A stretch of DNA of 41,500 nt, taken from assembly GCA_902782645.1 (NCBI GenBank), contig CACZNV010000034.1, positions 1 through 41,500 on the forward strand, written 5' to 3'. This stretch comes from an uncultured Ruminococcus sp. GTDB lineage: Bacteria > Bacillota > Clostridia > UBA1212. Below are positions 1 to 41,500 of the stretch, piece by piece. The translations under genes were made by a program, and so were the position numbers. The notes under the pieces are model-generated. The model was not told the origin of the DNA. It searched no databases and was given only the letters and a program-made list of their open reading frames with translations. Positions within the stretch are counted from its first letter, which is position 1. Each line of letters opens with the position of its first letter.

Positions 1-2
1 AT

Positions 3-227
3 CTTGCAGTCCTTCCTGCATATAGGCATAGCGGATTTGGTAAAAGATTATTGGAGCATGCATATGAAACTGCAGGAAATCAAGGATGCAAGCTCATAAA
101 CATAGGGATTGTTGAAGAAAACATACGGCTTAGGAAATGGTATGAACAGAACGGAGCTATACATACCGGAACTAAAAAGTTTGATTTCTTTCCGTTTACA
201 TGCGGATATATGGTAAAAGAACTATAA
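3..227 (+). CDS. GNAT family N-acetyltransferase, C-terminal part (5' end outside window)
   Basis: Not in the ORF track. Frame 3 reads LAVLPAYRHSGFGKRLLEHAYETA...NIRLRKWYEQNG...GYMVKEL* with stop TAA at 225-227. V-x-P-x-Y-R-x-x-G-x-G is the GNAT acetyl-CoA-binding motif A. Confidence 0.85.
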   Translation, partial: LAVLPAYRHSGFGKRLLEHAYETAGNQGCKLINIGIVEENIRLRKWYEQNGAIHTGTKKFDFFPFTCGYMVKEL

Positions 228-244
228 GGAGTGGCTTTAAGATA

Positions 245-706
245 ATGATAAAAGTTTTATTCGTCTGCCACGGCAACATCTGCCGCAGCCCTATGGCGGA
301 GTTCTGCCTGAGAGATCTATTGGCGAGAAACAACATCGCCAATGTCTCCGTGAGTTCCGCCGCCACCAGCGCCGAGGAAATCGGCAACCCTGTCTATCCG
401 CCTGCCCGGCAGAAGCTCCGGGAGCAGGGCATTGACCCCTCCGGAAAGCGTGCGAGGCAGATATCAAGGAATGATTATGAAAAGTATGATATAATCGTTG
501 CGATGGAGCGCTACAATCTGCAGAACATGCTGAGAATCATTGGCGGTGACCCGGAGAACAAGTTCAGGCTCCTGATGGACTACACAGACACGCCGGGGGA
601 CGTTGCCGATCCGTGGTACACGGGCGATTTTGACGAGGCCTGGCGCGACATCGAAAAAGGCTGCTCGGCGATGCTCGAGCGGATTAAAACGGGCAAGCCG
701 CTCTGA
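245..706 (+). CDS. Low molecular weight protein-tyrosine phosphatase
   Basis: P-loop VCHGNICRSPMAE and DPWY general-acid motif. Start moved to ATG 245, which follows AAGGAG at 226-231. Confidence 0.93.
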   Translation: MIKVLFVCHGNICRSPMAEFCLRDLLARNNIANVSVSSAATSAEEIGNPVYPPARQKLREQGIDPSGKRARQISRNDYEKYDIIVAMERYNLQNMLRIIGGDPENKFRLLMDYTDTPGDVADPWYTGDFDEAWRDIEKGCSAMLERIKTGKPL

Positions 707-727
707 CGGCCCCGCGGGAGACACAGC

Positions 728-1915
728 TTGAAAAAGTTTTTTGAGTTTTTCAAAAAGAACAGGGTGCGGAAGATATTGGCGGCAGTGCTGGGCTTCTCGC
801 TGATAAGGCTTCTTGCCTCCTTCGCGGTCTACCTGCTGGCGGCGGGTCACGGCAGCTTTGTGCGCTCGGTCTACACCGAAAAGATATTTCCCGTGATCAC
901 ATCGCCAATGAAATTCGTCGCCTCCCTCTTCCCCTTCTCCGTGGGCGAGGTCCTTCTGATCGCTGCAGCTGTGCTTGCCCTCTCAGGGCTCGTCTTTTGC
1001 TTTGCCCGCTGGATTTACCTTGGCGTGCGCAAAAAAAAAGGGACCAAGGGCTTTCTGCGGCTTCTTGCCGTTGTGCTGACGGTCGGAATTCTTGTCGGCG
1101 GCAACTTTTTTGTCTACGGCGCGCTCAACTACCGCTCGCTCACGTTCAAGGAGGTCACAGGCATTGAGGTGACCCCGGCAAAGACAGACGAGCTTGAGCA
1201 GCTTTGCCTATATTTAGGGAGAAAAGCCACGAAAGCGCGGAGCGTTCTCACCGAGAACGATGAAGGTGTGATTTGCGACGCGCGCTCCGACTACGACATT
1301 CTGAAGGCTTCGACAAAGGGTTTTGCGACCGCCTCAAAGGAATTCCCCTGCCTAAAGGGCTACCTCGTTGCCCCCAAGCCGGCAATTTTTTCCGAGATGA
1401 TGGCCTGCGAGCAGATTGCCGGCATCTTCCCCATCGTCTACACCGAATCCATCGTCAACGTAATCGCCCCGGTCTACGACACGCCCTTCACTGCCTGCCA
1501 CGAGCTTGCCCACCAGCTTGGCTTTGCCCAGGAGGACGAGGCGAATTTCATTGGCTTCATCGCCGCAATCGCCAATGACGACCCTCTCTACGTCTACAGC
1601 GGCTACTACAACGGCTTCTCCTACGCCATGAACAAGCTCCGCTCCTACGACCAGGACAAATGGGCCGCCGTCTGGAGCGACCCCGACATCGACAGCGAAG
1701 GCATTTCTCGCGACATGCGACACGCCAATTCAATCTGGGACGCCTACAAAAAGAAGGCCCCGGTGATCAGCAGAATCTCCGAAGCCGTCAACGACACCTA
1801 CCTCAAAGCCAACGACATCAAAGACGGCACCTACAGCTACGGCAGGATGGTCGACCTGATGCTGGCCTACTACCGCAGCAAACTCCCCGCTGCAGTCAGC
1901 GGTTCCGAAGACTGA
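728..1915 (+). CDS. DUF3810 family membrane protein (putative zinc metallopeptidase)
   Basis: Three N-terminal hydrophobic segments, HELAHQLGFAQEDEANF (HExxH...E) and C-terminal NDTYLKAN...SYGRMVDLM. Confidence 0.85.
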   Translation: MKKFFEFFKKNRVRKILAAVLGFSLIRLLASFAVYLLAAGHGSFVRSVYTEKIFPVITSPMKFVASLFPFSVGEVLLIAAAVLALSGLVFCFARWIYLGVRKKKGTKGFLRLLAVVLTVGILVGGNFFVYGALNYRSLTFKEVTGIEVTPAKTDELEQLCLYLGRKATKARSVLTENDEGVICDARSDYDILKASTKGFATASKEFPCLKGYLVAPKPAIFSEMMACEQIAGIFPIVYTESIVNVIAPVYDTPFTACHELAHQLGFAQEDEANFIGFIAAIANDDPLYVYSGYYNGFSYAMNKLRSYDQDKWAAVWSDPDIDSEGISRDMRHANSIWDAYKKKAPVISRISEAVNDTYLKANDIKDGTYSYGRMVDLMLAYYRSKLPAAVSGSED

Positions 1916-2000
1916 TTATTTCCATTCAGTATTTTAAACCATCTTCTTTCTGTACCCCGGTCAAATATGCATGAATGCGATGTTGGCTCCTACTTTTTTG

Positions 2001-2029
2001 TTGACAATATAACGGTATGCCGTTATAAT
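2001..2029 (+). promoter_or_regulatory. Consensus sigma-A promoter with internal inverted-repeat operator
   Basis: TTGACA (2001-2006)-17 nt-TATAAT (2024-2029). The inverted repeat TATAACGG-tatg-CCGTTATA (2008-2027) fills the spacer and overlaps the -10. Confidence 0.85.
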
Positions 2030-2050
2030 TTAGTGAGGCAGGTGATAAGA

Positions 2051-2620
2051 ATGACTTTAAGCGAAATAATCAATCAAAAGAAGATATCTAAATACCGCGT
2101 AGCAAAAAACTGCGGAATTCCCTACACCACGCTGAATGATATCTGCAACAATAAAACTGTGATTGCCAAATGCAGCGCCGAAACAGTGTATAAACTCGCA
2201 AAAGAGCTTGGCGTATCCATGGAAGCCCTACTTGAGCCTTATCTCATACCCCGGCCGGATTTCGACCTCTTTAAAAGCAATGTTTGTCACCGCTTGAAAG
2301 AGCTGGGAGATATCACTTTTTTAATTGAAACAATTCAAAGCGGCGATATTATGACCTATTACAACCGATCGTGGTATCCTGAAAGTCTGTACCTGCTCGC
2401 CATGGTTGATTACATCAGCAGAATCAATAAAATACCCCTTTGCGATTCATACAACGAACTCCGCAAGGCAAAACTGAAAAAGCCGGTTTACCCGTCAAGT
2501 ATTATTGCCGCATACGCCGTATCAAAGGACGACAGTGTCAAGGAAAAGGCAAAAACCGCATCAATCCCGGAATTTTTGCGTTTTAACATCATCGAAAGCG
2601 AGGTAAGAAATGTCTACTGA
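2051..2620 (+). CDS. XRE/Cro-C1 HTH protein, putative antitoxin/regulator paired with the downstream nucleotidyltransferase
   Basis: N-terminal HTH (SKYRVAKNCGIPYTTLNDICN). ATG 2051 follows AGGTG and lies downstream of the promoter. Overlaps the next gene. Confidence 0.8.
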   Translation: MTLSEIINQKKISKYRVAKNCGIPYTTLNDICNNKTVIAKCSAETVYKLAKELGVSMEALLEPYLIPRPDFDLFKSNVCHRLKELGDITFLIETIQSGDIMTYYNRSWYPESLYLLAMVDYISRINKIPLCDSYNELRKAKLKKPVYPSSIIAAYAVSKDDSVKEKAKTASIPEFLRFNIIESEVRNVY

Positions 2621-2890
2621 GAACTCAACTGTATTTAAAAAAGACAATCTTGACTTTTACTTAAAAGAACTCGCAAAAGAATACAAAAAACTTGTCGGCA
2701 AAAAAATGCCTGCAGAAATTATATTGATTGGCGGCGCAGCAATTGTCGAAAGCTATGGCTTTAGGGATATGACAACCGATGTTGATGCTATCATCACAGC
2801 ATCCTCTGCAATGAAGGACGCAATTAATCTGACAGGCGACCGTTTTAATCTTCCTAACGGATGGTTAAACATGGATTTTCAAAAGACCGC
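2610..2890 (+). pseudogene. DUF6036-like nucleotidyltransferase (putative toxin), truncated by IS21 remnant
   Basis: IILIGGAA...TTDVD is a Pol-beta-superfamily NTase motif. Native sequence ends at GWLNMDFQKTA, and the ORF then reads into the IS end to a stop at 2957. Confidence 0.75.
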
Positions 2891-3679
2891 TGCATATAGC
2901 GGTGCCGTTGAACACCTCGGCCGTTCTGAATTGAACACCTTCGTCGCTCAAAACTGAACACCTTCGTCGTTGCTGCTGTACATTGACAAATTAATGATTT
3001 TGGAGCATCATAGAGTTGCTTTTAGCCGTACGGGGGGATAGGGCAACGCTGAGGAGCGACCTGAGCACCTGATACGGGATTTGGCGGGAAGAGTGATACT
3101 GTACGCCGCTCACGGCAGAGAATCGCTCTTCTTTTTTTGACCTGTCATACAACATCACTCTTCCCGGAAAATCTTAATGCGTTAAACCTCGGGTTCGGGC
3201 AGAGCCCGATGAGCCGTAGGCTCCTTACGCTTTTTCCTCTTTGACTCCTTTTCGCTTACGCATAGATTCTTTACAGTCAATTACGATATTATATGAGTCA
3301 TGAACGATGCGGTCGCATATTGCGTCTGCGAGTATTGGATCTCCGATTTTGTCCCGCCAACCAGGAACATCAAATTGAGAGCAGAAGATTGTTGACGCCT
3401 TTTTGTATCTCGCCTCAATTATTTCAAGCAGATCACGAGCTTCAGTTTCCTTTAACGGGTAAAGCAACCACTCATCAAGAATGAGCAATTGGTCATATTC
3501 TTGACCTCCTTATGTTGTATTCACGCTCTTGCGTGTAGCAACATATTACCGCCTGTATTATCGGTGTTCAACTTTTCCGACGATACTGTTCAGTTTTGAA
3601 CGACGAGGGTGTTCAGTTTTCGGCGTTGCAACTGTTCAATCAGTGCGGCCGAAGTGTCCAGTTTGGTGCGCTATATTCA
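2891..3679 (-). mobile_element. Internally deleted, non-autonomous IS21-family element (789 bp)
   Basis: TG...CA ends: TGCATATAGCG (2891) versus reverse complement TGAATATAGCG (3679). Multiple subterminal TGAACA(C) repeats at both ends. Contains an istB 3' fragment. No clear 4-7 bp target duplication (only GC on each side). Confidence 0.85.
3225..3488 (-). pseudogene. istB: IstB ATPase C-terminal fragment
   Basis: LILDEW (Walker B)...LLEIIEARY..STIFCSQ...ADAICDRIVH...ESMR. Walker A is absent. Confidence 0.88.
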
Positions 3680-3690
3680 GCTTTTATTCC

Positions 3691-3742
3691 CTTGATTTTC
3701 GCCACAGAGTACATTTTTTTATACTCTGTGGCGAAAATCAAG
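3691..3742. repeat. Perfect 21-bp inverted repeat with 10-nt loop
   Basis: CTTGATTTTCGCCACAGAGTA (3691-3711) / TACTCTGTGGCGAAAATCAAG (3722-3742). Confidence 0.95.
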
Positions 3743-3854
3743 CGTTTATTTCAGAAATAGCCTTCAGCACGATATCCTGACCAACCTTTAATTGAGCATT
3801 CTGCTCGTTGTATCCGGATGCTTTATTCTTTTCGATTTCTTCATATAGATTCAT
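3738..3854 (-). pseudogene. Probable N-terminal remnant (38 aa) of an AbiEii-type nucleotidyltransferase toxin
   Basis: Not in the ORF track. MNLYEEIEKNKASGYNEQNAQLKVGQDIVLKAISEINA*, coupled (TGATG) to the AbiEi-like gene. Resembles clostridial AbiEii N-termini and stops before the expected KGG motif. The stop codon lies in the hairpin arm. Confidence 0.6.
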
Positions 3855-4339
3855 CAGAGCACCTCCAATTGTATCATGTTCATAATCCTGGCGCTGCTTT
3901 TAAACATAGCTGCATAATCCTCAACAAGTCCGAAATCCATCTCGAAGGAAATCTTGCGGTAGTTACCTATGATCTCCTTATAATAGTCCATCGGTATTCT
4001 GGACTTAAGCCTCATAAGTTCAACCAGCATTCGCTCCTTATCATATATACGGATGCTGGAGTTATTGTATTGTATCTCTGTGATACCGGTGTAAATGTTA
4101 GTATAAATGTTGGTTTCAAACATTTCATCTTTCATGAAGAACTGCACGACACGTGGATCCTTTATCCTTGTATCCGTTCGTTTGGTCGCGAGATAGTAAC
4201 GGTCCGGGATTACGTCAGTCAGCGAATGGTAGTAAAATGCACTTTCTCCGGTGAAGACAGTTTTAGGGTATTTTCGCATGATTATATCTGTTTCGGAAGC
4301 ATTCCTCTTGGTAGAATGTATTCCTGATTCCGCTTTCAA
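3854..4339 (-). CDS. AbiEi-like type IV TA antitoxin (5' end possibly truncated or frameshifted)
   Basis: VFTGESAFYYHSLTDVIP and IRIYDKERMLVELMR motifs. The strong AGGAGG (4369-4374) is not spaced for the TTG start at 4339. Confidence 0.72.
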   Translation of the reverse strand: MKAESGIHSTKRNASETDIIMRKYPKTVFTGESAFYYHSLTDVIPDRYYLATKRTDTRIKDPRVVQFFMKDEMFETNIYTNIYTGITEIQYNNSSIRIYDKERMLVELMRLKSRIPMDYYKEIIGNYRKISFEMDFGLVEDYAAMFKSSARIMNMIQLEVL

Positions 4340-4388
4340 TTTCTTAACATATACAAATGAACGCTATTCCTCCTATAATATATCTATT

Positions 4389-6194
4389 TTAGGGTAAATC
4401 GTCTGCTTTGAAATAAAACTTTTTAATCGTACACTCATAATCTTCATTTTCAATGAAAGGGCAATCTCCATTGTAATCAGCAGGATCAAAACGGATTCCA
4501 CCTACATACCCAAACCAATTTGTGTTGGTGCTCATGTCAATTCTATACGTATGGAACTCACCATCCGGCAATGTTTCGAATTCAACCATCCAATCATTAC
4601 GCCATATACTGCTAGCAACACTCGTAAAAAAAATCTGTGCCTTGTTACTCGTCCCTGTTATCTTCATTTCTATAAATATATTTTTAAAATGATTCGCATT
4701 TATACCGTACCCTAATTTAAACAGGTATGGATCCTCATCTGTTATAATAAAGTTTAACTCTCGGTTAATGCTTTTTGCAGATTCCATTTGGTGAACGTTG
4801 TCAAATATTTCACAGAGTTCTGGGTCATATACTGATTTTGAAACATCCTGCCCTGGGAGAGGAATAACATTTACGGTGAACTCAACAGGAGTCATTGATT
4901 GGCATTCAATTTTACGAATTATCATTGGCGGAATAGAAATGCTCTTAAGAACACGATATTGCTCTAAATCGGTTTTAATATTATAAACATATTTGTCATT
5001 CACAATCATGACAACATCATGACATGGATAATCGTCCATCCCGTTTATAAAATCTATTTTGCAAGAGTATACCTCAGGATTTACTATTATTTGTTGATCA
5101 AATTTATCATTATTATGAGTATTAGTCTCATTATCAAGTTTAATCTGATAACTGAGTATAAATTGATTATTCAGCTCTTTTTTTGAATACGTCAAAGATT
5201 TCAGCTTATACAAAATGTGGGGTAACACATCAAGTTCGACACTGTATCCATGTTCCAATGCTTTCTTTAATTTGCATCTATATTCGTCATCCTGACAAAG
5301 AACCGATGGGAAACGGCCACTTTTAGTCTGATACTTCATGTTTAACAGTCTGATTTTCTCTAAATCATCTGCAACTTTTCCAAACTTATCTATCAATTCA
5401 TGTAGCAACGGCTCAAGATTGTACTCATTTTCAATATAAAGCAATCTATCGTGTAAGTGTTTTTTATGCTTTATGAAATCATGTATAGTCTTATAGGATA
5501 AACTACATTCGGATGAATTTAGTTTATCCAGGAGCATTTGGTATATCTGAATTCCATAACAAATATTGGGATTATTATACAATTCTCCTCTAGGTGAGCT
5601 GTACCACTCGCACTCTTTTTCACAGCTGATATAATGCGATAGGTTTTTAATGAAAAGATCCGGATGGAAATCTCCTTGAAAAGAAACTTTTGGTTTAATT
5701 GTTGTAAATGTTTTATGCAAAGCATCTATACTGCCACCTTGCATATAATGATTCCTTATTTCGTACGCAGCTTTTACTAGTTCATTTGCATCAATATCAA
5801 CTATAACTTGTCCTCTCATTATATCAAAGAAAATGCTTTTAAACTTTTTTTTGTCCTTATCGTATTCATATATGATTAGTGGATGAACAAAATGATTGCT
5901 AAAATATCTTTTCGATGCTGATATGTAAAACTCATCCACCCAAAGTATTACAAATTTATCAAACATAATTTCTTGTTCTAATAATTCTTGCATATTCCTA
6001 ATGTCACCTATTTTATATTGTGCTATAGTATCAAACAGACCATAAAAATCTACATTGTCGACATAGTCAACAATGTCACCATACATCATAATATTGACAA
6101 ATCTCTCAAGAATCCATCCCTCTTGGCTAGACCGACTGAGGAACGCCAATAAAGGATTAATTTGCATGTAAGTACTCTTATTCGTATGACTCAT
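4389..6194 (-). CDS. Hypothetical protein: N-terminal BtrH-like/papain-like region plus C-terminal CBM-like beta-sandwich
   Basis: VILWVDEFYI...HFVHPLIIYEYD resembles the BtrH-like D-x-F-Y...H-x-x-x-I-Y-G-Y-D pattern. C-terminus has DPYL...AQIFF...DGEFHTYRIDMS...W-x-G...IRFDP. ORF is solid; function is tentative. Confidence 0.55.
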   Translation of the reverse strand: MSHTNKSTYMQINPLLAFLSRSSQEGWILERFVNIMMYGDIVDYVDNVDFYGLFDTIAQYKIGDIRNMQELLEQEIMFDKFVILWVDEFYISASKRYFSNHFVHPLIIYEYDKDKKKFKSIFFDIMRGQVIVDIDANELVKAAYEIRNHYMQGGSIDALHKTFTTIKPKVSFQGDFHPDLFIKNLSHYISCEKECEWYSSPRGELYNNPNICYGIQIYQMLLDKLNSSECSLSYKTIHDFIKHKKHLHDRLLYIENEYNLEPLLHELIDKFGKVADDLEKIRLLNMKYQTKSGRFPSVLCQDDEYRCKLKKALEHGYSVELDVLPHILYKLKSLTYSKKELNNQFILSYQIKLDNETNTHNNDKFDQQIIVNPEVYSCKIDFINGMDDYPCHDVVMIVNDKYVYNIKTDLEQYRVLKSISIPPMIIRKIECQSMTPVEFTVNVIPLPGQDVSKSVYDPELCEIFDNVHQMESAKSINRELNFIITDEDPYLFKLGYGINANHFKNIFIEMKITGTSNKAQIFFTSVASSIWRNDWMVEFETLPDGEFHTYRIDMSTNTNWFGYVGGIRFDPADYNGDCPFIENEDYECTIKKFYFKADDLP

Positions 6195-6353
6195 AGACGA
6201 TTTTACACCTATTAAAGATGTTTAACCTCCCTCTTCCTTATGATTACTTGACGTAGAGATTGACTGCTATCTTAGAGCTAACTTTTTATACATTCTAAAG
6301 TCCACTCGAAGACCATTGTTTTGATGATCTGGATAATTCGTCTTAGCATATTC

Positions 6354-7793
6354 TTACCCCAAAATATTTTTGTTAAGCCACTCAAGGAAAGAATCATTTT
6401 TGCCAGTCCTGCCTTGGATAATTTCAGAAATATGAGTTGTTCTCTTTAGATATTCTATCATTTGTTCTTCAACACTTCTTCCAATCACTCGACAAGAGAC
6501 CGAGAACAACATAAGAGTGTTCCCATCTACTACCATTGTTCCTATCAATCCATAATCATTAATACTATCTCGGTAGTATACAGAATAGGTTTGACCTATA
6601 CGATTTGAAAGCTCCCTTATAGTTAATCGAGATCCATTTGTCCTTTGGTTTGTCCTCATAGACAACTCTGATATCCTACTTAGTTCAAAATCCCGTGCAA
6701 TATGGATATCTACCAGACCAGCAGAATCCTTTCCATAATGCTTCATGCTTTGCATATTTCTATAGTTTGAAACCCTAATGTCTGCAAGAGCTTGCTTCTT
6801 GGGATTAAGTTTAAAGCACGATAACTGTTCGTAAATGGTGTACGAATCAAACAAAATTGACTGAACATCTGGAACTAAAGATGTCATCTCATTTATCTCA
6901 CACTCTGAATCATCAATAAACACAATACTATCCAATGAAAGATTTAAAATGGTGGAGATTTCCTGAATATTCTCTGCTTTATTCCTATAATTCGCTTTAA
7001 TAACAGAAAAAAGCTCTTCTCGTAATATCATTCCATTATGGTGGGCAAGGACATCGCGAATGCTTTTTTCGCTATTTTTTGTGCAAAGACATAGAATTGT
7101 TCCGCTATTGTACATCTGTAGAATAAACTTCTGAAAAGTTGAGTATTTTTTCGATATCATTATTCCTTCTATCCCGTTCTCATTTAAAACTCCATCCCAC
7201 AGCACTCCATCACAGTCAAGTACTATGCACTTGGGTGTTCTACAGTAAGTTACGCAGTACTGACAATAGATTTCCCTAACTATCTCCTCGATAGTTCTTT
7301 TTGAATATGGTGAACTCCAGCGATACCAGCCTTTATCATTGTAAGCGTTTTTAATCCCGATGCCAGCTATAATTCTCTTAAAATCTAGAAAAGAGTCATC
7401 TGCATCAATAATATCTGCCAGAAATAGATTCAGCTTATCCACTATACCATTGCAGGGAAGAATGTTTCCAAATATAAACCTATCCTTTCGGTTATAATCA
7501 TCAAAGCCTAGCCACATTATTTTTCCTTTACTCTTCTTTCTTACGCTGTCATATATTTCTTTGCACTTATCCATAATAATGTCAAACTGTTCCAGACTAG
7601 GATTGCCAGACAATTCTTCAAGGTTAATATGCAACAGCACCAGTTCACTCTCTACAGTGTCTACCATGCTGAGATTGTTTAGATATATAAACGTGAATTT
7701 AGATTTGTCTAAAAAATAGAATCTAAACGCATTTTTTAGATACGGTTCAAAATAGATATTGCTTATAACTGAAATACTTAACACCGCAATCAA
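6354..7793 (-). CDS. FkbH-like HAD-IIIC protein (glyceryl-ACP-forming phosphatase/transferase)
   Basis: KCIVLDCDGVLWDG (DxD), CTKN, NKAENI, VFIDDSECE, RISELSMRTNQ and SCRVIGR with the conserved Cys. ATGA-type 4-nt overlap with the ACP gene. Confidence 0.85.
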   Translation of the reverse strand: MIAVLSISVISNIYFEPYLKNAFRFYFLDKSKFTFIYLNNLSMVDTVESELVLLHINLEELSGNPSLEQFDIIMDKCKEIYDSVRKKSKGKIMWLGFDDYNRKDRFIFGNILPCNGIVDKLNLFLADIIDADDSFLDFKRIIAGIGIKNAYNDKGWYRWSSPYSKRTIEEIVREIYCQYCVTYCRTPKCIVLDCDGVLWDGVLNENGIEGIMISKKYSTFQKFILQMYNSGTILCLCTKNSEKSIRDVLAHHNGMILREELFSVIKANYRNKAENIQEISTILNLSLDSIVFIDDSECEINEMTSLVPDVQSILFDSYTIYEQLSCFKLNPKKQALADIRVSNYRNMQSMKHYGKDSAGLVDIHIARDFELSRISELSMRTNQRTNGSRLTIRELSNRIGQTYSVYYRDSINDYGLIGTMVVDGNTLMLFSVSCRVIGRSVEEQMIEYLKRTTHISEIIQGRTGKNDSFLEWLNKNILG

Positions 7794-8038
7794 TCCTCCA
7801 GTATTTCGCAGATGACTTGAATTATTTTTGATACTGATTCAAGCTCTAGAATCGACAACCTGTCATCCGGAAACTCAATATTGAAAGTCTTTTCTAGTTC
7901 AACAATTATCGCAATAAACTCAATTGAATCTACTCCTAACTCTATCAAACTATCTTCGTAATTTGATTCAGTTATAACTGCATTTTCGATGCAAGAGTTT
8001 ATTATTTCAACTACATTGATTATTGATGGTTTTTCCAT
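7790..8038 (-). CDS. Acyl carrier protein
   Basis: 82 aa, acidic. LGVDSIEFIAIIVELEKTFNIEF carries the phosphopantetheine-site Ser. Confidence 0.9.
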   Translation of the reverse strand: MEKPSIINVVEIINSCIENAVITESNYEDSLIELGVDSIEFIAIIVELEKTFNIEFPDDRLSILELESVSKIIQVICEILED

Positions 8039-8040
8039 TG

Positions 8041-8940
8041 TCAGCCTCCCATGAAGATTTGTTTGTTTAGTTGTATCTTTCTTCTATCCCTTTCCGTCAA
8101 ATACCCTTCTATGTAATCATTTAAATCATTTGATTCAAGTCTTGTCCTAAAGTCTACTGTCCATTCTTTTCGTTCTTTTTTGCAGAGGCCGTAAGCATTA
8201 AGCAGTTTTTCTCCTTCTGGCGTGCGAAATGCTTCCAAATACTCCAATAAAAAAGAATCGCCAAATATTTGTTTTGTATAAAAAAGAACATAAAAAACAT
8301 AAGGTATAATTTCGTATTCCTTACTGATTCTAAGCAAGTTTTGCACTGAAATATCCTCTATGTTGTTTTTTAGCAAGAAATAGATATCTTTAAACATTTC
8401 AGATCTAATTGTATTTCTTGTTGCAAGAAGAAATATACTGTTCATGTCCTTGTAATGGTGTAACACCAATTGCACCATCGCTTTTAAAGGCGGCAATGTT
8501 TTAACTTTTGTACCATATATGTCCATCTCTATAGCATCAGCCAAGAACTGCTCCATATTTATTTTTTTCCCTTCGTATTCTCCCCAAAAAATATCAAAAT
8601 TGACATCTATCACAATGGATTGATTCCCGATAGTTCTAACATATGGAATGATCTGGTGCGAAGAAGACAAACATAGAATTCGCTCCAGCCGATAATCCTT
8701 CATTGAACTAGGTCTACTATGAAAACCCATTTGTAGCAAATGATTCTCAAGGTCGCCTAAAAACGCTTTTGGCACAAGCAGATCAATATCATTGTATCTT
8801 CTTTCACTCTCATTGCCATAGCATTGTTTGGATAATGCAGCTCCCTTTACAAGAGAATATGGCATGTTCCTAATCTTTGAAAAAAAATCCAAATGATTCA
8901 GAAATGCAAAGACGGCTCCGTTACGTACTTCTTCTAACAC
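8041..8940 (-). CDS. Nucleotidyltransferase family protein (NTP_transf_5-like)
   Basis: LVKGAALS...Y...RRYNDIDLLV and later LVLHHYK. GGAGG RBS lies in the upstream gene end before GTG. Confidence 0.85.
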   Translation of the reverse strand: MLEEVRNGAVFAFLNHLDFFSKIRNMPYSLVKGAALSKQCYGNESERRYNDIDLLVPKAFLGDLENHLLQMGFHSRPSSMKDYRLERILCLSSSHQIIPYVRTIGNQSIVIDVNFDIFWGEYEGKKINMEQFLADAIEMDIYGTKVKTLPPLKAMVQLVLHHYKDMNSIFLLATRNTIRSEMFKDIYFLLKNNIEDISVQNLLRISKEYEIIPYVFYVLFYTKQIFGDSFLLEYLEAFRTPEGEKLLNAYGLCKKERKEWTVDFRTRLESNDLNDYIEGYLTERDRRKIQLNKQIFMGG

Positions 8941-8944
8941 TTTT

Positions 8945-9811
8945 CTAACCTCCTAATACTAAAGATTCTATGTCGTTTTTAACTTTTTTTAATGTTTCAA
9001 AATTGCTTGGTATATGCAGGAAGGAAACTGGAATATCCGAAAACAGAGATTCCATATCGATCCTTTTTATAATACTGTAAGGTAAAACACCAATCCCAAC
9101 TATGTTGTGATAGAGCATGCCTTTCTTTATTGCAGGGAGTTTGATTGGCTCTACCCATGGTTTGTTGTCGCTTGTTCTTCTAAGGAAAATAATACTTTCA
9201 ATCCTAGAAGGCTTTATTTTTGTATCATCAATACTATAATATCGTTTTCCGATAATATTCCGTTCCTTATTTACGTCAAATATATTAAGTTCAGAGACTG
9301 ACTGGTCCGTCAGTTTCATCAAATTATGCGCCCTAAACGGACGAGTTTTGGATCTTATCAACAGAGTATCATCGGAATACAATTTGAGTTGGTCTCCAGC
9401 TAAAAGATATGAAAGCGTGGTTTTTCCAACTCCCTTATCTCCTGAAATGCATATCACAGTTTTTTCCCGTAATAATGAACATGCATGAAATAAGCACCAC
9501 CCCTTACTCGCAAAGAATAAAGAGAATGGTATGTTAAAGAGTGTAGAAAAGAAAGACTCAAAAGAAGTTGCAAGACATCTTATCCTGTTGTCTTTCCCAT
9601 CTACATAATAGATTGCATAATCTCCTAATTTTATGATAAATGTATTATTATCTAGTTCTTCAACTGATATACCCTGGCAAGTGACTTTTCCTATTTCAAC
9701 ATGAAGATTCATAAAAAATGATTCGTTCGTATCCGTAGAAGAAAACTCACTTAAAAGCGGCATTTTTATATTTGAATATACAATTATTCCGTATATCTTA
9801 TAAATCCACAT
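8945..9811 (-). CDS. HPr-kinase-like P-loop kinase (lasso-peptide-kinase type)
   Basis: LFHACS...ISGDKGVGKTTL (Walker A)...YSDD, with N-terminal YKIYGI. No DRTGG-type HprK N-domain. Confidence 0.8.
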   Translation of the reverse strand: MWIYKIYGIIVYSNIKMPLLSEFSSTDTNESFFMNLHVEIGKVTCQGISVEELDNNTFIIKLGDYAIYYVDGKDNRIRCLATSFESFFSTLFNIPFSLFFASKGWCLFHACSLLREKTVICISGDKGVGKTTLSYLLAGDQLKLYSDDTLLIRSKTRPFRAHNLMKLTDQSVSELNIFDVNKERNIIGKRYYSIDDTKIKPSRIESIIFLRRTSDNKPWVEPIKLPAIKKGMLYHNIVGIGVLPYSIIKRIDMESLFSDIPVSFLHIPSNFETLKKVKNDIESLVLGG

Positions 9812-9828
9812 ATTCTTGACTGAAACGT

Positions 9829-11625
9829 TTATTGCACGTAGTGCTTCGCCTGTGCATGATACATTTTTGAATAGTTGTCGCAGCTCGCAAGCAGCTCGTC
9901 ATGTGAGCCGACTGCCTCCACGGTGTGGTTGTGGAGAAAAATAACGCTGTCTGCGTACTTGGCGACAGAAAGCCTGTGAGAGATGTAGAAAATCGTTTTT
10001 CCTTTGAGCGTCCTGTTGAATGTCTGTATCAGTTCGTCTTCGGCAAATGCATCCAGCGCCGACGAAGGCTCGTCAAGGATTACTATCGGCTGATCCTTAA
10101 ACAACACCCTGGCAAGGGCAAGTTTCTGAAGTTCGCCGCCGGAAAGGAGCACGCCGTTCTCGTCAAATATCCTGCCAAGCTTTGTGTCAATTCCGTTAGG
10201 CAGTCCGTCGATTTTTTCCTTCAGACCTGCATTGCACAAAGCATCATATATTTTGGCACGTACCTCCTCAGTGTCCCTGTAGTCATTCATCGCAACGTTT
10301 TCTGCAATAGACAGCGCGTAATACTTGTAGTCCTGAAAGACAATGCCTATCCGGTTTCTGTAGCTTCTGTAGTCAATTGACCGCAGGTCCACACCGTTGT
10401 ACATAATGCTGCCGTCGTTTACGTCATAGAGGCGGCAGATAAGCTTGCAAAGTGTGGTTTTTCCTTCGCCGTTTTCACCTACAATAACGTAAAATTTATT
10501 CTTCTCGATTTCAAGATTCACATTGCTCAGGACGTAGTTTTCACTGCCCGGATACTTGAAGCAGGCCTTGTCGAGCCTGTAGATATTAGCGGTTTCCGGA
10601 ATCTCATCGGCATTGCAGCCCTTGCCGTCAACCGCAATAGTATTCTCAGTCTCCATAAGCTCCCTGAAGGCTTCGATGTAAATCGAATTCTCGGCAAGGG
10701 TAATTATGTTGCCCGCAATTCCCGTCACCTGGGAGGAGAAAGTCGTCAGGGCAGTCAGAACCATTGTAAAGTCCGCCACGCTGAGGCCGAAAAAGACCAT
10801 GCGTATCGCAAGGAAAACGTAGTACAAGCCAAGTTCAATCGTGCCTATCGCATGCCTGATCGATCCGTTGGCTGTCGTTTTGTTGAGCAGGCGCCTTCCC
10901 AGCTTCTGAGACTTGTCAACGGTCTTTTTATACTTGGCGATAACCCAGTCCGAGATGGAATACATGCGCATGTCATTGGCGTAGTTTTCATCCACAAGCA
11001 TGGTCATGTAGTACGAAATCTCCCGGTTCACTTCCGTCAGTTCAAGCCTGTTCCTGTACTGTGCGCGCTTGTCAAGGCAAATCGTAATGATTTTCGTCAC
11101 CGTCAGCACCGCCATGACAACATAAACCCACTTGGAAACGATTGACAGGACCACGCCAAGGGACACAATCGAAACACCCGACGAAATAGCCGCAAAAGTC
11201 GCATCAAGAAATCCTGTCGCCACATTACTCTGCACCGCCTGCGTCGCCAATTCTTTGGTCTTAAGCGTTTTCGGGGAAAACAAAACCGCATAGTCAAGAG
11301 TCACAATTTTTGCCTGTATATCGAACAAAAGCGCATTTCTGTACAAATCGCCAATGATTCCAATCTTCCTGTTGAGCAGCAGCACAGCCTGCCCTTTCAC
11401 GTAGGAGGCCCCCACGATAATCAGTATTATCATCAGCGCCCCGTCCCAGCTCTTACCCAGCAGCTGCTCAATCAGCAGCTTTGAAAACAGGGCATTGAGC
11501 GCCGGCATAACACCATTTAGTAAAGCAATTAAAAACCTGCAAATAAAAAACATTTTGCTGAATTTCCATGCTTTTTTTATCATAAAAAGCTGATTACTCA
11601 TCAGTCCTTTAAATTTTAGTTTCAT
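9829..11625 (-). CDS. ABC exporter, fused permease/ATPase
   Basis: N-terminal TM helices, GENGEGKTT, Q-loop VFQD, LSGGELQK, IVILDEP, ISHRL. No N-terminal C39 peptidase domain. Confidence 0.93.
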   Translation of the reverse strand: MKLKFKGLMSNQLFMIKKAWKFSKMFFICRFLIALLNGVMPALNALFSKLLIEQLLGKSWDGALMIILIIVGASYVKGQAVLLLNRKIGIIGDLYRNALLFDIQAKIVTLDYAVLFSPKTLKTKELATQAVQSNVATGFLDATFAAISSGVSIVSLGVVLSIVSKWVYVVMAVLTVTKIITICLDKRAQYRNRLELTEVNREISYYMTMLVDENYANDMRMYSISDWVIAKYKKTVDKSQKLGRRLLNKTTANGSIRHAIGTIELGLYYVFLAIRMVFFGLSVADFTMVLTALTTFSSQVTGIAGNIITLAENSIYIEAFRELMETENTIAVDGKGCNADEIPETANIYRLDKACFKYPGSENYVLSNVNLEIEKNKFYVIVGENGEGKTTLCKLICRLYDVNDGSIMYNGVDLRSIDYRSYRNRIGIVFQDYKYYALSIAENVAMNDYRDTEEVRAKIYDALCNAGLKEKIDGLPNGIDTKLGRIFDENGVLLSGGELQKLALARVLFKDQPIVILDEPSSALDAFAEDELIQTFNRTLKGKTIFYISHRLSVAKYADSVIFLHNHTVEAVGSHDELLASCDNYSKMYHAQAKHYVQ

Positions 11626-11660
11626 AAGGTAATCGCTCCCATCATAACTGCTTCAGTGTT

Positions 11661-11687
11661 GCAAGGCAGGATTTTGTCCTGCCCCGC
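11661..11687 (-). terminator. Stem-loop after the precursor gene (attenuator/mRNA stabiliser, no U-tract)
   Basis: Minus strand GCGGGGCAGGA-CAAAA-TCCTGCCTTGC, an 11-bp stem with two G-U pairs, 10 nt after the stop codon. Confidence 0.6.
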
Positions 11688-11697
11688 TTTTCAAGAA

Positions 11698-11832
11698 TTA
11701 GCTTGTTGCTATGCAATTGTTGCAACCAACATTAATCTCCGGGCATCCAGCGTTTGGACAGACTTGTGGGCATACGCAATCACATCCTAGGCCAAGACCA
11801 AGTGGCTCTAATCCTGCTTGAATAATTTCCAT
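11698..11832 (-). CDS. Cys-rich RiPP precursor peptide (44 aa)
   Basis: Not in the ORF track. MEIIQAGLEPLGLGLGCDCVCPQVCPNAGCPEINVGCNNCIATS*. Strong RBS GAAAGGAG upstream of the ATG, 7 Cys, located between the rSAM and ABC genes. Confidence 0.88.
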   Translation of the reverse strand: MEIIQAGLEPLGLGLGCDCVCPQVCPNAGCPEINVGCNNCIATS

Positions 11833-11877
11833 TTTTTCTTCTCCTTTCACTATATTTGTTGAAATACGAATGTCAAG

Positions 11878-13200
11878 TCAATAATACTTCTTTATCATCT
11901 CCTCTATTTCGCATTTCACAACATCTAAATCACAGTCCATTTCTCCATATGCCATTCTAGCTTTAGGACATCTTTTTCCGAAACACAAAGGAAGAGCACT
12001 ACATTTTTTGCACTTGTTTGAAGACAAATAATCCGAATATACCCATTTGGAGTATAACGATTCGTTTATTTCAACGGTACCATCGTCTTCTATCCTTCCC
12101 AGATTATTTGTTTCATTGTCAAGATCAAACGAGCACTTTAACAAATATCCCTGATCGTCAAACACAAAGTAATTAGGTTTTGAAGCATAACAAACCCTGC
12201 TACACGGGAGGCTACGGCTAGTGACATTATTGCAAGATAATGCATATTCTTTAAGCATTCCCACAATTTCAACATTAATGAATAGTGATTCAATCTCACC
12301 TAAAAGTTGAGGAGTTTCACTATTTCCCTGATCCTTGATAGTCTCAAAGTATATGCCGATACGTTTGTCGTTTAGCTTTTCTGAAACATATTTATAAAAT
12401 TCCTGCAAACTATCCGCAACATCAAAATTAAAGTTAGTTCGAAGTGCTACCTTAAAGAGAGCAGTAGTTGTAACCATGTAACTTAGATTATTGATAATGG
12501 TCTGCCACGTAGGCTGCCCTCCCACAAGAGGCCTTGTTTTGTCATGTGTATAGCTCATTCCATCTACGGATATTTGATAAAATGAGCAATTCAGTGAAAC
12601 TAACTTGTCAAAATGATTAGGAGTTAACAGATAACCATTGGTTGACATTCCAGATTCCATATGTATGCCGGGAAAATCGGTATCTAGCATCGACTTTAGT
12701 TTTTCTAAAAACCATATTATATTATTATACTCTACGAGAGGTTCTCCACCAAAAAAAGTAACTCTGACATTTGAATAACCTCTCAGCAGCAATTGGTTTC
12801 GTACGAATGCGATGACGGAATCATAAGTCTCCTTTTCCATTTTACGATCCAAGTGAGGCTGACCACAGTACACACATCTAAAATTGCATTGCCGCGTAAC
12901 TATTAACATTATGTCGAGTGTGCTGTTTCGAATAACCCCTTCCTCATATAAGCACCTAACTAATAAATCCTCATCCGCATCAACATCTACAAATAACTTT
13001 TTATTGTAGAGAACAGATATAATATCATTTTTCTCATCAAATTCGATTTCTGGCTGAGACAATAATTGATTCAATCGATCAATATAGGTAATTTCCCGAA
13101 AAGCAATTATTGCCCCACTAAGAGAGCTATAAGCTATAACTGATCCATCGTCCTTGTTGATAAAGAAAGCATATCTGCTTCGCTTAAGTTTTTTACTCAT
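11878..13200 (-). CDS. Radical SAM/SPASM peptide maturase
   Basis: CNFRCVYC, FFGGEP, STNG, QISVDG. SPASM pattern C-x13-G-x4-C...C-x2-C-x5-C-x4-C-x11-C. About 90-aa N-terminal extension (possible RRE). Start set at ATG 13200 after AGAGG. Confidence 0.92.
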   Translation of the reverse strand: MSKKLKRSRYAFFINKDDGSVIAYSSLSGAIIAFREITYIDRLNQLLSQPEIEFDEKNDIISVLYNKKLFVDVDADEDLLVRCLYEEGVIRNSTLDIMLIVTRQCNFRCVYCGQPHLDRKMEKETYDSVIAFVRNQLLLRGYSNVRVTFFGGEPLVEYNNIIWFLEKLKSMLDTDFPGIHMESGMSTNGYLLTPNHFDKLVSLNCSFYQISVDGMSYTHDKTRPLVGGQPTWQTIINNLSYMVTTTALFKVALRTNFNFDVADSLQEFYKYVSEKLNDKRIGIYFETIKDQGNSETPQLLGEIESLFINVEIVGMLKEYALSCNNVTSRSLPCSRVCYASKPNYFVFDDQGYLLKCSFDLDNETNNLGRIEDDGTVEINESLYSKWVYSDYLSSNKCKKCSALPLCFGKRCPKARMAYGEMDCDLDVVKCEIEEMIKKYY

Positions 13201-13715
13201 AATAAGCCTCTTTCTAAATTCGTACTCGATTTTAATCAAAACGGAACAATCTGTTGAATAAATGTGTATAAAAAGGAGTCTTTTACGCACATTCATTCAA
13301 ACCATCTCTTTCAGGAAACAGGTATTCAATCAAAATAAGCCATATGCTTACAATGAGAGAATAAACTCAAGTAGTGAAACCCTCGTGTGCTAATCACAGC
13401 CTACATGAAATGAGCCGAGAAAGATGTTGTTAGATACACCTCATACCATTACATGCTCATTTCTCATTTGAACAACACACCCCGTCCTTAATACAACTCA
13501 ACTGTAATAGCAGAATAATCATGGCATCGAATTGTTCAATGTCTTAAATATACTCTGTTTACACGCCTTGCTATAATCTACTACATTTCGAGAAAGAATC
13601 TAATACAGAAACAACTTAAACCCAATGACGACGCTTAAAAGTGAAAAACATTGAACTATATGCTTCTGTATTAATTGCCAGCGTTAGTGGCAAGCATCCC
13701 CTTCTGTCATGAACC

Positions 13716-13745
13716 ATTATACAGCTGTTCAATATCTGTTGTCAA
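13716..13745 (-). promoter_or_regulatory. Putative sigma-A promoter facing the biosynthetic cluster
   Basis: Minus strand TTGACA-18 nt-TATAAT. Confidence 0.6.
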
Positions 13746-14022
13746 GTATTATTTTTAATAAAAACCGTGTGAAATTTGACTGTATTTCAGTATTTTGTAA
13801 GTTTTTGTTGAATTATTAACAGATCATCTTGTGGTCATTCCCAGTTTATGATAAATACGTTTTATCGACTGTTGCATACATCTGTCGACATCTTCTAAAT
13901 AATTAAAGCCTCTCTGCAGCGCTTTGCATTAATTCACCTCTCAATGAATCCTTCTCTTTAAATACAATTTATACAAGCGTGATTCATGGCCTTTAATGCA
14001 AAAACTTAAAACTGAGCGTTTT

Positions 14023-14808
14023 TTAACCCAGGGCTACGTCCAGGGCCATCATAAGTGTAAAGCCTAATGCGAACATCACAACGCCTGAGTGCGCATGCTC
14101 GCCCGAAGACATCTCCGGAATCAGTTCCTCCACAACGACATACATCATTGCGCCTGCGGCAAATGAAAGCAGGTAAGGCATTGCCGGCACCACAAGGCCC
14201 GCAAAAACCACCGTTAGAGCTGCCGCAACCGGTTCAACAACGCCTGAAAGCACACCGTCAAGGAACGCCCGGCCCTTGGTCTTGCCCTCTGCGTGGAGGG
14301 GCATGGAGATGATGGCACCCTCGGGAAAGTTTTGAATTGCGATACCGATTGCAAGCGCCAATGCACCGCTCATGGTTATATTGGCGGAGTGGGAGAGAAC
14401 GCCCGCATAAACAACACCCACAGCCATGCCCTCAGGGATGTTGTGCAGCGTGACCGCAAGCACCATCATTGTTGTCCTTTTGACTTTGCTTCTCGGACCC
14501 TCGGCCTTGTCGGCAAACATGTGCAGGTGAGGCACCACATTGTCAAGCAGCAGCAGGAAAAGTATCCCGAGCCAGAAGCCAATGAAGGCGGGGGCAAAGG
14601 CCCATTTTTCCATTGGCGATTCCTCCTGCTCTATCGCCGGTATGATCAGGCTCCAGATGGATGCAGCGACCATCACCCCCGCCGCAAAACCCGTCAAGGC
14701 CTTTTGAACTTTTTCGTTTAGTTTTTTTCTCATGAAGAACACGCAGGCCGAACCCAGCGCTGTTCCCGCAAACGGAATCCCTATTCCCAATATAACTTCC
14801 GGCAGCAT
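14023..14808 (-). CDS. ZIP family metal transporter (ZupT/GufA-like), copy 1
   Basis: GFAAGVMVAASIWSL, HNIPEG, QNFPEG, EELIPE. ATG 14808 follows AGGAGGTG. Confidence 0.93.
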   Translation of the reverse strand: MLPEVILGIGIPFAGTALGSACVFFMRKKLNEKVQKALTGFAAGVMVAASIWSLIIPAIEQEESPMEKWAFAPAFIGFWLGILFLLLLDNVVPHLHMFADKAEGPRSKVKRTTMMVLAVTLHNIPEGMAVGVVYAGVLSHSANITMSGALALAIGIAIQNFPEGAIISMPLHAEGKTKGRAFLDGVLSGVVEPVAAALTVVFAGLVVPAMPYLLSFAAGAMMYVVVEELIPEMSSGEHAHSGVVMFALGFTLMMALDVALG

Positions 14809-14831
14809 AAGGCACCTCCTCAGCAGGCTTT

Positions 14832-14877
14832 TGTTAGCCTGCGCTAACATACTATATCGGAAACAGCCGCTTGTCAA
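14832..14877 (-). promoter_or_regulatory. Promoter with DtxR/MntR-like operator palindrome
   Basis: TTGACA-17 nt-TAGTAT running into TGTTAGC-GCAG-GCTAACA (14832-14849), a TTAG-N6-CTAA core upstream of a metal transporter. Confidence 0.65.
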
Positions 14878-15006
14878 TCGCCAAATGCCTTTTTTAAGGG
14901 AAAAAGTTAAAAAATCGGTAACTTGTTTGCTGCCGCCAATGAAATCCGCAACTTGCTTATAATCAAAAATGATTTCGCATCTTGACGAAATCATTTTCAA
15001 AGTTCT

Positions 15007-15321
15007 TCATGCGGTTACAATCACGCCGGATTTTTCAGGAAATGAAGGATCTTTTTGCGTCATCGTGAGCAATCGGCAGGCTGTGCCCTCCGGGTGATTT
15101 CTTCCGGACTCCCATGCTTCCACCGTTTTAGGAGAAACACCCATATATTTTGCGAAGAGCACCTGTGTCAACCCGGTTGCAAGGCGAATACTCTTTATAT
15201 CCTCTGCGGTGAAAGACTCCAACGGCTGAATTGAAAGAACCGTGACCTTTGCTTTTCCACGGCCTTTTTCATAGTCGATTGCCTGGTTCAACCCAGTTTT
15301 CAAATCTTCAAACAAACTCAT
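15007..15321 (-). CDS. HigA-type XRE antitoxin
   Basis: MSLFEDLKTGLNQAI N-terminus and HTH LTQVLFAKYMGVSPKTVEAWESGR. ATGA overlap with the toxin gene. Confidence 0.87.
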   Translation of the reverse strand: MSLFEDLKTGLNQAIDYEKGRGKAKVTVLSIQPLESFTAEDIKSIRLATGLTQVLFAKYMGVSPKTVEAWESGRNHPEGTACRLLTMTQKDPSFPEKSGVIVTA

Positions 15322-15680
15322 CTTTTTTCTCCTTTCCGTGCATTCTCGTACAGTTGGGCCTCTAATTCCATAATCAACCCCCGAAGTTCGTTGCACTCTT
15401 CATCAGATAAGTTTTCTTTTTCATTCTTAGCATATGCGGTCAATAAATAGATTATCTCAAAAACCTCAAAATCCACGTATACAACACGCACACTTCCGCT
15501 TTTTCCTCGCCGTTCAAATGCAAAACGCATTTTCCGTATTCCACCGGTTTTCCGCATCACTGCACCGGTTTTCGGATTAATCACCAATTCTTCCTGAAGT
15601 CTGCGCAAATCGTCGTCTGTGAATCCAAGTCGTTTCCATTTTGAACTGAATTGAGGGAGTTCAATAAATGTTCTTGTCAT
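15318..15680 (-). CDS. RelE/HigB-family toxin
   Basis: FIELPQF...GAVMRKTGGIRKMRF...GKSGSVRVVY...YLLTAYAKNEKENLS. Toxin-first gene order. RBS AAGGAG. Confidence 0.9.
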   Translation of the reverse strand: MTRTFIELPQFSSKWKRLGFTDDDLRRLQEELVINPKTGAVMRKTGGIRKMRFAFERRGKSGSVRVVYVDFEVFEIIYLLTAYAKNEKENLSDEECNELRGLIMELEAQLYENARKGEKR

Positions 15681-15702
15681 AATAAACTCCTTTTTCTTTT
15701 TC

Positions 15703-15731
15703 ATTTTACCCTATTAAATAGGGTTTGTCAA
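15703..15731 (-). promoter_or_regulatory. TA operon promoter with operator palindrome
   Basis: TTGACA-17 nt-TAAAAT. ACCCTATT-a-AATAGGGT (15708-15724) lies in the spacer. Confidence 0.8.
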
Positions 15732-15792
15732 CGCTCTTTTGAAGAAAAAGGAGATTATTCTTTTCGGGTCAAACTGTCTCAGCCTCTTTGTC

Positions 15793-16070
15793 AGACACCT
15801 TGTGTGCTTTCAGAACTATCGTTGGTTGTTATAGTTCTTTTCGCGACCTGCGTAAAGAGCCAAAACGAGCATTAAACAAAAAACGCTCAGTTTTGAGCTA
15901 TTTTTTCGCGTACGGACCCGATGATGTACGAAGGTACTTCGAGCGGTCCGTACACGAAAAGCAGGTCGCGAGTTAATTGTCGTAAGACACCTTGTGTGCT
16001 TTCAGAACTATCGTTGGTTGTTATAGTTCTTTTCGCAACTTGCGTAAAGAGCCAAAACTGAGCGTTTTTT
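15793..16070. repeat. 74-bp direct repeat pair and MITE-like unit with 18-bp terminal inverted repeats
   Basis: 15793-15866 matches 15985-16058 at 72 of 74 positions. AAAAAACGCTCAGTTTTG (15878-15895) / CAAAACTGAGCGTTTTTT (16053-16070). Internal hairpin CGTACGGACC...GGTCCGTAC. Confidence 0.8.
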
Positions 16071-16860
16071 ACCCTAAAGCGACGTCTAAGGCCATCATCA
16101 GTGTAAACCCAAAGGCGAACATCAGCACGCCTACATTGGAGTGTTCGCCCGCGGACATTTCAGGTATAAGCTCCTCGACAACCGCGTAGAGCATTGCGCC
16201 TGCGGCAAAAGCCAGAAGGTAAGGCATTGCCGGGACCGCCAGCCAGGCGAAAAGGACAGTGAAGAGTGCGGCCACAGGTTCGACGGCGCCGGAAAGGAAA
16301 CCGTCGAAGAAGGCCCTGCCCTTGCTCTTGCCCTCTGCGTGGAGTGGCATGGAGATGATGGCGCCCTCGGGGAAGTTCTGGAGGGCCATACCGATTGAGA
16401 GTGCCAGTGCGGCGCCAAAGGATATGCCGGTGCCGGAGACCAGGCCTGCGTAGACGACGCCAATGGTCATGCCCTCAGGGATGTTGTGGATCGTCACGGC
16501 GAGGAGAAGCATTGTCTCTCGCTTGGCGCGGCTTTTGAGACCCTCGGCCTCTTCGGCGAAGCGGTGGAGGTGAGGGATGATCTTGTCGAGAACGAGAAGG
16601 AAAATAATACCGACCCAGAAGCCTATAAATGCGGGGATAAATGAAAGTTTGCCCTTAAAATAGGAGGGAACCATGTTTTCGCTCATGGCGGGGATCAAAA
16701 GACTCCAGATTGAGGCGGCAACCATGACGCCTGCGGCAAATCCGGTGAGCGCCCGCTGTACGGAGCGGCTCAGATCTCTTTTCATTAAGAAAACGCATGC
16801 GGAACCGAGGGTGGTTCCAACGAGAGGGATGGCAATTCCGAGCAGAACATTAAGCCACAT
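16069..16860 (-). CDS. ZIP family metal transporter (ZupT/GufA-like), copy 2
   Basis: Same motifs as copy 1 (HNIPEG, QNFPEG, identical C-terminus GFTLMMALDVALG). ATG 16860 follows AGGAG. Confidence 0.93.
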   Translation of the reverse strand: MWLNVLLGIAIPLVGTTLGSACVFLMKRDLSRSVQRALTGFAAGVMVAASIWSLLIPAMSENMVPSYFKGKLSFIPAFIGFWVGIIFLLVLDKIIPHLHRFAEEAEGLKSRAKRETMLLLAVTIHNIPEGMTIGVVYAGLVSGTGISFGAALALSIGMALQNFPEGAIISMPLHAEGKSKGRAFFDGFLSGAVEPVAALFTVLFAWLAVPAMPYLLAFAAGAMLYAVVEELIPEMSAGEHSNVGVLMFAFGFTLMMALDVALG

Positions 16861-16962
16861 ATGGAGTCTCCTGTTTGGGTTTTGTATTGGCGGCAAGGGG
16901 TAAAACTTGCCCTTCAAGTTTTTACTATTTGAAAGGTTTTTTGTCAATAGGCGCCTTACACC

Positions 16963-16991
16963 AAAAAAGCAGGCCTCCGGGGGAAGCCTGC
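16963..16991 (-). terminator. Rho-independent terminator
   Basis: GCAGGC...GCCTGC stem followed by T6 on the minus strand, just after the 17012 stop. Confidence 0.8.
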
Positions 16992-17011
16992 AGAAATCTT
17001 GTCAATTTAAA

Positions 17012-20000
17012 TCATTGAACTGTCACTCTGAACGTCACCGTGTCGTCGGGAGTCTCTGCCTCGTAGACGAATGAGTAGGAGTAGGTGCCGTCCCTGCCCA
17101 GGTGTACCGCGTAGCCGTCATACTCCTTGACGGCTGTGTTGTAGGGCGTTGCGTTGCCGTTGGCGTCAATAATTTCGATTACGGGCCTTACAAGTTTGGT
17201 GAAGCCGTCAACCCTCACCACGTTTCTGTTGCGGCCGCCTGTGACCGTGAACTCAGCCTCGTTGTCTTCGCAGAGAACTCTCGCGAGGTAGGGCTCGTCA
17301 AGGGCGGTGCCCTTCTTTACATTGGCGACTGTGAGGGGCTTCAGAACTGAATCCTCAAATACCAGGCGTATGTTCTCGTCGGAAGTGAGATCACGGTTTG
17401 CCCAGGGGAGCATCAGGAATTCGATGTAGATGTAGTCGCCCTTCTTGAAGGTGGTCTTGCCAAGGTCAAGGGAAAGAGCGGAGAAGTTCAGATCGCCGCC
17501 AAAGCTGTCCCGGAGGATCAGGTTGCCTTCCCACTTCTTGCCGCCAATGACTATATCGGTGTCCTTGATGATCACCGCGTAGTTCATCGGGTCATCCTCG
17601 CCCTCCACCTGCTCCGGAACGGGCTTGTTGCTGTGGTAGTATGCGTACCAGCTCTGCTTGCCGTGGAGTGTGTAGTAGGTCACGCCCCTTGTGGTGGTCT
17701 TGAGGTCAACGTGCTGCCTGTTGCCGTCGGGATCCCTGTAACTGAGTTCTGCAAAATACTGGTTTCTGCTGTCCTGAGAGACTATCGAGAACTGCTTCTT
17801 CACATCGTTAATCGTCAAATCCTTGAGGAATGTGAGCTTTATGACGGAATAGGTTCTGTTCTCGTCCGTCTGAGGGAACTCACTGTGGCGTATCGTGTAT
17901 TTGAAGGCGCCGCCGTCGTCAATGTAGGAATACTCAAGGTCTGCGTACGAAGGACCCGAGCTGTTGATTTTGGAGCCCGTGTACTCGTTCATGATGAGCT
18001 TGTTGCTGTTGTCCCTGTAGGAAACAGCTTTCGACGTGGCAACCGACGTGAACTGCGGGTCTGTGTTCCATCTGATTCCGCTGTGTCCTCTGAAGTCGGG
18101 GAGCAGGAATCCGTCTTTTCCGAATACGCCGTAGAAGCTGATGCAGTTCGACTCGCTGCAGCCTGTGGAGAGGTGGTAGTAGGAGACGAAGAACTGGATT
18201 GACGAGAGCTGCTTAATCTGGAAAATACCCCAGTTGACGTAGAGGTGAACATCCGAGAATGTGACGCTGCTGCCTGATTTAATTGAAATCGGGAATATCG
18301 AGTTTCCGTAGGAGACATCCTCGGGGTCGTATACCTTTTCCTCTTTCTCGCAGTCGAAGTTCTTGCAGACCTGCATCGGAATAGGTACCTGCATCTGGTC
18401 CTCGTCAAGAAGGACGGCGCACTCCAGGGTTCCGGGGTATGTTTTCACGCACATGTAGATATTTCTGTCGTTGTAGTCTGAATCGACGGTTATATTTGAA
18501 ATGAAGTAGTCGTTTCTGCGGCCCTCCTTGAAAACCGTAGGCCAGACAGTTCCGTTGACGGACGTGCAGTAGTAGCCCTTAATCGGGTCATAGCCAATGA
18601 TTTTGGCGCCGTTTGAGCCCGGATTTACCGTGAAATTCTCAGCAGGCACCGGGTTGCGCTCCTTCCATGCCACATCGTCAAGGGCATTGAGGTTGCCGTC
18701 TTTGTTGGTGTAGATTCTGTGGCCGAAAATGCAGTCCTTGCCCGCCTTCAGGTTAAGATTACCGCTTGCGACCTGTTTGACAACATATTTTCCGTTCTCA
18801 AGAGTCACGCTGGTCTTGAGGGTCGAGCCGTCGTCGGGAATGATGATTGCAATAACGCCTGCGTCTTTTACCTTGAAGGCGACGTACTGCACCGTGTCGG
18901 GGTCGATATCCGTGTCGTCATGGGCGCCGGCCAGGTCGCGAATCTTGATTGCCTCAACCTTGTCCTTCGGCATCTCCCAGATCATACCGAACTCGCTGAC
19001 CGCCTCGTAGTTCTGCCTTGCCAGCAGTCTGAAGCTCTGGTGGAGCTTGTCGGGGTAAACGTCAAGGGTTCTCTCGCCAAGCGCTGCGATGCACTCGCCA
19101 ATGGTAACCGCCTTGATGCCCGTAACCGTGTATTTTTCTCCGGAAATCTTTCCTGCGTCGATTCTGACGCCTGTGAGATCGTCCTTAAGAAGGCCCGAAA
19201 TGTCCAGCACATAGGTGTGGGGCTTGCCGTCGCAGGCCAGTTCAAAGTCCAGCATCTGTTCGGCATTGAAGTTTCCGGTCTTTTTGTCGCAGATGAAAAG
19301 CTGTGTTCTGCCCGCAGAGCCCTCCGCCGCAATGGTCAACGCAATGTGTGTGGCCTTTTCACGTGGAACAGGCGTCTCCAGGTACCTGGCAATGTAGGGA
19401 TCGAGGCCCTCCGTGAGCTCCATGGTCACGGATTTGCCCTTTTCGTAGGTCGCTTTGCAGTGGCTTGAAGCCAGCCAGTCGTTGTCGAAAACAGAGAGCG
19501 AGGTCTCGTCGGCGAAGGCGAAGCTGCCGTTTTCCTTGGTTCCGAAGCCCTGATCTCTCATAAAAACTTCGTAATAGTAGTAGCCCAGCCTGGTGGTGTT
19601 GATTCGTCCCACCGTTGTCGAGTAGTTGTCCTGCCAGACCTTGCCGTTTTTGTCAACGACATACGAATTCATCGTGTTGGTCAGGTATGTGCCTCCGCAG
19701 ATCTCGCTGATGCTCTCAATTCCCATCTTTCCGTCGGTGTCAAGGGTCTCCACAATCCTGATCTGCTTGTTCAGAACCTCATATTTGGCTCTTCCAGTTC
19801 CGTTGATATACCTTGCCTGAACACCATTGGCGACTTGATTCGCGTACAAAATGGAATCGGCAAGCTTAGAATCGTTTGAAATATCTCTCATCTCAACAGG
19901 CTCCTCCGTAGGTTCAATGATTGGGATATCCGTTCCGCCTGAGGAGTTATTCGTGCACCCGGAAAATAAACTGACAACCGCCAATGCCACAAGCAGCAGC

Positions 20001-20041
20001 GCCGCAACACCGCATGCACCTTTTCTAACAAACCTTTTCAT
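17012..20041 (-). CDS. Large lipoprotein of unknown function with CBM-like internal domain
   Basis: Signal peptide with lipobox FSG-C. Internal DPYI...QLF...DGKPHTYVLDI...VRID. Beta-rich 1009-aa ORF with AGGAGG RBS. Confidence 0.7.
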   Translation of the reverse strand: MKRFVRKGACGVAALLLVALAVVSLFSGCTNNSSGGTDIPIIEPTEEPVEMRDISNDSKLADSILYANQVANGVQARYINGTGRAKYEVLNKQIRIVETLDTDGKMGIESISEICGGTYLTNTMNSYVVDKNGKVWQDNYSTTVGRINTTRLGYYYYEVFMRDQGFGTKENGSFAFADETSLSVFDNDWLASSHCKATYEKGKSVTMELTEGLDPYIARYLETPVPREKATHIALTIAAEGSAGRTQLFICDKKTGNFNAEQMLDFELACDGKPHTYVLDISGLLKDDLTGVRIDAGKISGEKYTVTGIKAVTIGECIAALGERTLDVYPDKLHQSFRLLARQNYEAVSEFGMIWEMPKDKVEAIKIRDLAGAHDDTDIDPDTVQYVAFKVKDAGVIAIIIPDDGSTLKTSVTLENGKYVVKQVASGNLNLKAGKDCIFGHRIYTNKDGNLNALDDVAWKERNPVPAENFTVNPGSNGAKIIGYDPIKGYYCTSVNGTVWPTVFKEGRRNDYFISNITVDSDYNDRNIYMCVKTYPGTLECAVLLDEDQMQVPIPMQVCKNFDCEKEEKVYDPEDVSYGNSIFPISIKSGSSVTFSDVHLYVNWGIFQIKQLSSIQFFVSYYHLSTGCSESNCISFYGVFGKDGFLLPDFRGHSGIRWNTDPQFTSVATSKAVSYRDNSNKLIMNEYTGSKINSSGPSYADLEYSYIDDGGAFKYTIRHSEFPQTDENRTYSVIKLTFLKDLTINDVKKQFSIVSQDSRNQYFAELSYRDPDGNRQHVDLKTTTRGVTYYTLHGKQSWYAYYHSNKPVPEQVEGEDDPMNYAVIIKDTDIVIGGKKWEGNLILRDSFGGDLNFSALSLDLGKTTFKKGDYIYIEFLMLPWANRDLTSDENIRLVFEDSVLKPLTVANVKKGTALDEPYLARVLCEDNEAEFTVTGGRNRNVVRVDGFTKLVRPVIEIIDANGNATPYNTAVKEYDGYAVHLGRDGTYSYSFVYEAETPDDTVTFRVTVQ

Positions 20042-20149
20042 AATAAATCCTCCTGTTTTCCTTTAATCCCCTATTTTTCCCCAAATTTTTAAAAAACAGG
20101 GCAGCGCATTCACTCCATTAAAGCAATGCCCTGCCCTGATTGCAACTAA

Positions 20150-20686
20150 TTATTTCGCGTCGTCCTTTGTGGCGACCTCGGTTTTTTTCACTTCTCTGAT
20201 TGCCCAGTTCTTGACCTCAACAAGTGAATTGTCAAGGGAAGTCTGGATGGTGATATTGTCATCCTTAATGTTCACGATGGTACCGACGATACCGCCAATG
20301 GTGACAACTTCCTGTCCGAGAGTGATTGAGTTCTTCATTTCGGCTTCTTCCCTCTTACGCTTCTTCGACGGGCGAATGATCAGGAAATAGAACATTGCGC
20401 CAAGAATAGCGACGTAAACAAGGATGATCCACCAACCGCCGCCACCCATGCAGCCCGCATTTGTGTTGGTGGGCTCGGGAGTCGCATTGGGGTCTGCAGT
20501 CGCTGCCGCAGGATTTGCAGTTGCGGCAGTTCCGTCTGTGGCGCCAACAGTAATAACTTCGCCGGTGGTGTCAACCGCACCCGGCGCATCGTCATCTGCA
20601 AAAGTCAGAATCGTTCCGAACAAGCATGATACCACAAGGCTGAGTGTCAGCACAATCGCCAACAGGCTAATTCTCTTCTTTGTCAT
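20150..20686 (-). CDS. yajC: Preprotein translocase subunit YajC with N-terminal extension
   Basis: MFYFLIIRPSKKR...GQEVVTIGGIVGTI. Located directly downstream of tgt (conserved synteny). Confidence 0.92.
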   Translation of the reverse strand: MTKKRISLLAIVLTLSLVVSCLFGTILTFADDDAPGAVDTTGEVITVGATDGTAATANPAAATADPNATPEPTNTNAGCMGGGGWWIILVYVAILGAMFYFLIIRPSKKRKREEAEMKNSITLGQEVVTIGGIVGTIVNIKDDNITIQTSLDNSLVEVKNWAIREVKKTEVATKDDAK

Positions 20687-20850
20687 AGTTACCTCCAGTT
20701 TGCATTGGCGGCAACAATGCCGCCTTGTTTATTTGTTTGAGGCGCCGCGTCAAATACCCTTTTGCGGCGCCGCTTTCCCGCAATTTTAGCGAATAAACAT
20801 TGAATAATCTTGTAATAACCGGGCCCCGCGTGCTGCGCCGCCCCGGCGTT

Positions 20851-21993
<1,143 letters not shown>

Positions 21994-22111
21994 TTATTGC
22001 GTATGCTTTTGAATTTTAACATTTTTAGTTTTGTATATCAATTGAAAAACAAGAAGCAGAAGCCTTGAAGCCTTGAAGCATCTGCGGTGGTAAACAAGAT
22101 TTACAATCTGT

Positions 22112-22687
22112 TTATATCGGCCATATCTCCCTGTCAAATATATTATTGGCGTTTTGAACATCCGCATTGTTATATCCGATTCGCCAAAGTGCTTTAGCAT
22201 ATTTTCTGGGCAAATCGATATCTCCGTCCCGTATCATTATCACAACATCTCTGATACGGAGGCATCTGATATCAGTCCTCCCATTATTCAGTTTTTCATC
22301 AATAATGTTCTGAAGCCTGGATTCATCCGTTGCAAAAATAGGAATACCGGTAACTTTTGCAAAGGCCAGCGAACAGGTTTCTCCTTTGTTTTTGTTGGGA
22401 TTATTCGGATTAATCATGACCTCTTCTAGCAGACGATATGTCATATCGTATACAGCTCTGTCAGAAGGATTAAGAACGGTTTGATCGACTATTTTGATAA
22501 TTCCCGATGCCGCCAAGGCAGAGAGCTGCTTTCTTGCGCTGGCAGGATACAGCACCTCTCCATAGGCATGTGTATGCATATAAATATCTGAAGCTATTAG
22601 AGGAAGCACTTTAAATAAAAAATCATATTTATCGCTTCCGCCGAGCTTTACACAGAAATCAGCATCGACAATTATTTTTTCCAGCAT
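22112..22687 (-). CDS. PIN-like domain protein
   Basis: IIVDAD...E...GETCSLAFA...FATDE matches the PIN acidic pattern (DUF3368-like GE..A...TDE). Confidence 0.6.
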   Translation of the reverse strand: MLEKIIVDADFCVKLGGSDKYDFLFKVLPLIASDIYMHTHAYGEVLYPASARKQLSALAASGIIKIVDQTVLNPSDRAVYDMTYRLLEEVMINPNNPNKNKGETCSLAFAKVTGIPIFATDESRLQNIIDEKLNNGRTDIRCLRIRDVVIMIRDGDIDLPRKYAKALWRIGYNNADVQNANNIFDREIWPI

Positions 22688-22689
22688 TC

Positions 22690-23523
22690 TTAGCCCTCCA
22701 TGATTTCATCGAGTTCACCATCTGACGGAAATGCATTTCTCGCAGAATCAGGAATACCAACATCTGGCGGACATAATCTGCTGAATGAAAGCAGATATTC
22801 AAGCTTTTCAAAAGTTATGCGTTTATTTTCATAAGCTTCAACAGCCAGTTCTGTGAGATTGTCTATTGCAATTCGCTCATCGGCCGACGGCGCAACGATG
22901 GCATATCTGTTTCTTGCAGCGGCAATCTCCTCATCGGTTATGCTGAGATACTTGTTCCTGTCTGCTTTTGAAATAACGTTTACCTCATAGAGGCGCTTTA
23001 CCATTGTTCGGAAAGGAACTAAAAATACATTGGCGAGTTTGAGAACATCTTTAATGTCGATTTTTGCTGTGTCTATAGAGTTGAGATGAAGCTCCCTAAG
23101 GAGAAGCTCCTCCTCAACAAGAAACTCCGCGGCAAAACGATTTGCCTTGAGCTCATTTCTGTCCTCAACAGGCTCACTTATAATGTTCGCAGGTATCACA
23201 TCCGCTTTTTCATCATAGCGAATATGGTAAAGCTCATGCGCCGCAGCAAACACCTGACAGTCCAACGGAACAGAGGAATTGATGGCAACAAAAGGTTTGC
23301 CCTCTTGATTCCCCTGCGTTGAACCTTTGATTCTTGTAAATCCCCACACTGCGTCTCCACCCAGCGGATAATATATAACGCGTGCATAACGGCCGAGAAT
23401 CGAGAATATCTGGCGTCCTATAATATCATTTTGCTTTTTGCATACGCCAAGCATCTCTGCCGCTTTTTCCTTTACCTTTGAAATTTCGGCTTCGGTTAAT
23501 TCCGGAATCTTTTTATCAGTCAC
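22690..23523 (-). CDS. ImmA/IrrE family metallo-endopeptidase
   Basis: FAAAHELYH...ELKANRFAAEFL. GTG start at 23523 follows GGAGGAG. Confidence 0.9.
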   Translation of the reverse strand: MTDKKIPELTEAEISKVKEKAAEMLGVCKKQNDIIGRQIFSILGRYARVIYYPLGGDAVWGFTRIKGSTQGNQEGKPFVAINSSVPLDCQVFAAAHELYHIRYDEKADVIPANIISEPVEDRNELKANRFAAEFLVEEELLLRELHLNSIDTAKIDIKDVLKLANVFLVPFRTMVKRLYEVNVISKADRNKYLSITDEEIAAARNRYAIVAPSADERIAIDNLTELAVEAYENKRITFEKLEYLLSFSRLCPPDVGIPDSARNAFPSDGELDEIMEG

Positions 23524-23860
23524 AGGCAAGCTCCTCCAACAATTGAATCTCATCGATAGCAGTTTGAATCAGTTCAACCTTCTCTCTGGTCTTTTCATCC
23601 TTTATGGTCCCCATAAAAGCCATGCTGTCGATAGTATAGTTATCCATGTTCGTCGTAAGAAGAGCATCGGTGGTCGTTCCAAGAACATCTGCTATTCTTT
23701 TAAGCTCGCCGACATTGATTGCCTTAGCACCCTTGATGATTTTACTCATCACTTGTTTCGAGACAGACAAAGCATCGGCTAGACTCTGTTGAGTCATAGC
23801 ATTCCTTTTCAGTTCTTTTTGTATATTTGCCCCAACCTGAGCAAAATTCATTGCATACAT
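23516..23860 (-). CDS. XRE family transcriptional regulator
   Basis: MTQQSLADALSVSKQVMSKII HTH. ATG 23860 follows GGAGG. Confidence 0.9.
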   Translation of the reverse strand: MYAMNFAQVGANIQKELKRNAMTQQSLADALSVSKQVMSKIIKGAKAINVGELKRIADVLGTTTDALLTTNMDNYTIDSMAFMGTIKDEKTREKVELIQTAIDEIQLLEELACD

Positions 23861-23895
23861 GAAAGTAACCTCCGTTCGTTTTCCTTTCATCGCCA

Positions 23896-23937
23896 ATTAT
23901 ATCAAAGGCGCCGCCCGTTTGTCAACGTTTTGTTGAC
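23896..23937 (-). promoter_or_regulatory. Promoter with palindrome overlapping the -35
   Basis: TTGACA-18 nt-TATAAT with TGn extension. GTCAAC-N5-GTTGAC at 23921-23937. Confidence 0.65.
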
Positions 23938-24038
23938 TATAGCATTAAGATAGCTCTACCCAGCCCTACTTCGAGCCCTATTACAAAAGAACAAAGTTTT
24001 TCCAGTTAACTGGATTTTCTATAGACCTGTTTTTCCGC

Positions 24039-24084
24039 AAAAAAACAGCTGCAACTCTCAAACCTGATCAAGCCGCAGCTGTTT
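24039..24084 (-). terminator. Putative terminator after the giant pilin-like gene
   Basis: AAACAGCTGC/GCAGCTGTTT arms around a 22-nt loop, followed by a T-run on the minus strand. Confidence 0.45.
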
Positions 24085-24141
24085 CCCTTCCCGGAGCCTT
24101 TTCACAGCCCCTTATCGGTTATTCACCTTATCGCCAATGTT

Positions 24142-27100
24142 CTACTCGGTAAACCCGCCGTACCTCTCAATCAGGTACGCAAGGTAGTCCTCGGTCAGTA
24201 TGCCCTTCCCCAAAGCCACCTTGAGGTACTGTCCGTTGTAGGCGTTGAACATTATCTCCGTGACGCCAATTACTTCCATCTCTTCAGCAGTGAAGAGTCC
24301 GTAGGTTGCGATGTCTTCATTCTTTGATGCCTGATTGTACTTGAGGTCATCATCATAGTCAAAGATGTTGAAGAGGCCTGTAATACCGCCGGGCATGGAA
24401 AGCATACCCTCAGTGAAATAGTTCAGGGTCGAGTATGTTACAGGCGAGTAGACAGCCATCGTCTCGTAGGTAAGGAACGCACTGTCGAGAGTGTAAACTC
24501 CTTCAATTCCGTAGAAACGGTGCCCCACAAAGTCTGCATAGTTCTCTGCGTCGATGTAAACATACTTGTTGAGATTCAAATCAAAGAATCCGTGCTCACT
24601 GATGACCTTCACTCGCTTGCCGTTGCTGAAATCGAGGTTGATAACCTCACACTGCTGTTCTTCCTCAACATCGTTGAAGAGAACGAATGAAGTCTCAACT
24701 TCTCCTGTTTCGTGGTTGAAAACAAGGAGTTCGTCCCCGGAAACCACATATTGGACCTGCTTCTCAGTGCCGTCAGCCATGAGGATGAGCGTGTCGGGGG
24801 CAAGGCAGCTTTTAGAAGAAGAATTAATAGTAACGTCACCGTCAGGCATTTTGAAATAGTATGTTCCCGCAGCAGCTGAAGTTGTCGTCGAAGTGCATGC
24901 TTCATTGCTGTAGAGAGTTACACTTGAACTGCTCTTTTTAACAGTGAATGTCTTTGATTCGGATTCTGAATAAGACAGCACAACCTTAACGACACTATTG
25001 TATGGAACAGAGCCGCCACTGTTCACAGCTGTTCCATTCACAGTTACTGCTGTAGTACTGTTGCTTGTTATAATCGTTATCTTGTATGATTTCACAGTCC
25101 ACTGTGCGTACAAAGTTACATCTCCGGTCGGGGTATATGCTGCGCCGCCGTTGCCGATTTTGGTTCCGCCGCTTGCTGCAGTATACCAGCCGTTAAATGT
25201 ATAACCTGTTCGCGTTGGCGTCGGCAAAGTAACACTTCCGTTAGTACCTGCAGTCAAAGCAGACGGATTGGAAGCTCCGTTGCCGTCAAATGATACCTTA
25301 TATGCAGTCCATTGTGCATAGAGAGTGATGTTTTCGGCAGGAGTATATGATGTGCCGGCGTTTCCGACTTTTGTTCCGCCGCTCGCCGCAGTATACCAGC
25401 CATTGAACGAATGTCCCGCCCAGGTTGCATCCGGCAAAGTAATAGGCGTTTCACCATCATACGTCGCACTACTTGTTCCGCAGGATCCGCCGTTAGCATT
25501 AAATGTGACCGGTATATTTGTCGACCACTGCGCGTAGAGAGTGACGTTTGCAGTTGGAGTATAGTTAGCTCCCGAGGTGCCAACCTTCTCGCCGCCGCTT
25601 GCAGCCGTAAACCAACCTTCGAATGTGGGCTGAGATCCCGGAGTTGCGGTAGGGAGTATAATCGCAGTGCCCTCGTATGTAGCGGCCTCGATATTGCACG
25701 TTCCCCCGTTTGTCATATCAAACGTGACAGTGTATTTGGGAGACCAGTGGGCTGTCAATGTGATGTTTCTTTCAGGCACCGTGTAGCTGTCGCCGCCCCT
25801 TCCGACTTTTGTCTCACCGTCATACCAGCCTTCCAACCATTGCGTTGTTTGCGTTGAAGCAGGCAAAGTAATCGTGTTGCCTGAATCGCTCTTTATTGAG
25901 GATGAAGATGTACCGCCGTTTGCATCGAACGAAACTATGTACGGCTCCTTCCAGTGAGCATACAAGGTTTCAGAAGCAGATGGCTTATACCCATCAGTTC
26001 TCTTTGTTCCACCGGTTGCTGCAGTATACCATCCGTCAAATAAATAACCCGGCCTCGTAGGAGTCGGCAGTGAGACGGTGGTGGCTGATGAAGTGGTGTA
26101 CCCTACAGACTGTCCGCACTTACCGCCGTTGGGATCAAACGTAATCGTATATTTAATAGACGGCGAAAATGAAGTGGTTGGCTTTGTTTCGGTTGACGGC
26201 TTCGTATATGTTCCATTATATAATCCACAGGAAACAACATACTTTTCATCACTTGTCACCTGTTTACCGCTGTGGCCCGTAAACTTGTAATCGTATATTC
26301 TATACGAACATGCAAACGTTCTACCGCTCATGGCAGAGCTAACCCCGGAACTACCCGCAGGAGAATTAGTAACATAGAATAGAGACGTTTTCGATGAATC
26401 GATATTCAAATTTACCTTTTTTGTGCCCCCTGGAGAATTAGAACATCCAGTTCTTACCATCGACAAAGTCAATATTCTGCCGTCGTTAAGGGTAATTGTT
26501 ACTGTGGTCGCTGTGTTATAATTCGTAGAACCGCCCAGCAGGTCTCCCGAAGGGCTTACCGAAACGATTTTGGCAACAAAATTCTTTTTGCTGGTTGAAT
26601 TACTGCCGTCCAATACAACTGTCGGATTACCGTCTTTATCGAAGTCCGTAATCGTAAGACCGTCAAATATATCGAACCAATAGTATCTGTCTCCGCTGCC
26701 GTTTATTTTCACACCTGTTGTGTTTACCGCAGTATCCACGGTTATCTCCGCATCTTTCCATGCGCGGTCCGGAGTTAACACTTCAACAGGGACAGTAACA
26801 GTATATGATGTTTTACCTATAGGTGAACCGTTTAAGCCAAAAACAGTTGCATTCGATACATTGATTACGATGCCGGTAGAGCCGGAGTTTTCGAATGTAA
26901 TAGTATTTCCATTTATTGTTGTGCCTTCGCAAGAAAGAGAAACACTCTCCGAATCTCCCGAATACCTGCCGAAACGAATGTACTCATTGACATTAAAATC
27001 ATAGGAAGATCCCAAAGGAAACTGTATTCTTACAGTTCCGTTGTCGTTCCAGCAATGCGTTTCATCATCAGGTAGCGTAGTCGGCAAACCTTCAATTTTG

Positions 27101-30003
27101 CATACAGGCACATACAAACCGTTACTGCTTGAGCTGTACATATAACTTGAATCTTTAAGTTCGACTGATCCGGAATCTGCAGACAAAGAATAAACCTGAC
27201 CATCGCCAATCCCGGTAGATATAGTGCCCAATGTATAACCGTGATTCTCCCGATTATCCGTAATCGTCGCTAAAGCACCGTTTAAATACAGTACACCCAT
27301 ATTTACATATGATTTGCCATTGTAAGAGTGTACATATCCATTTTGTTTGAGTGCATGGTTGGCTATCGTGCTTGCTACTTTTGAGCTGTCAATTGCCTCT
27401 GCATCAGCAGAACAGATCCAGTTGTATTGATTAAAATAACCGTCTATTATCAATCTCGGATTGGATTCGCTCTCCTCGGTTCCGACTAAAACACCAAAGC
27501 CTTCAACATCATTTCCAACCTCAAACTCATCTTTTGAAAGATATTGGATAGTGGTTACATCCTCCAAAGTTATAGTGTAGTCACTAGAACTCTTGATATG
27601 TACATTTGTGAGCGATCCTCTGTCGCAAACTGTGTTTTTTATCGTGACGTTGCCGGAATTTACAAGAATATTATTTCTTGCCCCTTTTATGTAACAGTTT
27701 GATATGGTACTGTCGCCTGAAATGGCAACGGCCGAGTACTGATAAGCATAATATTTTTTCTCTCCGTTCGTTTCAACCAAGTTTCCGCTTTCAGTAACAT
27801 AGTAGTCCCAGCCGCCTGTGGCATATAAATAGGCTTTCGGAAAAACTTTGCAATCCAGAATCACGTTGTCAAGGGTCCCTCCGCTTGTGATTTGAATGAA
27901 ACCTGAGTTTAATCCTCCGGTATTTAGAGATCGCCCGTCGCTTCTGTTCGTTATTTTAAAACCGTTTCCGTAAAAAGAATAACCGTTCGAAATGTTAATC
28001 GAGCTGTTGCCTGTGCTGATGTCGCACAAAAGACAGACATTTCTGTCAGTGGCGTTCATAGCGCCCGTGGCATTGTAGGCATCCACAACCTCAAGGTATA
28101 GGTCAACCGAATCGGCTGCAGACATTTTAACAACGCCTGTACCGTTGAAGGTGACTTTTTTATCTTGGCTGATTGAGCCGTTGGCGGTGCCGAAAATATT
28201 GGTTACCGTAAAGTTGGTATCGTTGCTGTAGCCTGTGAAGAAATAGGAAATAGCAACTCCGCCGCCCTGATTTCCGACCCTGTATAAATACTTGTCGGTA
28301 TGAGGGAAGACAACGCTGATTGAATGAGCGCCGCAGACTGTGCAGGGGTTTCCTATGTGTCCGGTTGCAAGGACACGCGCACTCTCATAACTGTCGCCGC
28401 ATCTTGAGCATGTGCACATGGTATACCCCTGCTCCGTGCATGTCGGTTCGGTGACTGACTCTTCATAGTTGTGCCCAAGGGCCTCAAGGACCTCTTCTGA
28501 AGGGCTTTCGCTTGCAAATCCAACCTCGTGGTGGGTCAGAGTTGCAGTGTATCTTCTTAATCCGGTCTCGGTGCAGGTTGGCTCGGTGGTTACAACAGAT
28601 GAAATATACCCGCTTATGTCGGGGATAATCACGGTTTCGACGCGGTTGCAGTCAGCGTCGGTGCATTCAAATCTTGCCGAGGCAGATTCGTAACCGTCCC
28701 AAAGCCAAACCGGATCGCCGAAGGAGTGGTCGTGAGACCTTATAATCGTCGTTTCGCCGTCCTCGTTTCTTATGCAAATATAGACTCTTTCTGCAATTTC
28801 GAGTAATTCGGGGCTGTCTGCATTAAGCGTCTCTGAAATCCTATACTCATAGGCGCTGCAACGGGTGCATACCTTAACCGAAGAACCGGCAATCGTAATA
28901 AAGTCGTGGCCGTCGCCGCAAACTGATTCCGATCCCGGGGCTGTGCTGTCGTTCTTTCCCTTGGTTTCTCCGATACCTGTAACTAATACCTTCTTGGAAT
29001 TTGTGTTTGTCACATCACAATCATGTGTATTTGCATAATACGGCTGTGATTGAAGTTTTACGGTTAACTCGCCGCCATCGGTGTTGGCCTCAAAGTAAAC
29101 CGTTGTTACTTTGGAACCGCCGTAAATTTCAACATTGTGGCTTAAATTGGTGTTTTTAACTGTGCCCTGTATGGACCCGCTCTTCAGGTCTACACGCACG
29201 TTGCCTTCGGTTGCGCTTGCGTTGAGGACAGATACTATAGATCCTTTTTCCTGAGCATAGTGTCCTTTTCGCACTTCAACCGCCAATGCGGCTCCGTGCT
29301 CATGAAATGAATCGTCGGCGCAGTATACGACCTGATTGCCGGAATCTCCATAGTGGTGGATTATGTCTCCTTTTTTTGAGTTGGAGGAATTGACAAAGCC
29401 GGTGAACTTGCAGTTTGTTCCGTTGTCGTTTGTACGGATAATGACCCTTTGCCCCGTGCTCGCTTCCGATCTGTCATACGTTAAGTTCCTGACATAATGG
29501 TTTGTGCCTGCATCAAATCCGACTGCAATCGAGACATCGGCGTCCCTGGCCTCGTCGCTGAGGTAAATGGAATAACTCTGCTCCTCAAGGGGAGGAACAG
29601 AGTCATATATCACGAAGTACTCGTATTTATTGGCGATAACACCTTTGTCATCGCCGGATTCAGGCTTGGGGTATTCGATTTTATCGCTTTTTGTGTTGAT
29701 GTAGACAAACCTGTCGTTTATGCTGTCCCATGCGATAACACGGTCTTCAAGTTCGCAGTTCTTGATCAAGTTGAGCTTGAATCCGCTGCTGACAACAGAC
29801 GACACCGCATCATACATTGTGGCATGTCTTCCGTCGTCAAGCGATAAAGTGTTATTCAGGCTGCGGACCAGTTGAGTGTCATTCGACTCCTTTGTCCTGT
29901 TGTTAAAGTAAGAAAACATAGGTACCATAACCGCAGCAAGTATACCTAAAACTGCGAGTACGATAATCAATTCTATAATTGTAAACCCGTGTTTCCTTTT
30001 CAT
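24142..30003 (-). CDS. Giant prepilin-type protein (1953 aa) with five Listeria-Bacteroides (InlB-B/Flg_new) repeats and a C-terminal Hint domain
   Basis: MKRKHG|FTIIELIIVLAVLGIL class III signal. EPTCTExG Cys/His repeats. Five F-D/N-x-N-G...GW...LYAQW repeats. S|CLAPDTLILMADG...ISEH...NYFTEGMLSM Hint domain. ATG 30003 follows GGAGG. Confidence 0.88.
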   Translation of the reverse strand: MKRKHGFTIIELIIVLAVLGILAAVMVPMFSYFNNRTKESNDTQLVRSLNNTLSLDDGRHATMYDAVSSVVSSGFKLNLIKNCELEDRVIAWDSINDRFVYINTKSDKIEYPKPESGDDKGVIANKYEYFVIYDSVPPLEEQSYSIYLSDEARDADVSIAVGFDAGTNHYVRNLTYDRSEASTGQRVIIRTNDNGTNCKFTGFVNSSNSKKGDIIHHYGDSGNQVVYCADDSFHEHGAALAVEVRKGHYAQEKGSIVSVLNASATEGNVRVDLKSGSIQGTVKNTNLSHNVEIYGGSKVTTVYFEANTDGGELTVKLQSQPYYANTHDCDVTNTNSKKVLVTGIGETKGKNDSTAPGSESVCGDGHDFITIAGSSVKVCTRCSAYEYRISETLNADSPELLEIAERVYICIRNEDGETTIIRSHDHSFGDPVWLWDGYESASARFECTDADCNRVETVIIPDISGYISSVVTTEPTCTETGLRRYTATLTHHEVGFASESPSEEVLEALGHNYEESVTEPTCTEQGYTMCTCSRCGDSYESARVLATGHIGNPCTVCGAHSISVVFPHTDKYLYRVGNQGGGVAISYFFTGYSNDTNFTVTNIFGTANGSISQDKKVTFNGTGVVKMSAADSVDLYLEVVDAYNATGAMNATDRNVCLLCDISTGNSSINISNGYSFYGNGFKITNRSDGRSLNTGGLNSGFIQITSGGTLDNVILDCKVFPKAYLYATGGWDYYVTESGNLVETNGEKKYYAYQYSAVAISGDSTISNCYIKGARNNILVNSGNVTIKNTVCDRGSLTNVHIKSSSDYTITLEDVTTIQYLSKDEFEVGNDVEGFGVLVGTEESESNPRLIIDGYFNQYNWICSADAEAIDSSKVASTIANHALKQNGYVHSYNGKSYVNMGVLYLNGALATITDNRENHGYTLGTISTGIGDGQVYSLSADSGSVELKDSSYMYSSSSNGLYVPVCKIEGLPTTLPDDETHCWNDNGTVRIQFPLGSSYDFNVNEYIRFGRYSGDSESVSLSCEGTTINGNTITFENSGSTGIVINVSNATVFGLNGSPIGKTSYTVTVPVEVLTPDRAWKDAEITVDTAVNTTGVKINGSGDRYYWFDIFDGLTITDFDKDGNPTVVLDGSNSTSKKNFVAKIVSVSPSGDLLGGSTNYNTATTVTITLNDGRILTLSMVRTGCSNSPGGTKKVNLNIDSSKTSLFYVTNSPAGSSGVSSAMSGRTFACSYRIYDYKFTGHSGKQVTSDEKYVVSCGLYNGTYTKPSTETKPTTSFSPSIKYTITFDPNGGKCGQSVGYTTSSATTVSLPTPTRPGYLFDGWYTAATGGTKRTDGYKPSASETLYAHWKEPYIVSFDANGGTSSSSIKSDSGNTITLPASTQTTQWLEGWYDGETKVGRGGDSYTVPERNITLTAHWSPKYTVTFDMTNGGTCNIEAATYEGTAIILPTATPGSQPTFEGWFTAASGGEKVGTSGANYTPTANVTLYAQWSTNIPVTFNANGGSCGTSSATYDGETPITLPDATWAGHSFNGWYTAASGGTKVGNAGTSYTPAENITLYAQWTAYKVSFDGNGASNPSALTAGTNGSVTLPTPTRTGYTFNGWYTAASGGTKIGNGGAAYTPTGDVTLYAQWTVKSYKITIITSNSTTAVTVNGTAVNSGGSVPYNSVVKVVLSYSESESKTFTVKKSSSSVTLYSNEACTSTTTSAAAGTYYFKMPDGDVTINSSSKSCLAPDTLILMADGTEKQVQYVVSGDELLVFNHETGEVETSFVLFNDVEEEQQCEVINLDFSNGKRVKVISEHGFFDLNLNKYVYIDAENYADFVGHRFYGIEGVYTLDSAFLTYETMAVYSPVTYSTLNYFTEGMLSMPGGITGLFNIFDYDDDLKYNQASKNEDIATYGLFTAEEMEVIGVTEIMFNAYNGQYLKVALGKGILTEDYLAYLIERYGGFTE
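25096..26154 (-). repeat. Five tandem ~70-aa Listeria-Bacteroides repeats (coding)
   Basis: Recurring YT(I/V)TF-x-x-NGG, LP, GWYTAASGGTK and TLYAQW. Confidence 0.88.
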
Positions 30004-30049
30004 TGTGGTTTCCTCCGGCAAGTAATAGTCTTAAAATTTTTTCCCGATC

Positions 30050-31993
30050 TCACTTTACAGGAGCTTCAAGCACATAAGAGATGGTTCCGCATTCAACCTT
30101 GTTGCCGGTTTCAACGCCGTTTTCATCTGTTTCGTAGATAAAGAGTCTAACTGTGATGGTTTTGCCTGTGTTGGCTTCAGACAGGTTGGAAACACCGCAG
30201 GTGAACGTCTTCACATAACCGCATATTGCGGCAAAGTTCATGTGAAGGTCTTCATTGGCGTGTCCGATGAGGTTCTCTGCATACTTGTAAGCCGTGTCAA
30301 GAAGTCTTACCGACTGGCCCGCCTTCAAAGTCACGGGAGTTCCTGTTTCTTCCATATCTGACAGTCCGAAGCCAAACCATGCGCCGTTCCAGAAGTTATC
30401 CGCAAATGTGGAGTAGTGACCGCCAAGAGCAACAGTTCCGACTTCAATGTCGCCGTCAAAAGATACCTCGTAGTCCACAAGCCATGTGAAATACTCGCGT
30501 CTTACTTTCAGGAGTTCTTCAACTCTTGCTGCGGCATCATCGCCGTAGAGGTTCTTTACAACGTTGAGCGCCTTGGCGATTTTCTCTTCATTGGCGTAGT
30601 CTTCGATATGGTCGGTGAAAATCGGCTCTCCGTCTTCTGTAGCTGCTATGAAGGCATCGATGATTGTCCTGTCTTCGGGAGCAAACGCATTAAATGTGGC
30701 AGCCCTTTGGAGAGTTGCAATCTTGGCGATGTTGTCGTTGAAGTACAGGCTGAACTGTATGCCGTCCACATCCGGAACATCGGTGACGTACGCCTTTATG
30801 TTTTTGATGACGTCCACTGTCTTCTTGGTTTCGTCTATTGTTTTAACCTTGCTGTCGGCAACACGGGAGAAAACGGTCGCATCGGGAATGTCCTCCTGCG
30901 CCTGGGCTCTGCCCTCTCCGGAGAGCGCCTCCACGATGAGAAGGCTAAGGTCGGTAACCTTGAAGCCAAGTACTTCCTCTTTTACATCGCTTGCGGCGTA
31001 CAGATAAATATTCTCTACTTTTTCGGCATTATCGCCAATGGCATCAACATTTGTCTGGACTATCGCAACAAGCTTTTTGCCTTCTGTGGGAATCGAAACT
31101 CTCTCTCTTGTGACGATTAAAGGCAGCTTGGTTCCGTTCTGAGTCGCAAGAATAATCTGATTGTAGTTGTCGTCGGTTGCCACGAGATAAATAGCTTCGA
31201 CCATGGCTCCGTCGTCAGCTGTTATAACGAGACGGCCGTTGGCGATGTCAAGCAGCAGTACCGTGCCGTGCTCGAAATATGAGTTGGGGCTGACTGATAT
31301 CAAACTGACATATTTTGCGGCTCCGTAGTGATCAATCTTATCATTGGGAGCCGTAACAGCCAAATCTCCGCCGTTGGTGCGGACAATTGCGTCCTTGGCG
31401 ACAGTGTTTTCATACTTGACCAGCCCTATGGACACCGTCTTTCCCACATCCACGCCTGTTGAAGCCAGCACTGTGTCAACCCCTTTGGGCGTTGCTGCAA
31501 GGTAGCAGGACCAGTCCATGCCCTTCATGCCGCAGGTAAGAGTGGTAACTCCGTTGGCGTCTGTTTTGAAGGCGTCGTCCATGTTCTTTGATGTGATAAT
31601 ACGCCAATACTTATGGGAGCCTTTATCCAGCCTTACGGAAATGTTGGTCTCAGGTATGTATTTGACCGTGTTTTCTTTTCCTTCGTAATAGCAGAAAACA
31701 TCGTTTGCGATGTCGTAAAGGATCTCATTGCCGACTTCCGATGCGTTGATCTTGGAAACATCGTATCCGAATGCCTCTGCAGCAGCAAGAGCGTCTGTCA
31801 TCGTATTGTGAGCTCTTGTATCGGCCCTGAGGGATTTGTTAAGGTTCCGGATCAACTCCGAATCGTTGCCTATGCGGTCTTTTTTCAGGAGTGATGCAAT
31901 GAATGGAATGAGTATTGCTGCGAGAACAGCAATGACGACCATTACTACAACCAATTCCACAACGGTAAAACCTTTACGTGTCCGTCTATTCAT
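30050..31993 (-). CDS. Large prepilin-type protein (647 aa), N-terminal paralog of the downstream giant protein
   Basis: MNRRTRKG|FTVVELVVVMVVIAVLAAILIP. ATG 31993 follows GGGAGG. Confidence 0.88.
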   Translation of the reverse strand: MNRRTRKGFTVVELVVVMVVIAVLAAILIPFIASLLKKDRIGNDSELIRNLNKSLRADTRAHNTMTDALAAAEAFGYDVSKINASEVGNEILYDIANDVFCYYEGKENTVKYIPETNISVRLDKGSHKYWRIITSKNMDDAFKTDANGVTTLTCGMKGMDWSCYLAATPKGVDTVLASTGVDVGKTVSIGLVKYENTVAKDAIVRTNGGDLAVTAPNDKIDHYGAAKYVSLISVSPNSYFEHGTVLLLDIANGRLVITADDGAMVEAIYLVATDDNYNQIILATQNGTKLPLIVTRERVSIPTEGKKLVAIVQTNVDAIGDNAEKVENIYLYAASDVKEEVLGFKVTDLSLLIVEALSGEGRAQAQEDIPDATVFSRVADSKVKTIDETKKTVDVIKNIKAYVTDVPDVDGIQFSLYFNDNIAKIATLQRAATFNAFAPEDRTIIDAFIAATEDGEPIFTDHIEDYANEEKIAKALNVVKNLYGDDAAARVEELLKVRREYFTWLVDYEVSFDGDIEVGTVALGGHYSTFADNFWNGAWFGFGLSDMEETGTPVTLKAGQSVRLLDTAYKYAENLIGHANEDLHMNFAAICGYVKTFTCGVSNLSEANTGKTITVRLFIYETDENGVETGNKVECGTISYVLEAPVK

Positions 31994-32333
31994 AGTAAAC
32001 CTCCCATAAAGCACTCTCATTTCTCATTGTTGTTTTATAATTGCCGCCAAGGCTTTTTTCATATGCTCCGCCGCAATTTTCATAAACAAATCAAAGGAAG
32101 TAGCTGATGCTTATTCAGTTCGGCGATTAATGTTTTTAATGCGCCTGTCGGTGATAAAGACGTCCGCCCCGTTATTTAGGACGAACCTGTTCCATAAGAC
32201 AAAAATGCCATGTTAACGAATTATAACGGGTGTTAGGTAACAAATAAGCCACAAAATAAAAATAAACCTTCTTTATCGTAAATAAAAATAAAGTTTCTAC
32301 CCTTCAAAAGCCTTTTTTTAGTTTTTCCCCTTC

Positions 32334-32377
32334 AAAAACGAAATCTGCCGGGCCAATCCGGCCCGGCAGGTTTCGTT
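32334..32377 (-). terminator. Rho-independent terminator
   Basis: AACGAAATCTGCCGGGCC-aatcc-GGCCCGGCAGGTTTCGTT long stem, with a T-run on the minus strand. Confidence 0.85.
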
Positions 32378-32419
32378 ATCTGTTATCTATTGTGTTAAAT
32401 CGGTGCCCCGCATCTCGTT

Positions 32420-34558
32420 TTACCATCTGCCGCCGGGTCTGAAGCCGCCGGAGCCGGAGCTTCCCTCGGACTGTTTGGACTGGGTCCAGCTGAGGACGTT
32501 GGATGAGCCGTTGCTCAGGACGTAGGAGCCGTTCAGTTCGATGCAGTCGGAGGCGATCCAGACCGACTGGTATGAGGAGCTGAGGGTGAAGGACAGGATG
32601 CTGTCGCCGCCCTTTACCGCCAAGGTGTATGAGCCGGCCGAGAAGGATGTGCCGCTTGAGACGTAGACGTTGACGGAGCCGGAGCCCGGAGTTTCGCAGA
32701 TGCCGCCAAAGGCAATTATCGTGCCGCCGGTGACGGATATGCTGTTGTCCACGTCAACTGAGCCTGCCATCATGCCGTTGGAGGCGCCGCCCTTAATGAT
32801 TGCAGTGCCGCCGGTCATCACGAAGCTGCCGTTGGAGTCCACCGCGTCGGTGTCGCCGGAGGGGGTGGTGACGTCAAGGTAGCCGCCGGAGATCTTGATC
32901 ATTGGCGTTTTTGAGGAGCCCTTGCAGGCGTTGAGGCCGTCGTCCCTGCCGTAGACATATGTTTCGCCGCCTTCGATGCTTATGATGTTTGCTTCAAGGC
33001 CCTCGTAGGCGTTTTTGACGTTGACGGTGCCGCCGCTGATTGTGAGGGTGCCGTCGGCGTGCATGCCGTCGTCAGCTGCGTCGACGGTGACTGAGCCGCC
33101 GGAGACGGTGATGTTGCCAAGGGGTGCGGAGCCGTTTTCGAGGGTGGCATCTGCATTGGCGTGTATGCCGTCGTCCATGGACTTGATTGTGACCGTGCCG
33201 CCGGATACGGTTACGGCGTTTTCGGCTTTGATGCCTTTTGAGGAGTAGGCGGTCTTGCCGGAGCCGCTTTTGCCGTCGTTGCCGCCGGTGGAGAGCTGCA
33301 CCCATTCGCCGTCAAGGGAACCCGAGGAAGTGACCAGGTAGCCGTTCATCTCGGTATTGATGGCCTGTCCGTCTGACGCCAATGTGAAATTGGTGCCGTC
33401 AGGAGTGGTGCCCGTCGGGACGGAGCAGAAGGCGATATTGGCGTATCCCGAGGGAACTTTGAAGACCAGACCGTAGTAGCTGGTGCGGCCGCTTCTGACG
33501 GTTGTCTCGTAGGTGCATTTTGCGTAGACGCCGTCGTCCGAAGCGTTGTAGAGATATGCGTAATAGTCGCTGTTTTTCGAGTAATTCGAGGTTGCGACAA
33601 TAAGGTACTTTTCGGTGGTGGCGCCCTGGGACGCACTGCCCGCATAGGTTGCAGTGAAGATGTTGACGGTGGGCTCACCATCCTCGCCGGTTTGAATCAC
33701 CACGTCATAGGCGGCGCTGATACCGTCCTGTGCGGAGTAAATGTCCACGCTTCCGCCCTCAATCGTGATGATGCCCCGCTGGTTGCCCTTGGAGGATACG
33801 TCCGACTTTTCGGTTTTGATGCCGTCGGAGGATGTGGAAATCAGTATAAGCGAGCCTGATTTAATCGTAATTGAGTCGTTGCCTTTAAGGGCATTGCCCG
33901 CGGCGGTGACCTTGAGGGTGACCTTTTTCACCGAGAGGTCGTCCTTGGTTTTGATGCCGTTGTCGTAGTTGCCGTTTACGATCAGAGTGCCTGTGCCGGC
34001 AATATTCAGGTCGCAATCTGCGTAAATTGCGGCGTCGTAATTTTCGCCGCTGCCTGACGCCGCGTCTGCGCTGCCCTGCCTGTCGTCGGTTATAACGTTG
34101 TATGTGTCCTTGGCGGCATTGACAATGAGTTTACCCGCATTTTTAGCCAGTATCGGCGCGTCATAGGAACAGCTCACCGAGCAGTTTGAAAGCACGAGTT
34201 TGACCTCGTCTTCGTCGCCGGCGTCGATAATTATCTGACCGTCCGAAAGCTTTCCGGTGAGCTCATACTCGCCGGCGCTTGTAATGGTATACACCGAGCC
34301 GCTCTTTGAGGGCTCCTTAGCTCCGTCAACCGGAGTTATTGAAAAATCGTCTGTAGTCTCTTTGTCTTCGTCCGAAGGGTCTTCCAGGACGTCGACAACC
34401 GTTTCTTCATTATTACTGACGGGCACCACGTTTGTTGTGCCTCCGTTTACGGGGTCGGAGGTTCTTACAATTACGGTACCCGTGCATGCGGAAAAGGCCA
34501 AAGCCGCCGCAAGTGTTAAGCAAATCAAGCCGATGGTTTTGAATCTTTTTTTCATCAC
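32420..34558 (-). CDS. Cthe_2159/DUF4353 family carbohydrate-binding beta-helix lipoprotein
   Basis: Lipobox FSA-C. YTITSAGEYELTGKLSDGQIII and repeated DGIHA/DGLNA/DAVDSNG turns with I-x-GG-x-V. Confidence 0.88.
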   Translation of the reverse strand: MMKKRFKTIGLICLTLAAALAFSACTGTVIVRTSDPVNGGTTNVVPVSNNEETVVDVLEDPSDEDKETTDDFSITPVDGAKEPSKSGSVYTITSAGEYELTGKLSDGQIIIDAGDEDEVKLVLSNCSVSCSYDAPILAKNAGKLIVNAAKDTYNVITDDRQGSADAASGSGENYDAAIYADCDLNIAGTGTLIVNGNYDNGIKTKDDLSVKKVTLKVTAAGNALKGNDSITIKSGSLILISTSSDGIKTEKSDVSSKGNQRGIITIEGGSVDIYSAQDGISAAYDVVIQTGEDGEPTVNIFTATYAGSASQGATTEKYLIVATSNYSKNSDYYAYLYNASDDGVYAKCTYETTVRSGRTSYYGLVFKVPSGYANIAFCSVPTGTTPDGTNFTLASDGQAINTEMNGYLVTSSGSLDGEWVQLSTGGNDGKSGSGKTAYSSKGIKAENAVTVSGGTVTIKSMDDGIHANADATLENGSAPLGNITVSGGSVTVDAADDGMHADGTLTISGGTVNVKNAYEGLEANIISIEGGETYVYGRDDGLNACKGSSKTPMIKISGGYLDVTTPSGDTDAVDSNGSFVMTGGTAIIKGGASNGMMAGSVDVDNSISVTGGTIIAFGGICETPGSGSVNVYVSSGTSFSAGSYTLAVKGGDSILSFTLSSSYQSVWIASDCIELNGSYVLSNGSSNVLSWTQSKQSEGSSGSGGFRPGGRW

Positions 34559-34613
34559 TTTGTACCTCCTGTCGTTATGATTTTAAGTTTCAAAACCATT
34601 TTACCGATTATGC

Positions 34614-35219
34614 TTAAATTTGCCCAAAATTGATTATTCCAAAATACTCCGGTTTATGAAAGTCGGGCTTTTCGGCGATAATATTACTCCAGCACTGGAA
34701 ATGCATTTTTTCCGGCAGGTACTCCTGGCACTTGTAAAAGTTCCCGCGCGGCTCGAAAATCCCGCCAATGAAACTCTTCGGGATTCTGTAAGTCACCCTG
34801 AAGAAATCGCCAAGGACCTCCGCCTTTATGTCAAAAAACTCTTTGCTGCCCCCTTCCGGTGTGACCCGCTCCCGCATCTTTCTTTGAGTGCCCTTGCCCA
34901 CAAGCATGCAGGCGTTGGCGTTGCATTCAAAGTTGTAGTAGACGCCCATGCGGGAGTCGGGCATGAAGAAAAATTCGAGGCAGCTGTCAGTCCAGATTTC
35001 GCCCCGGTCGTCTAAAACGCGCCTCACGGGGTCGCTTTCGTATGACGTGAGGCGCACAAACAGAGCGTCCTCCGTTTCCATAAGCTTTGCGTTGGAAACG
35101 AATTTTGCGGGGTAGGCGGCCTCCCAGGGCGAGCAGGCTATATTGGCGGTTTCGGCGGCTGCCCAGTCGGCCTCATCCGGCAATGCCTTGGCGATTTTTT
35201 TCACGTTGTAAACAGTCAT
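34614..35219 (-). CDS. Carbohydrate-binding family 9-like protein
   Basis: WTDSCLEFF...YYNFECNA...GNFYKC...PDFHKPEYFG. Confidence 0.85.
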   Translation of the reverse strand: MTVYNVKKIAKALPDEADWAAAETANIACSPWEAAYPAKFVSNAKLMETEDALFVRLTSYESDPVRRVLDDRGEIWTDSCLEFFFMPDSRMGVYYNFECNANACMLVGKGTQRKMRERVTPEGGSKEFFDIKAEVLGDFFRVTYRIPKSFIGGIFEPRGNFYKCQEYLPEKMHFQCWSNIIAEKPDFHKPEYFGIINFGQI

Positions 35220-35334
35220 TTCAAACTCCTTCCGGGCCTCCTTTGCGGTTTACAGGGACCCTGTTTTCGTGTATAATCCGCATAGAACTTCAGGGCACAT
35301 TGGCGTGTCCTCAATCCTAATTAAAGAGGTTTTT

Positions 35335-36087
35335 ATGATTCAGGATCTTCACTCCCATACTTACTATTCATTCTGCGGCAAAGACGCTCCGGAGGCGGTC
35401 GCGGAGGCGGCCATCGAAGGCGGCATTGAACTTCTGGGCTTCACGGACCATAACTACGGTATCGGCTTTCAGCGCATCGAGATGTTCTTTCTGCCCACCG
35501 ACGCGTTCGCGGGGAAGGACTACGGCCGCTGCCTTCAGAGGTACTTCGACCACATAAATCTCATTCGCGAGAAATATGCGGACAAGATCAGGATTCTGCG
35601 CGGCATCGAGCTCAACACGCTGCCCAACACGAACCACGCTCTTCCCGATAATTGCGACATTTCGTACTACGACTACTGCCTCATCGAAAACCTGGACTGG
35701 GAGGGTTCGATCACGGGCGGCGACCTTTTCGGTTACGCCAAGAAACTCCGCTGCTATGCGGGCGTGGCCCACACGGATCTGTTTGCATATGCGCAGCGCA
35801 TTGGCGTCGACCCCCTGGACTATTTCAAGCGGATGGCTGACGAAAACATTTTCTGGGAGATGAACGTGAACTACGATTCGACCCACAATTTCCACCAGCA
35901 CAAGTACGTTCTGGACTTTTTCATGGACCCCGCCAAGCAGGAGATCGTCCGGAAGTCAGGCGTCAAGGTCAGCGTCGGTTTCGACGGCCACAAGGTCGAG
36001 GATTACCTGCCGGCAAGGATCGCAGCATACTGCAAGGCCCTGACCGAAATGGGCATTCCCATGCCTTTTGAAAAGGATTTTAATTGA
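35335..36087 (+). CDS. PHP-domain phosphoesterase
   Basis: DLHSHT, GFTDH, GIE, AH and DGH motifs. ATG 35335 follows AGAGG. Confidence 0.88.
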   Translation: MIQDLHSHTYYSFCGKDAPEAVAEAAIEGGIELLGFTDHNYGIGFQRIEMFFLPTDAFAGKDYGRCLQRYFDHINLIREKYADKIRILRGIELNTLPNTNHALPDNCDISYYDYCLIENLDWEGSITGGDLFGYAKKLRCYAGVAHTDLFAYAQRIGVDPLDYFKRMADENIFWEMNVNYDSTHNFHQHKYVLDFFMDPAKQEIVRKSGVKVSVGFDGHKVEDYLPARIAAYCKALTEMGIPMPFEKDFN

Positions 36088-36166
36088 TAAAACCCGCCAA
36101 TGCAAGCAGCTGCTCTGCCTTGGCCAGGTAACTTGCGCAAAGAACAAAAAAAAATAAGGAGTAAAA

Positions 36167-38434
36167 ATGAGTCTGTACTTTTTACGGTTGGGTATACTCT
36201 GCCTGTGCGGCGCCTGCCTGGGCATTTCATCCCGTTTTTTTAACACAGAAGAGATAATCTCCAACCACCCTCTGTTCGCAGCGACGCTAATGATGGACGC
36301 CGTCATTTTTATCGTTGCCGTCATAATGCTTGTATTGATTCTCAGAGCCAGAAAACATCCGGAGAAGTACGGGGCGGATGCACAAATATCCGCCGACAAA
36401 TTCGCCAAGGTAATGATTCTGTTAGTCCTGTCATTAGGGTCTGCGGCTCTGTGCATTTGGCTGGGACGTTTGGTCCTGGCGGACAGATTTGTATTGGCGT
36501 GTCGGATTATGTCCCTTTCGCTGGCAGGCCTGGCGGTTTCGGTATTTTTGGTTGAGAGAATAATTGGCGGTGTACAGGAAAAAAAGATGTCCCGCATGAG
36601 CGTTCGCGAGATTCAGCAGTACGTTCTGAATCACCGTGATGAGGCAGAAAAGAAGTTTGCCGAAAAAGAGAAGCTGCTGTGCAGGATGAACCGTCTCTTC
36701 GACTTGCAGGATCTGCTCATTGCTCTGATCGGCGCAGGCGCGGCCTTTTTGTTCGGCGGAGTGGGTCCGGTCTGGGACTGGTTCTATGTTCCTTTCGGTA
36801 TTTTGTGCGCGGCGCTTATACTCTCCTCCCTTTTCAGCGTCAGGCTGCCCTTTTCCCGTAAGGCGAGACCGAAGGATGATTCAGTCCTAAAAAAAGCGGA
36901 TTTCCCCGAACTGTTCGCAACCGCCGAGCGGGCAATGGAAGCTCTCGGTGTGAAGGGGAATTTTGATATTAACGTTGTGGACGGAGCAGGTGCGGGCATT
37001 GAGCATTCAGGCGATTATTATATACTTCAACTCGGGCAAATTTTGTTGTCCATTCTTTCAAAAGAGGAATTGTTTAACGTTCTGCTGCACGAGTTTGCCC
37101 ACGTGACCGGTAAAAATTCGAAAGTCAACCGCCTTGCAGAGTTAAAGATACGTTTTGCAGAACCGAAAGGAGTGCCTTTTGCGGACTTGCTGTTCCGCAA
37201 CACACACACTTTATATCCCTTCTTTTTCTTTCACCACCAAATGTATATCTTTGCAGGCTCCCTTGCGCTGGAATACGCATCTGACCTGGCAGCCGCGGAG
37301 CACGGAAATGCGAAAGCTTTTATCTCTGCGCTTTTCAAGATGAAATATTATGAGTTTTACGCCTGGGAATACACGGCTTACGATCATCCGCCGCTGTTTG
37401 CCGCAAAGACGCCTGAGGAAGTTGCCGCCGCAACAGACGATGTGCAGCTTTTCCTGTCCAGACTGGCTGAAAGGAAGTCATTCTGGCATGAGCTGATTCT
37501 GAAGGAGCTGCCCGGACGAACCGATTCCCACCCTACTGCTCGGATGAGGGCAGAAGCGCTGGGTCTTGCGGATACGGATATCCTTTCTGCGGACCATGAC
37601 GAGTCCTATGCCCGGGAGGTGGAGCAGGCGGTGGCTCATTTCAGGAAACAGTTCATTGATTCCCTCAGCCCCCAATTCAAATCACTGCGGAAAGAATACT
37701 ACTTAGATTACATGGAGCGGGTTGCAAACTGGGACAACGAGGGAAAGCCGCTGGACCCCATAAACTATCCGGACACCCTTGGCGATCTCAAAGCTTTGGG
37801 CAGGATTACGGATGCACTGGAGCTGTGCGACCGTGCTCTTAAGGAGACTGAAATACCGACCCAGGGGCACGCCGCATGCTTTGTCAAAGGAACTCTTCTC
37901 CTGCACAGGTTTGATGAGGCCGGCGTGGAACTGCTCTACAAAGCAATTGAAAACAACACAAACTACATCGATGAAGGGTTGCCTGTCCTGGGCTACTATT
38001 TCTGTCAAACGGGCAGAACAGAGGAGCTGGAAGAATACCGGGAAAAGGCGCTGAAAAAAACCGAAGAACAAAGTGATTTATACAGCAAGATGGAATATCT
38101 GGCTCCCGAAGACAATCTGGTGCCGGAGTCGCTTCCGGAGGGACGGCTGGACGACATTTTGAACTATATCAAAAGCATTTCCGACAACTGCGTTGCAGAG
38201 GTCTTTCTGGTACGCAAGGTCATCACAGACGAATTCTTCTGCAGCCCGTTTGTTATCCGGTTCAACAAGACGGCTCCGGAGGAGAAAAGGTTCAAGATAA
38301 TGCATCTGATTTTCAACTATCTGGATAACTGTCCCTACGACTGGCAATATGCCCTTTTCGATTATGATGAGGTTCCTAAAACCCATCAGGCAATCAAATC
38401 CGTGGAAGGCAGCTCTGTCTGCCGTTTTGAATGA
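36167..38434 (+). CDS. M48 family membrane metallopeptidase with helical C-terminal region
   Basis: Several TM helices, LSKEELFNVLLHEFAH, EYASD, SHP...R. Confidence 0.8.
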   Translation: MSLYFLRLGILCLCGACLGISSRFFNTEEIISNHPLFAATLMMDAVIFIVAVIMLVLILRARKHPEKYGADAQISADKFAKVMILLVLSLGSAALCIWLGRLVLADRFVLACRIMSLSLAGLAVSVFLVERIIGGVQEKKMSRMSVREIQQYVLNHRDEAEKKFAEKEKLLCRMNRLFDLQDLLIALIGAGAAFLFGGVGPVWDWFYVPFGILCAALILSSLFSVRLPFSRKARPKDDSVLKKADFPELFATAERAMEALGVKGNFDINVVDGAGAGIEHSGDYYILQLGQILLSILSKEELFNVLLHEFAHVTGKNSKVNRLAELKIRFAEPKGVPFADLLFRNTHTLYPFFFFHHQMYIFAGSLALEYASDLAAAEHGNAKAFISALFKMKYYEFYAWEYTAYDHPPLFAAKTPEEVAAATDDVQLFLSRLAERKSFWHELILKELPGRTDSHPTARMRAEALGLADTDILSADHDESYAREVEQAVAHFRKQFIDSLSPQFKSLRKEYYLDYMERVANWDNEGKPLDPINYPDTLGDLKALGRITDALELCDRALKETEIPTQGHAACFVKGTLLLHRFDEAGVELLYKAIENNTNYIDEGLPVLGYYFCQTGRTEELEEYREKALKKTEEQSDLYSKMEYLAPEDNLVPESLPEGRLDDILNYIKSISDNCVAEVFLVRKVITDEFFCSPFVIRFNKTAPEEKRFKIMHLIFNYLDNCPYDWQYALFDYDEVPKTHQAIKSVEGSSVCRFE

Positions 38435-38455
38435 AACACAGGGAAGGAGAAGAAT

Positions 38456-39694
38456 ATGAACACAAGGATGGACCGCAACAAGCTTAACATCGGAACCTAT
38501 ATTTTGAGGCCTTATGCACGAACCGAGCAGCATGTGAAAGACCTTGCCGGCTGCGGGATCGACTTTGTGGTCTGCGCAGATTACGACCTTCCCATGCTGG
38601 ATCTTTTCGAGAAATACGGTGTGGGCGCCGTGGTGACGGGAATTCTTCCCCACTGGTGGGGCGGCGACGGCGAGAATGCGGGAAACCTCCGCAAGGCCAT
38701 CTCCCGGGACGGCATTCTTGAAGCCGCCAATAAATTCAAGGACCACCCGGCAATATGGGGCATTGACATCGGCGATGAGCCCTCAGCTCTGGATTTTCCC
38801 TATTACGGCGAGCTTTTCGGCATTGTGAACACCCTGTTCCCGAAGCAGTTTCCCTACCTGAACCTCTACCCCAACTACGCCTCGGTCTCCCAAAACAGTG
38901 AAGACGAGACCACCTGCCAGCTGGGCACCAAAACCTACGACGAGCACATTCAAAAGTACTGCGAAAACGTTCCGGCAGATTATCTGAGCTACGATTTCTA
39001 CGTTTACTGCACCACTGTCCGCAAGGCCTATGAGAACCTGATTACAGTTGCCGATGCCTGCCGCCGCTCCGGCCGCTCCGTCTGGATCGTTCTCCAAGTC
39101 AACTCCCACGTGCCCCAGGGGTGGATTTCCGAAAACATGCTGAGGTTCCAGGCTTACAGCGCCATGGCCTTTGGCGTTGAGGCCATCACCTGGGCCTGCT
39201 ACACCGCCGGCTGGTGGTACAACCAGGTCCTCGACGAAAAGGGCGAAAAGACCGTCCAGTATGACCGCCTCCGCAACGTCAACGGCGAAATCCGCGCGAT
39301 GGCGCCCCTTTACATGAAGTACCTCTCCACCGCCACCCACTTTGTAGGGTTCGACACGGTCGCCGACATCGATGGCTCTTCGATCGTTTCCGTCAAATCA
39401 CTGAACACCGGTTATTTCCGCAATCTCAAAGCGGACGACGGCCTGCCGCTGGTGGTGGGCGAAATGAATTCGCGCGAAGGCGACGGCTCCAGGGCACTGT
39501 TCATTTTCGCGGCCGACGACTGGAAGGGCGAAAACAGGAAGCACCGCAGAGTCACGTTCGAGACAACCGGCGCCGCACCCGCCCTCTCCGCCTTCTGCCC
39601 CGAAGGCATCAAACAGCTGGACAGAAACCCCGACGGCAGCTATTCCTTCGACATCGACTCCAACGGCTGCTGCATGATAACAATAAGACCGTAA
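38456..39694 (+). CDS. Putative glycoside-hydrolase-like TIM-barrel protein
   Basis: HPAIWGIDIGDEP, YLNLYPNY, LSYDFY, WIVLQ and LRFQAYSAMAFG motifs. Adjacent to a GH36 gene. Confidence 0.55.
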   Translation: MNTRMDRNKLNIGTYILRPYARTEQHVKDLAGCGIDFVVCADYDLPMLDLFEKYGVGAVVTGILPHWWGGDGENAGNLRKAISRDGILEAANKFKDHPAIWGIDIGDEPSALDFPYYGELFGIVNTLFPKQFPYLNLYPNYASVSQNSEDETTCQLGTKTYDEHIQKYCENVPADYLSYDFYVYCTTVRKAYENLITVADACRRSGRSVWIVLQVNSHVPQGWISENMLRFQAYSAMAFGVEAITWACYTAGWWYNQVLDEKGEKTVQYDRLRNVNGEIRAMAPLYMKYLSTATHFVGFDTVADIDGSSIVSVKSLNTGYFRNLKADDGLPLVVGEMNSREGDGSRALFIFAADDWKGENRKHRRVTFETTGAAPALSAFCPEGIKQLDRNPDGSYSFDIDSNGCCMITIRP

Positions 39695-39714
39695 TTTCTG
39701 AGAGGTGCCGGAAT

Positions 39715-41500
39715 ATGAACAAAAACGCACTGAACGTTAAAGCGGGCCGCAGGCTTTTCGACGAGGTCGTCGCGAATCCCGCGCAGATGCCGTTTTCTTT
39801 TAAGTATGACGGAAAGACCTTCCGCGGGCTTGAGGCTCTCGCTCCCCGCAAAATGACGGTCGGCCGCGGAGGCGCCACAAACGTTATTTTCGACGCGAAA
39901 GTCGACGAAAACCTCTCTATCCGCGTGGACGCGACGTTCGTTCACGAATTCGGACAGTCGGAGTACACCGTTTATTTCGAAAACACGGGCAAAAAGCCCA
40001 CCGGCGTCATTTCGGCCGTCCGCTGCCTCGACACGGTTTTCGAGGGCAAAAATCCGCTCCTCCGCGGCAACATGGGCGACCACGACAACTGGTACGCGGA
40101 CTACGTTCACGACCTCGCGAACGGCGACCAATACTTCCGCTCGGACGGCGGCAGGGCGACGCACATAGTGTTCCCCTATTTCGACCTCGTGCACGGAAAC
40201 GGCGGCACGATGATTGCCCTCGGCTGGGCAGGCACCTGGGAGGCTCTTTTTTCTCCGGGCGACGGCAAAACACGCGTCTCGGCGGGAACGGACAACAGCC
40301 TGAACACCGTTCTGCTTCCCGGCGAGAAGATCCGCACAGGCCTTGTCGTGCTGCTCCCCTATAAAGGGCGGAACCGCGACGACGCCTCCAACCTCTGGCG
40401 CGCCTGGTTTATGAAGTACAATCTCCCGAAGGCCGACGCCGCAGGGAACCCCTTAAAGCCGCTCTCAACCGCGGGTTTCGCGAACGACACCGGCCTTCCC
40501 AACTCGGACGGCAGCATTTCAGAGCGGTATTTCACGTGGAAGCCCACGCTCGACAAGGTCGTTTCCGAGAAGATCGTTCCCGACTTCAGGTGGTTCGACG
40601 CCGGCTGGTACAGCGACCCCTCCGGGAAAACGGTCGAAGCCGACTGGTGGGGCACCGTGGGCAGCTGGGAGCTCGACCGCGAAAAGTGGCCGGGAAACAC
40701 CTTTGCCGAGTCAAACGAGGCCTGCCACAGGGCTGGAATGAAGGTCCTCTGCTGGTTCGAGCCCGAACGCGTCACGAACGTTCCCGAGCTCGTCAAAAAC
40801 TACGGTTACAAAGAGGAGTGGAGCATCGGCACCGGACTCGTCCGCACGAACAACCTCGGCGACCCCGACTGCCTGAAATGGACGCTCGGCCGCGTAACGA
40901 AAATGATGCTCGACCACAAGGTCGACATGTACCGCGAGGACAACAACAGCGACCCCGGCTTCGCCTGGCCCTACCGCGACGGCATCGAAGCGCAGCAGCT
41001 CGGTCTGCCCAGGTCGGGAATCACCGAAAACAAGTGCATCTGCGGCCACTACGCGCTCTGGGACGGCATTATCGACTTCTGCCGCCAAAACGGAAAGTGC
41101 ACCTTCGTGGACTCCTGCGCGTCCGGAGGCGGCCGTAACGACATCGAATCGATGCGGAGAGGCTTCCCTCTGATGCGCTCAGACTACGACAGAACGACGT
41201 CGTCAATGCGCCTCTCGCAGACCTCCACCCTGTGCCGCTGGCTTCCCTTCCACGGCTCGTCGACAAAAGAGACGGAGCACCAGCTTGAAGCGAGCAAAGG
41301 CGCGGGCTCCTCAGTCTACGTCGCCCGCGCCTCCTACCTTCCGATCTACAACTTCGGTGAGGCCTTCACACACAACAAATCACTCGATTTTGACCTGATG
41401 CGCCGAAACCTCAACGAGTGGAAATCCGTCCGCCACCTTCTGACTAAAGACATGTACGTGCTCACCCCCTGGCGCCACAACCTCGACCGCGGCCACTGGA
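39715..41500 (+). CDS. GH36-type alpha-galactosidase (3' end outside window)
   Basis: Not in the ORF track. Frame from ATG 39715 (RBS GAGGTG) carries WFDAGWY, WFEPE, YREDNN, DSCASGGGRND and RSDY. Confidence 0.85.
   Translation, partial: MNKNALNVKAGRRLFDEVVANPAQMPFSFKYDGKTFRGLEALAPRKMTVGRGGATNVIFDAKVDENLSIRVDATFVHEFGQSEYTVYFENTGKKPTGVISAVRCLDTVFEGKNPLLRGNMGDHDNWYADYVHDLANGDQYFRSDGGRATHIVFPYFDLVHGNGGTMIALGWAGTWEALFSPGDGKTRVSAGTDNSLNTVLLPGEKIRTGLVVLLPYKGRNRDDASNLWRAWFMKYNLPKADAAGNPLKPLSTAGFANDTGLPNSDGSISERYFTWKPTLDKVVSEKIVPDFRWFDAGWYSDPSGKTVEADWWGTVGSWELDREKWPGNTFAESNEACHRAGMKVLCWFEPERVTNVPELVKNYGYKEEWSIGTGLVRTNNLGDPDCLKWTLGRVTKMMLDHKVDMYREDNNSDPGFAWPYRDGIEAQQLGLPRSGITENKCICGHYALWDGIIDFCRQNGKCTFVDSCASGGGRNDIESMRRGFPLMRSDYDRTTSSMRLSQTSTLCRWLPFHGSSTKETEHQLEASKGAGSSVYVARASYLPIYNFGEAFTHNKSLDFDLMRRNLNEWKSVRHLLTKDMYVLTPWRHNLDRGHW

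What the first reader, a model, noticed from the sequence alone, without database searches (positions are those of the whole stretch)
4389..13745. Hybrid RiPP cluster: radical SAM/SPASM + Cys-rich peptide + lasso-type kinase/NTase + FkbH-ACP + BtrH-like protein
Seen: eight co-oriented genes, with the kinase-NTase-ACP-FkbH run nearly abutting, in an AT-rich block. Known: rSAM/SPASM enzymes with Cys-rich precursors make thioether-bridged sacti/ranthipeptides. HPr-kinase-like enzymes and nucleotidyltransferases tailor paeninodin/pseudomycoidin-type lasso peptides. FkbH/OzmB-type enzymes load glycerate from 1,3-bisphosphoglycerate onto ACPs in polyketide pathways. Clostridial CLI_3235-type loci already pair Cys-rich peptides, rSAM and ACP-like proteins. 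Inference: three normally separate tool kits act on one peptide, giving a thioether-crosslinked, phosphorylated and glyceryl-decorated product. I know of no characterised pathway with this combination.
Basis: partly seen in the sequence, partly recalled or inferred. Interest (0 to 1): 0.92.

Follow-up and report, generated by a model that had tools for sequence, protein, structure and literature searches.

The report
Peptide gene cluster with glycerate-loading cassette
A gut bacterium carries an intact, horizontally acquired gene cluster for a small cysteine-rich peptide. Its crosslinking enzyme sits next to an uncharacterised but widely conserved set of kinase, nucleotidyltransferase, carrier-protein and glycerate-loading genes, which probably add a new kind of decoration to the peptide.

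Summary
Eight co-oriented minus-strand genes (4389-13296) encode a radical SAM/SPASM maturase, a 44-aa Cys-rich precursor ending in Ser, an ABC exporter, an HprK-like kinase, a PF14907 nucleotidyltransferase (NTase), an ACP, an FkbH enzyme and a 601-aa BtrH-like protein.

The combination is a conserved architecture, not chance. Of 80 FkbH-relative loci from other species' genomes, 37 carry the NTase and all 37 also carry an ACP. HprK-like kinases occur in 24 of those 37 and in 0 of the other 43. Radical SAM genes occur in 25 of 37 against 7 of 43. Twenty-two loci combine NTase, ACP, FkbH, rSAM and kinase.

The N-terminal half of the 601-aa protein is homologous (hhalign 99.5%) to the protein encoded directly after FkbH elsewhere. 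It folds like carrier-protein-dependent papain-like enzymes (CcbD, AziU2/U3) but has no conserved catalytic Cys.

Three homologous precursors from other samples also end in Ser, which fits C-terminal Ser phosphorylation.

The cluster lies in a ~12-kb low-GC insert. Its ABC gene is a ~98%-identical segment that sits in other contexts in other samples.

My searches found no paper on this combination. The product chemistry is inferred, not shown. I rate it a new variant of a known kind (a RiPP with a new tailoring cassette).

The parts
13716..13745 (-). Promoter-like site (TTGACA-18-TATAAT, 12 of 12) about 420-520 nt upstream of the rSAM gene
   Evidence: This is a consensus match only; promoter-like sites overall are not enriched over shuffles (43 against 39.6).
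11878..13296 (-). Radical SAM/SPASM peptide maturase with an N-terminal extension of the CefB/TIGR04463/Clo7bot kind. Probable true start near 13200.
   Evidence: PF04055 63 bits; TIGR04085 39.3 bits (cutoff 27); CefB 156 bits (cutoff 600); TIGR04463 151; Clo7bot 129; PapB 95 (cutoff 340). A CxxxCxxC motif is visible in the translation.
11698..11832 (-). Precursor peptide, 44 aa: leader ending in GLGLG, a core with 7 Cys, C-terminal Ser
   Evidence: Shine-Dalgarno AAGGAG before the ATG; three homologous 41-45-aa peptides (E 6e-10 to 1e-5) with 17 invariant columns, all ending in Ser.
11661..11687 (-). Stable stem-loop just after the precursor stop codon, with no U-tract
   Evidence: 11-bp stem, -21 kcal/mol, z -3.95, 0 of 200 shuffles fold as well. 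It was not reported by the terminator scan. A role in attenuation or transcript stability is inferred.
9829..11625 (-). ABC exporter (fused permease and ATPase, no N-terminal peptidase domain). Foreign, recently replaced segment spanning 9828-11658.
   Evidence: PF00005 100.9 bits; MsbA-like 210 bits, below cutoff. (47% GC); contigs of runs X3, X4 and X9 match only 9828-11658 at about 98% and continue with unlike sequence at both ends.
8945..9811 (-). HprK-related P-loop kinase-like protein
   Evidence: TIGR04355 E 4.8e-4, TIGR04352 E 3.9e-3, both below cutoff. His, GK[ST]T and DD invariant or nearly so across 16 homologues; a sister group matches TIGR04352 at E 4.6e-13. HPr kinase 3tqf at E 2.9e-4 among generic P-loop hits.
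8041..8940 (-). PF14907 nucleotidyltransferase
   Evidence: 74.3 bits, cutoff 31.2. 60% identical to the L019 homologue.
7790..8038 (-). Acyl carrier protein
   Evidence: PF00550 39.7 bits, cutoff 20.8. A PF01648 phosphopantetheinyl transferase is present elsewhere in the genome.
6354..7793 (-). FkbH-type HAD-IIIC phosphatase/glyceryl transferase
   Evidence: TIGR01686 157 bits, cutoff 146.65; TIGR01681 63.6. D193, D195 and C434 invariant in 26 homologues.
4389..6194 (-). 601-aa protein: an N-terminal BtrH/CcbD-like papain-fold domain plus helical domain (residues 1-336), then two beta-sandwich domains

Best explanation
This is one intact, horizontally acquired RiPP biosynthetic gene cluster. 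It belongs to a recurrent but uncharacterised type found mainly in gut Clostridia.

Proposed pathway:
1. The 44-aa precursor is bound through its leader by the N-terminal part of the radical SAM/SPASM enzyme. That enzyme crosslinks the Cys-rich core, most likely through thioethers of the sacti/ranthipeptide kind. This step is inferred.
2. The HprK-like kinase phosphorylates the hydroxyl of the C-terminal Ser, by analogy with paeninodin. Inferred.
3. The PF14907 NTase extends that phosphate with a glycosyl or nucleotidyl group, by analogy with pseudomycoidin. Inferred.
4. FkbH converts 1,3-bisphosphoglycerate to glyceryl-S-ACP. This is a family-level inference and the motifs are intact.
5. The 601-aa protein has a papain-like, carrier-protein-enzyme fold but no nucleophilic Cys. 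It brings glyceryl-ACP and the peptide together, and either catalyses direct His-assisted transfer of the glyceryl unit or acts as an adaptor. This is the weakest step.
6. The ABC exporter secretes the product. No dedicated leader peptidase is evident.

What is shown: gene identities, intact motifs, conserved synteny across many species, a conserved precursor family with a C-terminal Ser, and the island-like insertion. What is not shown: every chemical step.
For: Gene assignments.

Conserved architecture, in 80 loci anchored on FkbH relatives:
- The NTase is in 37 loci and an ACP is in all 37.
- The NTase gene ends within 1.5 kb upstream of FkbH in 24 of 37.
- HprK-like: 24 of 37 against 0 of 43 loci without the NTase.
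- rSAM: 25 of 37 against 7 of 43.
- The c5 family (the 601-aa protein's N-terminal family): 20 of 37 against 7 of 43.
- NTase+ACP+rSAM+HprK-like in 22 loci, 11 of them also with c5.
- The full order rSAM-ABC-HprK-NTase-ACP-FkbH-c5 occurs in L019 and L020 (FkbH 49% and 42% identical).
- Order-level relative G020 has HprK-S26-rSAM-NTase-ACP-FkbH.

The 601-aa protein:
- hhalign A1 against c5: 99.5%, E 3e-23, 295 columns.
- The N-terminal model has pLDDT 83.9.
- The only 4 PDB hits at E <= 1e-3 are AziU2/U3 and CcbD, TM 0.45-0.49.
- Nearest Atlas clusters are BtrH_N/DUF4872/C39_2, score 0.96.
- CcbD, BtrH and CtaG are carrier-protein-dependent transferases (PMC12945683 and PMC12865890, passages read).
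- The G006 homologue (53% identical) overlaps an AMP-binding ligase gene and has ACPs nearby.

Precursor:
- 3 homologues, 17 invariant columns, 4 of 4 end in Ser.
- In loci with the long (RRE-type) rSAM, all 7 candidate precursors I found end in Ser, Thr or Tyr: window, L020, L054, two in L024 and two in L032.
- The kinase/NTase precedent comes from PMC8498205 (passages read).

Other: a PPTase is present in the genome. Island insertion.
Against: - No chemistry was observed.
- The kinase assignment rests on sub-threshold family matches and three motifs. The PDB profile search is dominated by generic P-loop hits.
- The 601-aa family and c5 have no conserved Cys: no alignment column has Cys in more than 8 of 20 sequences. 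The Cys-His-Asp/Glu ping-pong mechanism of CtaG/BtrH/CcbD therefore cannot apply as described.
- c5-family genes also follow ABC-ABC pairs in loci with no FkbH within the stretch held (L011/G007, L100, L018). That fits an export or leader-processing role.
- Precursors of the second architecture (PqqD plus a small rSAM) end in Ile, Cys, Gly or Lys, so a C-terminal hydroxyl is not universal.
- Precursors were not found in L019, L025 or L027.
- The HMMs used for the counts were built from a subset of the same loci, and related genomes are not independent.
- The ABC gene is a foreign segment, and I could not exclude an assembly chimera at 9828-11658.
Confidence: 0.55

Rival explanations
1. The cluster is one RiPP pathway, but the 601-aa/c5 protein is not an acyl transferase. 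It would be an export-associated leader-processing enzyme or a non-catalytic adaptor (a C39-like relic). The glyceryl unit would then be transferred by another protein or used differently.
For: - BtrH_N is closely related to the C39/C70 peptidases (PMC10318531, passage read).
- The ABC exporter lacks a peptidase domain, and the leader ends in a Gly-rich GLGLG motif.
- c5-family genes directly follow ABC-ABC pairs without FkbH in L011, L100 and L018.
- No other protease is present in the window cluster.
- No Cys is conserved, which fits a non-catalytic role.
Against: - A Cys-less papain fold is also a poor peptidase.
- c5 genes start within about 60 nt of the FkbH end in 14 of the 22 loci that have both on the same strand.
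- c5 occurs with ACP-FkbH in loci where no ABC gene was detected (L022, L037, L050, L088).
- The G006 homologue is coupled to an AMP-binding ligase, and that cluster has its own S8 protease.
- The best full-length structural matches are carrier-protein pathway enzymes, not peptidases.
Confidence: 0.22
2. The NTase-ACP-FkbH(-c5) cassette does not decorate the peptide. It makes or primes something else, for example the NTase modifies the ACP, or a glycerate-derived small molecule or cell-surface decoration is produced and exported by the ABC pump alongside the RiPP.
For: - NTase and ACP are the tightest pair (37 of 37).
- 12 of 37 NTase loci show no rSAM gene in the stretch held.
- FkbH-ACP pairs without the NTase occur widely outside RiPP contexts (18 of 43 loci).
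- NTase-fold enzymes that prime ACPs exist. This point is recalled, not tested.
Against: - HprK-like, PqqD, signal-peptidase-like and rSAM genes accompany the NTase-bearing cassette specifically (24, 14 and 25 of 37 against 0, 0 and 7 of 43).
- The lasso-peptide precedent shows that a PF14907 enzyme acts on a phosphorylated peptide (PMC8498205).
- Several rSAM-less loci are cut by contig ends (L034, L035, L038).
Confidence: 0.15
3. The eight genes are unrelated neighbours, or the contig is an assembly chimera, so no combined pathway exists in a real cell.
For: - The genome is a 180-contig metagenome-assembled genome.
- The ABC segment 9828-11658 occurs in other contexts in other samples, and assembled contigs break at its edges.
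Against: - The same gene order, including an ABC gene at the same position, recurs in independent assemblies from other species (L019, L020, L027, L054).
- Run X2, from another study, holds pieces all along the cluster at 95-99+% identity.
- Gene spacing of 2-17 nt and a 4-nt overlap indicate an operon.
Confidence: 0.05

Closest known systems
Paeninodin/pseudomycoidin-type lasso peptide tailoring (HPr-kinase homologue plus PF14907-type nucleotidyltransferase)
   Same: An HprK-like P-loop protein and a PF14907 NTase sit side by side. The precursor has a C-terminal Ser, the residue those kinases phosphorylate; in pseudomycoidin the NTase then adds hexose to the phosphate (PMC8498205, passages read).
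   Different: There is no lasso cyclase, B1/B2 proteins or lasso-type precursor. The core enzyme is a radical SAM/SPASM maturase. The kinase matches the HprK-related models only below cutoff. The NTase is coupled to ACP-FkbH, which lasso clusters are not reported to contain.
Radical SAM/SPASM maturases of Cys-rich peptides (CefB, TIGR04463, Clo7bot, PapB ranthipeptide, CcpM/CLI_3235)
   Same: Full-length alignment to these models, a CxxxCxxC motif, a SPASM domain and an adjacent Cys-rich precursor.
   Different: Every equivalog score is far below its cutoff (156 against 600, 151 against 525, 129 against 600, 95 against 340, 71 against 500). The precursor matches no NCBIfam or Pfam model. The crosslink type is unknown.
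FkbH/OzmB glyceryl-ACP formation in polyketide and tetronate pathways
   Same: The FkbH domain scores above its curated cutoff. The HAD Asp pair and a C-terminal Cys are invariant. A stand-alone ACP is encoded immediately upstream. The enzymology of the family is recalled, not read here.
   Different: There is no ketosynthase, no methoxymalonyl-forming enzymes and no tetronate genes. The partners are RiPP enzymes.
Papain-like carrier-protein-dependent ligases/transferases (BtrH, CtaG, AsbE; CcbD/LmbD)
   Same: Bipartite architecture of a papain-like alpha/beta domain plus a helical domain. Structural matches to CcbD (TM 0.47). Atlas neighbours are BtrH_N/DUF4872. A His is conserved. The gene lies next to carrier-protein loading genes (PMC12865890 and PMC12945683, passages read).
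   Different: No conserved nucleophilic Cys. Pfam BtrH_N scores below cutoff. There are two extra C-terminal beta-sandwich domains. The presumed acceptor is a ribosomal peptide.
NCBIfam 'HPr-rel-A system' (HprK-related kinase A plus PqqD-family chaperone), an uncharacterised database-defined system
   Same: The sister architecture in L045, L055 and L056 has a PqqD protein (TIGR04353, E 1.6e-5) and a kinase matching TIGR04352 (E 4.6e-13) next to the same NTase-ACP-FkbH cassette.
   Different: All scores are below the curated cutoffs. The window has the RRE-type long rSAM instead of a separate PqqD, and a more divergent kinase.

Membership tests
Radical SAM/SPASM RiPP maturase (superfamily level) | Radical SAM core with CxxxCxxC, plus a C-terminal SPASM auxiliary-cluster domain | tested here: met
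   PF04055 63 bits (cutoff 29.5); TIGR04085 39.3 bits (cutoff 27); motif visible in the translation.
Named rSAM equivalogs (CefB, TIGR04463, Clo7bot, PapB, CcpM) | Score above the curated equivalog cutoff | tested here: not met
   156 against 600, 151 against 525, 129 against 600, 95 against 340, 71 against 500.
Sacti-/ranthipeptide | Cys sulfur to carbon thioether crosslinks in the mature peptide | not testable with these tools
   Needs mass spectrometry or NMR of the product.
CLI_3235/CcpM Cys-rich bacteriocin system | Precursor that matches the family's precursor model | tested here: not met
   The precursor matched 0 NCBIfam and 0 Pfam families.
Paeninodin-type HprK-homologue peptide kinase | HprK-type catalytic core (His, P-loop, DD) | tested here: inconclusive
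   His, GK and T invariant and the DD pair invariant or nearly so in 16 homologues. TIGR04355/TIGR04352 match only at E 5e-4 and 4e-3, below the cutoff of 200 bits. PDB HPr kinase hit at E 2.9e-4 among generic P-loop hits.
Paeninodin-type HprK-homologue peptide kinase | Substrate peptide with a C-terminal Ser | tested here: met
   The window peptide and its 3 homologues all end in Ser.
Lasso peptide cluster | Asn-synthetase-like cyclase and a B1/B2 leader peptidase | tested here: not met
   None among the eight genes or the flanks.
PF14907 nucleotidyltransferase | Score above the Pfam gathering cutoff | tested here: met
   74.3 bits against 31.2.
FkbH glyceryl-ACP-forming enzymes | FkbH domain above cutoff, with the HAD Asp pair and a C-terminal Cys | tested here: met
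   TIGR01686 157 bits against 146.65. D193, D195 and C434 invariant in 26 sequences. The catalytic role of these residues is recalled from the literature.
FkbH glyceryl-ACP-forming enzymes | Loads glycerate from 1,3-bisphosphoglycerate onto the partner ACP | not testable with these tools
   Needs an in vitro assay.
BtrH/CtaG/CcbD-type papain-like carrier-protein-dependent transferases | Bipartite papain-like plus helical architecture | tested here: met
   Model pLDDT 83.9, with an alpha/beta region (35-168) and helices (178-332). CcbD TM 0.47 and AziU2/U3 TM 0.45-0.49.
BtrH/CtaG/CcbD-type papain-like carrier-protein-dependent transferases | Cys-His-Asp/Glu catalytic triad | tested here: not met
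   No invariant Cys in the N-terminal domain of the 11 sequences in A1. No column has Cys in more than 8 of 20 sequences, while the His is kept in 19 of 20.
BtrH/CtaG/CcbD-type papain-like carrier-protein-dependent transferases | Pfam BtrH_N above the gathering cutoff | tested here: not met
   19.5 bits against 29.7. L023 c5 scores 21.5 bits.

The most novel reading that the evidence does not exclude
NTase-ACP-FkbH-(Cys-less BtrH/CcbD-fold protein) is a portable RiPP tailoring cassette. It takes a primary-metabolite unit (glycerate from 1,3-bisphosphoglycerate) on a carrier protein and attaches it to a radical-SAM-crosslinked ribosomal peptide, probably at or through a phosphorylated C-terminal Ser/Thr/Tyr. 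That would be the first FkbH/ACP-dependent decoration of a RiPP, and a new, Cys-independent use of the papain-like carrier-protein-enzyme fold.
Probability: 0.35. Interest if true: 0.82.

Novelty: new variant of a known kind. Interest (0 to 1): 0.68.

Why it matters
RiPP tailoring with carrier-protein-bound building blocks is rare. The cases I can recall use fatty-acid or polyketide units and GNAT-type transferases, and I did not check that point here.

This cassette would bring a glycolytic intermediate into peptide maturation through an FkbH enzyme. It would use a Cys-less member of the recently recognised papain-like carrier-protein enzyme class. It recurs in at least 22 species-level genomes, mostly gut Clostridia, and pairs with two different radical SAM core machineries. 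It is therefore a general but unstudied module, not a one-off.

The work also gives a testable substrate rule (a C-terminal hydroxyl residue) and a small, synthesisable precursor for biochemical study.

Tried and rejected
Things that led nowhere or were rejected:
- PDB sequence-profile search with the 601-aa family: 0 hits at E <= 1.
- Foldseek on the full-length model was dominated by beta-sandwich/CBM-like hits to the C-terminal half. I therefore modelled the N-terminal 345 residues alone.
- Metagenome scan with the 601-aa family: only 2 loci.
- The precursor profile was not found in 45 other genomes of the same order (1 of 46 genomes, the window's own).
- Repeats at the edges of the ABC segment: nothing meaningful.
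- No tRNA in the window.
- No RNA holder was listed among the sequencing runs.
- Parts of the cluster without cover in X3, X4 and X9 are not evidence of absence.
- The near-consensus promoter at 11876-11849 would start transcription inside the precursor's Shine-Dalgarno sequence, so I do not rely on it.
- Precursors were not found in L019 (transposase-like fragments lie between rSAM and ABC), L025 or L027.
- I did not use complex prediction. An enzyme with its carrier is a poor case for it by the tool's own guidance.

Literature:
- No paper holds FkbH + RiPP + radical SAM.
- 8 papers hold FkbH + 'ribosomally synthesized' (7 listed); from the titles and abstract openings listed, none is about a RiPP pathway (papers not opened).
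- HAD-IIIC + radical SAM + peptide: 0.
- PF14907: 2 papers held, 1 listed, on phosphonates.
- HPr kinase + radical SAM + 'ribosomally synthesized': 1 paper, and its one 'HPr kinase' passage is about lasso clusters.
- AziU3 + AziU2: 0, so what AziU2/U3 do is recalled only.
-, a loose 2-of-6-terms search, listed nothing containing FkbH.
- Supplements were closed and not seen. Those of PMC12865890 (lists of CtaG homologues) could bear on whether c5-like proteins were already noted.

Full report
**The genes**

The window is contig C34 of a 2.15-Mb, 180-contig metagenome-assembled genome. Eight co-oriented ORFs lie on the minus strand between 4389 and 13296. Pfam and NCBIfam scans identify them as follows.
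- A radical SAM/SPASM enzyme at 11878-13296. It aligns over its full length to maturases of Cys-rich peptides (CefB 156 bits, TIGR04463 151, Clo7bot 129, PapB 95), always far below the equivalog cutoffs.
- A small Cys-rich ORF.
- An ABC exporter without a peptidase domain.
- A P-loop protein with only weak HprK-related matches.
- A PF14907 nucleotidyltransferase (74 bits).
- An ACP.
- An FkbH-domain protein above its curated cutoff (157 against 146.65).
- A 601-aa protein with a sub-threshold BtrH_N match.

The peptide most likely starts at the ATG at 11832, nine bases after AAGGAG. That gives 44 residues: a leader ending in GLGLG, a core with seven Cys, and a C-terminal Ser. A stable stem-loop follows its stop codon (-21 kcal/mol, z -3.95). 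Gene spacings run from a 4-nt overlap to 17 nt for ABC through FkbH.

**The precursor is a real gene**

A full HMMER scan of 1.84 billion representatives found three related peptides of 41-45 aa (E 6e-10 to 1e-5). The four sequences share 17 invariant columns, including the Gly-rich end of the leader and the motifs CDC and GCPxINxGC. All four end in Ser. The profile was found in none of 45 other genomes of the same order, so the family is rare.

**The combination is conserved**

I anchored on FkbH. Twenty-six homologues seeded a scan of one genome per prokaryotic species, and the best 80 loci were kept. I built HMMs from clustered neighbours and assigned families in all 80 loci.
- NTase in 37 loci; an ACP in all 37.
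- HprK-like proteins in 24 of the 37 and in 0 of the 43 loci without the NTase.
- rSAM in 25 of 37 against 7 of 43.
- Signal-peptidase-like proteins in 14 of 37 against 0 of 43.
- The NTase gene ends within 1.5 kb upstream of FkbH in 24 of 37.
- Twenty-two loci combine NTase, ACP, FkbH, rSAM and an HprK-like gene.

L019 and L020 have exactly the window's order. Caveats: the HMMs come from a subset of the same loci, relatives are not independent, and several loci are cut by contig ends.

Two architectures appear:
- The window's type has a long rSAM of about 450 aa with an N-terminal extension.
- A second type has a separate PqqD-family protein, a small rSAM/SPASM of about 350 aa, a signal-peptidase-I-like protein and a kinase matching HprK-related kinase A at E 4.6e-13.

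The tailoring genes are better conserved than the core enzyme. Against L019, the NTase is 60% identical and FkbH 49%, but the rSAM only 28%. That is what a portable cassette would show.

**The 601-aa protein**

Only 12 clusters in 5.8 billion resemble it, and none is named. Its residues 12-336 match the c5 family by profile-profile comparison (99.5%, E 3e-23, 295 columns). The c5 family consists of proteins of about 340 aa. Their genes start within about 60 nt of the FkbH end in 14 of the 22 loci that have both on the same strand.

A model of the N-terminal 345 residues (pLDDT 83.9) has an alpha/beta domain followed by a helical domain. Its only PDB matches at E <= 1e-3 are AziU2/U3 and CcbD (TM 0.45-0.49). 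Papain-like cores such as a phytochelatin-synthase-like protein, PeiR and GtgE follow. The protein-language Atlas places it next to BtrH_N/DUF4872/Peptidase_C39_2 clusters (0.96).

From passages I read:
- CcbD/LmbD form an amide from a carrier-protein-bound acyl group with a Cys-His-Glu triad (PMC12945683).
- CtaG, AsbE and BtrH form a class of papain-like, carrier-protein-dependent ligases with a bipartite architecture and a Cys-His-Asp triad (PMC12865890).

A same-genus homologue (G006, 53% identical) overlaps an AMP-binding ligase gene. Two ACP-like genes, an rSAM, an S8 protease and two ABC genes lie nearby. That is a second, independent link to carrier-protein chemistry.

Against a canonical mechanism, no Cys is conserved: none in the N-terminal domain of the 11-member family, and no column has Cys in more than 8 of 20 sequences, while one His is kept in 19 of 20. 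In addition, c5-family genes follow ABC-ABC pairs with no FkbH in the stretch held in L011, L100 and L018. The acyl-transfer role is my preferred reading, but I give it under one half. A leader-processing or adaptor role is the main rival.

The C-terminal half is two beta-sandwich domains. The last of these resembles a domain found in many ~1000-aa proteins of related genomes. Its role is unknown.

**Kinase and NTase**

Sixteen kinase-like homologues share a His, a GK[ST]T P-loop and a DD pair, the pattern I recall from HPr kinase. PDB HPr kinases appear only weakly (E 2.9e-4) among generic P-loop hits. All 42 database relatives are unnamed.

The functional precedent comes from lasso peptides. 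[quoted passage not shown] This fits the data: the window's precursor family ends in Ser in 4 of 4 members, and the seven candidate precursors I found next to long-type rSAM genes end in Ser, Thr or Tyr. Precursors of the second architecture end in Ile, Cys, Gly or Lys, so the rule is not general.

**Proposed pathway**

1. Leader-guided rSAM crosslinking of the Cys-rich core.
2. Phosphorylation of Ser44.
3. Extension by the NTase.
4. FkbH loads glycerate onto the ACP. The HAD Asp pair and the C-terminal Cys are invariant, and a PPTase is present in the genome.
5. The 601-aa protein delivers the glyceryl unit.
6. ABC export.

Gene identities, motifs, synteny and precursor conservation are shown. 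Every chemical step is inferred.

**Genomic setting**

In three congeners the DUF3810 gene and a ZIP transporter gene are direct neighbours (G005, G002, G006). In the window they are 12.1 kb apart (1916-14022). The insert has 32-41% GC against 52-56% in the flanks and also carries HTH/DUF6036 and AbiEi-like genes. The cluster is therefore an acquired island.

Within it, the ABC gene is 47% GC. Contigs from three other gut-metagenome runs, from different studies, match only 9828-11658. In X4 the match has 33 differences in 1831 bases. They continue with unrelated sequence at both edges. So this exporter gene is a recently exchanged segment, or less likely an assembly artefact. Run X2 holds pieces along the whole cluster at 95-99+% identity, with a 3-nt longer variant of the peptide gene.

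**Novelty**

Ten full-text searches found no paper linking FkbH or HAD-IIIC enzymes to RiPPs or to radical SAM peptide maturases. They also found none on PF14907 beyond a phosphonate survey, and none on HPr-kinase homologues in RiPPs outside lasso peptides. Subscription-only papers and supplements were not searchable.

I file this as a new variant of a known kind: a radical-SAM RiPP cluster with an undescribed, recurrent tailoring cassette. I do not file the 601-aa protein as a BtrH/CtaG-class member, because the catalytic Cys was tested and not met. It may still work in a similar way.

Noticed in passing
window 9828-11658: The ABC exporter gene is 47% GC inside a 32-36% GC cluster. Contigs from runs X3, X4 and X9 (other studies) match only this segment at about 98% and continue with unlike sequence at both edges. 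This looks like recent in-situ replacement of the exporter gene, or possibly an assembly chimera.
   Followed up: partly
window 1916-14022: A ~12.1-kb low-GC insert lies between a DUF3810 gene and a ZIP transporter gene that are direct neighbours in three congeners (G005, G002, G006). Besides the cluster it carries HTH (1967-2620), DUF6036 nucleotidyltransferase-like (2610-2957) and AbiEi-like (3854-4339, named by eye, no family hit) genes.
   Followed up: partly
window 14023-16947: Two ZIP transporter paralogues (70% identical) are separated by a RelE-like/HTH pair (15007-15704). G006 also has two adjacent ZIP copies.
   Followed up: no
L019 4889-5525: In the closest full-architecture relative, transposase-like ORF fragments occupy the rSAM-ABC gap where the window has its precursor gene. 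No precursor was found there.
   Followed up: partly
L012 10352-14800 (G020:C13): A second, degraded copy of NTase (173 aa), FkbH (338 aa) and a 601-aa homologue with an in-frame TGA, with transposase-like fragments between them. It lies opposite an intact HprK-S26-rSAM-NTase-ACP-FkbH operon.
   Followed up: partly
window 4389-4800 (C-terminal ~120 residues of the 601-aa protein): This beta-sandwich domain matches (E 1e-13 to 1e-4) a domain in dozens of ~1000-aa proteins in related genomes, including two in the window's own genome (C108, C53). Those proteins were not annotated.
   Followed up: no
window 17012-20041 and 24142-30021: Large minus-strand ORFs of 1009 aa (no Pfam family at E <= 1e-3) and 1959 aa (not examined).
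   Followed up: no
window 11770-11776: Run X2 carries a variant of the precursor gene with a net 3-nt insertion. This is the place where the homologous peptides P0133 and P0135 have one extra Gly.
   Followed up: no
L023, L024, L026, L032, L041, L051, L055, L056, L064 and others: A glyoxalase/VOC-family gene (PF13669, E 3.5e-15 in L023) is often inserted between NTase and ACP (VOC in 9 of 37 NTase loci), and a methyltransferase gene in three. Both are absent from the window.
   Followed up: no

Follow-up and report, generated by a model that had tools for sequence, protein, structure and literature searches.

A short frame encoding a Cys-rich peptide that ends in Ser lies directly downstream of a radical SAM (rSAM) gene in a cattle-gut bacterium, and the questions that it raises are whether the frame is a genuine RiPP precursor gene and what the enzymes encoded around it would make of its product. 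The frame was studied within a stretch of 41,500 nucleotides (the window). The frame proves to be a genuine, conserved gene that accompanies the rSAM gene; its final Ser is invariant and goes with a kinase gene. On the best overall reading the product is probably a RiPP with thioether bridges, phosphorylated at its C-terminal Ser and then decorated there, and we infer every chemical step of this pathway from the genes. What appears to be novel is a Cys-rich RiPP of the radical SAM type with the C-terminal-Ser tailoring logic of lasso peptides, to which ACP and FkbH genes are added. The peptide family is recognized here from genes alone.

The precursor gene and its family

The gene occupies the minus strand, with its ATG at 11832-11830 and its TAA at 11700-11698, and encodes the 44-aa peptide MEIIQAGLEPLGLGLGCDCVCPQVCPNAGCPEINVGCNNCIATS. 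The preliminary description had claimed an unannotated, Ser-ended frame of this length with seven Cys and a Cys-free leader of 16 residues ending in LGLGLG, flanked by a strong ribosome-binding site (RBS) and a downstream stem-loop. Translation of the minus strand bore out the frame, and both flanking signals were located (Table 1). The Cys fall at residues 17, 19, 21, 25, 30, 37 and 40 (spacings 2, 2, 4, 5, 7 and 3) and include three Cys-Pro pairs. A longer frame starting at a GTG (11850) is not supported because every relative starts at the Met of MEII/MEVK. Only one of 200 shuffled sequences folds as well as the stem-loop (11687-11661), at which a terminator scan made no call. Situated between the precursor and exporter genes, this hairpin is a possible transcript-stabilizing or attenuating element. 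The region contains 12 promoter-like sites (9.6 +/- 2.6 in shuffled sequences), and the site nearest to the precursor is doubtful and is given little weight because its -10 box stops 2 nt before the Shine-Dalgarno sequence.

Table 1. Features of the locus, in order of transcription (positions in the window)
Feature	Position	Strand	Details
Promoter-like TTGACA-18-TATAAT, 12/12	13716..13745	-	Upstream of rSAM gene; candidate operon promoter, consensus match only
Radical SAM/SPASM peptide maturase, 440 aa	11878..13200	-	Pfam Radical_SAM 63 bits (cut-off 29.5); TIGR04085 39.3 bits (cut-off 27)
Promoter-like TTGACA-16-TATAGT, 11/12	11849..11876	-	Between rSAM stop and peptide RBS
RBS AAAGGAG	11841..11847	-	8 nt 5' of ATG
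Precursor gene, 44 aa	11698..11832	-	Leader ~residues 1-16; Cys-rich core 17-44; C-terminal Ser44
Stem-loop, 11-bp stem, 2 G-U pairs, no U tract	11661..11687	-	10 nt after stop; dG -23.1 kcal/mol, z -3.7
ABC exporter, fused permease and ATPase, 598 aa	9829..11625	-	Without N-terminal peptidase domain
Distant HprK-like P-loop kinase (putative), 288 aa	8945..9811	-	NCBIfam HprK-related kinase B 19.3 bits (cut-off 200), A 16.4 bits
NTP_transf_5 nucleotidyltransferase, 299 aa	8041..8940	-	Pfam PF14907 74.3 bits (cut-off 31.2)
Acyl carrier protein (ACP), 82 aa	7790..8038	-	Pfam PP-binding 39.7 bits
FkbH-type HAD-IIIC enzyme, 479 aa	6354..7793	-	NCBIfam FkbH domain 157 bits (cut-off 146.65)
601-aa protein	4389..6194	-	N-terminal ~330 residues like BtrH_N / peptidase-C39-like; Pfam BtrH_N E 0.0012, below cut-off

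The gene is present in a single copy in its genome, at exactly 11698-11832. A word-index search with the peptide gave no candidate, and the exact peptide is absent from a collection of 15 billion proteins, though the rSAM and the kinase of the same contig are present. It is therefore unannotated there, as had been claimed, and was overlooked by gene callers. The precursor is the second gene of a minus-strand row that begins with the rSAM gene, and most of this row has a G+C content of 31-37%, against approximately 50% in the flanks. The conserved core of the locus consists of the rSAM, the precursor, the ABC exporter and the distant HprK-like kinase. The exporter is 48% identical to its counterpart at the same place in the related locus G164, and no leader peptidase is evident in the window locus.

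Relatives of the peptide were sought with a profile of two sequences, those of the window and of G164 (41 aa, MDVKQNGANYEERGLGFGCNCVCPELLCTQIGCPTINPGCS, 55% identical to the window peptide), against 1,835,955,588 representative proteins. Nine were found, all of 39-50 aa and of the same layout (E 7.7e-17 to 3.1e-5), and clusters of relatives that were read yielded six further members. In an alignment of 11 sequences M1, G7, G12, C17, C19, C21, C30 and C37 are invariant and Q5, G14, C25 and N34 nearly so. The leader follows the pattern M-E/D-V/I-x-Q-x-G ... G-L-G-x-G, the Cys are arranged as C-D/N-C-x-C followed by G-C-P units, and Cys are the only invariant core residues besides the final Ser. 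An N-x-x-C motif, read by eye, precedes the tail in nine of the 11 peptides. By our own count on the alignment, members carry 6, 7 or 8 Cys, so the odd number in the window peptide is uninformative, and the earlier argument that it speaks against a purely disulfide-bonded product means little. No NCBIfam or Pfam model fits any of the 11 peptides. Precursor models gave no match at E up to 10, a comparison of the window peptide with NCBIfam gave nothing at E up to 1, and neither this peptide nor the other aligned members matched the SCIFF peptide model. The frame is a real, conserved gene, far beyond chance. The family recurs in gut metagenome assemblies, with one member on 42 contigs.

A second allele was found in contigs of runs X2 and X5, which belong to two other cattle-gut studies. 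Relative to the window it has 10 substitutions and, at three places, an insertion of one base; all of these lie within 11711 to 11776 in the core-coding part, and around this cluster there is one other difference in 300 bases; a difference at 11873 lies inside the -35 box of the promoter-like site at 11849..11876. When the differences were applied to the window sequence and translated, the frame remained intact and the leader unchanged. The core changes are V20G, P22V, Q23 and V24 to Q-A-G (one residue longer), A28V and I41T. Every one of the seven Cys is retained, as are N34-x-x-C37 and the final Ser. A constant leader joined to a variable core that spares its Cys is the usual pattern of RiPP precursors.

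The radical SAM enzyme and its pairing with the peptide

The rSAM start was taken as Met33 of a 472-aa frame that opens at 13296, a choice preferred because relatives are approximately 440 aa long and the database copy, P0004, begins at 13200. The CxxxCxxC motif (C105, C109 and C112) and seven C-terminal Cys are invariant in 35 sequences, and the SPASM domain scores above its NCBIfam cut-off (TIGR04085). The best full-length models were CefB (156.4 bits, cut-off 600), TIGR04463 (151 bits), Clo7bot (129 bits) and geopeptide (127 bits), and CcpM was also among the best-scoring. Further matches were to PapB (NF047865, 95 bits, cut-off 340), the SCIFF maturase (TIGR03974, 51.9 bits, cut-off 425) and RumMC (52.2 bits, cut-off 720). 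Each of the best models describes a maturase that acts on small Cys-rich peptides, and every score is far under its cut-off; no reaction is therefore transferable by homology. Membership in the SCIFF, CefB, TIGR04463 and PapB families was rejected on these scores, and a CefA/CefB pair also on the spacing of the Cys, which are not at every fifth residue. The closest solved structure is 5wgg (E 3e-22), which we take to be the thioether-forming CteB.

Approximately 35 relatives of the rSAM are 50-61% identical to it and approximately 120 are at least 29% identical, nearly all of them nameless metagenomic proteins. Beyond the window's own genome, the close family was absent from all 45 genomes sampled from the same order and present in two of the 398 sampled from the class. 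In the order of G164, six of 401 genomes had a match at E 1e-50, and in the G164 family one of 301 genomes carried the close family. A scan of genome contigs with the window rSAM as the single query gave one irrelevant locus (26% identity), and a plasmid search gave a best match of at most 33%. The 80 loci returned by a metagenome contig scan with the rSAM alignment were all at most 37% identical, because the patterns used were generic rSAM motifs; L009 alone was of use later.

The preliminary description had named the peptide as the rSAM substrate and had proposed a check for small frames beside rSAM homologs. A small Cys-rich frame, homologous or analogous, stood beside the rSAM homolog in every well-covered locus read. 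In G164, where the rSAM is 55% identical to that of the window, the 41-aa peptide frame follows it directly, and the order is rSAM, peptide, ABC exporter, kinase-like gene and NTP_transf_5 gene. G766 and G741 (rSAM 45% identical) have the rSAM, two Cys-rich precursors, the ABC gene and a kinase-like gene, and more distant relatives (28-39%) have other Cys-rich small frames alongside. For four of 15 database peptides the longest contig has the same size as that of an rSAM homolog (9713, 3966, 62876 and 16071), circumstantial evidence that they may share contigs.

Co-folding was performed with the rSAM alignment and the peptide alignment together with three controls. The pair scored 0.72 (runs 0.75, 0.72 and 0.69) against 0.08 for the best control, a pass that may reflect likeness and not this pair because maturase-leader complexes have already been solved (closest 5wgg). 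The mark was attained by 58 of 80 solved complexes and by two of 110 mismatched pairs. The runs share at least 33% of their contacts, with a partner pLDDT of 37-48, and the fold of the peptide itself is uncertain. Confident contacts join leader residues 1-8 to rSAM residues 28-36, 39 and 59-67, and core residues 33-37 (I-N-V-G-C) lie near rSAM residues 186-413. Together with the adjacent small frames at relatives and the conservation of the leader, this result supports the earlier proposal, and the peptide is very probably a real precursor and the substrate of the rSAM.

The final serine, the kinase and the downstream genes

The final Ser is present in all 17 family sequences despite varied tails (..GCS, ..SKCS and ..NNCIATS). 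The loci read were searched with a kinase profile, and a match of at least 60 bits was counted as a kinase. By this measure eight rSAM loci have the kinase (the window, G164, G766:C13, G741, G100, L009, G736 and G766:C22). Eleven of the 12 candidate precursors in these loci end in Ser, against none of six in three kinase-less loci, a split that is suggestive and does not amount to a statistical test because the candidates were picked by eye and the loci are kin. The kinase-less loci (G323, G1017 and G842, approximately 19-20 kb each) have precursors ending in Ala, Asn, Glu, Cys, Cys and Leu. The sole exception among the kinase loci is the first G741 peptide, whose gene reads CAA in place of the TAA that follows the homologous Ser in G766 and continues through another 10 codons. 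The preliminary description named the final Ser without drawing on it; this residue turned out to be the most informative of the peptide, being invariant and linked to the kinase gene that lies two genes downstream.

Candidates for this tally were Cys-filtered frames that were intergenic, beside an rSAM gene or had relatives, and frames inside long genes or without a relative were left out. The omissions comprise a 32-aa TTG-started frame of L110 ending in Cys, a 43-aa Arg-rich frame of L100 ending in Ala, and a hydrophobic 47-aa frame ending in Ser in the kinase-less L103. L006 and L007, with precursors ending in Pro and Gly and no kinase match, were left out because they have too little flank. 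Also not counted were G104 (51 bits) and G225 (45.5 bits), weak kinase matches of the class sample in loci without an rSAM homolog, and L025 (26 bits). The neighbors of the G104 match are polysaccharide genes and an NTP_transf_5 gene, and the G225 locus has a PqqD-like small frame and a candidate peptide ending in Phe.

The 288-aa protein appears to be a distant HprK-like kinase, and we propose that it acts on the C-terminal Ser. Among 29 members of its family, subthreshold matches were obtained to HprK-related kinase A (19 members) and to kinase B (17 members), with a best E of 8.5e-7, and four members match Pfam Hpr_kinase_C. Invariant residues are H109, GxxGxGK(S/T) at 124-132 and D147-D148. 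The AF2 model has a pLDDT of 94, and its closest folds in the PDB are those of PEP carboxykinases (E 4e-8, TM approximately 0.5), not HprK (3tqf, E 0.13). The PEP carboxykinase fold class also includes HprK. Matches from a PDB sequence search cover the Walker A region only, no canonical HprK for comparison was found in the window's own genome, and a plasmid search with the kinase gave no match. The protein has 42 nameless database relatives including itself, and for six of the 41 non-self homologs the longest contig has the same size as that of an rSAM homolog.

Nucleotidyltransferase, ACP and FkbH genes lie downstream of the kinase in the window and in three other loci. Enzymes of the FkbH family charge an ACP with a C3 unit derived from glycolysis. 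Related loci fall into grades: kinase only (G766:C13, G741, G736 and G766:C22, where the window nucleotidyltransferase had no tblastn match in the stretches read); kinase, NTP_transf_5 and a family-2 glycosyltransferase instead of ACP and FkbH (G164); and kinase, NTP_transf_5, ACP and FkbH (the window, G100 and L009). The window nucleotidyltransferase is 60% and 59% identical to those at the same place in L110 and L009 and 45% identical to that of Clostridium perfringens plasmids, and the corresponding values for FkbH are 48%, 36% and 35%. In L110 and L009 the cassette accompanies other Ser-ended precursors, and their rSAMs are only 28% identical to that of the window while the nucleotidyltransferases are 59-60% identical, which suggests that the tailoring genes travel together as one cassette. 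The same set of genes is also found in a different rSAM/PqqD cluster on 56-kb C. perfringens plasmids, with a weak kinase-profile match (31.6 bits) and an unannotated 41-aa Ser-ended frame just before it.

The place of the 601-aa protein in the pathway is uncertain; an acyl-ACP transferase and a leader peptidase are both conceivable. Its N-terminal third has Atlas structure matches to clusters bearing BtrH_N (TM approximately 0.8), and the frame after FkbH in the plasmid and in G100 is weakly similar to this third (plasmid E 1e-5); the protein had no tblastn match in other loci.

Proposed pathway, alternatives and relation to known systems

In the proposed pathway, the conserved leader would dock on the N-terminal recognition domain of the upstream rSAM/SPASM enzyme, as modeled, and the enzyme would convert several core Cys thiols into intramolecular thioether bridges. 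Such bridges are the probable outcome in the core, given the nearest models of the rSAM and Cys as the only invariant core residues, and the acceptor site is best sought at the near-invariant N-x-x-C that precedes the tail. Ser44 would be O-phosphorylated by the HprK-like kinase two genes downstream, a step favored to a like degree by the invariance of the Ser, its co-occurrence with the kinase and the lasso precedent described below. The phosphate may be further decorated by the NTP_transf_5 nucleotidyltransferase with the ACP/FkbH pair, a step proposed more tentatively, at somewhat under an even chance, because the cassette of kinase, nucleotidyltransferase, ACP and FkbH recurs. The ABC transporter would export the product.

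A bolder extension, which we regard as doubtful, is that the kinase, NTP_transf_5, ACP, FkbH and BtrH-like genes constitute a portable 'Ser-tail cassette' that moves between unrelated RiPP classes and adds a phospho-glyceryl C-terminus. It would serve lasso peptides and at least three kinds of rSAM peptide, and recognition would need little more than a free C-terminal Ser. The Ser phosphate would be activated by the nucleotidyltransferase and joined to a C3 glyceryl unit from the FkbH-loaded ACP. The thioether-bridged product of this locus would end in a phospho-glyceryl group, which has so far not been observed as a tail of any RiPP.

Class II-IV lanthipeptide synthetases phosphorylate Ser in order to make a leaving group, and the same could be proposed for Ser44. 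With the same precursor and rSAM, elimination would give a C-terminal dehydroalanine, which would take up a neighboring Cys or hydrolyze to a C-terminal amide. The tails of many relatives would suit this outcome, since Cys-Ser endings occur in eight of the 11 aligned members and in the precursors of G766, G741, G736, L009 and L110, and in G766 and G741 the minimal cluster includes the kinase without the nucleotidyltransferase. However, the window tail is Ala-Thr-Ser with no adjacent Cys, no lyase-like gene was seen in any locus, and the nucleotidyltransferase, ACP and FkbH genes would be left without a substrate. The characterized lasso precedent, moreover, keeps its phosphate and builds on it, and we consider elimination quite unlikely.

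Instead of thioethers, the rSAM might form a C-C or ether cross-link or epimerize a residue, with the Cys left to form disulfides or to bind metal. No curated cut-off is attained by the rSAM, the chemistry of SPASM enzymes is diverse according to the review literature and also includes C-C and ether links, and two ZIP-type metal transporter genes just upstream would agree with metal ligands. Against this, the ZIP genes lie outside the low-GC island and do not flank the G164 copy on its readable side, observations on which a metallothionein-like reading was rejected. The best rSAM models are all maturases of Cys-rich peptides (CefB, TIGR04463 'C-rich', Clo7bot, PapB and CcpM), the closest solved relative, 5wgg, is taken to be a thioether-forming enzyme, and the Cys are the invariant residues of the core; other rSAM chemistry is thus unlikely. 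It is hardly credible, finally, that the frame arose by chance or encodes an unmodified Cys-rich peptide unrelated to its neighbors. It is short and of low complexity, known from DNA alone and missing from the gene calls of this genome, but it has relatives down to E 7.7e-17 among 1.84 billion proteins, a conserved position beside rSAM homologs, an RBS, a single genomic copy at exactly this place and an in-frame X2/X5 allele that keeps every Cys. Thioether bridging with phosphorylation of the final Ser remains the preferred reading.

The precedent for tailoring of a final Ser comes from lasso peptides. According to two papers, HprK-like kinases phosphorylate the C-terminal Ser of the paeninodin and pseudomycoidin precursors, the paeninodin kinase has little regard for the rest of the peptide, a D158A/D159A kinase mutant is dead, and the attachment of one or two hexoses to the Ser phosphate requires PsmN, described as an 'uncharacterised nucleotidyltransferase' (PMC6993621, PMC8498205). 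As far as those descriptions go, the window family resembles these systems in having a Ser-ended precursor, a putative HprK-like kinase and, in some clusters, such a nucleotidyltransferase, and in the existence of versions with the kinase only and with both enzymes. We infer membership of PsmN in PF14907 from its description, and it is likewise by description that the window kinase, only distantly related to HprK-related models, is likened to PadeK and PsmK. Unlike the lasso clusters as described (PMC6993621, PMC8498205), the window has ACP and FkbH genes attached. It also differs in its scaffold enzyme, which is a radical SAM/SPASM protein, and in lacking a lasso cyclase and a B1/B2 leader protease among the genes from 4389 to 13296; the product is therefore not a lasso peptide and shares the tailoring logic only.

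The precursor and its enzyme resemble ranthipeptide systems (PapB/freyrasin, CteB/thermocellin-SCIFF and NxxcB), in which a short Cys-rich precursor lies beside an rSAM/SPASM gene, followed by an exporter. The window rSAM/SPASM enzyme has a predicted N-terminal leader-binding domain, and models for PapB and the SCIFF maturase are among its matches. NxxcB makes an Asn beta-thioether (PMC9389541), and the N-x-x-C of the window family is like that of its substrate. In contrast to PapB and the SCIFF maturases, however, the window rSAM stays far under both cut-offs and no precursor model matched. The Cys arrangement of C-D/N-C-x-C followed by G-C-P units also differs from that of ranthipeptides. 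The family is further set apart by the invariant final Ser and the kinase-based tailoring genes, neither of which was found described for ranthipeptides in the full-text literature searched. The rSAM is similarly like CefB, TIGR04463, Clo7bot and geopeptide maturases, its best full-length models, which act on small Cys-rich peptides, and unlike them in scoring a quarter to a third of the cut-offs. As in the GeoRSP and SynChlorMet cassettes, an HprK-related protein would accompany the rSAM: HprK-related kinase B and ScmC, which we take to belong to the GeoRSP system and the SynChlorMet cassette, respectively, are among the weak matches of the kinase family, far below cut-off. This hints at a wider bioinformatic link between HprK-related kinases and rSAM/SPASM systems.

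A search of open-access full texts for HPr kinase or HprK together with a radical SAM RiPP gave only lasso-peptide mentions, and the main text of a 2023 compendium of rSAM RiPP enzymes contains none of 'kinase', 'phosph' and 'nucleotidyl'. The family may already be listed in supplementary or subscription literature. If the proposed pathway is true, phosphorylation of a C-terminal Ser would be a transferable module used beyond a few lasso peptides, also by the radical SAM peptides of gut anaerobes. The enzymes might tag a peptide C-terminus with little regard for the remaining sequence, as a review reports for the paeninodin kinase, and the ACP and FkbH genes point to possibly new phosphodiester chemistry. 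A small Ser-ended frame beside an HprK-like kinase gene would serve as a mining rule for precursors missed by gene callers. Among the related loci, the G323 cluster adjoins AgrB and a LytTR two-component pair, which hints at a signaling role for that cousin only.

Kinase search and clusters in other genomes

In a search of the window's whole genome (96% complete), TIGR00679, the canonical HPr(Ser) kinase family, had no match.

A RiPP-like cluster was observed on a 56-kb plasmid of Clostridium perfringens (NZ_CP148674.1, 7212-26072; L104). It begins with genes for a radical SAM enzyme (rSAM), signal peptidase I, a PqqD-fusion protein and a second rSAM. After a small ORF (see table) come a weakly HprK-like protein, two ABC genes, an NTP_transf_5 protein 45% identical to that of the window, a VOC protein, an ACP, an FkbH-type HAD-IIIC protein and a hypothetical protein. 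A match to the window nucleotidyltransferase is present in 13 C. perfringens plasmid records, and the cluster's gene content was taken from just one of these, NZ_CP148674.1.

A related cluster lies at about 11330-15490 of L089 (G323:C28:131000-150000), where an rSAM 39% identical to that of the window is followed by three small ORFs consisting mostly of Cys-Gly repeats. Their N-termini (MEIVR, VDIIRD and MEILRD) resemble the window leader. Besides an ABC exporter, the locus encodes an AgrB homologue and a LytTR/histidine-kinase pair; it lacks a kinase-like gene, and its three small ORFs lack a final Ser.

Differences among precursor loci

At the position of the TAA stop codon of the first of two tandem precursors in G766, G741 has CAA, so that the G741 product runs 10 residues beyond the homologous Ser. 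In G741 the second of the two has no ATG, GTG or TTG start and would require ATT or ATA. In G100, two Ser-ended precursor genes are separated from their rSAM gene by an IS110-family transposase gene.

Coordinates of features in the window and related loci
Feature	Location	Remarks
Unannotated 41-aa ORF	L104, 4211-4336	last residue Ser; after second rSAM
First tandem precursor, G741	L099, 4528-4695
First tandem precursor, G766	L098, 4749-4886
IS110-family transposase gene	L110 (G100:C5:66000-85999), 14774-15691	between Ser-ended precursor pair and rSAM
Two ZIP/ZupT-type metal transporter paralogues	window, 14023-16947	325 and 292 aa
Two very large proteins	window, 24142-32020	1959 and 656 aa; N-terminal prepilin-type methylation motif

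Composition and neighbors of the window island

Positions 9800-12000 of the window, which include the ABC gene and the peptide, reach 44-48% G+C within an island of 31-37% G+C, and the island may be a mosaic. Immediately outside it, the ZIP/ZupT-type paralogues enclose a RelE-like and HTH (NadS/MqsA-like) pair. The 1959-aa protein carries five Listeria-Bacteroides repeats, and a 712-aa Cthe_2159-type carbohydrate-binding protein adjoins the two very large proteins.

Follow-up and report, generated by a model that had tools for sequence, protein, structure and literature searches.

A Hint domain with a conserved C-terminal tail in a giant prepilin-type protein: a putative portable autoprocessing cassette of gut bacterial surface proteins

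Three chemistries are known for Hint domains: protein splicing, ligation of cholesterol to Hedgehog, and cleavage or conjugation of the BIL type. A-type BIL domains end in a terminal His-Asn. In Hedgehog the active-site Asp (D46) serves as general base, and it is dispensable for thioester formation or hydrolysis. The PT-HINT domains (PF07591), found towards the C-terminal end of large proteins that bacteria secrete, are thought to release the part adjacent to them. Two systems set a precedent for ligation to a nucleophile other than water. The Hedgehog Hint-SRR unit is described as transferring cholesterol, with an SRR that associates with membranes (PMC7906309), and the Tetrahymena BUBL domain BIL2, one of the non-mobile Hint domains of secreted or variable proteins, is described as conjugating its N-extein to lysine amines (PMC8616854). 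Burglin in 2008 set apart by description a proteobacterial and myxobacterial subgroup of secreted proteins that end in a Hog-sized Hint-like region and are neither intein, Hog nor BIL; the taxa given are Stigmatella, Myxococcus, Photorhabdus, Serratia and Yersinia (PMC2362128). A comparable arrangement is that of MAIN, the microbial GAIN, presented as an autoproteolytic module of gut and soil bacteria that separates large ectodomains, adhesive or enzymatic, from an element at the C-terminus (bioRxiv 10.64898/2026.05.12.724683).

The window analysed here is 41,500 nucleotides of a contig (CACZNV010000034.1) from an uncultured Ruminococcus sp. It carries a gene for a giant surface protein that ends in a Hint domain plus a tail. 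The gene and its surroundings have these features:

30050..32020, minus strand: neighbouring upstream gene, encoding another prepilin-type protein (656 aa; N_methyl, E 3.6e-6)
24142..30003, minus strand: complete gene, from its ATG at 30003 to the TAG at 24144-24142, for the giant surface protein (1953 aa, prepilin-type)
29908..30003, minus strand: class III (prepilin-type) signal, MKRKHG/FTIIELII plus hydrophobic helix (PF07963, TIGR02532)
24877..25923, minus strand: Listeria-Bacteroides (Flg_new / InlB B-repeat) repeats, the final passenger region before the cassette (PF09479, PF18998)
24039..24084, minus strand: intrinsic terminator, a hairpin with a U7 run after it, some 60 nt past the stop (folding versus shuffles)

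The open reading frame was listed as 24142-30021 (minus strand), starting at an upstream in-frame TTG at 30021. A GGAGGA box (30016-30011) lies 7 nt 5' of the ATG at 30003, and this ATG gives 1953 aa and the same residue numbering as a sequence-only reading made earlier on this DNA. The N-terminus, MKRKHG/FTIIELIIVLAVLGILAAV, has the G/F-x-x-x-E motif and hydrophobic helix of type IV pilins and pseudopilins. It matches N_methyl (PF07963, E 3e-7) and TIGR02532 (26.5 bits, cut-off 16.3), as well as PilA, GspG and ComG N-terminal models. The host genome has two above-cut-off matches to prepilin peptidase PF01478, on contigs C119 and C177, and a PilB-type ATPase (PF00437, E 1.4e-139) on C119, 2 kb from the prepilin peptidase; the pilin-type surface protein proposed in the sequence-only reading is thus upheld. 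All published modular pilins of which we know are far below 1953 aa. The Flg_new repeats form five stretches (PF09479, E 5.5e-63), joined by one divergent Flg_new_2 match (PF18998, E 0.0026, P0001 residues 1367-1428).

The pair formed by the prepilin gene and the Hint-bearing gene is kept in two genomes of the same genus, where the counterparts of the upstream gene (L093 8378-10465 and L094 4935-6911) both have an N_methyl match and immediately precede the Hint-bearing gene. At the other end, the terminator hairpin (-32.1 kcal/mol, z -5.2) is equalled in folding by none of 200 shuffles, although a simple terminator scan limited to loops of 3-8 nt overlooked it; its presence makes the adhesin gene the last of its transcription unit. 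Positions 24142-27000 of the window match, in whole or in part, 20 listed entries, mostly gut-metagenome contigs, and two other runs (sheep gut and gut metagenomes) contain at least half of the sampled words. No RNA dataset is among those matching this segment.

The C-terminal region is divided as follows:

24808..24822, minus strand: Ser-rich linker SSSKS up to the predicted scissile bond between Ser1732 and Cys1733 (sequence reading)
24394..24807, minus strand: Hint domain, Cys1733-Met1870, with nucleophile Cys1733, Asp1778, block-B Glu1803-His1804 and Ser1869 (AF2, Foldseek, VIA, HMMER, conservation)
24334..24393, minus strand: most conserved segment of the cassette, the PGGIxGLFNIFEYD...Y linker (mean entropy 1.05 bits)
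24145..24333, minus strand: helical part of the tail, five helices, with D-I-x-x-Y-G-L, Y...K-G and R-Y motifs (AF2 models)

Cys1733 (codon 24807-24805; residue 22 of the C-terminal query and model, P0002) follows a linker ending NSSSKS and opens CLAPDTLILMADG (block A). The motif ISEH contains the block-B His1804, the Hint end reads VYSPVT...NYFTEGMLSM with Pro1871 as the next residue, and an 83-residue tail (P1871-E1953) runs to the TAG stop. All of these elements had been pointed out in the sequence-only reading, and all are present.

An AlphaFold (AF2) model of the 242-aa C-terminus has a pLDDT of 91.0 and a pTM of 0.84. Its top Foldseek matches are BIL2 (6y75, E 3.4e-9), DnaB mini-inteins, the Clostridium thermocellum A-type BIL (2lwy; TMt 0.85, 22% identity) and Hedgehog (1at0/6tyy). 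There are 64 PDB matches at E<=1e-3, and among the matches listed at E<=1e-4, 46 of 46 belong to inteins, BIL or Hedgehog. By VIA, 50 entries superpose on model residues 22-160 with Z 13.8-19.3, the values for Tetrahymena BIL2, C. thermocellum BIL, mini-inteins and Hedgehog being 17.4-19.3 (17.4-17.5 for the last). The closest solved structures are BIL2 (6Y75/6TMM) and the C. thermocellum BIL (2LWY), at Foldseek E 3e-9 to 4e-8 and VIA Z 19.3 and 18.4. BIL2 is also the sole PDB family that the family profile reaches over the whole Hint domain (E 1e-3; 1at0 at E 0.044). In Pfam the best-matching family is PF01079 (Hedgehog/Hog), found in 16 of 43 relatives at E<=1e-3; here it matches at E 2.2e-5, its 24.6 bits lying below the gathering cut-off of 29.7 and covering only model positions 8-84 of 213. 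In the ESM Atlas the whole cassette is nearest to unnamed Bacillota clusters (0.96), then to Hint, Vint and Hedgehog clusters. The predicted structure thus confirms the C-terminal region as a genuine Hint fold, which is the outcome of the HMM and Foldseek comparison that the sequence-only reading had proposed as a check.

Conservation of catalytic residues was counted over 152 modules. Cys1 is kept in 151, the block-B His in all 152 and the Glu before it in 148, whereas the Thr of the block-B TxxH is replaced, by Ile in 100 and by Val in 43; the Ile/Val in place of Thr and the nearly invariant Glu set the cassette apart from Hedgehog. Ser precedes Cys1 in 60 modules, Gly in 36 and Asn in 12. 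Between Cys1 and the block-B His (Hh 1-72) the Hedgehog alignment has no gaps, and it pairs Asp1778 with the active-site Asp of HhC, D46 (Drosophila D303). The Asp1778 column holds D in 124 and E in 24 modules, 148 of 152 together; BIL2, in contrast, has Lys at this position. The human counterpart of D303, D243, is named among the Hint active-site residues (PMC7906309).

Could such a domain splice? The last intein residue superposes in VIA on model residue 160, the Mtu RecA intein (1..440), gp41-1 (-1..125) and NpuDnaE (-1..137) each spanning model 20/22..160, and the equivalents in the cassette are Met1870-Pro1871. The profile alignment to BIL2 stops at ...GlLS. After the Hint fold comes P-G-G (Pro 150/152, Gly 147/152 and 140/152), and a conserved tail follows rather than a resumed host protein, so that no C-extein begins with Cys, Ser or Thr at +1. 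With LSM-P where inteins have His-Asn, no terminal Asn and no +1 nucleophile, splicing is not possible; the lack of His-Asn read from the sequence earlier is substantiated by the superposition. BIL domains differ on the same point. The PDB entries of BIL2 carry the double mutation C1A-N143A, implying a terminal Asn, whereas Met-Pro at the corresponding position of the cassette leaves no equivalent C-terminal cleavage. Furthermore, the solved BIL chains (138-156 residues) end with the Hint fold and have no counterpart of the tail.

The layout is that of Hedgehog/Hog (PF01079; 1AT0, 6TYY): an N-terminal passenger, a small residue and then Cys, a Hint domain of about 140 aa (model residues 22-159) without His-Asn, and a helical C-terminal accessory region of about 80 aa, here 83. 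The model and the alignment bear out this Hedgehog-like arrangement, as the sequence-only reading had it. The likeness is one of layout only, as homology between tail and SRR was not detected. The cassette also differs from Hedgehog in being bacterial and in matching PF01079 below the cut-off and over its N-terminal half only.

The tail is as conserved as the Hint domain (mean column entropy 1.50 versus 1.60 bits, against 3.41 upstream of Cys1), and the conservation boundary sits exactly at Cys1. Its linker, model positions 160-179, averages 1.05 bits, and 8 of its 20 columns reach at least 90%; Asn1879, eight residues past the Hint fold, is invariant (152/152), and Gly1872, Gly1873 and Gly1876 are conserved. 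Such conservation argues that the tail is functional and no mere spacer. With a median net charge of -8.5 it is acidic, and no part of it resembles a membrane segment, the maximal 19-aa hydropathy being 0.83 in the median and 1.47 at the highest. In charge and hydropathy it is thus unlike the membrane-associating, sterol-recognising region of Hedgehog, to which it has no detectable similarity, and no sterol link is suggested.

A model of the tail alone has a pLDDT of 84. Foldseek against the PDB found no match to it at E<=1e-3 (best E 8.3), and the best VIA Z against 48,161 representative chains is 2.3, which does not in itself prove a novel fold. In the ESM Atlas the tail alone scores at most 0.90, with few shared features. 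No consistent Pfam family was found among 60 tails; EF-hand_6 in four (best E 0.0048) and PMBR in three (best E 0.036) were treated as noise. The tail profile matches 334 proteins of 42-149 aa at E<=1e-5, and all 14 inspected begin at the equivalent of Met1870 (MPGG...), two residues earlier (MLSMPGG...) or within the Hint domain. From these start positions the short proteins are read as pieces left by broken or truncated gene calls rather than as free-standing tails. A prediction of a two-copy complex of the cassette gave no verdict (0.00 against a mark of 0.42, its own controls not being folded) and speaks neither for nor against self-association.

The cassette is widespread among proteins. 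With the 242-aa C-terminus as query, 2761 cluster representatives match at E<=1e-3, 1181 of them at E<=1e-30, which together with the confident Hint model places the Hint-plus-tail combination far above chance. At least 2761 representatives of 50%-identity clusters, almost entirely from uncultured gut and rumen Firmicutes, have Hint and tail joined at their C-terminus. Among the best 150 of the 2761, which were examined in detail, the cassette lies within 26 residues of the protein end in 139. These relatives are 216 to 4931 aa long, with mutually unrelated passengers and varied N-terminal signals (prepilin, SipW-type, hydrophobic); a hydrophobic N-terminus that may be a cleavable signal peptide is present in 69. 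As only five of the 150 have a prepilin leader, the cassette is general and not pilin-specific. Two points of the sequence-only reading are corrected by this survey. The search for the tail in other Hint proteins, which that reading had called for, reveals not an appendage of one adhesin but a conserved domain that always travels with the cassette Hint subfamily, and the cassette is not tied to pilin-type proteins. Its observation is confirmed, and its interpretation as a whole partly supported.

Across genomes the distribution is patchy, with at least 199 carriers. The cassette was found in none of 400 other genomes sampled evenly across the phylum (E<=1e-10), absence from incomplete MAGs not being proof, and in 4 of 45 other genomes of the order, including 3 of 7 of the genus. 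Of five carrier genomes tested, three have PBP, FtsW/RodA and Mur ligase. The other two, G446 with one cassette copy and G450 with three, have no PBP transpeptidase, no FtsW/RodA and only weak Mur_ligase_M matches (E 4e-11 to 7e-7), their completeness not being given. None of 80 cassette loci falls in the taxa of the Burglin subgroup. No conserved partner gene was found when the ORFs of these 80 loci were clustered by BLAST, the commonest neighbour family occurring at 12 of 80 and the next at 9.

How might the cassette work? We propose that the last 221 residues, Cys1733-Glu1953 (24145-24807, minus strand), form an autonomous and portable autoprocessing cassette, a non-splicing Hint domain with an obligate 83-residue tail, in which the tail and Asp1778 most likely position a nucleophile other than water. 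The model, alignments and conservation lead us to give this reading a probability of roughly 0.45. The prepilin-type protein would be exported and the cassette would fold outside the cell. Cys1733, aided by His1804 and Glu1803, would attack the Ser1732 carbonyl in an N-to-S acyl shift and form a thioester. A nucleophile would resolve the thioester, leaving a mature protein that ends at Ser1732 and a freed Hint-tail part of 25 kDa. Such self-cleavage between Ser1732 and Cys1733 is quite probable. The further step, speculative and drawn by analogy, is transfer to a non-water nucleophile selected by the tail, whereby the new C-terminus of the passenger would be ligated as in Hedgehog cholesterolysis or BIL2 isopeptide formation. 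The acidity and solubility of the tail and the presence of the cassette in apparently wall-less bacteria favour a soluble, glycan or protein acceptor over a membrane lipid or peptidoglycan.

There are counterpoints. A selector role for the tail is an argument from layout and conservation, since no resemblance of the tail to the Hedgehog SRR, to Pfam families or to PDB entries was detected. No candidate acceptor was found in the survey of loci. Moreover, the host protein and many carriers are already anchored N-terminally, which would leave a C-terminal ligation without obvious purpose.

A rival explanation is a C-terminal pro-domain that removes itself. Here the thioester would only be hydrolysed; the tail would serve folding, export competence or the timing of cleavage, as an intramolecular chaperone or cap, and would be discarded with nothing ligated. 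The catalytic evidence is identical to that for ligation, and plain hydrolysis fits all the sequence data equally, save for the strength of tail conservation. The 80 loci yielded no acceptor or partner gene, and prepilin, SipW-type or hydrophobic N-termini make a C-terminal anchor needless. As passengers the relatives carry long fibres, built of repeats or beta-helix-like; phage tailspikes, which are fibres of this type, use auto-cleaved C-terminal chaperones and may offer a parallel. The tail and its linker, however, match or exceed the Hint domain in conservation, with an invariant Asn1879, which is beyond what is usual for a disposable cap. The acidic residue aligned with the Hedgehog Asp is likewise retained in nearly all modules, although in Hedgehog it is not needed for the thioester or for hydrolysis. 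On this balance the pro-domain is a serious but somewhat unlikely explanation.

Another explanation is a shedding switch, the tail holding the protein on the surface non-covalently until Hint cleavage frees the passenger. The order of passenger, autoproteolytic domain and small C-terminal domain resembles that described for MAIN (bioRxiv 10.64898/2026.05.12.724683), and the 69 relatives with a possible cleavable signal peptide would otherwise be unanchored. MAIN is unrelated in fold and chemistry, its products stay associated and it forms no thioester. Against shedding, the strongly acidic tail has no hydrophobic segment and matches no wall-binding family, PMBR being weak in three of the 60 tails, the cassette also occurs in genomes without detectable peptidoglycan machinery, and the host protein is anchored through its pilin N-terminus. 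A shedding switch is improbable.

Attachment to lipid or cell wall as a general role is argued against. A lipid acceptor is weakened by the acidic tail with no membrane-like stretch, so unlike the Hedgehog sterol-recognition region, and a cell-wall acceptor by the two of five carrier genomes without peptidoglycan machinery. In sortase-independent wall anchoring, the thioester would be attacked by an amine left free on lipid II or on a peptidoglycan stem peptide. The cassette does occupy the place of LPXTG signals, and the chemistry is feasible, as a thioester and an amine give an amide in the sortase acyl-enzyme. Yet G446 and G450, whose completeness is not given, are without PBP, FtsW/RodA and a strong Mur ligase, and the host genome encodes a sortase; this reading is disfavoured as a general mechanism and is very improbable. 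A role of the cassette as a replacement for sortase was dropped, as the host genome has a sortase of its own.

To the same low degree we credit a catalytically dead Hint domain that would sit at the adhesin tip for structure or binding only. The sub-threshold Pfam score and the missing block-B Thr speak for it; the retention of Cys1 (151/152) and of the block-B His (152/152), and a conservation boundary placed exactly at Cys1, speak against it. Hardly credible is a pre-toxin Hint from which the tail would be released to act as a small effector or toxin, for although Hint domains reportedly precede C-terminal toxins in polymorphic toxin systems and PT-HINT PF07591 matches weakly in 3 of 43 relatives, variable toxins with linked immunity genes are replaced here by one highly conserved acidic tail, no conserved immunity-like gene lies downstream in 80 loci (no neighbour family exceeds 12 of 80), and the Hint C-terminus has no Asn to free the tail.

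The autoprocessing cassette with a nucleophile-positioning tail is the preferred reading. No description of a Hint-plus-tail cassette was found in the main texts of the openly accessible literature, in agreement with the sequence-only reading, which did not recognise the architecture as characterised. Current annotation names the carriers by their repeats only, one named relative being an 'InlB B-repeat-containing protein'.

A bolder and rather unlikely extension is that the cassette arms surface fibres with a ligation warhead that needs neither ATP nor sortase. The C-terminus of the passenger would become a thioester, and the tail would present a specific hydroxyl or amine, from a plant-fibre or mucus glycan or from a lysine belonging to a partner or an adjacent subunit. 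If this were true, the adhesin would be covalently fixed to its target or polymerised, and a pilus-borne adhesin would be welded to what it binds. It would represent a bacterial counterpart of Hedgehog cholesterolysis and of the ubiquitin-like conjugation by BIL2, limited to those anaerobic habitats of the gut in which a thiol outside the cell survives.

The Hint-plus-tail proteins constitute a very large fourth group of Hint domains, at least 2761 clusters at 50% identity, with a Hedgehog-like layout and a strongly conserved accessory domain without known fold. The host protein, being pilin-type, further raises the idea of modular pilins that are giant and process themselves. If the tail selects the nucleophile, the cassette would provide a new enzyme-free means of attaching or cross-linking bacterial surface proteins, and a ready tool for C-terminal protein ligation. 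If it only removes itself, it would still represent an unrecognised maturation step for thousands of gut-microbiome adhesins.

The giant adhesin ends in a cassette consisting of a Hint domain (Cys1733-Met1870) and an 83-residue tail (P1871-E1953). The features of its locus are as follows.

24142-30021, minus strand: long adhesin ORF, cassette encoded at its 3' end
About 60 nt past the adhesin stop: terminator-like hairpin with U7 (-32.1 kcal/mol, z -5.2, 0 of 200 shuffles as stable)
30050-32020, minus strand: second prepilin-type protein, 656 aa, directly upstream of the adhesin gene, N_methyl only
32420-34558, minus strand: Cthe_2159 carbohydrate-binding protein, preceding the 656-aa prepilin-type gene
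22112-23896, minus strand: HTH_3 repressor-like gene, Peptidase_M78 (ImmA/IrrE-type) gene and 191-aa ORF with no assigned family, separating the adhesin gene from tgt
23925-23896, minus strand: sigma-70 promoter match, 12/12

Because a GGAGGA box (30016-30011) lies 7 nt 5' of an ATG at 30003, that ATG is taken as the start. The resulting protein has 1953 aa and the N-terminus MKRKHG/FTIIELIIVLAVLGILAAV, in agreement with the numbering of the sequence-only reading; the Cys1733 codon is 24807-24805, residue 22 of P0002, the 242-aa C-terminus used as query and model. The elements which that reading reported are all present, i.e. the NSSSKS/C linker, CLAPDTLILMADG, ISEH, VYSPVT...NYFTEGMLSM and, after LSM, an 83-aa tail that ends in YLIERYGGFTE before the stop. 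The strong hairpin with its U7 run marks the gene as the end of its transcription unit. No RNA runs carrying the adhesin gene were found.

Is the N-terminal part of the cassette a Hint domain, as had been proposed? From sequence models alone the identity is marginal. Pfam PF01079 matched at E 2.2e-5 and 24.6 bits, below its 29.7-bit cut-off and over the N-terminal half only; Intein_splicing, Hom_end_hint and Vint gave only traces in the adhesin C-terminus; and in the PDB phmmer matched nothing but Drosophila Hedgehog (E 0.56). A profile built from 50 modules (A2) reached BIL2 over the full Hint domain at E 1e-3, and 1at0 at E 0.044. The proposed HMM and Foldseek check is decided by predicted structure. 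The AlphaFold2 model (43 sequences, pLDDT 91.0, pTM 0.84) consists of a beta domain (model residues 22-160), an extended linker (160-179) and five helices (180-240). Foldseek gave 64 PDB matches at E<=1e-3; the 46 listed at E<=1e-4 all belong to the inteins, the BIL domains or Hedgehog, with Tetrahymena BIL2 6y75 (E 3.4e-9), Ssp DnaB mini-inteins, C. thermocellum BIL 2lwy (22% identity, TMt 0.85) and Hedgehog 1at0/6tyy at the top. VIA-align scored BIL2, mini-inteins, 2lwy and Hedgehog at Z 19.3 to 17.4 over model residues 22-160. As modelled, this part of the cassette is a Hint fold.

The intein terminal residue superposes on model residue 160 (Mtu RecA intein 1..440, gp41-1 -1..125, NpuDnaE -1..137), so that Met1870-Pro1871, followed by Gly-Gly, occupy the His-Asn positions. 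The claim that His-Asn is missing was thus right, and no +1 nucleophile follows the end of the Hint fold; a terminal Asn and a +1 nucleophile define inteins and A-type BILs. In an alignment of 152 modules (the query and, from the best 150 relatives, 151 copies), Cys1 is kept in 151, the block-B His in all and the Glu before it in 148, with Ile or Val in place of the usual block-B Thr. The residue preceding Cys1 is Ser in 60, Gly in 36 and Asn in 12. HMMER alignments to Hedgehog run without gaps between Cys1 and the block-B His, and pair Asp1778 with Drosophila D303 (D46 of HhC), a column in which 124 of the 152 modules have Asp and 24 have Glu, and BIL2 has Lys. The Hedgehog active-site Asp serves as general base for cholesterol attack. 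Its human counterpart, D243, is grouped with C198, T267 and H270 in an account of the Hint active site (PMC7906309).

Judged by its layout and by the active-site Asp alignment, the cassette would work most like the Hedgehog 'Hog' domain; its nearest solved relatives by sequence and structure scores are BIL domains. It does not reach the PF01079 gathering score, its tail does not have the traits that define a sterol-type SRR, and the cassette does not have those of PT-HINT toxin cassettes. Another C-terminal bacterial Hint-like subgroup has been noted in proteobacteria and myxobacteria (Burglin, 2008; PMC2362128). Full-text literature searches found no description of the cassette, consistent with the earlier remark that the architecture was not recognised as characterised.

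An HMMER scan of the 242-aa C-terminus against 1.84 billion cluster representatives matched 2761 proteins at E<=1e-3, 1181 of them at E<=1e-30, and the search for the tail in other Hint proteins thereby found tail and Hint matched together. In the best 150 of the 2761 relatives, which are 216-4931 aa long, the match nearly always spans query residues ~18 to ~240, and the cassette lies <=26 residues from the protein end in 139. A tail private to the adhesin is ruled out, as it travels with Hint in these 150. The exceptions are eleven relatives with 49-110 mainly low-complexity residues beyond the tail, and P0086 (3496 aa), in which two divergent internal copies are followed by a transmembrane region. 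The P0086 copies (residues 333-552 and 1781-1990) have LSAPTD and LSVPDD in place of LSMPGG and retain the invariant Asn; more passenger sequence follows each, and the C-terminal end consists of transmembrane helices. A self-cutting polyprotein is one possible reading of P0086.

Hint columns have a mean entropy of 1.60 bits, against 1.50 in the tail and 1.05 in the PGGIxGLFNIFEYD linker, whose Asn1879 never varies (152/152). Entropy rises to 3.41 bits directly upstream of Cys1, which places the start of the conserved unit exactly at the predicted scissile bond. What is the tail? No consistent Pfam family was found in 60 tails (weak EF-hand_6 in 4, weak PMBR in 3), and the tail-only model (pLDDT 84) gave nothing better than E 8.3 by Foldseek against the PDB and a top VIA Z of 2.3 against 48,161 representative chains. 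Median net charge is -8.5 for the tail and -14.5 for the Hint domain, and the tail has no membrane-like stretch.

Short proteins of 42-149 aa, 334 in all (P0161-P0280 among the matches listed), also match the tail; many have 83-91 aa and start precisely with the LSMPGG motif's conserved Met. Several are found repeatedly on long contigs, one on 28 with the longest at 171 kb. All 14 inspected begin at that Met, two residues earlier or within Hint. Judged by sequence, the 334 are probably fragments of gene calls or broken genes.

Carrier proteins are diverse. Among 43 scanned sequences (the query cassette and 42 shorter relatives), Flg_new was found in 10, BspA-type LRR in 2 and subtilase in 1, and the others showed no Pfam family beyond the cassette; the only named relative is annotated 'InlB B-repeat-containing protein'. 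By simple motif rules, N-termini of the best 150 relatives are prepilin-type in 5, SipW/TasA-type in 6, a hydrophobic segment followed by x[SA][ST]W in 31, otherwise hydrophobic in 69 and without a hydrophobic start, many fragment-like, in 39; the cassette is therefore not pilin-specific. The SipW/TasA-type group has an ...AWFTD leader. In the x[SA][ST]W group (within P0006-P0148) the hydrophobic segment recurrently ends in a G-F-S-S-W-V-I-like sequence that was not matched to any known signal class.

Distribution of the cassette is patchy. Gut and rumen MAGs supplied the 80 genome loci (out of 199 stretches confirmed). Represented among them are Clostridia (Oscillospiraceae, Christensenellaceae, Acutalibacteraceae, others) as well as Bacilli (Erysipelotrichaceae, Acholeplasmatales, 'Mollicutes'), the closest locus being a Mageeibacillus sp. 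UBA1243 MAG at 95% identity. The cassette occurs once in the window's own genome, in 4 of 45 other genomes of the order, including 3 of 7 of the genus, and in none of 400 others sampled across the phylum.

In the present host the pilin-type claim is supported by the adhesin N-terminus (PF07963, E 3e-7; TIGR02532, 26.5 bits vs 16.3). The genome has two prepilin peptidases, one with a PilB-type ATPase 2 kb away. The gene pair, a ~660-695-aa prepilin protein and then the giant Hint-tail prepilin protein, recurs in two same-genus genomes (L093, L094) and, from sequence, resembles a conserved pair of genes for giant modular pilin-like proteins. Cys-rich motifs (T-E-P-T-C-T-E-x-G / C-x-x-C) recur at passenger residues ~470-560 (28350-28620, minus strand), and a long beta-helix-looking stretch (NVILDC..., ISNCYIKGARNNILVNSGNVTIKN) comes after them; Pfam gave no family over either region. 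In L094 tgt directly follows the adhesin gene, so that 22112-23896 looks like an insertion.

Elsewhere, a low-GC island at ~4000-14000 (GC 0.34-0.35, one 2-kb window 0.46; rest of the window 0.42-0.55) could have been acquired as a peptide-modification or defence cluster, and overlapping RelE-like and HTH_3 ORFs form a probable toxin-antitoxin pair.

4389-6194 and 6354-7793, island: two large ORFs without a family
8041-8940, island: NTP_transf_5 nucleotidyltransferase
8945-9811, island: nSTAND3-like ORF
9829-11625, island: ABC ATPase/permease
11878-13296, island: radical SAM protein
14023-15000 and 16069-16947: two ZIP zinc-transporter genes flanking the RelE-like/HTH_3 pair
15007-15704, minus strand: overlapping RelE-like (PF06296) and HTH_3 ORFs
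17012-20041 (minus), 36167-38434 (plus) and 38456-39694 (plus): ORFs of 1009, 755 and 412 aa, no Pfam family at E<=1e-3 (1009-aa ORF, weak EAD10 only, E 0.034)

The intact N-terminal catalytic set and established Hint chemistry argue for self-cleavage at Ser1732-Cys1733, with a probability of roughly 0.8. How would the thioester then be resolved? Directed transfer to a non-water nucleophile is speculative: the Hedgehog-like layout, the acidic residue kept at the position aligned with the Hedgehog active-site Asp and a linker and tail that are very strongly conserved favour it, as do Hint ligations to cholesterol in Hedgehog (PMC7906309) and to lysine in BIL2 (PMC8616854, section 2.4), but no acceptor was found, and clustering of neighbouring ORFs at the 80 loci gave no common partner gene (top family 12/80). 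Peptidoglycan is unlikely as a general acceptor on carrier-genome gene content. PBP transpeptidase, FtsW/RodA and Mur_ligase_M are all present in three of five carrier genomes, but the other two, MAGs whose completeness is not given, lack PBP transpeptidase and FtsW/RodA and have only weak Mur_ligase_M matches (G446, Acholeplasmatales-labelled, one cassette copy; G450, Bacilli-labelled, three copies); the window's own genome also retains a sortase. A membrane lipid is unlikely as a general acceptor, as the tail is acidic and soluble. The sequence-only reading, an autoprocessing pilin-type protein that may couple its C-terminus to lipid, glycan or protein, thus stands for the host and for a Hint without His-Asn, and not for membrane lipid as general acceptor; the remaining candidates to resolve the thioester are water and a nucleophile that is soluble, a glycan or a protein. 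The cassette is a probable Hint autoprocessing domain joined to a new, obligate accessory domain.
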